From assembly GCA_001938485.1 (NCBI GenBank), contig MQRK01230892.1, positions 47,086 through 98,092 on the forward strand: a DNA stretch of 51,007 nt, written 5' to 3'. Positions 1-51,007 of the stretch are shown here, piece by piece. The notes under the pieces are model-generated. The model was not told where the DNA came from. It searched no databases and worked only from the letters and a program-made list of their open reading frames with translations. The position numbers and the translations under genes are program-made. The stretch comes from Girardia tigrina (lineage: Eukaryota). The stretch's first letter is position 1. Each line of letters starts with the position of its first letter.

Positions 1-126
1 TTCTTTCTTCGAAGTTAAGCCTGCATGCCATTCCTATGATAGGGACTGAATCTACAAAAAACCTATTTATGTTAAATATAATGAAAGTTAAACATAAATA
101 AAATTCAATAAAATTCAATTTTTAAT

Positions 127-150
127 GTGTATTCATATTTTTGGGACACC

Positions 151-153
<3 letters not shown>
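127..153. mobile_element. Right terminal inverted repeat of a Tc1/mariner-type element extending left of the window
   Basis: gtgtattcatatttttgggacaccctg followed by TA; the reverse complement CAGGGTGTCCCAAAAA is a typical Tc1/mariner end. Confidence 0.6.

Positions 154-191
<38 letters not shown>
154..191. repeat. (TA)n microsatellite
   Basis: Perfect TA run. Confidence 0.95.
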
Positions 192-195
<4 letters not shown>

Positions 196-249
196 TGGGC
201 TTTTAACTAATATGGTAAAATTTCAAAGTAGCTCTATGGAAATGCACAA

Positions 250-1165
250 CCCATACTTCTGTTCCAACACGTGAGCAAAAACTGAACTGAATTGAAACAC
301 AGCTAGAGGTTCGCTTAAATGTTCCTGGAATCAGACACAGAAGGATGGATCTTCTTCGCCACCAACTTCCTTCATGTTCTTAACCATATTCCGCTTTTCA
401 TCATTCCTCACCGACTGGTCGGACAGACCAAATGATTCCAGGTTCTCAGAAAGATATCACTGGTTCTTCCGGAAGCTTTTAAAGGTTGCTTCCATGGTAG
501 GACCAGTGGTTGAATGCTACTCCAAGGACTGAAGAAGATTGAGGTAGAGTCGCGGTGCAATGGAGGCTTTGATGGCTGTGAACCATACAAAGTAGTACTT
601 CTCAGCCACAAACAGGCAAACAGCGAGAAGTCCTGTTTATAACCGTTTGTACGTTGTTGAGTGCTTGATGATAATGAAGACTGAAGAAATGTCACTTGAA
701 ATTGATCCCAAAATATCGAAATCTTGAACGTGTATGGAGCTTGATGAACAAGTTCTGAAGCCATTAATTGGACTTGAGTCGGGCCTTGTGAAACAAATCC
801 AAGAAATACTACAACAAATTCCAACAGTTCTCAGTGGTCTTCACGTGTATGATACTTTATTCTGAGTAGGTTAAGCCCACGATGCACTATCCATTGGAAC
901 CATTCTGAACTCGAACAGCACAATGTTGTTCCAGAACTGCCGGAATGACAAGAAGAGCTCAATGTTTGGGCTTTTCGATGAGTCATTCATAATAGTAAAG
1001 TACACCGCTTCCCGGACAAGTTCAAGAACATTATGTTTGCAGGATAACTGTAGGACTCGTCTACCATCCTGTTTTTGCTCCAGAAGGACAGAAATGCAAC
1101 CAACTCGTCCGGTGTTGAGTGCAGTATTTACGAAAGAAATTCTTCTGATTCAGTCAGCTATCTTC
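250..1165 (-). pseudogene. Degenerate hAT-superfamily (hATm-like) transposase
   Basis: Minus-strand translation SFVNTALNTGRVGCISVLLEQKQDGRRVLQLSCKHNVLELV...SPNIELFLSFRQFW...ELLEFVVVFLG...VHQA matches the remembered family pattern FDTTASNTG...LLEQKL...LACRHHxxEL...DYRELLEL. Contains stops and frameshifts. Confidence 0.7.
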
Positions 1166-1876
1166 TAGTTCTGAATCGTGTTATTATGTATAACAACCTT
1201 ACTGTTGTTATCTATCTTTTTATTTGTGTTAAGGTAACATTGGCACAAATTATGTTGCCAAACACAGGTTAAGAAAGGACCAGATGAAGAATACGTCGAT
1301 GTGTATAAACAAATAATCAAAATACCATATTATGAAGAATATAAAGCATTTAAGAAGAGTATTTGCAAGAATATAAGTAGTGTCAAAGTAGTTTCAATCC
1401 AAAGTTCAAAGCTTTCTCTCTAAATAAATCGAAAACGATTTGTAGATTGCAAGCTAATCTGGTTTATAAATTTGATTTTCACCGGTGCAAAAACTTGTAT
1501 ATTGGAGAGGCAAATCGTCATCTCAAAACTCGGAATAGTGAGTGTAGTTATCGCATAGTCGATTAATAAATTAATCGATCAAAAAATTATAACGACAATA
1601 AATAATTATTATTTCTTAATCCTTTGGAATTTTCAACAATTTATTTGACCAATATTTTGCTCAATAATTTAATAATAGAACTTACTGATTATATTGTTTG
1701 TGATACTTACAAAGTACAAAAGTAATGTTAATTTCGTCTAGTATTATCAGGTAATAAAAATTAATGACTAAAACAAAGCTTTTAGAATTGTGATTTCCTT
1801 AAAAATTATTTTTATTTATTTTTTGTAATTACCTGAGATTTAATACCCGGTTACTGGAGATTTGTTTATATCTTAA

Positions 1877-3008
1877 CACATTAGAGTCCGCTCACCCGAA
1901 AACGCACACTATGCGCGGCACTTCTGTGAGTCCGTTCGTGCGAAAACGCATACTATTTTATATGAATTTGTACGTACAAAAAATATATACGAACTAAAAA
2001 TTTTTTTGATTCCATCATGAGATGGTGTTACAAATATTTTAGATACTGTTTAATAATTTGAATTATGAAAAATATTTTTATTTTTGTATAAAATGGTTAG
2101 CAACGAGAGGTATTCTAATTTCTTCAAAAGATGGCAGTATAAATATTTAAAATGCTATTCTATTATTGAATATAGTTCCGTCATTGCCACCAAATATCTG
2201 ACAAGTATCTGGATAACGTTTTATAGTAATTTACATACATAAGTGCGTTTTGGAGAAGTTTTTGGAGAGTCTTTCTTTATCAGTGACATCATGATATGAT
2301 AACTAATAATTTGTAATCAAATGTAATAATTATAAATGTGTAATAAATAATAATAACACCGTCTTATGGCACTCTATACTAATTTCACGGTAGAAAATTT
2401 GGGAANNNNNNNNNNNNNNNNNNNNNNNNNNNNNNNNNNNNNNNNNNNNNNNNNNTTATGGCACTCTATACTAATTTCACGGTAGAAAATTTGGGAACCT
2501 AAACCCTTAACAACCATATAATTTAATAAAGCTTATTAGTTTAAAAATAAATATATTTAAATAATATTTATATTTTATATAATTTATAAAATAATTAATG
2601 CGCGCGGCGCCACTGGAAACGCATTGTCATCCATAAGACACGTGTGATAGAGTTCTCCTTGTGTTTATTTTTAGCCTAGATTTTTTATGACTGACCCCGA
2701 AACATTTTTTTACGATACACACATGTATCAAGTTCAAGGATATCAAGGGCCATATTATTTCTATAATAAAATAGCTTTTTTGTACATTATCACGCTGGTA
2801 AATGCACCACAGATTGAAACCCATTGTTATGTTTACATATATCGATGCAGTATACCCATTTGAAGGCATCTGTGAAGTTTCGTTGCAATTGATCTGTTGG
2901 TTTAATAATTATATCGATTTTACGAAAAAGTGTATAATTGGCATTTTTTGCGTAATTCGCCCGGACTCCATACAACATATAATGCGGAACGCTGCGGACC
3001 GTAATGTG
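1877..3008. mobile_element. Non-autonomous piggyBac-type element with TTAA target duplication
   Basis: TTAA at 1873-1876 and 3009-3012. TIRs cacattagagtccgc and gcggaccgtaatgtg (13/15 match). Subterminal direct repeats gagtccg...cgaaaacgca. No ORF; spans an N gap. Confidence 0.7.
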
Positions 3009-5419
3009 TTAACGTTCAATAGACTCAGACTATTATCAGATATCAGGTGTTAAATGAGATTAGGAGTTACTGACTTGATATTGTATGCCAGTTACATATT
3101 ATTTATTTATATTTGGCTTGATGTTAAAGCTGGTGTTGTTGTTCAGTGCCGCTGATCCGACACATGCACAGCAATATTCTTCGAGCGACACCGTTCAGTC
3201 TCATCAATTGAGAAATTCATCAAGCGACTGAAAACTCGATTTTCGGAATTCAAATTAAATTACATTTTTGTGAGAAATAAATATTTCTTGTCTAAATAGA
3301 ATCGTTCTGATTTTCATGTATGTGTAGAATAAACGGTTTTTATGGAATAAATTAAAGCGGTACTTTTCTCATTAAATATTCCTAAATGTTTGAGGTATGC
3401 ATTTATGTGGTTGGTGTGATAATGATGTCAAGTGGAATTACTGTTAATAGATGTGTGGTTGGTTTGGGTTGAATTCGAGAAACGGTGGCTGATTTGGAAT
3501 CCGGTATTTATTAGCGGTTCAATAAACAGAATTTATCTATCGCCACCAATCTTAGAATCAACGGCTTGACCTATTGATCTTCATTATATCAGTGGTAAAT
3601 AATGTTCCATAATGATTTCCGAAAATGATCTTAGCGGATCGATCTGAATTTATCGAACTTTATACTTAAATAAAATTATATATTGTTGTTTTTATTTTTC
3701 TGTTATGTGATATTGTGTTATATCTCATGATTGTGAAATTGATTTCAATATTGTGTTTAAAAGTACTTTTAGGGCGAAACAGGAATACTTCACCCAAGAA
3801 GCCAAGTAAACATCATGCACTGGTCCTATGAAAGAGATGATCAGCTATTTATTGCAAGATTTACATTTACATTCTGGCCGTAAGCAACACAGTTTATCAG
3901 CAAGTGTAACTGTAGCGACAACATCGAATAAATCGGGAAACTGAGTGTGATATCACAGGTAACCAAGCAAAATCACAATTATAAGACATCGAATGATTGT
4001 CATAATTTAGTGTTATTTCAGTATGCATTAGATCAAAATCCAATTCAAAAATTATTTTAGCAAATCGTTTTCTACAACATATTCGAAGTAGCTTTCGACA
4101 ACAGTTTCATACATATGAAACGTGACGGCTATGCAAATGCTCAAAAGCACTTTATTCCTCAACTCAGTTATGACCATTACATTATATTATTTATACTTCA
4201 GAATATTTTCAATTATTAATATTATTTGGGATTACAAATAACAGACAAATACATTATTGGGTAAAGGTAGGAGAACAATATAGTCTTTTAATAATCGAGT
4301 CACAGACAATCCTTAATGACACGTCGATGAGTTGGACAGATGAAAGAATTGCATTTGTCACATGTGGAGCAACTCACTTTCGAGCATAATGCTGAGATTC
4401 GTAATTTGTTTCCACATCGATTAAACATCTACAGCACCCCATAGAAGTCAACAAACAACCTATGTGCTCACACATGACAAATAACAACTTATAATGTCAA
4501 ATTACAAAGATTTTTTGATATAACAAAACGGACGAGTCCGAATAACGTTCCCTAAACCGGCCATTCTTCCAGGTCGCACAACGGCTTCTGCTCCACTATT
4601 ATTAAGTGTTAATTAACAAATTATTTAAAAGACCAATAAATGATTTATCGGACTTCCCTTGTCGGAAATTAATCGACTGAACCCTCGCTGACAAATCCAA
4701 CAAAAGCTGTCCAGAATTGCTCCCCACTCCCCGATCAAGCAACCCCTGAAAATATCGAAAAATTAATTATCAAATAAAGATTAATTAATATAAAAACCTG
4801 GTGATTCAACCTGAATTCTAAATATACAAAATTGTTTTTGTAAATCACCATGAATCATCTGGTAATCTCTAAAACAAACATGAATTGCAAAACACACATT
4901 AATAAGACTCACCCACATACTGCCGTAACTGAAGAAGTTAATCGCATATAAGCATACCACCAGTAGTGTCACTCGACAACATGCCAGCTACGAACAACAC
5001 AAGAATACCAATAAGCGCATTCACCTATTCCCGATTAAAAATGCCACGTAGGCATTTACAAATGGCATCATTCATATGATTTAATGACTTTCATGTCGTT
5101 TTACGCTAAGTAAAGTAAATTTTTTTGCTAATAAATTTATGAATATTTATTAATTAATTTGTCATTATTTATGAATTAATTTGTGATGATTTATGAATTT
5201 GTGATTTAATTTGTGATAATATATGAATATTTATTAGTTAATATATTATTATTTATTAATTTATGATTAATAATTAATTTTTTAATGTGTCAAGTGGCAT
5301 ATATAAATGCTTACAGTTCTTATAAATGCTTCTAAATTATGTATGTATCTGTGTGTGTCTTGTGAGTATGTAATGAGGTTTGTTCGGACTTTTTCTACCC
5401 CTCTTATATAACCTGACAT

Positions 5420-6723
5420 TTCTCATAGCTTACGGTCCATCAGAATGACCCTCAGATCCATTTTCATTGGTTAAATGAAACAGTTCTTTAAGTATTCTTC
5501 ACCCATCCCGTAATATTTAAGACAGTCTAGTAATGCAGTAAAGATTCCGTTGGCTGTGACACTTTGAAGTTCGACTAAGTCCAGAAATAAATTTACCGGT
5601 TCTTTCATTTCAGTGCCTTATATACAACTTCGCAAGTATTCTATATGGGTTGATTTTCCACTCAATGTCGTAGACTCATCGATCATCAGTGACATTTTAC
5701 TTTTGAAATTAACCACTTCTTTGACCAGCTTCTGTCTCATTTCAGTGCTTATGTGGTTCACAATATTAATGCATGCATTTGTCGACCTATGTCTATCCCG
5801 TTCATTTCTTGTAAATCAATTTCCATTTCAAAAATATTAAATGACTGATTTCCTTTCGCAACTTTGTATGCAGTGCGAAAAATTTTAGCTGTCTCTGTTT
5901 TCTCACGTGTCAATGGCTTTAAAACTACGTTTTCAAGCTTTTCCTTTTCTGCTTCTGTTACTATCTTTACAGCAGTTTTATTTCCAGCAGATTCCTTGTG
6001 AAGCAAAATTTTTTTTCGGAGTGAATTCTGCTGTTTCTTTTTTTTATCTCTGTAACAAGATACTTTGCCATCAGTCCATTCTTTCGATATTTTCATGTCC
6101 ATTTTTGCTTCTATGCCAAGTGTTCCAACCTTTCGGCAGATTGTACAGCCGAGCTTTTTCTTCTAACGCACAGCCACTCATATCTTCCGCAGAAGTCTAA
6201 TTTTTGCTCCAATGTCCAACAACTTGGCTGATCATTGTCCGAGTCTATGTCTACATCGCCTACACACGTTTGTTCTGAAACTGTCGTTTGAATATCATTA
6301 CCTTCCGCAAGTTCTTGTTTCAATTGTTTACTTACCGGAACAGCAGCTTGGAAAAAACTTGAGATTTTCTTCATTTCAAGACTTTTTTGTTTGTTTAATT
6401 ATTATTAATTTTAAGACTGTCAAATCTAAAATGACATCGAATAATTATTTACCAAATAATTTAATCAATATTACCACACCCCCTAAAAAGGCTATGCCAT
6501 AGATATCATATTAAATATTAGAGAATAACAGCATGTGCTACTTGGCACATTTATATAGCTTGTTGTTGATTTGTAAACCGTAATTTATGTCGTTCCCGTG
6601 AGTCCCCACTGTAAAAGGACTGACAGTAAGTAAAATGTCGATTATTTTATATAAATATAAATGAATCTGACAAAAAAAGGTATGGGAACTGAGTTCCCAT
6701 GAGTTCCTACTGAAAAAAAGCAC
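5420..6723 (-). mobile_element. 3'-truncated hAT element with a degenerate KIAA1586/ZNF862-like transposase
   Basis: ORF pieces 6111-6374 and 5758-6102 (TAKIFRTAYKVAKGNQSF...IDLQEMNGIDIG) continue into LMIDESTTLS (first catalytic D). A hAT-type end (agtgctttttttcagtaggaactc on -) lies at ~6700-6723. Confidence 0.75.
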
Positions 6724-6769
<46 letters not shown>

Positions 6770-6898
6770 NNNNNNNNNNNNNNNNNNNNNNNNNNNNNNN
6801 NNNNNNNNNNNNNNNNNNNNNNNNNNNNNNNNNNNNNNNNNNNNNNNNNNNNNNNNNNNNNNNNNNNNNNNNNNNATATATATATATATATATATATA
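6724..6898. repeat. (TA)n microsatellite spanning an assembly gap
   Basis: TA runs on both sides of the N block. Confidence 0.9.
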
Positions 6899-6936
6899 TT
6901 AAATTCACAAGTTATTTAAAATAAAGCTTAACCCTA

Positions 6937-9100
6937 CCGTTTTGTCGCGTATAAATGTCGCACGCCATTTATTTGAGCAATTTGCACACAATCCATTTAT
7001 TTGAATAAACAACGCGCACAATTTATTCAAATTTTCACAAAAAAATTGAAAAAAATGTAGTTATTGCAAAAAATAGTAGTTAGGCAAAAAGTAGTTATTG
7101 ACTGGCAAATGGTATATAATGGATCAATATACCATAAACCCATAAATCCTAATACCATAAAATGAATTTACATAAAAATACAAATGTTGCACGATAGCAG
7201 AAAAACTTAGAATTATCAACAAGATCAAACAATCCAGAGATAGTATTAGAGCTGTTGCACGACAACATTCTATTCCCGAATCTACGATACGAAGATGGAT
7301 TTCTAGTGAAGAGGAATTAAAAAAACAGTTGTGAATCCGTCTATAAAAATCAGAGAGAGGCGGCGCTTGATTGGTGGAGGAAAAAAAGCAGAATTCCCCG
7401 AATTAGAAACAAAACTCTTCAGATGGATCACCAGTCGTAATGAATTAGGTTTAACAGTTACTACAAAATATATTAAAATTCAAGCACGATTTTTCAGAAA
7501 TGAAATTATTCAACATTTACAAAATCAATTCGNTGACAATTTNCCGAATCAACAACAAATTAGTTCGGAAATAGACAAATTGGAGGCGTTTGATGCATCA
7601 AATGGTTGGTGTTCAAACTTTAAACAACGATATAATTTGGTTCAAAGAGTGCAGACTACAGCCAGAAAATTGCCAGAAAATTACAAAATGATAACGATTA
7701 ATTTTGTAAATGAATGTGTGAATTTTATAAAGGAAAAAGGAATTAAAGAAGAAAACATAATAAACTTTGATCAAATTCCAAGACAATTCGAAAAAGAGCC
7801 CGCAAAAACAATAATAAACAAAGGAACTAAAGAAATATTTCTTCGAAAAGCAACGAGTAGTCATCATAAATACACCTTTACACCAACAATTTCTGCAAAC
7901 GGAAGAATTATCAATCAACATTTACTTTTTTCTAAATTAAAGAATCCCCCTACTGTAAAACCCGGATTCGATGTTGAGACTAATTCGACAGGAATGTCGT
8001 CACAGGAGATACTTAAAAATTATCTCCGAAGAGTCATCCTGAAACGCCCGCAGACATGACTAGAAAAGGAACCTGTTCTCGTAATTTGTGACAGTTATGA
8101 CTGTCATTTAGCAGTTTTAAAAGAAATTGAAGAGATCTATGCTAAGAAATACAATGTCTTTTTTAGAATTATCCCGCCGAACTTGACAGGGATAATTCAG
8201 CCCATTGATGTATGTTTTGGACGATCGTTTCAGTGCTTTTATGATGAAAAATATGACGATTATGTAACAATCTCATTAAATGATCGGTCATTGCAAACAA
8301 ATGCCGGACACATAAAAAAGACCAAATTATATGGTTTTTTCTGAATGGATCTCAGAATGGGCATCCTTAAAATCCCAAGAATCAATTAAAACAGCCTTTT
8401 ATTGTTGTGGAATTTTTAAAGACTTTAACATGGATAATCTTGGTATTTTACATCGATCATTACGAGTTTACTTTCAAAATTCAATTATCGAAGGAGAAAA
8501 AGATATTCTCGAGGACTTGGTTGTGGAAAATTTCTTTGAAACAAACACAATAAATTGGACGACGAGTAGTACCGTAAATTCTCTGTATAAAACTATTTAT
8601 GAAGCCCTTAAATTAACTTAAAATTACGATTTATGGCTTAAGAATATATTTATATCAATTGAAAATAAAATTTATGAGAATGAAGATTTAAGTGGCCTTT
8701 TGATGATGAAGAAAAAATGCTAATAAGGAGCGAAAAAATTTTCCAGAGCAAAGTCGAATTTGTTGTTTTGGTAGATATATTGGAAACTGATATTACATTA
8801 ACTATTCTTGATGATGATCTTAACATCAAAGATTCCAATACTTATAAAAGCAATTTTAAAGAGCGTAAGATTCAATTGCTATCTTATAGGGGGATATTTG
8901 TTTATTGTAATGAATATTGAATAAATTTCTTGCTCTATTTGTTTATTTAATTTTTATATTTATGGCCTTTTATATTTTTATTACATGTGTCATTTATTTG
9001 AGTGCGCCTATTATTCGAATTTTTTACAAAAATTTTCAAAAATTGTTACAATTAAAGAATTTAAATAAATGGCGTGCGTCATTTATACGCGACAAGACTG
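6937..9100 (+). mobile_element. Full-length pogo/Tigger-family DNA transposon with a disrupted transposase
   Basis: ~38-bp TIRs (ccgttttgtcgcgtataaatgtcgcacgccatttattt, 3 mismatches) with TA duplication at 6935-6936 and 9101-9102. Coding remnants: HTH, CENP-B HTH (FDASNGWCSNFKQRYNL) and DDE motifs NFDQ, ICDSYDCHL and IPPNLTGIIQPIDV. Several stops and frameshifts. Confidence 0.92.
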
Positions 9101-10670
9101 TAGCAATACAAACGAGTGATTTTTAAAATCACCTTTGAGCAAAATGTCACCAGTTTCAACCACATGTTTCGGAACATAGTACCAGTCAAGGAGTTTGAGT
9201 TTTACCTTTAATTTCATATGACTAGTTGAAAGTTAAAACAATAGGTAAGTTGCTACCTTGTCACACGCTGCGATTCATGCTTGAGAGGTGTGGTTGAAGA
9301 GAAAATCAAGTGTAGTAGGCATTAATCATAAGCGCAACGATATAACCTCTATCCTTCATATACGCGTGATGTGTGTGTGCGTACATATAAGGTCCTAGGT
9401 ATGTTTATGTTTGTGTGTGTAGTATATTTCGCCGTGCCTATTTGATGCAGCGTCTCCATTTGTCCTTAAGGTAAACAACCATTTTGGCTCTGCATCAACA
9501 AATGCTCATTATTCTGTCTATAGTAACAATGTTGGGACGACAAAGAGAGCTGCTATGCAGCGAACACTTCAAATCATTCCCCACGATGAAACTCCTAGTG
9601 AGCACTGTACGGATTTTGAGGACGGTCAACAACCAAATCCAGTGGAGCCTTTTTCAGACGAGGAGGAAGACAAATCTCCTGATGTAAATGAAAATGATGA
9701 ACTGATGGACAAAAATGGTATTCAGTGGTGCTGCACACCACCTGCAGTCTAGAGTCGAGATGCAAGCAATGTTATTCGAATCCGACCAAGCCCAAAACGA
9801 TCTGCTTATCGAGACAGCATCATTGAGACGTGGCACCTCTTCTTTCCCAACTCCCTACTTGAGAAAGTTGTACGCTACAGTTAAATGAAATCCAATGTAC
9901 AACAGCTGGATGTGATTTTCGATCTTGTGCCGCGGAAAGCTTTTATTGCCATTCAGTATCATCGTCTCGTGTTCGACGATCAGAAAATCCTGCTCTCAGA
10001 TCTTTGGGGCGAACATGTGGATGATTTTTCTCGAGAATCAATGTTAAAGAATCTTTACAGTGCATGGAACACATATATGTGCTTTAATGGCAAAAACGAG
10101 TGATAAAAGGTATGAAAAAGACACTTATGCGGCTTTTCACGAGGTATGGGAAGATTTTAATCAACTACTTCCACTACATTTTGAGGCAAGCGCAACAATT
10201 TTTATCGAAAAACAGTTGGTGAAATCAAAACGTCGCTCGCCTCATCGTACTTTAAACCCAGCGAAACCAGGCATGTACGGCGAAATGTTCCGTTGGGCTG
10301 ATAACAACGAATATCGATACGTCCATTGCGGCAGTTCTTTGCTCAGAAAACCAAACAATGCTGAAGCTGCAGAAGCTCCCGTTCATGGAAACAAGGGGTT
10401 CAACTTTGTACTGTATCGGACGGAACTCTTCGACGGCTCAGGCAGAAACCTTACAGGTGATTGATACTACACCTACTTCTGGAACACCCTCTGACCTACC
10501 TTGACCCACTCGTGAGCAATAAAAAAGAAATTCCACCACTTCTACAAAAGAAATTGCAGCTGCATGCATCTAAATTCGTTTTTGGTGGTCCCAAAAGAAA
10601 ATTTACTCTGTGCACATATGCGTCGAAACAAAAGAAAACGAACCACATACTTTCAATGCAACACCATGAC

Positions 10671-11092
10671 TGTGAGGAATATTTTTGATTGATGATTACT
10701 GTATGTTGTTTGGTATGTTGTGTTAGGATTGTGTTTATCCCATCCAGATGGAAGATTAATATTTTAAATATTTTGAAACGCCGAATTGTTTAATCAATTA
10801 TTAAAATTTTAATAATCTACTTTAAAATTAAATTAATAATTCATAAATAATATTTTAATAATATTTTTCTTAAGTAAATAAAACTTATTTTTAATTTAAA
10901 ATATAAATTATTTTTATAATCGAATTGTAAATTAAATTTGTTTTGTATGATAAGACGTTAAAGAATATTATTTAAAAACTTATCAATCAAGAATGATGAC
11001 AAGCTACGCAAGTTTTATGTAGAATTGTTCTAGTGGCAATTCAAATTATGATACAAATAAATGTAATGAAAACTCAATTAGTGTTCTCAATA
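10671..11092. mobile_element. Solo LTR (422 bp) inserted in the piggyBac transposase
   Basis: 5-bp TSD ATGAC at 10666-10670 and 11093-11097; ends TGTGAG...CTCAATA. Removing it rejoins piggyBac coding sequence (SMQHHD / EKLDIVLEYNR). Confidence 0.75.
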
Positions 11093-12413
11093 ATGACATG
11101 CAGAAGAAAAGAAAAACTGGACATTGTCTTGGAGTACAATCGAATAAAGACTGGTGTAGATGTCTTCGATCAGATGCGCCGGAAATATACCACCAAATGC
11201 ACAACTAATCGTTAACCAATCGTACATTTCCATAATCTCTTGGATGTTGGCGCGATAAATGCCTACATTATTTACATTATGAGTGTCATCCTGATTTGAC
11301 TGAAGCAACAATGAAAGAGAGAAGACTATTATTCCTGAAGACTCTGTACACTAAATTTTCCAGATAGTCTATGGAAAAAGACTGAAAGACAGGAATGTCT
11401 TGCAAAAGCCGCCTGTACTCATTTTGGAGAAATATGTTGGTACCACAGAAGCACCATACGTACCGGTAGATGATCCACGAAAGAAATTTCGATGCTCAAT
11501 ATGCAAAAAAAGAAGAGAAAGTTCCACGAAACTGATATCTTACGAAAGAGGAATGTCAAATTTGTGCTGATACCGTTTGTGGAAAGCATTCTACTGTAGT
11601 TGGAGTAGTTTTTAACACTTGTTCTCTTTCATGGAAACTTTTCATTCATGAAAAAAATAAAAATTAATGATAACTAGCTATGAAAAGTCTTTTTATTTTG
11701 AGGGATTTCGAAGTGATTTATAAAATTACCCGTTGGTATGGCTAGGTTGGATCCAAGCTTAATACGACTAGAATTAACTTTTATCTTTAGATTTTGGATA
11801 ATTGGTGAGACACTTACTGTCTTCACCAAATGATTTTTAATATATAATTGATAAAAAGATTTAAATATATAATTATATGTTCAGGTCTCGTACTTTCAAT
11901 ACTAATTTTCAGACTAATAATAAAGTGATTTTTCGTTAATTTTGCTGATTTCTTTTATACGTTTTGGAATCAATGCTCAATCTGTTGATCGGGGTTTCTT
12001 GCAAATACAATCCTTCCTGACCCGATTTAACCTTCTTTAATTAATAAAAAATAATTTTCCCTCGATAAATAAAAATTCCTTTTTATACTCTTCTTTTGAT
12101 AAATAATTAAGCTTTAATTAATTGATTCAATTATTTCTTGTAGTTAGAAAATAAATGGTTGTTTAAATAATCATCATTGATTGTGTTATATTTAAATATA
12201 TTTTTATGATGATTAGTTCTCCTGATTTTACTGGCGACCACTATCAGGACAATAAAATGAATTTCAATGCAATTTCGAAGATGGAAGAAAGAAGAAGAAT
12301 TTTCGCAAAACTTCCTCAATCAGCGCAGGAAATTTTGGCGCCGAAAGTTGCTTTTTTCGATGGACAGAATCAAGATCTGAAGAAATGGATTGAAGAAACA
12401 ACGTGGACAGGAA

Positions 12414-12575
12414 GCCCTGTCTCCTTGTTACTTTGGTAAGATTAGAACTGTCTGTCAATTTATCATTTAAGGCACTCAGAGATTCTCCTCGTAGAATTAC
12501 ATCGTTAATGCTTTTCACCATAATTCTTTGAATATCATTCAAATTAGAATTAATTTGATTAAAGCTTATTGGTGT
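12414..12575 (-). pseudogene. Captured SEC22-like R-SNARE motif fragment
   Basis: INSNLNDIQRIMVKSINDVILRGESLSALNDKLTDSSNLTK resembles SEC22B [41 protein letters not shown] (recalled), including the zero-layer R in RGE. Confidence 0.8.
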
Positions 12576-12923
12576 TCGGGTGTAAACAGAAAATAAGTTC
12601 AAACTCGAATAGTCGGAGAAAATTTTCCTTCGAGACATTCACGAAAACAGTATAGTGATAATATTAACATGAAAACTACTCTATTCTGGAAAACGACCAA
12701 CGTTAACGAGAGTATTCAGATTTGTTGCATCAAATTTGCGTAATTTGTCAAAAGAATTCAGAAAAATGTACACCGCCGACCAATTTTTGGCTGTTATGAT
12801 TTTATTTAATTTTTTTAAGAAGTCACTGGAATCTCGACACGATACGTTTTGATTATCTTTCTCTTGAAATTCCAATTTGTATAAGATCTCATCATATAAT
12901 TTTTTATCTTTTTTTAAATTCAT
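12540..12923 (-). pseudogene. Captured ORC5-like (origin recognition complex subunit 5) gene fragment
   Basis: LYDEILYKL...VSCRDSSDFLKKL...VYIFLNSFDKLRKFDATNL...VNIITILFS*MS resembles ORC5 LEQILNKL...TCETFNDFVRLF...VYIVLDKAEYLRDMEANLL...NVTVLFLSEIV (recalled). Two in-frame stops; boundary approximate. Confidence 0.6.
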
Positions 12924-15900
12924 TTAAACACTGACAAATTCTCTTTTTATAAATTGATTTAATTGTTTTCAAATTTTTTATTCCAACTTTCATTCAAAAT
13001 TCAACTCACTTTTTTTAACAATTTATTGTGACAAAATTTTACATTTTTAAATTTAACACACACAACACACATAACAAACACACATTTATCCAATCATTTA
13101 TTCATACATCATATATTCCTTACACACAAACACACTCCATTCACACAAAAATCAAACAAATGAAATACATACTTGCATTCAAAAAAAGAAAAAAAGAGGC
13201 TCACCATTTCGATTTAATTATATTGTGATTACATAATTTGACGTGGTGTATTAAAACTTTGGACAGTTCAAATTGATTTAACAATGTTCAAATTTACATT
13301 AATTAAATCGATAGGAGAAATTTATTTTAAATTACAATTTATCTATATATTATGAAAAAGCCAATTATTAATTTTATTTTAACTTTTTTAATTATTTTTC
13401 TTTAATTTAATTGATTTATTTAATTACTTAATTTAATTATATATTTTATTTATGAATTCCTGAAACTGGCAAAAATGGTCAGTCAAATCGGTAATTCTCC
13501 GCTCCACAACGGATTTCGCCATATTCAATCAGATGGATCTCTCATTTGCATTCTATATGCTACTTAAAGGTGACTCTAAAGTTTTATGACAGGAATATTA
13601 TGGTCATAATAAAGATCTGACAAACAGCGCAGTTACAGAGAGCTTTTCTAATTTTTTTCAAAACCAAGGAGCATAAAGTAAGAGATCTTTGTGATTCAGC
13701 TAAGTGTGCGAAAATTGATGCAGGAAGTATTTGAGAGTCAGATCTCAAAAGAAGAAATTATTTACGCTTTCATCGTTCAAGGATTACAAAATTCGAAATT
13801 AAAAGAAACTCTTATCTTGTAACCGAAGATTCCAAATGAAAGATATCGAGAATGTTGCGTGTTGGAAGAGGATTGGATCTCCAAAACTTTTTTCATCGAA
13901 TGTAAGATTAATGGGTATTTTCTCACCTAAAGATGAAATGTGTATTGGGAAATGTAAGGTGCAGATAGCATGGAATTCAAGAAATTCATAGATCGAGATT
14001 TATATCGTCAAAAGCCTCGTACCAGCTTTTTTTGGAGGAATCGATACGATGCAGAAATTTAGAATGGGATTGAAAGAAATTTTTATTATTGAAACAGGAA
14101 ATAAAATTAAACAAATTGACAACAAGAAATCTATCAATAAATTTCTCGAATGTTTTCCAGATATGGATAGTGAAATGAATCTGGATACAGATACCAGTTT
14201 TTCAGCGGTTGGAGGTGTATTAAGTCAAAGACAGAAGGATGGTTCAGAACAAGTTATTGCGTATGGATCTCGAACTCTGAGTGATCCTGAAAAGGCTATT
14301 GTCTGACAAGAAAAGAATCTTGGTACTTAGAGCTTTTATGTTGCACCTCAAACATTATTTTTACGACAGGAAATTCATAGCTCGTACTGATCATAAAACA
14401 CTTGTTTTTATGAATATGGCAAGAAGATCCGTCAGTCCACAATTTCAGACTTGGTTGGAAGATTTATCCTCTTTTAATTTTGAATTGTTATTCAGGAAGG
14501 GATCGGATCATTCAAATGTAGATAGAATTTCACGAATAGCAGAATCTCTGTGTGCACAGTGTATTAAGAAGCACATTGGAGCAAAGGCAATCAAAAACAA
14601 AGTTAGGTATTTAAATACACTAAATGTAGCAGATGTTCTTGATATTTCAAAAATACAGAAAACGGATAAAGATATAAGTGAGATGATAAAATCGTTAGAA
14701 TTGAACAAACCACCAACACTGGATATGCAAAAAAATCCGTTATGGTCGTTTTTGGATCAGATGGTAATTAAAGACGGTCAATTATGTTTCAATGATGGAA
14801 ATAGTAAGCAATTAGTATTTCCCGAAGCTGGTAAACGACAGGTAGTAGAGCTTATACACCATAAATTATGTCACCTTGGTTCAAAAAACTTTATGAATAC
14901 ATGAAAGACATTTATTTTGAGCAAAAAATGAATTAATCAATAAGGAAAATATCGCAAAAATGTGAAGTTTGTATTAGGAGAAAAGTTACAACGACACCTA
15001 CGGAAGAAGCATTTTTACCTTGAGAAGATTTTCAACTATTTGAACAAGTGGTCATGGACATTGCTTACATGACAGTATCAAAAACTGGTAAAAAAACATG
15101 TTAGTATTAATTGACAGGTTCAGCAAAGTCGTCGTTCTAGTAGCCTTAAGAAGCCAAGCAGAAAGGTTAATAACTAGACCAAATCCTTCTTGCCAGAGAG
15201 GGGTAAAACATTTGAAAGCTCTAAATTGAAACATTTGTGTCAAAAATTTGGTATTCAGCAAGAATTTTCTTTTCCATACCAACATCAGTTTAATGGATTG
15301 ACTGAGCGTACTATTCGATCTGTTCGAGATATGTTGGTAACTACTTTAGAAAGTCAGAAATCGTCACTAGATTGGGAAGATTTACTTCCAAAAGTGGAAT
15401 TTTCTTTGAATACGACTTGGCAGAGTGCAGTTGGTATAAGTCTATGTGAAATACTATTTTGACAAAATCTGGAGACACATAGGATATTTAAGAAGATGGA
15501 ACAGTCTCCATTAAGAACAAAAGCGCAAGGAAATACAACGATTCCATTTAACCGGTTGCAAATGCAAAATGATAAAAAGCGGAGTCATTGAGTTTTCAAT
15601 GTGGGAGAGGAAGTGCTAGTGAAAGTAGATCCACACAAATGTCGGAATGCGGGAATGAGGTACGAAGGCCCATATCAGATTGTAAAGTTTCTTACTCCAC
15701 ACCAAGCGCTGTTGAAAATTGGAAGTAAATTAAAGCTACGACGAATTGAATGGCTTAAAGAATATGTTCATTCGCACAACGAAGAGGAGAGGAAAGTTAG
15801 AAAATAAATGGTTGTTTAAATAATCATTATTGATTGTGTTATATTTAAATATATTTTTATGATGATTAGTTCTCCTGATTTTACTCTTGTTATAGGATTT

Positions 15901-16892
15901 CCTGTCTTCTCTTTTACGATCTTTAATATAAAAACTTGTCCCTAATACTTGTCTCTTTTAACATAAAAACCTTCTCTTTGTATACCGTTTCTTTAAAATA
16001 TAATTTTTCTTATTTAATAATTTATATATTTTTTATTTATATAATTATATTTATTTTGGTAAAAAGGTAAATAAATTTTTATTTCAGCTATTAATTAAAA
16101 TAAATTATAATTTGAAAATATATAATCTAATATAATCTAAAATAGCGATAATGAAGATATTAATATCTATATTAAATCACAGTTCTAGGGATAAAGATTT
16201 TCTTCTATTTTTCAAAAGATTTGTATTATCTGAACGTAAAAATTATATACTTTTCGTTTTTGTTAAGAACAATTCGTATTTGTTTTTACTCTTTTCATTA
16301 ATCGAAATAAATTAAAATTCAATTTAATACCCCATCAGAATTATATTTAATGGTATTATATTCAGCAGTACCGTGAACAAAATTTTTGCACCACTAGAAA
16401 GTTCAACTACTTAGAGACACTCAACTCGAATAAGGGAAAATACTCTTGAAATTAATATAATAAAATTGAATATAATTTCTTTAGACGTAAATATTTAAAA
16501 AATCAATTATCACAAACAAGAAATAATAATTTTAATATACACCATTTTCCGGTTAAATTGATAAAAAAACAATTCTAATGAAAGCGATTTCTTTAAGTGT
16601 TAGTAAAACATCAAAATATTATTGCTTATTGAATCAATTATTCCAATGTCAGCCATATTTGATTGAAAATAATTTTCAAAAACAACAAAATCTATTGGAA
16701 ATATTATAATTATATGAAAAAAAACTATACTAGAAAATCACAGAAAAAAATTTCTACAAAAAAAATCGAAAAAAATTTCAAAAAAATAATTAATATACAT
16801 ATAAAAAATGTCGTAATTTCCATATAATAATAAAAATAATAATAATAATTTGTCGATTTGTTTTACTGAACACTTATTTCAAGAAATTCAAA

Positions 16893-19800
16893 ATGGAAAG
16901 CGGGTTGCTTATCACCAACATCAAGTCGACTATCGATGAAGTGATTTTTTATGACTTTTCAATTGAATTTTTCAACAAAACTCGTTAATCTGTATCCCAG
17001 AAAACGATTCGCAGTGGATTCGAAGAGTTCGGAAAGATTCTCTATTTCAATCTATTGACAGATAAATTCAACGGGAAAACGAAAGTCTGGTGAGTAATGA
17101 AAATTGATTGTTGTTCGTGGAGAGAGAACTGATATTGATTGTCGTTGTTCCCATTCAGCTATTTGAACTACGGCAGCAGCGAAGAGGCTATGAAGGCGCT
17201 CCAGAAATACGACAAATCGATGATCTACGGGGAACCGCTGAGGATCTCGTTCAAGAAGATCGTGTCGAGTTCCGAGAGAGGTTGAAAGAGGCCCATTGGG
17301 AGCAGCGTTCTTCCATGATCGACTTTGAGAATACTCTCAGTTCAATCGAGAGAGAGAGAGCGATTTTGTTGTCGCTTTTTCGACCATTTGGGAACTGCTT
17401 CCTGTCTGCTCCCACCGCTAGAATTTATAATTAATAATCTATTTTATTATGTTTAAATTATTTATTTATTATTTAACTATTTATTTTTTAATTATGATTT
17501 AACTAATTAATAATTTGTTTAATTAATATAATTTCTTATTTAATTAATTGATTTATTTAATTATTCATTAATAATTTATTTAATTAATTAATTATTACTA
17601 TATTCATTATTTAACTATTTTATTTATTATTTTTAATTATTTATTTAATTAATTAATTTTTAATAATTCATTTTATTATTTATTTATTAATATATTTATT
17701 ATTTATCTTTCATTTAATTATTTATTTTTAATTATTCAACTAATTATTAATTTATTATTTTTTTTAATATTTAATTATTTAATAGTTAATTTAATTATTT
17801 ATTTAATAATTTCAAATTATTAATTGTTTTATTTTATTTTTTGATTTATTTTTTAATTCTTCAATTTTTTAATATTTAATTTAATTTTTTATTTAATTAA
17901 TTAGTTTATTTTATTTTTTTAATAATTTATTTTATTTATTATTTATTTAATTATTCATTTAATTAATAATTTAATTTATTAATTGATTTACTTATTTTAT
18001 TAATAATTATTTATTTATTCAATTATAAATTTAGGTGGGACAGATCGGAAGTCTTTATTAATTAATATTATTTAATTATTTGCATTAATTATCAGAGTTT
18101 TTGCGGCTTAACATTTGGGGAGAATTTGAGTGACATGATATGCAATTATCTTTATTTCGATTTATTAATTAATTATTCTTAAATGTCAATTTTATTTATA
18201 TTTTAATATTGAAATTCATTTACGTATCTAATTATTATTATTCATTAAGTGATTTATTAATTCTTGTTATTATGTATTAAATTGTTTATTAATTATAATG
18301 AATTAATATTATTTATATTTTAATTATTTATTAAAATTAATTTATTTAATTATTATTCGTTTAGTTATAGATTAATTATTCTTTTCTAATTATTTATTAA
18401 TAAGAATTCTGTAATTATTTATTGTCCTTGTTCGCGTCTTCAAAGAGGGCTTATCCAGACAATCACTATTCTGTTGACTCGCACTTTGAATGGGGCTTCT
18501 TCCTTCACCACTACATTTGCCAGGAAAGTCTCACAGATTCCAGTTGTTCTGACTGCACACCATGGGCTGTCACCTAATTTCACCAATCAAGAAGGGTGCA
18601 CGAAAATTGAACACAGTTTTCTGATACCCATGGATTTCAATTTGTTTCAGAACTGTCTCAACACTGTTGACAGCATTTTTAAGTTAATTCGACGCATTTC
18701 GTCCATCATCTTCTCTAATTTTTCATCAACTTTATCAAAAATTTCTTCTTGCTGAACTGATTTATCTTGATTAATGACGAAGGTGCAACCACCTTCAAAC
18801 TCTCTGATCCATTATTTAACAGTTGTCAGAGACGGGGGTCACGTAGGTAGGTGACTGCAAAAATCTTAGATATCACAGCACGTCTTATTCTGCAACACAA
18901 ATAACTTGATGATACTTGGCTATTCACCGTCTGAAATCATCGCTGACGAAATTCAAAAATGTCGCCATAAAAATTTCAATAGGTTTGATAAAATAAAACA
19001 ATTACTGATATTATAACTATTTAATCGTACAAAAAAACTAAAATTTACTATTTCTTTTTTTCACCTTAGATTGGGTACTCTTTGAGCGCATCCCAGATTT
19101 CCGTATTTCACGGCAATTTTCTGTTTCAGAAGATTCGCTGCTTCTGTCTGTTTCGTGTTAATTCTTGTTTTTTTTAAACTAGTGTCCATACAGATCTCCA
19201 CACAAAAGTTTTTTTGAAATTGTTACTAACGTAAAAGCAAATTATAACCGGTAATTCCTGTTCCATCTGAGTCAGTACTGGATCTTTAATGATTTGAACA
19301 AGTAAATCAAAAAAATATTTTTAACTACTTATAATTTATAAGTAGATATCTTACAATTAATATTGTTCTAGAACTCAGAATATTCCGTTTGTTCCCATTT
19401 TGGGACTTAAAAATTTTTTTTCCACCAAATTTTCCCATAATCATTTTATTGTCATTAATTAATTTATTGTCATCGAGAATGAATAAGTGTGCAAAGATGG
19501 GAGAAAGTCGATTGAGTAAAAGACCTTCAAAAACAGGTTTCTAAATTCCATGGATACATATATATATATATACGTGTGTGTTATGCCGAATTCGTGAATT
19601 AGGCAAAATATTTTGCGGAGTTCACTAACTATATGAAAAATTATCAATTTAATATGAGAAAATATATTAAATATGAAAAAATCTCAATTTATTATGCAAA
19701 ATAGACTTCAAATGTAAAATTTTTATTCATGATTATTTAAACTTCATTGGTGGCAAGATGAATTGCAAACGTTTGTATTTTAAATGCATTTTATAGCAAA

Positions 19801-22800
19801 ATGATATTTTTTATATTAAATTGATATTTTTTCATATGAGATGTTGATATCAATTTCATAATTGAATTAAAAACTTTTAAAAAATATCAGCAATTACATA
19901 AATTATATATATTAATAATTTATATAATTAATGTAATTTTATATAAAAAGTGAGCTAATAAAAAGAATAGAAAAATAGAATAATGTTTAATTAAAAGAAG
20001 TTTATTCACATTTTAAGATAATCAATTAAAAAATTTATTTTTCGAAAGTTTTTTCATATCGAACTGAAAATGTGGTCCAAATATGTTCTTCGATAGCCGT
20101 TATGATTTTGCTGACAGAAAATGTCGTTTTAGGATAGTGTTTTCTTGATTTTTAACTTTTATCCACAATCTTATTATCCATCTTTCATGCATTCTATCAA
20201 CATATCGATCAATCAATGATAAATATTAAAATTTATATATGTATATTTATTCTTTCTGCTCTTTTCATAGATTAATGCCTTCTAAAATGGCCATGTTTTA
20301 TCAAAATGAAAAATGGTAAATTTTCATTGACGAATTATCATTAATCTTGTTAGGTTTTCAACCATAACTTATATATTTAGCCAATGTTTGTTTGTGGCTC
20401 ACACTTGATAATCTACTTAAAACTGTAAATAGATAATTAATATTATATATATATATATATATGAAAACAACATTTTTCTTTCTTGGGTAACATAAAAATA
20501 TAAATTTAATAGATAATAATATAAATTTCTCAACTACGCTTTCTTGGTTGAACTGGGAAATTATGGAAGAAATTTCGTGGCTCTATTATTGAGGGGTGTC
20601 AATTAATCAGCGCTCGTTTTCAGCCCCTATAAACGGACACCAGTCAGCACCCGTGCCCAGGAATCCGAGTTTTGGCCGAGGTCGAGGAATGGCTGGTGAT
20701 ATGATCAAAAGCTCCCGGGGGGCACCAACAGGATCACCGATCGTACTGCGTACTCTCGATATTCCACTGAATGTAAACTTGATTTTTTTATCTATTATAA
20801 ATTTTTTTTAAATTTCATGCCAAAATATCGCAAGTAAAAATTATTCTAACTTTGTCAAGTCATCGAGAGTAGGATGTGTGCTTAAATATGGATCTCATCG
20901 TTACTTAATACAACTAGTAAATCAAAAAAATTAAATTTATATATCCATTCTTTATGCAGACAGAACTCTACTTTGCCAACAGAGATTTTAATTAAAAAAA
21001 ACACATTAAAAATTAATATGAACTACTTCTAATTTATAAATAGATGTATTGCAATTAATATTTTTCGATAACTCCGAATTTTCCGTTTTTGCCATTTTTG
21101 GATCTTAAAATGATTTTTTCCATCAAATTTTCACATTGTCATTTATTGTGATCGAGAATGAGTAAGTGTGCAAAGTTTGAAGAAAATCGATTGAGTAGAA
21201 GGCCTTCAAAAATAGGTTTCTAAATTCCATGGATACACACACATATTTATATATAGAAATTAAGTTAATAAAAAGAATGGAAAAAACTAATATTATCAGC
21301 ATGAATTATCTCTAATTGTAAACTTTTCGATTTTAATATACGAGGGGCGTTCCGAAAGTAAGTGGAAATACTTATATGCGGGTGTGCGCGTGTGTGTGCA
21401 TCTTACAGAGGGACAGATGGCGTGGAGGCGTGATGTACTTACCAGCCAATAGAAATCGAGCCAAAGTGGCATTGGTCCATGCAACATGTGAGCAGCATAG
21501 AGGAAACTGTCATAGGCAGTGTTTTCATTTTTGTTTAACACATGGAAGACGCAGTACGCTCTCAGCGTACCATCATCTTTTTCCTTTGGAAAGAGGATAC
21601 TCCAGTGTCTGACATTGTGCGCCGCTTATCAAATGTGTTTCAAGGAAGAGCCCTGCAAAAACGAGCACGGTAGAAAATGTGGAAAGTATCGGAGACCATC
21701 AATGCAAATCGCTGCCTTACCAAGTTTGACAGTGGTGAGGATGATGAATGACATTGTATTCCTTCAATAAATTCTTTCTTGTGGTGTCGTCTCCCTTTTT
21801 TCCACTTACTTTCGGAACGCCCCTCGTATCTATACATTTGTTTACAGTTGATCATTGGAGAATATTTCCTTATGAAATTAATGTAGTGTGAAGTACAGAG
21901 AAAAATTGGAAATGATTAGGAATAATATCGCTCTAATTGTTGTAATATTCGGGTTTAAACCAGAAATTAATCTTAATTTGATGCCGTAAAACGATCCTAA
22001 TTTTGAGACAAATAAAAATTTAGAACTTGCTTGTACAAATTATATGAACGAAGAAAATGTCTCCAGATATCAATCTACAATCATGATACAATCTTTTCCA
22101 GAATCTCGCTAGAAAAATGTTTTAATTCGTGTTTTCTTTAGAGCAATCAGGAATTACAATATCTAAATTTCTCCTCGTTGGTGGGATAAGGATGATGGGG
22201 GATCTGTCGTAGGGATTTCAAATTTCTTTTTCTCCGATATATAAGCTTCTAGAGAAACCATATTCGTTGTACTGTGATATATTTTTCTTGGTTTCTCGAT
22301 GCTTGTTTCATTTTTAGCTGGATTCGCACAATGAGAATGTTCAGTTACTGCACGACCTTCAGAATTATTACTTAATAATACGTGACCAGAACATATTTTT
22401 TCAAGAAGTCTTCATGATTATCTTTATTTTTAATAGCCAATCAGTACGCGCGTACGCAGGGGGATTAGGGGATTCATCTTGAACTGCATATTATTAAAAA
22501 TAACTTTAAATGTTTAAGTTTAAAAGGTGAAGTATCCAAAATTTTTTAAAAATTTGAGAAAATCGCATCCGAAAAATTTTAATTATGATCTTTTTTTTAA
22601 AGTTTTTTAAATGAATATAAGTTTTGTAGATAAGTAAGTCCTCCTATTTATAGATTCCAGTAATGAATAATGGATAAGGGAACCTCACGTCGTATGAAGA
22701 TATTAAGCCAGAAGCTTTTTAGGAGGCCTGGGACGCTGAGGATGCTCAAAAAACACTCCCCTATTGTAGAAATAGACATGGTTATCAACCGCCGACTAAC

Positions 22801-25800
22801 CGACTTCATCGCAACACCGCTCATCAAGATTGATTCATCGAGAATCCTTGTGATTGCGAGGTCACACTGCCCACAGCCTTCACACCCAGATTAGAACGCC
22901 AGAGCCTTGTAAGTGGATTGCAAGACCACTGTCACTACAATAGTCTATCAGCACAGATATCGGCTAGCTTATTAAAAACTTTATCCTAGGAGTCGAACCC
23001 ATTCTAGTTTCCGAGGGACACTACGTGGAACAATGTCTGTCTGGCTTGTACAGTTGATCCTTTAATGGCTATGCAATATTAGTTAGGCTAAATAAAACTT
23101 TATTGGCAGAGTGACGATGGGGAGGCGTCATTGTACTAATCAAAATATCTTTCAATGGACTTTATCCATTGAATATTTGTAACTGTCATTTATATCCTAC
23201 AATTCTCAATGTGTTGAAGTTATTTGCAACTTTACCAGTAACAACAGTCACAGCTGAACCATCTTTTTCTACATAACACAGAATCAAGACTTACGAAGCA
23301 CGACATCAGAACAGAGATTGAATGGTTTAGCTATAATGAACATTCACAAAGAATTAATGGTTTTCTTAGAGATTGACAAAGTTATAGACACATTGGTGAA
23401 GAACATAAGACTTATGCTTCTATTTTTATTGTATAACTGTATGTAATTATGTTTATAAAATCTATTAAATGTGGTATTATCAATGCTATTATTTTAATAA
23501 TTAATTTAAATTTTTAAAGAAAACATATATTGGGTAATAGTATAACTCCCCCTTCGAAATAATTTTATGCGTACGCGCCAGCCAATCAGTAGCAACTTCT
23601 GACATTATTTTCTCTGTTGCTACGTATATTGCATATATTAGTTTATTTTTTCAACCAATAAACACAATTTTTATTACATTTAAAAACGTATCGTTTATTT
23701 ATTTAATTTTCATTAAACTTTTACTAATTCCAATTATGAAGCATTTGATATTTTTTTGTTATGAAACTCGGCTAGCGTTTTATGATAAAAAATTCCTAAT
23801 AAATATTTTATACGCTTTCTGTCGATAAAACGACAATCATTTTTTGATAAACTGTTAAGAAATTACTGTCGTAAACTTTGATATTAATCCATATCCAGAC
23901 GAAAACACCTGTGGAAATCATTGAATTAACGGATTTGAATGCAATACTAGCAAGGCCGATCTTGTTAACAGAGAGTTCAAAATCTCATTTGACAGAGATT
24001 CTCGGTGCTGTAAATGAGAACGTGAATACATTAGTGGATGTACGTGTGCCAGAGATCGGCGGTTATTATCTCGCCAAATGGACTGAAGATAACAATTTCT
24101 ATCGGGCAAAATTACTGGAAAAGAGCGGTAATAATTCGTATAAGGTTTGTTTTGTCGATGAAGGTACATCCGGAGATATTGTGAATGAATTGAGAGAGAT
24201 TCCAAAGGAGATATCAGATTTTCCGTGTCAAGTAAAGTCTTACTAGTGTGATGGGGTAAAGTTCAATGTGTCTATTGCAGTTTATTTCCTGCACAATGGA
24301 CTGTGAAGATTCACCTGAATTGATGAATCTCATAAAGGTTAGCGGCATTGACTCATCTGTGAGTGTTTATGTGACTAGCTCCGATTTCGCAGATGGAAAA
24401 TATCAGATCAATTTCTTTGTTGGCGGTTCGTTCGATATTTTTACATTCTTTTTCAATATTTTTTTTCTGTGATAATTTCATTAATTATTCTTTATATCAT
24501 ATTATAGTTCATTTATTCCTTTTTATAATTTAAAAAGGGAGCAGAAAGAGGGAATGTATACTAAAAATTAATATTACTATTTTTGTAAATGTTAGCAAAA
24601 TCTTTTTCATAGAAATTAACAATCACTATAAAATTTTGATTCATACCAATATTGATAACGTTTCCTGCTAAAATTACTGATTAAGTTTTATAGCTAATCT
24701 GTGTTCGCGCTTTTCTATCAAAGTTGTCAAAAGATTTCAATGCGAAGGCCCCAAAAGACCTTTTTGTCAAAGGAAGTGTACAAAACATCGTGTTGGAAAT
24801 CGTGTTATGCCCAAATATCTGACTTGCTTATTTACAACTGCTGGAGCTTCATGGATAATTTCTGGATAGCATAATCATGAAATATAAAACGCCAATCAGT
24901 CTGTTTGTCTCTGAAAGCAAACATGATTCTGCTGGAATGAGATTCTCTTATGTATCATGAAAACTTCGTTGTGGATCCTCTTACAACTCTAACAATTAAG
25001 CGTTGCCATTTAGCTACTGCAACAGAAGTGAAAGTAAAAAATACTTTCATTCGACTATCTTAATTCCTTAATCGACTTATGACTGCACTACGAGCTTATT
25101 TTGAAGGTAATATAGCGTCTTTTGATTATTAGGTTTATGAATTAGAATGATTATACTAATTTTACATTCACCAGGGATTTTTTAAATAATGTAATTATCT
25201 TTTTAAGTGTGAATATATAAATATTTAAATCAAATAATATTTGAAATTGAATGACAAACGCGCTGATAATATAGGTGCCCATGAATTGAGGTTGTAAACA
25301 ATTTCAAACAATATTCTGATACAGATTTTGTTATAGGTTTTCCATAAATCCTACTGTGTTATTTAGGGTTTTCTATACCTTGAAAACATTGTTTCTGTTT
25401 TTTAATTATACTTGGTTCGGTTTTACGACTTGTAAGGATTTTATATCGCTCAAAATCCTGATTCTCAATAATTTGATTTTAAATTGCAAGCATTTAAATT
25501 CTAATTTGAAATTATACTTTTGTATATTGCGGAAATTTTTCAAATATTTTTAAAAATTAAAAATGTTTTAAGATTTATTATTCAAAAGATATTAACATAA
25601 TTTAATAATTTTTGAATGCTTTGTCTTATTGTACAAGAAATTTAATTATTGTGCTAATTTTTTAGGGATATCTATTTAATTTTCTTGTCAAATTGAGTCT
25701 AAATATTGTAATTTATAGTTCATTTTAAATAGAATTAAATAAATTGCCTTGTATAAATCTTTATCAAGTTTCGATTCATGTATTTGGTTGTTGCATAAGT

Positions 25801-28800
25801 TCCCGCCGTTTTTTAAACATTTATTGTCAAAGAAATCAAAGAATTTTAACAACCAAAATAATGACTCACTTAATTATTTTGGTTGTTGAAATCATAAAAT
25901 TTTAACAGCAAAAATGATAACACCTCAATCAATTATGTACTCTTCTTCATTGTTCACTACTTCTTCCCATCTTTCCACCAGTTTGTTGATTCTATTTCGC
26001 CAGAAATCCTTAGGTCGAGTGTCGAAGATGTTGTTGAGCCAATTCTCAATATGATCCTGATTTTCGAAGCTAAGACCCCTATTTCATTTGCAAGGCAGCG
26101 GAAGAGATGGTAATCCGTCGGGGCGAGGTCTGGGGAATAGGTAGGATGTTGAAGGACATCCACACCGAGCTCTTGGAGTGCCATCTTGACAGTTTTTGCG
26201 GTTTGTGGTTGAGCATTGTCATGGAGGAGGATCACCTGGCCTTGTCGATCCGGTCTTTTTTGTTGAATTGCCTCATTGACTCGATGCAATTGGTCTTTAT
26301 AGAGATTCTTTTCTACTGTGATGTTCTTTCCAAGCATTTCCCAGTGGATTAGACCTTCCCAATCCCACCATACGCAAATCATTGTCTTCATGGGGTGCAG
26401 GTCTTTCTTGATCTTGGGCTTAGGCTTCTTTCTTCCGGAACGAGGAGCGTCGTTGAGGTCGAAATTATCTCAGCTATAGTGTCCTCTACACGGCACAAAA
26501 ATCTTGCTTTTTGACCTCGATTAAAGGCGAAAGGGTGTCGAAAATGCGATTTCTAAAAAAAGACAAAAAATTAATATATACAAAAACGATTACTTTAATC
26601 TTATAGCGCATAGCATGGGCTTTCTAATGGTATATAACACTTCGCCAAACATCAAAAAGTCTTTGTAGAACAAATAGTTTCATATAACGGCGGGAACTTA
26701 TGCAACAACCCAATACATACAATTGAACATATCTGATCCGTCCCTCTTTAATCAGACAGGTCCAAAAATCCCCACATTTCAATCACGGTTGTTCTGACTC
26801 TATTCTGGCATATTTTAAAATCCCCTGCCATATCGGGATACCCAGGTTCTTCTGTATAGAGGATGGTCATTAAATCACTGTTAGAATACAATACGGTGAA
26901 AATGTCAATAGTTAGATTAATTTAATTATACAATACAAACTGTCAATCAAATGAAAACATTTTGCAACATAATGTGCATTTATTTTTCAGTTTAGTGATG
27001 TTTTTTTGTGTCTAACTAACTACCAAATAAGAGATAAAGTTGATAAAACCGGTTCCATAGGGCATGCTAGGCGATGTGGCTGACTTTCAACCATTTATAC
27101 AAAATACAATAATTTTCTTGTTGAGAGTCCGCAAACATTAACATCTATAGAAAATCATTACAGATTACTACATAAACATCCACCATGTATATTTGATACC
27201 AAGTTTCTTGAAATTATTATATTACATATCAAATTACAAAATTACATATCAAATTTTAGTTTAATTTGTGTTCAATTCAATTTTCAACTCAATTTTTGTG
27301 TTATGCCGAATTCACTATTTTAAATTCATGAAGTTGAAAGAAATATTTTTAAAAAATTCAATCTAATATGAAAAATTCGGAATCTATATCCGTAATCACT
27401 CAAGTACAATGTTCCCCCACTTTGAATCGAAAAATTGGTCTTTTCTGACATACCCAAGTATAACGCTCTCCGTAATTTTTTATGAAAAAAAATTTTATTT
27501 TCCACAGTATTTCAATCAGATTCCATCAAAGTAATCATCACTGTCCCCAAAAAGTTTATGAAATTCCTCCGGAGTCAGTCTTTCTTCTGTATCCGAGTTA
27601 GGCTTAGCTTGGTCTTCATCTTTTGTGCCATCCATTTTGTTTGAGATACCAGGCTTCTTTGAACTCAGTAGAGACTAGAGATCAGATTCATCTAAGCCAT
27701 CAATTTTGGCTTCATTCTATCCTTTAATAGTTTGTTCAGGACGACATCCAGAGGTTGCAGGACACATGTCTAGTCACAAGTAATCATTCCTTATGGTGTT
27801 GAGAGAAGCAGATTTTTATTTGTCAGTCATGTGTACTCTGAACTGGTCCCACACTAAATGGAATTTCTTCAAGAAAACTCGAGGCCTGCTATTTCAAACT
27901 TGATTGAGTTACAGCACGATTCCTTTTTCATCCGTCCGCCCTTTGGGATGCACATGGATCACCACACCAGCTGGAAATTACTAATTGGGAGAGACGAGGA
28001 TATTCATTGGACTTAGTTTATCTACGGCAAATAATTATGACTCGCAGTCTCGCACTGTATTAAACTGCTGGATAAAATACCACTAACGTACCAATAAAAT
28101 TTATTGCATAACTTGACTTTGCAAACTGGGATTTCTCACATACTCAAGGGTAATGCTCATCCAATTTTCGATGCAAATCGGGAGTGAAAATGGGAGCATA
28201 CTTGGGTGATTACGCTGTGCAAAATTTTATTATGAATAATTCTGAATCTATGAATTTTTAAATTGACTTTTTAAAAAATATTTTTTCAACTTCGTGCATT
28301 TAAAGTAATGCGGAAATTGGTAACCAGACAGTTCGACACAAGACAATTCGACACAAATTTTTTAATTCGACACAAATTTTTTAATTCGACACATTTTTTT
28401 AATGGGACAAATATTTTCGACATTTAAATTTCGATTTAGTTTTTTTTAATTCGACCAATAACTAAAATGAAATATTTTTATTACTACACATTTTTTGAAA
28501 CTCGACATTTTCAATAACTATATTTTTGGTTAGACTAATAAGTTTTTCTGTATTTAATATGAAAAAAATATCAATTTAATATGAAAAAATTAATTTTTAT
28601 GAAAAAATATGTATTTAATATGAAAAATTTTAATCCGACACATTTATTAATTCGAAACAAATTTTTTAATTTGACACATTTATTAAAAAATAATTAAAAT
28701 TAAATCGACAATAAGACGACATAAATTTTTTAATTCGACACAGTAAAAGTTAATTTTTAACATTTTATTCATTGCAAATTAGCTAGCCAACGCAAGTATT

Positions 28801-31115
28801 TCAGTTTTTCATCATTCGATGCATGCAAATTGTATTCTTGCGCAGCCATTGCAATAGCCTCACTCAATGATACATATTTTTTCTATACAACCTCAGGGCG
28901 ACCTGACAGAGCATTTGCCAAAGTCAGTCTGTGACAAGCTTCCAAGTCTATCAAGTAAGGTCCAAACACTGGGGTGGCTGCATTGAAATATAGTATTAAG
29001 AGCATTGTGGAAACCTTCGCAATAATTTGCAGTTTTTGGTGTCTGCTCACCAGCAGAATCGAAATGGTTCCAGCATTTTATTGGAAACTGAGGAGCTCTA
29101 CCAAGAGCACCCTCAATATAAGTTGATAAGAAATATGTGCGAATTTCATTGTACCTATCCTCAACAGGGAATGTTGCAGCGAGAATATCAAAAACGTTAA
29201 ATACATATTTTTTAATAAAATTTGATTTTTTTCATATTAAATTGATATTTTTTTCATAAAAAATACCGAAAGACTTATTAGTCCAAAAATATAGTTATTG
29301 AAAATGTCGAGTTTCAAAAAATGTGTAGTAATAAGGAAAATATTTTATTTTATTTATTGGTCGAATTAAAAAGTGTTGAATTAAAAAAAAACTAATCGAA
29401 ATTTAAATGTCGAAATAAAATATTTGTCCCATTAAAAAAATGTGTCGAATTGTCACGGAACCGCGGAAATTATACAAATTCGACATACCTCATAAAAATC
29501 AACTGTGGGCAAATTTCCGGTAATCTTACCAGTATCCATATTGTTCTCAAGGTCGTTCCACGGGTGCTTAATTTTTATTTCCATCTTTAAATATGTTGGC
29601 TGTTTAATTGAAGTTCGCAATTTTCAATTGCTTTGGGGACTGCAATAATAGCATAAACATCTAGATCTACTAAGGATCATGAGTTAGAAGTAACAATTCT
29701 GAAAAGATGTCCATAAGATATTAATTCTGTTACGAAAAACTTAAATTTTTTTAAATTTATTTCTTCAAAATATTTTTCTATAATTGATAACAATATTAGA
29801 TGAGGATGTGATCGATATTTACAAGCGCCAAAATCGCAAAGATCCCCGAGTAGGCCACAAATTGCCTAATATCTCTGATTTGCATCGCCATTCCACTAAA
29901 TCGGAATTCACCGATTTCAAAATAATCAGTTACCCGCGACAGCTTCGTGACTCTTTTAAAATTCAAATTAGATCTGACGTATCGCTGGATCATCGACGTC
30001 TTTTACCCCTGTCTCACTCGCCAATCAACGGCGATCTGCTTGTGTATCGCCAGTCCGACTCATGCTGGCATCGGTGTGTTGTGGAAACCGTCAAGTTTTC
30101 TTGTGGCAAAGACTCATATCGCTTGTTGTATGGGGTACGGTTACTTGACGAGGATCGCTGTGTAGAGACCACCGCCGATTCTCTCCTCCGCATCTCCACG
30201 GACGCATTGAGTCCGCCCCAGCTCATCGATTGTGTGCTCGATCTCGACACTGACAATCAATTACCGCAATCGACTGATAAAATCACTCAGGTTAACATTA
30301 GAAATTTCGACGAGAAGAAGAATTGCTACGTCGTGTCGCTGGTCTACTACTNCCCGCCGGTACAACAGACTCCAGTAATCGCCAACAACATCGGAACTTC
30401 ATCGTCAACGGGATTGAAAATCAATATCGGAGAAACAGTGAATGTGTTTGCGAGCCACATTGAATCCCCCAATGAAGTTTACATCCGATTGGCCGACAAG
30501 GATTCCAATGCTGGACTCGATCAATTGCAGTGCCAAATCAACGAATGCAAATCACTGGCGGCGGTCTGTACCAAGGTCTCGTCGATACACAAATTGCAAT
30601 TGGGACAGATCGTTGTGGCGCCATTCGCCGATGCCAATTATCGCGCCAGAATCTCCGAGATTGACATCAACAAAAACATGATTCGTGTGTTTTTCATCGA
30701 TTACGGCAACTCGGAATCAATGCGCTTCGATGCGGTGTTGGAGTTGAGCGACCGCAGCGATTTGTATTCGATGCCAGCGTTCGCGTGGCGGTGCCGTCTC
30801 CCGGTGACAATGAAGTCAGGAACAATGCCGGAAGCGGTCTCAGATTTGTTGATGGGGTCCGAATACGGTGATCAGGGCGAGGTGGAGATCACGATGAAGG
30901 TTCTCTCCCTGTCGGGCTCCGGAGACGCTATCGTGGTGGATTTCTATTCGAGCGGAAGTCGCGACAGTTTCGTTGATGCTCTTGTCGGAAGAGGCCTCGC
31001 TGACAAGATCGATATCAGTAAAGATGCGCCTGCGGGGGACATTTGGGCGCGACTGGAGAAACTGGAGAACAGAGTGGCGAGACTGGAGCGAATATCGGCC
31101 ATCAGTAGCAGATAA
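16893..31115 (+). CDS. Spliced gene for an RRM + triple Tudor domain protein (Vreteno/TDRD-like, putative piRNA-pathway factor), ~733 aa; exons 16893-16940, 17001-17089, 17159-17280, 20624-20772, 23899-24231, 24281-24425, 29800-31115
   Basis: All six introns are GT..AG and phase-compatible (0,2,1,0,0,1), giving 2202 nt of open frame. Exons 1-3 give an RRM (MESGLLITNIKSTIDEKTIRSGFEEFGKIL...KVCYLNYGSSEEAMKALQKYDKSMIYGEPLRISF). Exon 4 has FGRGRG. Exon 5 is Tudor (YLAKWTEDNNFYRAK...VCFVDEG). Exon 7 has two Tudors (SDSCWHRCVV; VVAPFADANYRARI...VFFIDYGNSE) and ends RLEKLENRVARLERI. Exons are more GC-rich than the flanks. The exon 3 donor and any missed small exons are uncertain. Confidence 0.85.
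17430..18420. repeat. Extremely AT-rich low-complexity intronic tract
   Basis: Almost exclusively A/T, with degenerate ttaat/attt units. Confidence 0.85.
18425..18960 (-). pseudogene. mariner transposase N-terminal remnant
   Basis: SIIKLFVLQNK...PSLTTVK*WIREFEGG...EKMMDEMRRI...MGIRKLCSIFV follows the mariner HTH/WVP region pattern; stops present. Confidence 0.6.
19384..19559 (+). repeat. Interspersed repeat, copy 1 (unclassified non-autonomous element end)
   Basis: Shares ...tcgagaatgaataagtgtgcaaag...gaccttcaaaaacaggtttctaaattccatggatac with 21081-21238. Confidence 0.75.
21081..21238 (+). repeat. Interspersed repeat, copy 2
   Basis: Diverged direct copy of 19384-19559. Confidence 0.75.
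21341..21826. mobile_element. mariner-derived MITE / internally deleted element (486 bp)
   Basis: Perfect 28-bp TIRs cgaggggcgttccgaaagtaagtggaaa, flanked by TA. Confidence 0.92.
22445..23581 (+). mobile_element. Internally deleted hAT element
   Basis: 8-bp TSD CCAATCAG (22437-22444 and 23582-23589); TIR core gcgcgtacgca. hAT dimerisation remnant LYPTILNVLKLFATLPVTTVTAEPSFST*HRIKTY...EQRLNGLAIMNIH at ~23190-23350. Confidence 0.85.
25783..26713 (-). mobile_element. Mos1/SETMAR-like mariner element with an internal deletion
   Basis: ~28-bp TIRs (tttggttgttgcataagttcccgccgtt) with TA flanks. ORF 25957-26391 has KTMICVWWD, LLHDNAQPQ and HPTYSPDLAPTDYHLF. Confidence 0.93.
27390..28215 (-). mobile_element. 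Deleted pogo (POGK-like) element
   Basis: TIRs cgtaatcactcaagta / tacttgggtgattacg. DDE remnants VIHVHPKG...LVWDQFRVHMTD and LQPLDVVLNK on the minus strand. Confidence 0.75.
28319..29462 (-). mobile_element. Mutator-like element (MULE), internally deleted
   Basis: Perfect 9-bp TSD GCGGAAATT (28310-28318 and 29463-29471). Long imperfect TIRs with reiterated aattcgacaca. Transposase C-terminal remnant YFLSTYIEG...PQFPIKCWN...KTANYCEGFHNALN...HPSVW at ~28790-29200. Confidence 0.92.
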
Positions 31116-31248
31116 TAATGGATCTATCGATTGAGTTTAGGAGCATGAGGAGGGATGACGCGCATTTATCATTGTATTCTGTTGATGTTTGTATTGTTGT
31201 ATTTCTGATTATATTTACTGTGATCGATTCTTTATTCGATCAACATCT

Positions 31249-31343
31249 AATAAATGTGTGGCGGTGTGTGAGCGCTTGCGTGTGATTCTCTGTATGTTTA
31301 GTATTAATAATATTTGTGACGTGTTTCAAATAGTCAAATAAAT
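31249..31343 (+). promoter_or_regulatory. Candidate polyadenylation signals (AATAAA) in the 3' UTR of the Tudor gene
   Basis: AATAAA near 31249 and 31337 downstream of the stop, with GT-rich sequence after the first. Confidence 0.4.
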
Positions 31344-31859
31344 TTTTCATTTTTTATGTCTATTTTCAATATTTGTTTGTCGTGAAGGATTATTTGAAAT
31401 TAGTAGTTACATGTGGAGGTTTTGCAAGTGTTTATTAGACAATTTATCCTATCTTTCAAGTGAAAGTGTAATGGACAATACATTGTTGTTACCGCTGCAG
31501 AATACGAAAACTTGAGATATCAGTTACTATTTAATAACCAAATTTAAACTGTTTTACTAGTTAATATTTCGCAATTTTTTAAATTATTATAGAACAAACG
31601 AGAGTTGTATTATTTAATAAAAGTTTGCGTACAATTATCCTAAAATGAAACCGGAAGTAGACTTATTAAGCACTTGATGACGGATGTCTCGAAATGTGCT
31701 TTTATACGGAGCTGTTAAACACTAAGAGCTCGTGACATTATTGTTTGGAAGCTGTTATATTATTTTAGCTAATTGTTATTTATTTTTTTAGTTAACTGAG
31801 ATTGTTTTGACATTTGAATTATGACGTTAGTAAAAAGATTTTAATATTTTCTATACTTA

Positions 31860-32368
31860 GGGACCATCCATATATTATGTACGCACTGAAGAGGGAGGGG
31901 GGTGTTTAAATTTAAAAGATTTTGCGTATGGGTGCGTATGATAATGTGGGTGGGTAATTATTAAATATATAAACATGCAATGGTTTTCTTAAAAACATCT
32001 TTTTATTTTTCTGCTCTGTGAACACACCGTCATTCTATCAACAAAGGTGGAATATAAAATCTAATAAAGAATTAAATGTTGGTGTAAAAATANNNAGTTG
32101 GAATTGTAAGATTCCCTGACGCATATTGTTGTTGTTCTGTTCCTTTTCGCTTTACTCTAATAATATAGGGGATTTTGCATATAATGCACACAGCCAGCAT
32201 TTGTTATGATACAATGTTTGTTGGAAGAAATTTACAACATTGTATAAAAATGGTGGTTCGAGACTCAATTTGTATGTGCTTATGGAAGTTCAAAATGTAC
32301 AGGGTGCAATGGGGGGAGGAGGGGGTTAAAATATTAACTTTTTGTGTATGTAATAAATGGATGGCCCC
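31860..32368. mobile_element. PIF/Harbinger (Tourist-like) MITE
   Basis: TIRs gggaccatccatatattat / gtaataaatggatggcccc; 3-bp TSD TTA; G-rich subterminal motifs. Confidence 0.8.
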
Positions 32369-32589
32369 TTATCGAAAACAAATTAAACTTGTTCAAATGA
32401 GCAATTTAACTTTAAAATTAAGACTTTAAAATAGATGAGTGATACAATTATTAGAATATATATTACTGAATGAAAACTTAATGTAAAAAATTGATTAATA
32501 AAAATATAAACTAACAATTTAAGCATATACCAATAATAAAGTTTAGACCAACAGAAGATAAAACAACATTTATTTGTTTTGAAATTCAA

Positions 32590-33035
32590 ATGGTGGATAT
32601 TTCAATAGCTTTTGCAACTGAAAATTGTATGATATATTTCTTGAATATTTTAATACAGTGTCTTCTGGATATAGTAAAATTACTTCGTGGAAGCAGCATC
32701 TGAATGCAGATATGTTTTGTACTTTTAATCGGTTTTTAAAAAATATTTTTCGGTTCCCTGAAGCAAAATTAAACAATTGTAATCGTCTGGAATAAAATTT
32801 GCTGTGTACATATCGCTTGTTGCTAGCCGTGAGTGATCTTTATGATGATGACAGTTCCTATGATTATAATGAACAAAAGCCATCACACGCTGAAACTCTG
32901 CAAATGATACATAAAGTGCGCCTCTATCTGTTAAAGCATTCCTCCCCTGCAAATGATTTCAGAAATTTATACGATTTACAATTTTCTGTCACCACCACGA
33001 CATTTAACAGTAAAACACAAAATATAACTCGATAA
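32590..33035 (+). pseudogene. Tigger-like transposase C-terminal remnant
   Basis: Acidic tract followed by KPSHAETLQMIHKVRLYL...KTQNIT, like the tail of TIGD/Tigger proteins; heavily decayed. Confidence 0.4.
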
Positions 33036-33699
33036 AGTAATATAACAATGACATCTGGTATAACATGTATATTCAATAACAAAAAGCTAACCTGACAACT
33101 TCATAATTAAGAAATCATTATCTTAAACGGATTGCAGAGTGTATCTTGGAAAACCAGAAACTCACCACTGATTTACACTTATCTTTACTCATTTTTGTTA
33201 CATCTAAGTGTTCTCTAAATTTTACAAAATGTACGGTATGTCATTTAGTGTTTTGGTTTGATTGAGAGAGGCGATTATTATAATAGGGAAAGCTAGTCGA
33301 TATAGTTGCGTGTTTAAATGTTATATTAGAGAGTAGCGCTTAACTAAGTACTGTATTGTACATTTTCACGAAATTGGCTATTATAAAATCCGGTTATAAT
33401 AATTTTTTCTGGCAAAAGGCGCTTTATTATATCGGAGGTTAATGTATTTAAGAGATTGGCAAAACTAGTATGCAAACATTAAATACATTATTGCTCTATC
33501 AATCACAGTAGTAAATACAATCCATAAATGAATAGCAAATTTTTGCACTTTTCTGATTCACTTTTCCGGCCTTTCCGATCTACTTATCTTTATAATAATT
33601 TATTACATTTCTTATTAAATTTGCATTATCTACCACAAATTCTTTGTCAATTGACATCATTTTCTGACACAAATGCAAATGCTACAAACTGATGTAAGT

Positions 33700-34560
33700 T
33701 TAATTCAAAATTATCATCCTCTGAATATTTATTTTTGCAAATGAGAATAGTTTCTTTGGAGTAAATTCAAAATCAATAATGATGTTGGATGGATTAAAAC
33801 TTGGACTTAATAATTTTAAAGGACTAAATAAAGTAATACAACAATGACAATCTATAAACAACTGGTGTAAAATGTACATGCAATAACAAATAGAAATAAC
33901 AAAATTATCTGAAACGGATTGCAGTGTCTTGGAACACAAGAAACACAATGTCACGTTCCATGCATTTGTAAGCGGAACAGCCCACTCATAATTGCAAGGC
34001 ATAATGATATTATGTATCTTGCTTATGATGCGCTGTAGGCTGAAAAGTCCATTGTATCGCTTATTTAAGATAAAGTATGCAAGTTGTTAAATACAGATTT
34101 GGGAATAGATTTACAGATAAAGACTAAAAGACCCAAAGAAATATGGCTGATTGACAAAGATCCATATTGCACAATTAAGCTTCTTCAAAATACAAGAATC
34201 AAAAATGAAAAGAAGTATGCGATTTAGGAAGCCGAAACAAAATAAGCACATAAAGGTTGGATCATTTGCTGAGGAACTATTGTGGTTGGATGTCTCGGAT
34301 CGTGGCCATCTGAGAATGAAACAATAATTAGTAAATTACAGCTCTCTACAAACCATGCATTTATTTCCCCTTCATTACCTGTTCTAAGGCTAACAATTGA
34401 ATGCACCTCTGTTACTTCTGGCAAAGAAATGTCACTTTTTACACTTCAACTATCAAATTGTGTCACTACGGCTTCTTTGAACTGTGGCGAATTAGATTAT
34501 TTAGTGAATTAAAAAATGATTTTATGGTCCTCATTTTGTTGACAGCTTCATCTTTTAATG
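33700..34560 (-). pseudogene. Possible MULE transposase remnant
   Basis: LKLLSPSFNPSNIIIDFE resembles the MULE second-D motif; the rest is highly degraded. Confidence 0.35.
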
Positions 34561-36502
34561 TCTTCTTTTTTGCTTACTTGCACCACTTTCAAATACTCTC
34601 TTTAAGATTCAATTAATGAACTAAAACATGAAAAGTTAATAATAATTAAAATAATTAATAATAAAACAATTCGTTGTTATTGTCTAAATAAGATCTACTA
34701 CATAAAAGTATTCGATGGATACCAATCAAACGATGTATTATAAATAAAAAAATAAAATCAATTTATACCTAATTAATTTAATAATGAATATAATCACTAA
34801 AAATAAGGAAGACCAAGAAGATAAGTTAGTGTATAATCACTCAGTTTTTAGTTTTTTATAGAAGTCTTTATCTTTTTATCTTTTTAGTGCATTTTCTCAT
34901 ATGAAAAAAATGCGGTATTGTATTCACCATGTCCATATATGTATGTATGTGTTTATCACAGCAAATTATGAGTACCGGGTGCGTCCAAGACCCTATAAAC
35001 TATATATCTTTGGATAGGTCTCGTCAACAGCAATCCGCATAGCTATAGTAACCAAAGGTCGGCCAAGGTAAAATGTCTAAAAATGGCCTAAATTTCGTTG
35101 TTTTACTATCGTAGGCTTGCATACAGAAAATGCGCTGTACGTCACTCATCGCAGAGATCTGCTTTTTCTGCAATGCAGAAATCGGGAATTGGGTACTCAC
35201 GTATAGATAGAGTCAATCAATGATAAATAGTAAGGATAAATCTATGAGCTGGGCATCGACTTTACAGGGATCCGGACTTGAAGTGTTTAGAGGATATATA
35301 CGATCTCGATAAATGCATTGTACCGCTCGTAAAATCTCTCCCGCGATCACTTAATTATTGTTGCGTGTTAAATATGGAGATGAATTGACGATTGAAAAGA
35401 AATTTCGTCTCCGCAATTAATCAGTACAATATTTATTATAATTGATTTCGAAAACTATTTTTAAATTTAAATTATTTTCATTTAATTTTCAATAATTCGC
35501 CTACGGTGATATCGATTTTTTTATGATAATAATTTTTAGTATTCAATAATAATAATATTTAGTAATAATTTATTTTATTTCTTTTTATAAATCCTTTTCT
35601 TACTTACAAGTATTTGATGCTTATTTCTTTACAAACACTTCGAATATGTTTCATTTTCAAATTCTACATTATTTTTAACACTAATTGTTTTCTTTGGTTT
35701 GATGTTTAAAAGTACTATTCACAAATTCAGTATCTCGTATACTACAGAAGCTGTTTCTTTCGAAAGGCAATTTGTTTGATTTTTTGAACTATATATCTCT
35801 TTCTCCATACCAAAAGAATATTAAACTTTTCTATATAAATGCAAAATGTGTTCATTTTAAGATAAATAATTAATATAAGGCCATTATACAATTAACTATG
35901 GAGATGTATCTGTTGAAAATGAAGCAAATTAAACGAACAGAAATTAGTTGTGGTCCTCAAGTTCTGATCCAGAAAATCAGAAAATCTCAAGCTCCTGTCT
36001 CTTCATAAAAACAACATAATCGATTTCTGTCAAGATTTAAGGGCCCATGGCAAATGGCCCACAACCCCCCTCTGATAAGGCGTGTATGTATGTGTATGTC
36101 ATATTGTAGAGTTTAAGATACACTATTTCTACACTTTATCTGCACAAAATTTAATTAATGTTCATTACAAAAAGGAATTATTTTTTGGTCATCAAAAATA
36201 TGATTTCGAAATATAAGATGCAGTTAGGTTTTCAAAGATTGTCTTGTATTTCTTAAATTTAGTAAATTTATTCTTGAGGTGGTTTAGTAAGCGGTCGTCC
36301 CTTCTTATTTTAAGACTATTCAACCTGAGGTAATATTTGGGAAATACTTACATAATTACTTATTTCATATACTGTTACACTCACCTATAATTCAACCAAT
36401 CAATATACTTCAAAAGGTAATCATAGAATATGGTTTGCGGTACTACAGTTTCGATAATTGTACTCGTATCATTGGCACATTGTGGATGATTGCTAACCTT
36501 CT

Positions 36503-37881
36503 GGCGCGAACTAATTTCGCTAAAGAATTAATTTCGTCAGTGGACTAATTTCACTAATGCTAATATTATTTTGGTTATTATTAATGAATGATATTGTAGA
36601 AAAAAATAATTAATTAAAAATTGTAAAAAATTAAAGTAAAATTGTAGACAAAGGTAAATTAATCCTTCAAATTACATAAATAAATAAAATAAATAATTGC
36701 TGTTAAAGTGATTAATAATTTTAATAATAATGTAATTCTATTTTTACAACAAAATTACAATTTTTATAAATATTAAAAATATACACAAATAATGCATAGA
36801 CTAAACAACAATTGAATATAACTTGAACAACCTTTCATAACATAACTCTGTATATAAAAATAACGCAATATTATGAATGAAAAATATATTTCACTACAAA
36901 TATTTTTTTGTTTATAAAATATCTTTCTTTTCGACACAAAATTAAACGTCTTGAAGACCACTGCTGGTCTAAAATATTGATTGAATTGCAGGTTCAATCT
37001 CCGAAATGTTCAAGTGCCTGCAAAGAAATTGGAATGAAGTGATTTCATTATTTATTAAACTATCTTTGAGCTTGGAAGAGATATTTGATAGAATATTAGG
37101 ATCACACTGTCTAGTAGTTTCAAGTTTATTTCTACGCAAACTCTCTAGTCTCATGTGATCAATAATGTTGCTCAGAGTTTTAGTGAAAACCAATGAACCC
37201 CAAATTTCATCCTTCGTTTCTTTTTGGAGGTTTCGGAAAAATAGTTGGTAAAGATCGTGGAATTGAACCAATTGATAATGAAATCAATTAGTCATGTCCT
37301 TTCAAAGTAGAGATGAAAAGAGGCTATTTTGTTTGTTGTTGTCGAGTTCCGATTCTTGTTTGTTTCAATGTACTAAATAATGTAAGTATTTTATCAGAGG
37401 GCAAAAATCCAAGCGCCATTATCAAATTTATCAGCTGGTTAAATTCTTTATTGCGAATGAAAAATATTTTAAATCAAGTTTCCTTACAACGGCCTGTTTA
37501 AAATGAAAATAGCAGCTTTGACAGGTAATCTGTGAAAATATTTCACGAAATGTTCTGATTGAATTTTTTCAAAGTCCCCAGTTGCCAATGAAGGCGAAAA
37601 TTGAGGTACTACATCTTTTATTTTCTCAATAACCAACTTGTAATGTTGATGGTGCCTAAATTTCATCAAGACAAAAAATGTTGGCAACATTTATTTATTT
37701 GTGTAATTTGAAGGATTAATTTACCTTTTTCTACTATTTTACTTTAATTTTTTTACAATTTTTAATTAATTAATTTTTTCTACAATATCGGCTATCATTA
37801 ATAATAACCAAAATAATATCAGCATTAGTGAAATTAATCCCCTAACGAAATTAATTCTTTAGCGAAATTAGTTCCGTAACC
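36503..37881 (-). mobile_element. Mutator-like element with ~170-bp TIRs and a transposase remnant
   Basis: Left arm gaactaatttcgctaaagaattaatttcg...ttattattaatga is inverted at ~37710-37875. Protein remnant FSPSLATGDFEK...FREIF...CYFHFKQAVVRK. TSD not recognisable. Confidence 0.85.
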
Positions 37882-40374
37882 CAGGCCACGAGTTAACTCG
37901 TTTTTGTACTTGCATTAGTTATTTCAATATTTGAAACCTCTTTCAATTTAGGATACTGAAAAAGCTTTGTTCATCGTGTTTAGACGTGCCCCTTTTTTTA
38001 TAAAAAAAATTATGTATATTGTTTCACTTCCACATTGAATTACGAAATAATAAACGGTATCATGAGATAGATTCAGCTTAAAATTGCCGTTTAACTATAT
38101 GTTAGTAGTGATGGTCGGCATTCAACATAGGCAAACGTTATTACAATTTAACCAAAGACTAAAAAATAAATAAAATAGTTCTTATTATTCGTTTAAAATA
38201 TATTTTCATCCTTAACGAACTTAATTTCCGATTCTCGGATCTTCTCCAAGTCTTTTTGTTTATTTAGACCTAATTATTTTTTTTTCGATTTATTATATTT
38301 AGATTTTCAAGTGCCATATTATATATTAATTAATAAAACAAATATTTTACATAAAAATGTATAGAGAAATAGAAAATTTGTTGAACATTTTCGGACAAGT
38401 CCCATGACTCTTTTTCTAACACTTCAAGTGTTTATTGGAAGATCATAAAAGATGTCTTGACTTTCATTTAGCCAGTCCCTTCATCTTTAAAATATTAAAA
38501 AAAAGTTTTTCAATAATTCAGCCGCATGTTTTTTACACCATGCGACAGACTTCATTTTTTTCTGTTAAGAATCACAACCAGCTCCGTTATGTCCTTTAAA
38601 AGGATTGTCTTATGAAAGATATAACTTGTCTTACTCAGACTTCCTTCTATCGGTTGATGAAGTGTGATGTGCATGACAGAGACGCTATTGATAAGCAGTC
38701 GTATTTACTCTTTTATCATAAATGTGTCAACTTATTAACATGCTGTTTTACACAAGCAAAATTATCTGTATACTTTGTTCATATACTCACAGTAGAAACC
38801 TTTATTTATTGTGTAAGAGAAACAGTTATATAATAGAGATTAGCTAATGTGAGGAAGTTTAGCGGTGTGTCTCAAGGCCATTTGGAGCATTACTCAACCC
38901 AGATAAATTTGTCACGGATTGTAACGGTCACAGAGGCGATAACTGTGACTGGAAATGTGATTCATAGTTTACTTTAGATAAAAAAAATTTAAATTATGAA
39001 ATTACTTAGTTTTCAATGATTTCAATTATTTTTAATTAATCTTTTACTTAAAATGTTTCTAAAATTATGAATTTCGATTAAGGTCTCCTCAGACGTTTCT
39101 CTCAACTATAATTAATCGTTACTTGGAAAAACTGAACGTTTGTCAAGTCCTCGTTCTTGTAAAAATTTAATTTCGACATATTTATCGAACAAAGTATTTA
39201 CTTGATGGTTATATTGTGACTCAAATTTATGTAAAGTTTTATATGAAAGCTTCTTGAGACTAGGGAATGATGATGACATTCGTAGGATCGTGTTAATGGT
39301 CTCGATGAGTACAGTCCATTAAACTCAGGAATAATCAAGTAAACTAATAATATTTGGTAATAGAGAATAATTTCTATTATTTTAGTAACTTATTGCTGCT
39401 TGTCTCTGTTTCCTACAATGGAACTCAAAAAAACATTTATTCATAATGATAATTAGTATTATTCTGAAAAAGACAACAGTTTATGATAACATTAATAATT
39501 GGTAAATAAGTCTGTTGAAGTTCTATACGATATAAAAGACTTTCTTAATTCTATATGTCCAACTGTAATAAGAAAAACACTAAACAATTCTGGTTAAAAT
39601 GTATGAGATAATATGTAATGAAAGATGAATAACTTCAGCGAAAACGTTGATTAATATAATATAAATTTGAGTAGTGATTGTGGCAGTGATATTTAGAAGT
39701 AACAAGCGGACAGAAAACGCAAAATTTATTTTGAAAGCAAAACTGTACGACTTTCAGTGTATTTGTTGAGGTTCAAAACCTGTATTATATCAAAAGGTTC
39801 CAATACTGGGATCCCGGTGATTCCGCGGGATTGAAATCCAGGGAACATGAGGTCGGAATCCCGTGATTCAGAGTTTATGTACCTTTTTATGTAAAGCTTT
39901 AAAGACTTCGTGTATGTGGGGATGCAGAACCCATTGACGCAGGGAGCCCCCTGTGAACGAGCGCGTGAGCATGTGTCTTAAGAACTAGGGGGATTGTCAG
40001 AGTAAATGACGAGAAATGAATTAACAATTAAAGTAGTTTTTGTTTGAATAATTGGGAAACTGTCGAATTCGAAGTTAATTAAAAAATGTATTTTTCAGCG
40101 TCTCATTTTTCTTGTTTTTTAATATTTATTTAGTATATATTTAATACTCGATTGCTCCAATAGAAAATATTATAAATGTCCATAAATACTCAATACTTTA
40201 AAATTCTGTGCACTCAATTTAAGAATTACTTCGAGAGAATGATACGTAAAGCGTTATTTATAAGATCTTTAGATCCTAAAATCAATGTTCCTAAAATTTA
40301 ATATTTTAAAAACCAACTTTATTAAGAGATTTTAAATGATGTGATATATGAGTAACTTTCTTTTTAAAAAGCTG

Positions 40375-40417
40375 TTGTTCTGAGGATGACGATAAAACTG
40401 TCAAAATTAATAAACAG
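40375..40417 (+). ncRNA. Degenerate minimal type I hammerhead ribozyme motif (copy 1)
   Basis: ttgtt-CTGAGGA-t-gacg(loop)tgtc-AAAA-ttaat-a-aacag; the canonical GAAA appears as AAAA. Confidence 0.55.
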
Positions 40418-41498
40418 AAAATCAAATTTTTATTGATTTGCTATTTTTACTTTTAATAAACAGCAAATATACCTAATTGTTGTTTTCAAAATACCGTTTC
40501 CAAAATTTGCTTGTCCGAAGCCGTTAGCCTATAAACGCTATGTCGATGAAATCTTTTTGATTTTTAGCAATGAGACCGATATCTCTCCATTTTTAAATTA
40601 TATGAATTCTTTACATTCAAATGTAAAGTCACTATGGAGACCAAGAATGACAATAAATTATCGCTTCTGGATTTGTTAATTGAGAGATAGAATGGTTTTA
40701 GGAGACTTAGATTTACAGAAAGAAAACACGGAGTTGTATATAACGCCGAATAGTTTTTGTGAATCTAAATATCATAGAAATATGATCAAAAACCTTATTT
40801 TTCGTTCATGGGCTCTTTCATTTACATATAAGCGATGCGATGAAAGTCTTAATAAATTAAAAAAATATTATATGATAAAGGATTTTCAAAATCTATAACT
40901 GATAAACTAATGAAAGAAACTATTGATAAATTAATTGAAAAAAGTAAGAACAATAATCTTGCAGATGTTGAATATCAAGATCAATCTAGTAACACCAATA
41001 AAAATAGTTCAGAACTTAAATATATTTTAACCGTACCTTATTTAGAAGGTTTAAAACATTTAAAAATTCTATTTTAAAAGCAGTAGATGATACAATAAAT
41101 TTAAAAATAATTTCCCGTACCCAAAAAATTGAAGGTATGTTTAGTAATAAATCTTCAACACCGTTATGATTGTTTTCGGATCTCATTTACCAATATACAT
41201 GTAATGCGTGTAATGCCACATAGATTGTAGAGATTTCGCGTCATCTCTGTAAGAGAATCCAGGAACACAGTCATACGGAAAGTGGAAGTAATATAGCTGG
41301 ATATAGTAAACATTGTAAATTGGACATAAACATCCATAACTTTAAAATTCTGTGAATCAATTTAAAAATTATTAGGAGAGAGTGACATGTGAAGCGTTAT
41401 GTAATGCACTCTCGACAATTTTAGTGAGATTTTCTGATCATGTACTGATTGCAAAATAATTACCAGCAGTGTATAAGTATATTTTTAAAAAAAAACAG

Positions 41499-41541
41499 TT
41501 GTTCTGAAGATGACGGTTAATCCGTCAAAATCAATAAACAA
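41499..41541 (+). ncRNA. Degenerate minimal type I hammerhead ribozyme motif (copy 2)
   Basis: ttgtt-CTGAAGA-t-gacgg ttaat ccgtc-AAAA-tcaat-a-aacaa; stems I and II pair perfectly; G12 is replaced by A. Confidence 0.6.
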
Positions 41542-42009
41542 ATTTTAATTGGCTTTCGAATTTTAATTTTAACAATTTGCCATTCTTCTTCAAATTTATT
41601 TAAAAAAGAAATCTTTGGAATTGGTTCTAAAAAATGAATTTTCAGATTCCTTATTAATTATAATTTATTTGATAATATTTTGTCCTTAGGAATTTTCAAA
41701 ACAAAATTATTGATTTTCTGGAGTAGGGGTTTTTTTTTCACCAAATTTTCACCAACGCGGTCAATCGGACAACTCGATTTAGTTGTGGATTAAAAATTTT
41801 GAAAATTATTGAAATTGCTATCGATTCAGAGTCAAACTCCAGAAATCAGTATAGTCCCATCAATTACAGAACTTAATTAGAGATTAGACTCCGATTTACA
41901 AAAACAACCCACATAAATGTTTCAGAAAATAAACATTAATAAATTTCAGTCCATTTAAACATATTATTTTTTAGTAAAAAAATACATAGATTTAAACAAG
42001 TCAATTCTT

Positions 42010-42392
42010 TTAAAGAAATGTATGAAGAACATTTTCTGTTTTTGGAATATTTATTGAATGGAAATTCTGAAGGGAATTCAATCTGTTGGGAGGTTGATTT
42101 CGAGGAAATGTTTTCGGATTAAATTGTACATCTTTTTTAATATAATTCTTTTTGATCGTGAAACTACGAGATTGATCTGGATAATTGAGCGTAATGATCG
42201 GTTGAGAAACTGATGACGGATAAAAATAATCTTTTTTACGTCTATGTCCGATAAATGAAGGTTCTTGTTTATTTTCAGTAAAAGGTTGCAAGGAATCATC
42301 ACCGGACAAACACTGTCCTTGTGGATAAAGTAGACTTCCATCTTCTTGATTCTTATTATGTGGAATTATTTGTTCATTTCTTGGTGGTAAAT
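42010..42392 (-). CDS. Possible terminal exon of an unidentified gene
   Basis: ttttag acceptor at 42393, then a ~127-codon open frame (LPPRNEQIIPHNKNQEDGSLLYPQGQCLSGDDSLQPF...) to a stop in very AT-rich DNA; upstream donor-like gtaatg near 42500. No recognisable domain. Confidence 0.35.
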
Positions 42393-43289
42393 CTAAAATA
42401 TAATTTTACATTAATAATATGAATTTTAAATAACAAGGTTTTTTTTCTAAATTGTTGATTAAATTAAATTTCATTAAACTCTTCATTTTATTAAATCATT
42501 ACCGTTTAAACTACATGAAAAATTGACTAACTATACCAAAGTTGCCAAAGCTAAACAAAAGAACAATATATAAATATAAAAACCAATAAGTTCTCAAGAA
42601 TATGTATGAAATAGGGCTTCTAAGAAAACAAATGGACATAGACTGTGATTGTTAGGGCTTTTTTGGTGAACTTTAAATTTTTGAAGTTTTTAAATTAAAA
42701 ATCATATTTATAGATAAATTAAAATTATTTTACACTAATTTTAGAAAAGCAAATTAAAAATATATTGGAAGTCTGATTAAAATAGATGTGTATAATTTAA
42801 GCTCAAATCAAAATGAAAATAAATACTTTTACAAAAAATTAATGTTTTAAAATTAAGTTATAAAATAAAAATCATAATGTTTTATTGAAGTTAATTGTCA
42901 ACTGAAATTTTTATTAAAAAAAATTATAATGAAATGTTTAAAATTAAAGAATAAAAATTATTTAGGAATTGAATTTTTACAGGAGATACACATTCAAATA
43001 TTTTAAAGATCTAAAATTATATTTCAATTAATAAGCTTTTTAAAAAATAAAACAAAACAAAATATGATTAATACAAAACTTAATAAAATAACATATACAT
43101 ATATCGATATTATTATTTATATTTAGAATTTTAAATATTGTTCCTCATAAATTTGTTGGTATAATGAAAGTTGTGACAAATAAAGTTTTGCGAATAATGA
43201 CTCTGGATTTTAATCTCGAACCCAATAGTGGTAAAATGAAAAATAAGTAAGAAATTTAGCTACTGAATATGATCAACAAGGACAATGTG

Positions 43290-44512
43290 CGTTGTCTGTT
43301 CAATAAATACGTTAACTTAGTTACCGGAGTTGATTTGAAGTGATGTTTGGCTATAGACAGTGGCTGCGCTGTTGGCGACGGACTTAAAGAAGCGTTTTTA
43401 ACTGTGGAGTAATCTTCGCAATTGAATAGTTAAAATTGTTCTTATTTTTAACTCTTTTTCTCTTATAGGCGTTTAAAATTGACGAACCGATTGAACAGTG
43501 ACTCAATATCAAATTTTTGGTTAAACTTGGTAAGTACTGACATAAAATTTTGACGGGTGTTTTTGGAGATAACGCATTTAAGAAAACAGCTCTGTTCAAT
43601 TGGATTAAGTGTTTCAGTGAGTCTTGTGAAGACTTCAAGGTTTATGTAAGAACAGGGTTATAATTGATCTTTGTTGTCGATGAAAACAACAAACGTGTGC
43701 TGCCGTTTATGTTTTCCGATAGCTTAACAATGGAAAAACGATTCCTGATCAACTAAATTTTGGAAAATCGTCCTTAATCATTATTCTTACAAAAAGATCG
43801 AAAATTGTCTGAAATTTTTTTTTCAAAGTTGCAGACACCTGATCAAACAAAAATAAAGAACAAATGCTGCACCATCTGGAAAAGATACTCTCAAACTTCC
43901 AGTTATTTTGAAAGAATTTTCACGGGTTATAAATCATGGTTCTACAAGTACGATATTGAGCTGAATTCAAACAGTATGGTATGCAAATAAAAATATGAAC
44001 AACGGTAAGAAATTTCGAAAATGACAATCAAAAATTAAAATAATGTTGCTTGTCTTTTGCACTTTCATGTTGTTGTGTGCAAAATCTTATGTGCGAAAAA
44101 TCTTTTTGAAGTAAAAACGGGGAACGATTCCTTTAACACGAACGTTCTCAAGAGCTTGTGGGACAATGGGCAACAAAATTCATATTATGGTTATGAATAG
44201 CTTCTACTTCACGACAATGCGGTCGCTCATTGTGTCTATAGTCTATGAATTTCTGGACCATAATTCCATAACAATACTAGATCAACCTCCCTATTTACCA
44301 GACTTGACATAATAAGATTTATTTCTATTCCCAAAATCAATTTATAAAAATCAACACGAGAAAAGATGAGACGGTTAAAGAGTTGAAACGGAGATGAGAC
44401 AAATTTATTTATAAAATGGGGAATATTTAAGGTGGGATAAAATTGATTTACACTGATTTTTATAAAATATATTTTTGTGGCATTATTTTGCATATTTATT
44501 TGACAGACTACA
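43290..44512 (+). mobile_element. Degenerate full-length mariner element
   Basis: TIRs gtctgttcaataaata / tatttatttgacagac. Remnants EQ*LNIKFLVKLGK, RIFTGYKSWFYKYD, LLLHDNAVAH and PYLPDL..DLFLFPK. Confidence 0.85.
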
Positions 44513-45939
44513 TATGTTTACCGACCCTCATAATTAAAGTTAAAAACTTCTTTAAAATTAATTGACTTAAAAGTACTTAAATTTACAACATTGATTTTTA
44601 ATTTAATGGCTACCGCCACACTGAACATATTTAAAAATGAGATAATTTCAAAGAAGGAACTAATATCTAAAAAAAATAATCACAAAGATTAATTACCAAA
44701 GCTAACCTAACCTTTAAATTTAAATCTAAAACCCATAACCTTAAACCAAACCTTTTTTGAGTTCATAAAATTTTCGAATTTGAAATCTAATCAATATAAT
44801 AATTCAAAATTTTACATTTCTATTTACAAATTACGTTAAAATGAGATTTTTATAAAATAGCGTGAAAAAGTAAATTATATAAAATTAATTTTTAATGTGA
44901 GCATAAAATCAATAAATAGATTTATTAATAAAGTGAATTGTAATTTTATGAAACATAAAAATTAATTTTTGAGAAATAATAAATAAACTAGAAAACTATT
45001 TGGTAACTTTTGATTCATAAATTTTAAATCAAAATATTATTTTCAATTTTTTAAGAAATATAACTTTTATTTTAAAAAGTATATTTTCATCGAAATGCGA
45101 AGGTAATTTAAAAGTTGTTTAATTAATCTAAAAACGTAATTATTATTGCAAATATAATTTTATTTAATCTAAAAAAGGGGTAATTTAATAGTTGTTAAAT
45201 CAAACGAAAATTTCGATTTTAATTTTATATTTAAAAATGTATTGTACTAAATCTAAAAATAATTGCGATTTTAATTTTATCTTCGAAACGTATTTTATTA
45301 ATTGTGATTTTAATTTTATTTTTAAAACGTTATGTTACCGAATCTAAAAAATAATATTTAAATGATTATGAAAACAAAATGAAAATTTTGTGTTATAGAA
45401 TGGGGAAATGTAATTGAGAAACGATTAAATTTATGAAAAATTAATAAAAGATGGAATAAAAACTTTGTGACAAATTTTAATAACTTTAGAATTTTAACAA
45501 AGAAAGTATAAATCTAAATTCCTAATAAATGAAATAACCATAGCTATATTTATATTTATTTTTATTTATAATGATTTGTGTAAAAAAGCAAGTGTGAAAG
45601 TTCCTCGAAAATATTTGTTTAAAAAACTTGAATTGTGTTAGAAATAAAGTTTTGCGTTAATGTCATCTTCTTTTGATCAAGAATCCAATATGGTGACCAT
45701 AGCAAGCAACTCGGATCAGTTGATTGGGAGACTTATGCCGGAAAAATATCGGAAATAAAATCGGAAAAATATTTGCCAACAGACAAAAATTTTAAATAAA
45801 ATAAATAAAGTTAATGAAATAAAATACAAAGATTAGTTTTTATCCTTTATTGATCCAATTTTTCTCCAATCTGAACAGTTTTATCAATTCAATTTAATAA
45901 TTCAAAGGTGGTTTACAAAAACCGGTTTTAATTGGAATG

Positions 45940-46997
45940 CCTACCACCTCTTCTACTGAATCGAACCTCCACCCTTTGAGAAAATGCGCCATTGCCTGTA
46001 GGTGGTAGTTGCTATGGGCAAGTTCAGAGCTGTAGGCATGGTGTGATCCCCTACAGTTCTTGCACTTAAGAACAAGTCAAATGTGCAGTGTGTGCGGAGC
46101 GTTATCTTGTTGTAGAAGAACTCAGTTGCGATTGACCAATGCCTGGTAACGCTGACAGAGAATGGTGTCCAGTTGCTAAGTGTAGAGGTTGGCATTCACA
46201 GTACGCCCTTCCGGAACCACTTCGAAGTGGATCACCCCCTCGAAATTCCACCATACACAGAGTATAACTTTGTAATCGAAACTTCCTTGTTTAACGACAG
46301 GTTGTGTGTGCATACCAGGGTAGAGCCAATGAATCTTTTTTTGGATTACGGAAAATATCCACTTCTAATCCCTCGTCTTGATCCTTCTAATGTCATGAGG
46401 GTGAGCAAACAATTCTTTGCAGAGATCATGCTATTGCTGTGCTTGAGTGGCTATCAATTTCGTGAGGAATTTGTCAATACCGTCTATTGACAAGGTCAAG
46501 CTGATATTGATGACGTTGAATAGTGGGTTTTGAAGGACCAAGCTCTGCTGATAATCTCCGCATGCTGGTGCTGGGCTGCTCCTCCAAAGCTTGGCATAGA
46601 GTGTCATAATCGAAAAATAGATGGTCCACCAGACGAGGTTGGTCTTCCAAATTGACGTCACCACTTGAGAAACGCTTGAACCACAATTGCGATACACGAA
46701 CACTCACCGTTCCTTCGCTTTCAAATTTACATATCTCCCGGGCTGTAGCAGCTGTGCTGAAGCCTCTTTTACAGTAATGACGCAAAGGAACTTGAATTCC
46801 TTATTTTTCGCTCTCCATAATCTGATAAGAATGAACAAACAAACGCTTAATGAATAAACCAACACTATACAAGGAGATTTGCCATGTAATACCATAATAA
46901 ATAATATAAAAATCAATAATGCCGAAATAGATTAATTATATAAAAAACTGTCATAATGTAAGGTATAGAAAAACGAGAAAACTTTTGAATCACCCTA
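45940..46997 (-). mobile_element. Degenerate SETMAR/mariner-like element, 3' end missing
   Basis: 5' TIR tactagggtgattcaaaagttttctc on -. HTH TVSVRVSQLWFKRFSSGDVNLEDQPR, then KVILCVWWNFEGVIHFE, LLQQDNAPH and AYSSELAHSNYHL. Confidence 0.88.
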
Positions 46998-47049
46998 GTA
47001 ACTTATCAATGTCTTTAAAAGCAGGTTCACGAAAATCTCTAGTGACTAA

Positions 47050-47620
47050 TGTTTCAACTTTTTTAGCACATGCAGGACGCATATGAGCCCAACACATTAT
47101 AATTTGGTATTTATTACAAGGTTGGATAAATGCTCTTTTATTGCAACCAATGCATTACAAAATAGTGTTTCAGACTGAAAAGACTAATTATAAATCTTTG
47201 TTAGACATTCAGCAAAACTTTTAAAAATGAAAATAAAGTCGGTAGTCCTTTTGTACAGACTGCAAGTCCAAATGGATAAAAATGTCGATCTAAGTCGGTC
47301 AAACCCCAAATTAAGGTTGGAAAATCTTGCCAATTCCATTTATAAATGTGACATCGGTATGCAACATTTTTCTACCTAGGGCAATATGCAACAGATTTTT
47401 GGTTGTGACGAAAAACTTGAAAGTGTTGCTTTCTTATTCGACTTCTTCACACTCTCATTATCGCTGTACTCGTAGTGAGCAGAATTTTCTAATATAGAAG
47501 CACCATCATCTGATTCAAGAATGTCTTTTTCTTTGGTTATTCCTTCTAACTCTTGTAAACTTATTTTAGGTGTTCCAAATTTTCATCGTGACTATGTTAA
47601 GCTTTAGCTCGAAATAAGAT
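47050..47620 (-). pseudogene. MULE transposase core remnant
   Basis: FKFFVTTKNLLHIA...LHTDVT, TDLDRHFYPFGLAVC and MCWAHM motifs across shifted frames. Confidence 0.7.
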
Positions 47621-48490
47621 GACTTCAATAAATGTAGAATCTTATAAGAGATAAACACCGGTATCACATTGCTTACCCTTAAACTTAGCTAAATTGAACC
47701 TAATAAAATTTTTAATAAAATTCAAATAATTATTATTTTTAAAAATATTGTTTTATCTGTTATCAGTTTTAATCAATCATTTTTTTTCTTAAAATAGTAT
47801 TTTAAATCAAATAAATTTCAAATTCAAAGTTAAAATATTTAATTATCATTCTACTTAATTTTTAAAATTTTCAATTTGATTTCAGTGCAAATAATTTTTA
47901 AAACCATTTAAAATTTGATCAGCGAACTAAATTAAATACCTCCTCACAAAAACTAAGAATTAAATTTCGTCAAATATAACTTTCTCTAATTGATTTTTCG
48001 AGTTGTTTAATTATTACTAAATTTATACCACAAAGTCGAATAATCTGGTTTTTAAAATACTAATATTCTTGTTGCTGATGATAAGATAAAAATCAACAGA
48101 AAATTTTTTCATTATTAATTATTTTGATTTTTTAAAATAGATTTGTTTAATTTACTGAGTGATTAATTATTATACTTAGTGTGAGGGTAAATTTGGAATG
48201 TTGTAAGTTTGTTGTTTGTATTCTGTTTAGATTTGTGACTCTCCTACTCAGTTGGGATTGATATGTTTATTGACTGATTATTTGAATCTAATGAAATTAA
48301 TTTAATAATATTAATTTTAAGTATTAATTAATTAAAGTTTTATAATTATGAATTTTAATAATATTTTTAGTAAAAGATTTTAACTTATTAAATTTAATAT
48401 ATTTAAAAAATAACGTAATGCCTTTTTATCCAATAAAATTATGAGAAATTAAGTTAATATTAAAAAATTTCCCATTCATTGTTTTTTTAG

Positions 48491-48600
48491 ATTTGAATGC
48501 ATAAACAAAAACTATATCAATCAAAGAAAGATGCTTACTGAGAATTGTTGTGAAGAAGTTGGTGTTGTCAATAAATGTTTACATTCAATTTGTGATGTTG
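48491..48600 (+). other. Exon-like Cys-rich fragment (DB-module-like)
   Basis: After a tttttttag acceptor: FECINKNYINQRKMLTENCCEEVGVVNKCLHSICDV, matching CCxxxGVxxxCLxxC. Confidence 0.35.
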
Positions 48601-49141
48601 TTAATACTTAGAATTATTGTTTTTTATATAGATATTTATTTTTTACTTAGAAAATATTACTTTACCGATAAAATAATTATAATACATGGTCGAGAAAATT
48701 TACATCTTGATTGAACTTAAGCAGAATTAACTAAAGAAATCTTTAAAAAATGAATTTAAAATCTTTAAAAATGAATTACATAAAATAAATATTAGAAAAT
48801 TTAATAAAATTAAAATTTAATTCTTAATTTGGATAATTCCGAGAAAATATATCATCGGTGTGATTCGTAAATATATATATATATATATTGATAATTTGAA
48901 ATGTTAATTTGTTTAAATATTCCAAAATGTATCAGCGGAATCTCCGCAGAATTGTTCACAATTTTGTAAAAATAAAACAAAATTAATTCAAATGCTGTAT
49001 TTTGAATTTTTCGATTTTTTATCGTCAAATCAAAAATCTATGAATAAAAACTTAAAAGACAAAAATGGAAAGAATTGTACAAATTGATCAAACTTTCAAT
49101 TAATTTCGCGTGTGAAAATCGTTTGATCGATGGTCAATTCG

Positions 49142-49229
49142 TTAGTCATATCGCGAGGAGTGTGCGCGTATTGTCGACGAAGAATGCGACTCGTCGAGTC
49201 GCTTCAATTTGTTCAGAGTTATCTCAAAT
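49142..49229 (-). CDS. Possible short terminal exon of a gene starting beyond the right edge
   Basis: CpG/GC-rich island like the exons of the Tudor gene; ttccagcag acceptor then FEITLNKLKRLDESHSSSTIRAHSSRYD*. Confidence 0.3.
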
Positions 49230-49646
49230 CTGCTGGAAATTAACAAAAGATTCCACCAGAAATTTCCCAACAATTTCTATTTCACATTTTTCAATACGAT
49301 TTTGGATTTAGTGAAACTGCAAATCGTTAATATTTTGCGTAAGATAGAAAAGAAAACTGATAAAAACTAAAGAGAACGAGAAACAGTTCTCATGAGGACT
49401 AAAAATAATGATTGGAAGCGAAACGCGACAACAATACATAAGATTCCTTTATTCTGTTTCGCGTTTTATTAAGAATAGATAGCTTTTAAAAAGAAAACAT
49501 AGCGTTTAAATCACTGCCTAAAACAATTGAGGGAAAAGATGATTTAAAATCTGATAGAGTAAATTACGAGAGAATTAATTGTGGCTACACATGAACTGTT
49601 CATGATTCTGAGGGTTAAAAAATTCAAATCGTCATTTCTAAAAATA

Positions 49647-50560
49647 CCGTATTTTATCGAATTAGAACACCCTCTTAAATAAACGCACCCAATTTTAATA
49701 TGCAGAATAAATTCATTAAATTGCCTTACCATTTAACGCAGCTTAAATAGTAATAATTATTATCTAGTAAAATTCTAATTAGTTTTAGAATAAAACTTCC
49801 AGTTCTATTAATTCCAAAATGGGATTAATCTTTATTAATTATAAATAAAAAGTGTAATTTTTAATGGAAAATTTGTTTTAATATTCGGTTTTTATCAGAA
49901 AACGTGGAAAAAGTGTATTTGAATAAATATTTAGAAAAGTGTGATTTATGTTTTCTTTTGCGTCTTAATTTATTTGAACTTAAAAAAAAGTATCAAAAAT
50001 ATTAACAAATGTCTGTGAATCATAAGTCTTATTCTATAGCATTTGAATTAAAAGTTATTGAACTTTATTTCATTCTATGATTATTACAAAACAACGTTTA
50101 ATGCAAATTAGGTAATCATATCTCATCAGATGCAATGAAATGATTGATTCAGCCAGTACTTGCTTTAAAGTTAAAATCATTTAAAAGTTGTCACAGTTCT
50201 AATAACAATCCTTTTTCTGGTGACACAATAATAATCACTATGATGATAGAGTAGCCACTCAGCAAATTTTCTTAATTAAATTGAGGCTTCCGTCCCCCAC
50301 CATCAAGCAATTTTGCATTCTCTGATTTTCTCTTCTGATGATTCCATCATTTTAATTAATTTTTCCTTTCGTGAACGCCACTAAGTAACTCTTTCGATTA
50401 ATACTGCTTGGTTGTCTTCTTTTTTATCCCATTCAATAACTTTTAACTCAAATGCTATATAATAAGACTTGTGGTTCACATACATTTCTTAAAACCAGAA
50501 AAGAAAGATAAAACACAATTTGGCTAACTTGCGTTATTTGAAGACAGGAACTAGTTTTTT
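49647..50560. mobile_element. Two converging 5' fragments of a pogo-like element
   Basis: TA-ccgtattttatcgaattag pogo-type end at 49645. MSVNHKSYSIAFELKVIE on + (~50009-50065) and a related KSYYIAFELKVIE on - (~50430-50485). Confidence 0.6.
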
Positions 50561-51007
50561 TTATTATAAAGTATTAAAACAATATTTAAAATAGTAATCT
50601 AATTAATTATTTTTATTAAAGATATTTGGTAACTTCATCAATAAAGCTATTAATATATTGATCATTTTTATCTTAATTAAATCTCTTATAAAGAATTTGA
50701 GCAATGTAATCAAGCATTCTTTTCCTTAATTCTGTATGAAAGTCCATAAATTGTGTTTTAAGAGACAGAAATCTCAATAAGGTTTTAGTGAGAATCAATC
50801 GATTATTAGGGCTAATGAGGTTTTTTGAAAAATTCGAGTAAAATGAAAAAAAGTATTCCAATAATATTTCCCTGAATTGACAAATTTTTACTGCCTTTTT
50901 TTCAGTTTCATGATAATTACGTACATAAAATTTATAACTTAAAAAATGAATTATTTTATATCATGAAATAATACCAGTAGGGGAAAAATGGGCATTCTCC
51001 CCACATG

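What the first reader, a model, noticed from the sequence alone, without database searches (positions are those of the whole stretch)
12414..13587. Antisense in-frame ORC5-SEC22 chimeric host-gene cassette carried inside an LTR retrotransposon
Seen: gag is interrupted by ~1.17 kb of foreign DNA bounded by an 8-bp direct repeat GACAGGAA (12406-12413 and 13588-13595), with no TIRs. On the minus strand one continuous frame (12923 to ~12414, two internal stops) runs from an ORC5-like AAA+ segment straight into a SEC22-like R-SNARE motif. Known: multi-gene fragment capture is typical of plant Pack-MULEs and Helitrons and much less often described for animal LTR elements. Inference: this is a 'pack-LTR' that shuffles fragments of unrelated housekeeping genes. 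LTR-driven transcripts would be antisense to ORC5 and SEC22 and could yield trans-acting piRNAs or siRNAs.
Basis: partly seen in the sequence, partly recalled or inferred. Interest (0 to 1): 0.85.

Follow-up and report, generated by a model that had tools for sequence, protein, structure and literature searches.

The report
Decayed two-gene fragment inside dead retrotransposon
A broken LTR retrotransposon carries, in reverse orientation, a decayed patch of DNA in which a piece of an ORC5-like replication gene is fused to a piece of a SEC22-like vesicle-fusion gene. The patch is real, but this kind of structure is already known in animals and nothing here shows that it does anything.

Summary
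The sequence facts hold. A 3.7-kb Ty3/gypsy-like element (12142-15885) has 91-nt LTRs identical at 90 of 91 positions and a 5-bp target duplication, CTTGT. About 1.05-1.17 kb of foreign DNA sits just after its leader.

On the minus strand, one frame with two stops runs from an ORC5-like AAA+ piece (12899 to about 12585) into a SEC22 R-SNARE piece (about 12581 to 12414).
- **SEC22:** significant (Pfam above its cut-off; SEC22b E=4e-8).
- **ORC5:** supported only at profile level (E=2e-4).

Three points are weaker.
- **"gag":** assigned by position only.
- **Right boundary:** lies anywhere in 13459-13587.
- **The 8-bp repeat GACAGGAA:** about 0.09 such matches are expected by chance.

The remaining 0.55-0.69 kb of the insert is AT-rich non-coding DNA. 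The ORC5-like part differs from its nearest relative evenly over codon positions, so it is decaying neutrally.

Capture of fragments from two genes between LTRs is already described in flies, mosquito, fish, chicken and mammals (PMC5131818), always by a sense-oriented route. The antisense orientation and the non-coding filler here fit a DNA-level nested insertion better.

I found no second copy, no parental gene and no expression data. The "pack-LTR" and piRNA readings are untested. Interest is low to moderate.

The parts
12137..12141 (.). Left copy of the 5-bp target-site duplication (CTTGT) of the LTR element
   Evidence: the same pentamer directly flanks both LTRs
12142..12232 (+). 5' LTR, 91 nt, with AGT...ACT ends
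   Evidence: identical to the 3' LTR at 90 of 91 positions
12232..12244 (+). Primer-binding-site-like TGGCGACC... directly after the 5' LTR
   Evidence: read directly from the sequence. No tRNA was available to test complementarity, so this is an inference.
12248..13990 (+). gag-like region of the element, assigned by position only. It is interrupted by the nested insert and further broken to the right of it: its open pieces lie in all three frames, which implies at least two frameshifts, and none exceeds 62 codons.
   Evidence: open pieces; no family or structure match
12406..12413 (.). Left copy of the 8-bp direct repeat GACAGGAA. It is also one arm of a 6-bp palindrome, GACAGG-aagc-CCTGTC (12406-12421).
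12414..13587 (-). The left end is good to about 6 nt. The right end lies somewhere in 13459-13587.
12414..12581 (-). SEC22-like R-SNARE fragment of about 56 codons, matching SEC22b residues 129-182. It has no longin domain and no membrane anchor.
12585..12899 (-). ORC5-like AAA+ fragment of about 105 codons, matching roughly ORC5 residues 74-185. The Walker A region is not included. The frame shared with the SEC22-like part holds two in-frame stops.
12900..13458 (.). AT-rich non-coding filler, 8-30% GC. It contains a short CA-rich repeat and AT-rich minisatellite-like DNA that resembles the array at 17435-18033.
13459..13587 (.). About 40% GC stretch of uncertain ownership: it may be insert or element
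13588..13595 (.). Right copy of the 8-bp direct repeat GACAGGAA
13992..15804 (+). pol remnant. RNase H lies at about 14154-14475, followed by integrase, with its core at about 15092-15459. No protease or reverse-transcriptase domain was detected, and too little DNA lies upstream of RNase H to hold them. The remnant is broken by about three frameshifts and at least three in-frame stops.
15781..15794 (+). Polypurine tract directly before the 3' LTR
15795..15885 (+). 3' LTR
15886..15890 (.). Right copy of the 5-bp target-site duplication (CTTGT)

Best explanation
The insert is a dead, neutrally decaying patchwork of three pieces: AT-rich non-coding genomic DNA, a fragment of an ORC5-like gene, and a fragment of a SEC22 gene. 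It sits in reverse orientation just behind the leader of a defective Ty3/gypsy-like LTR retrotransposon that lacks reverse transcriptase.

Most likely history (inferred):
1. The intron-free, codon-sharp ORC5-like/SEC22-like junction arose earlier as a chimeric processed pseudogene or cDNA patch.
2. A stretch of DNA containing it, together with adjacent non-coding DNA, then entered the element at the DNA level. This could have been end-joining or templated repair of a break, or insertion of an unrecognised element.
3. That event left a short direct repeat or microhomology at the ends.

The insert encodes no protein and is passive cargo. Whether it entered before the element's last transposition, and so travelled with it, cannot be decided from this single copy.
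For: Shown:
- The element is real, has a 5-bp duplication, and runs on the + strand.
- The cassette is antisense to it.
- The ORC5-like part ends, and the SEC22 alignment begins, within two codons of each other, in one frame.
- Homology to all three relatives (L001, L002, L003) begins abruptly at 12899. Upstream of that point lies unrelated DNA of 8-30% GC, part of which resembles a nearby AT-rich array.
- There is no poly(A), no terminal inverted repeat, and no TC...CTRR ends.
- The frame holds two in-frame stops.
- The 19 differences from the closest relative fall 7/7/5 over codon positions, with 11 non-synonymous changes, 4 synonymous, and 3 codon differences involving a stop.
- The known RT-mediated route gives captures that are co-transcribed with the element, usually in sense, and that replace internal element sequence (PMC5131818).
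Against: - A precise in-frame junction of two unlinked genes is just what multi-switch reverse transcription produces (PMC5131818).
- The element lacks reverse transcriptase yet has near-identical LTRs. That fits a non-autonomous derivative copied in trans, perhaps with the cassette already on board.
- With only 91-nt LTRs, one mismatch dates the insertion very loosely.
- The parental genes were not found, so exon borders and junction microsimilarity could not be examined.
Confidence: 0.5

Rival explanations
1. True LTR-mediated capture ('pack-LTR'). During reverse transcription inside the particle, the enzyme switched from the element's RNA to other RNAs and back. This built the chimera in one event, and the resulting non-autonomous element was then copied in trans.
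For: - Two unlinked gene fragments are joined without an intron, in one frame, between intact LTRs.
- The element lacks reverse transcriptase but keeps LTRs identical at 90 of 91 positions, plus its target duplication.
- Precedent exists in animals, including a two-gene chimera and secondary retroposition (PMC5131818), and in maize Bs1 (PMC13317346).
Against: - The cassette is antisense, while co-packaged mRNAs would be copied in sense.
- 0.55-0.69 kb of the insert is AT-rich non-coding DNA rather than mRNA-like sequence.
- No second copy was found.
- A repeat flanking the insert is not what a replacement-type switch leaves behind.
Confidence: 0.22
2. Nested insertion of an unrecognised mobile element that makes 8-bp target duplications (hAT-like, or a Pack-TIR type). 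That element already carried the gene fragments, so the LTR element was only the landing site.
For: - An 8-bp direct repeat lies exactly at the end of the SEC22 homology on the left.
- Gene-fragment cargo in TIR transposons is known in animals (PMC8277862).
- The window is full of DNA-transposon remnants.
Against: - There is no terminal inverted repeat of 7 bp or more.
- No other copy exists in the window.
- The 8-mer is common in the window, with about 0.09 chance matches expected.
- The right boundary is not independently fixed.
Confidence: 0.15
3. Assembly artefact: the junctions join reads from different repeats.
For: The region is repeat-rich and the window contains N runs.
Against: - The nearest N runs are about 4.9 kb to the left and about 16.8 kb to the right of the insert.
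- Both LTRs, the PBS-like site, the purine tract and the 5-bp duplication form a coherent element around the insert.
Confidence: 0.05

Closest known systems
LTR-mediated retroposition chimeras of metazoans (Tan et al. 2016, Genome Res, PMC5131818), e.g. the two-gene retrocopy in a Pao-type element of Drosophila melanogaster
   Same: Partial, intron-free fragments of two unlinked host genes are joined and lie between the LTRs of a defective LTR retrotransposon. The paper proposes that such loci can behave as non-autonomous elements.
   Different: - Here the cargo is antisense to the element.
- It includes a long AT-rich non-coding piece.
- It looks like an insertion rather than a replacement of internal sequence.
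- Microsimilarity with the parents could not be examined.
- The copy is old and decayed, and no second copy is known.
Maize Bs1 retroelement (reviewed in PMC13317346)
   Same: An LTR element without its own reverse transcriptase carries fragments of several unrelated cellular genes fused into one frame.
   Different: Bs1 is a plant element. Its cargo is in sense, and it forms a transcribed and translated hybrid ORF. Here the frame is broken and antisense.
Pack-MULE / Pack-TIR transposons, including those of animals (PMC8277862)
   Same: Gene-fragment cargo bounded by a short direct repeat.
   Different: There are no terminal inverted repeats and no family of copies. The carrier here has LTRs.
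Templated or filler-DNA insertions at repaired double-strand breaks (my own knowledge, not tested here)
   Same: A patchwork of unrelated pieces in either orientation, with short repeats or microhomology at the junctions and no transposon ends.
   Different: Such insertions are usually shorter. The mechanism cannot be proved from one locus.
Gene-derived copies in repeat-rich loci that yield silencing small RNAs against the parent gene, e.g. W-linked PxyMasc copies in Plutella (PMC9674220)
   Same: A gene fragment embedded in transposon-rich DNA could give antisense small RNAs.
   Different: There are no small-RNA data here. The parent genes are unknown, and the only near relative is 93% identical, with a longest identical run of 34 nt.

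Membership tests
Ty3/gypsy-type LTR retrotransposon (the carrier) | Two direct LTRs flanked by a 4-6 bp target-site duplication | tested here: met
   The 91-nt LTRs are identical at 90 of 91 positions, and CTTGT lies on both sides.
Ty3/gypsy-type LTR retrotransposon (the carrier) | Domain order RT - RNase H - integrase | tested here: inconclusive
   RT_RNaseH and RT_RNaseH_2 matches lie upstream of an integrase-core match, which is weak (rve_3, E=0.011). No RVT or protease match was found, and too little DNA is left upstream to hold them.
Ty3/gypsy-type LTR retrotransposon (the carrier) | A gag gene recognisable by homology | tested here: not met
   No Pfam or PDB match to any open piece on either side of the insert. 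'gag' is positional only.
LTR-mediated retroposition chimera (PMC5131818) | Host-gene sequence between the two LTRs of one element | tested here: met
LTR-mediated retroposition chimera (PMC5131818) | Cargo in the same orientation as the element, as expected from co-packaged mRNA | tested here: not met
   pol lies on the + strand and the cargo's coding sense on the - strand.
LTR-mediated retroposition chimera (PMC5131818) | Cargo is processed mRNA only and replaces internal element sequence | tested here: inconclusive
   The ORC5-like/SEC22-like junction is intron-free. However, 0.55-0.69 kb of the insert is AT-rich non-coding DNA. Without relatives of the element I cannot tell replacement from insertion.
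LTR-mediated retroposition chimera (PMC5131818) | Microsimilarity between element and parental mRNA at each switch point | not testable with these tools
   The parental genes were not found.
LTR-mediated retroposition chimera (PMC5131818) | Secondary copies, i.e. the chimera mobilised as a non-autonomous element | not testable with these tools
   There is no other copy in the window. The source genome is not in the searchable collections.
Cut-and-paste DNA transposon with 8-bp duplication (hAT-like / Pack-TIR) | 8-bp target-site duplication | tested here: inconclusive
   The repeat is present, but about 0.09 chance matches are expected and the 8-mer occurs six times in the window.
Cut-and-paste DNA transposon with 8-bp duplication (hAT-like / Pack-TIR) | Terminal inverted repeats | tested here: not met
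   No inverted repeat of 7 bp or more links the ends.
LINE-mediated processed pseudogene | Poly(A) or a LINE 3' tail at the 3' end, next to the duplication | tested here: not met
   Neither end of the insert carries an A or T run on either strand.
Helitron | 5'-TC ... CTRR-3' ends, insertion between A and T, no duplication | tested here: not met
   The ends read GCCC... and ...TTAT on the + strand, and ATAA... and ...GGGC on the - strand.
SEC22 (longin R-SNARE) | R-SNARE motif closest to SEC22 | tested here: met
   Pfam Synaptobrevin scores above its cut-off. SEC22b matches at E=3.8e-8 and the next SNARE at E=0.15.
SEC22 (longin R-SNARE) | N-terminal longin domain and C-terminal membrane anchor | tested here: not met
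   Only SEC22b residues 129-182 are represented. An ORC5-like piece lies upstream and element DNA downstream.
ORC5 | ORC5-type AAA+ N-terminal domain | tested here: inconclusive
   - The profile scores E=2.2e-4, on ORC5 only.
- A relative matches the Orc1/Cdc6 model at E=1.3e-6, far below its cut-off.
- The fold model has pLDDT 50. ORC5 chains are among its top hits, but none is significant.
- There is no Pfam match.
ORC5 | Walker A region and ORC5 C-terminal domain | tested here: not met
   The fragment starts after the Walker A region. No relative with an ORC5 C-terminal domain was found among 1.84 billion representatives.

The most novel reading that the evidence does not exclude
The cassette-bearing element is a trans-mobilised non-autonomous LTR element present in several copies. 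Its LTR-driven transcripts, antisense to an ORC5-like and a SEC22 gene, feed the small-RNA pathway and dampen those genes or their paralogues. It would then be an antisense counterpart of the sense-oriented LTR-mediated retrocopies already known in animals.
Probability: 0.06. Interest if true: 0.6.

Novelty: new member of a known kind. Interest (0 to 1): 0.3.

Why it matters
If the cassette had travelled with the element, it would add an antisense example from an unsampled lineage to the known LTR-mediated exon shuffling of animals. It would also give a candidate source of small RNAs against two housekeeping genes.

As it stands it is one decayed copy. Its main value is as a worked case:
- Gene-fragment cargo inside an LTR element does not by itself show capture by that element.
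- A short flanking repeat needs cassette-free copies before it can be called a target duplication.

Tried and rejected
**Searches for the chimera, its parents or further copies.** None found the chimera.
- The word-indexed protein search with the SNARE-bearing ORF found nothing.
- The same search with the ORC5-like piece found only P0002.
- The all-against-all representative search gave three real relatives, all short metagenome ORFs.
- The JGI metagenome scan by protein found nothing.
- The scan with a degenerate DNA pattern across the ORC5-like/SEC22-like junction found nothing.
- Exact look-ups of window ORFs found nothing.

**Taxon.**
- The Tudor ORF gave a single 31% relative from one sequencing run.
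- The sample codes appear in no paper.
- Rfam and tRNA scans were empty.

**gag.**
- Pfam and PDB searches of every open piece on both sides of the insert were empty.
- One apparent hit to designer pentatricopeptide proteins is a sum of ten insignificant repeat matches, and I rejected it.

**Structure.** The AlphaFold model of relative P0004 from a 5-row alignment reached only pLDDT 50. The fold search gave no hit below E=0.001.

I removed that row and sent it to no other remote tool afterwards.

**Transposon signatures.** Helitron, hAT/P and LINE signatures were looked for at the ends of the insert and are absent.

**A second candidate boundary pair.** A 6-bp repeat, ACAACG, lies at 12398-12403 and 13506-13511.
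- It fits the reading-frame register of the open pieces on the two sides, which the 8-bp pair does not. That agreement is expected one time in three.
- A 6-mer pair is itself expected by chance.
- I therefore treat it only as a sign that the right boundary is not settled.
Full report
**1. The carrier element**

- A 91-nt direct repeat lies at 12142-12232 and 15795-15885, identical at 90 of 91 positions.
- It starts AGT and ends ACT. A TGGCGACC primer-binding-like site follows it, and a 14-nt purine tract precedes the 3' copy.
- The whole unit is flanked by the pentamer CTTGT on both sides.
- Inside, on the + strand, Pfam finds the RNase H domain of retroelement polymerases (E=4e-11 and 2e-9). 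Downstream is a weak integrase-core match.
- No protease or reverse-transcriptase domain is found, and the DNA left upstream of RNase H is too short to hold them.
- The pol remnant is broken by about three frameshifts and at least three in-frame stops.
- This is therefore a defective, non-autonomous Ty3/gypsy-like LTR retrotransposon, 12142-15885, on the + strand.
- No part of it has a second copy in the window.

**2. The observation**

- GACAGGAA is at 12406-12413 and 13588-13595.
- The minus-strand frame from 12923 past 12414 has two in-frame stops.
- **SEC22.** The 3' part matches Pfam Synaptobrevin above the curated cut-off (28.8 against 26.4 bits). It matches SEC22b in the PDB at E=3.8e-8 over residues 129-182, well ahead of any other SNARE. 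The SEC22 call is sound.
- **ORC5.** The 5' part has no Pfam match.
  - Alone it reaches only E=0.2-0.3 against the PDB, but its three best hits are all ORC5, residues 74-138.
  - A search of 1.84 billion representatives gave three true relatives: P0001, P0002 and P0004.
  - A profile of these plus the window piece hits ORC5 alone at E=2.2e-4, residues 33-140.
  - P0004 touches the Orc1/Cdc6 model at E=1.3e-6, far below its cut-off.
  - A low-confidence fold model (pLDDT 50) puts ORC5 chains among its best matches, but none is significant.
  - 'ORC5-like AAA+ fragment' is therefore supported, with moderate confidence.

**3. Anatomy of the insert**

- DNA of the relatives (L001 at 92.9% identity; L002 and L003 at 80%) starts to align with the window exactly at 12899. 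Upstream they are unrelated to it.
- The relatives themselves continue upstream into the N-terminal part of the ORC5-like protein, which the window lacks.
- P0004 stays collinear with the window and L001 up to about 12585. The SEC22b alignment begins two codons later.
- On the minus strand the insert therefore has three pieces:
  - 13587-12900: unrelated DNA. 12900-13440 is 8-30% GC, and 13320-13458 resembles the AT-rich array at 17.4-18.0 kb.
  - 12899 to about 12585: ORC5-like, about 105 codons.
  - About 12581 to 12414: SEC22-like, about 56 codons.
- The ORC5-like/SEC22-like junction is sharp, intron-free and in frame. An in-frame join is expected one time in three by chance.

**4. State of the cargo**

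- The shared frame has two stops.
- The closest relative, L001, is open at the corresponding codons and has one in-frame stop of its own elsewhere.
- The 19 differences from L001 fall 7/7/5 over codon positions, and the 37 differences from L003 fall 13/14/10. This is the neutral pattern. The fragment is not under protein-level constraint.
- The fragment lacks a Walker A region, an ORC5 C-terminal domain, a longin domain and a membrane anchor.

**5. Boundaries and the 8-bp repeat**

- The left boundary is good to about 6 nt, because SEC22 homology runs to at least 12420.
- The right boundary has no independent support.
  - AT-rich array-like DNA runs to 13458.
  - 13459-13587 has the same GC content as the element's leader.
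  - No open piece on either side matches any gag family or structure.
- The 8-mer occurs six times on the + strand of the window. About 0.09 chance matches are expected between any 8-mer of a 29-nt left zone and a 254-nt right zone.
- With fully shuffled sequence, 32% of trials give some 8-mer pair.
- A 6-bp pair, at 12398-12403 and 13506-13511, fits the frame register of the flanking open pieces better. It is itself expected by chance.
- The repeat may be a target duplication, a microhomology, or chance. Only cassette-free copies can decide.
- The insert ends carry no inverted repeat of 7 bp or more, no poly(A), and no Helitron ends.

**6. Mechanism**

- The known animal route is template switching by the element's reverse transcriptase onto co-packaged mRNAs (PMC5131818). 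It produces:
  - partial, sometimes multi-gene, intron-free cargo;
  - cargo that replaces internal element sequence;
  - microsimilarity at the junctions;
  - cargo co-transcribed with the element, mostly in sense.
- This locus shares the multi-gene, intron-free cargo and the defective carrier.
- It differs in being antisense and in carrying more than 0.5 kb of non-coding AT-rich DNA.
- I therefore favour a DNA-level nested insertion of a pre-existing chimeric pseudogene patch, at 0.5. I keep single-event RT capture at 0.22, an unrecognised transposon with an 8-bp duplication at 0.15, and misassembly at 0.05.
- Near-identical LTRs around a heavily broken interior hint that the element was already defective when it last inserted. 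With 91-nt LTRs, however, one mismatch dates the event too loosely to say whether the insert was already there.

**7. Novelty**

- Gene-fragment cargo in LTR elements is well documented: maize Bs1, and rice and sorghum surveys (PMC13317346).
- In animals it includes two-gene chimeras (PMC5131818).
- The antisense orientation is the only unusual feature, and it points away from capture by the element.
- The small-RNA idea has precedent in principle (PMC9674220) but no data here.

**8. Context and limits**

- The window is about 30% GC and transposon-rich, with pogo-like, piggyBac-like and mariner remnants and two Tudor-domain ORFs. That points to an animal genome, but I could not determine the taxon.
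- I do not take the window for human.
- I left the N runs untouched.

Noticed in passing
window 29784-31112 (+) and 23875-24243 (+): Two Tudor-domain ORFs (Pfam TUDOR, E=1e-25 and 3e-12). The longer one, 443 codons, sits in a 50% GC island within 30% GC DNA. It has only one relative, at 31% identity, among 5.8 billion protein clusters.
   Followed up: partly
window 7310-8618 (+), 9423-11570 (+), 25960-26469 (-): Remnants of three DNA transposons: pogo/Tc5-like (HTH_Tnp_Tc5), piggyBac-like (DDE_Tnp_1_7, weak) and mariner (Transposase_1). The LTR element lies in a transposon graveyard.
   Followed up: partly
window 12406-12421: The left junction of the insert forms a 6-bp palindrome, GACAGG-aagc-CCTGTC. 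One arm is the 8-bp repeat and the other lies in the last SEC22-like codons. It could be a trace of the joining event or chance.
   Followed up: no
L001 (ENA ERZ2271742), L002 (ENA ERZ2272490), L003 (JGI 3300013315): - The only relatives of the ORC5-like piece are short metagenome contigs.
- L001 has its own in-frame stop and lacks the stretch around the Walker A region that P0001 and P0004 have.
- In L003 the ORC5-like N-terminus runs into 200 unrelated, serine-rich codons (P0006).
- The 'ORC5-like' family may itself be a set of fast-evolving or decaying copies rather than the replication gene.
   Followed up: partly
window 17435-18033 and 13320-13458: An AT-rich minisatellite array with periods of about 65-91 nt. 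A 140-nt stretch inside the insert is 74-79% similar to it. The similarity is low-complexity, so it is only a weak hint of a local genomic source.
   Followed up: no
window 36508-36688 / 37690-37874; 28530-28607 / 29209-29286; 50002-50062 / 50432-50492: Three pairs of long inverted repeats, 79-95% complementary, enclosing 0.4-1.2 kb. They look like MITE or foldback-type elements.
   Followed up: no
window 19462-19572 / 21141-21251: A 111-nt direct repeat, 88% identical and 1.7 kb apart. These may be the LTRs of a small terminal-repeat element.
   Followed up: no
window 6741-6899: The near-perfect 'inverted repeats' reported here are an artefact of the N run at 6770-6875, which sits inside a TA-type simple repeat.
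   Followed up: yes
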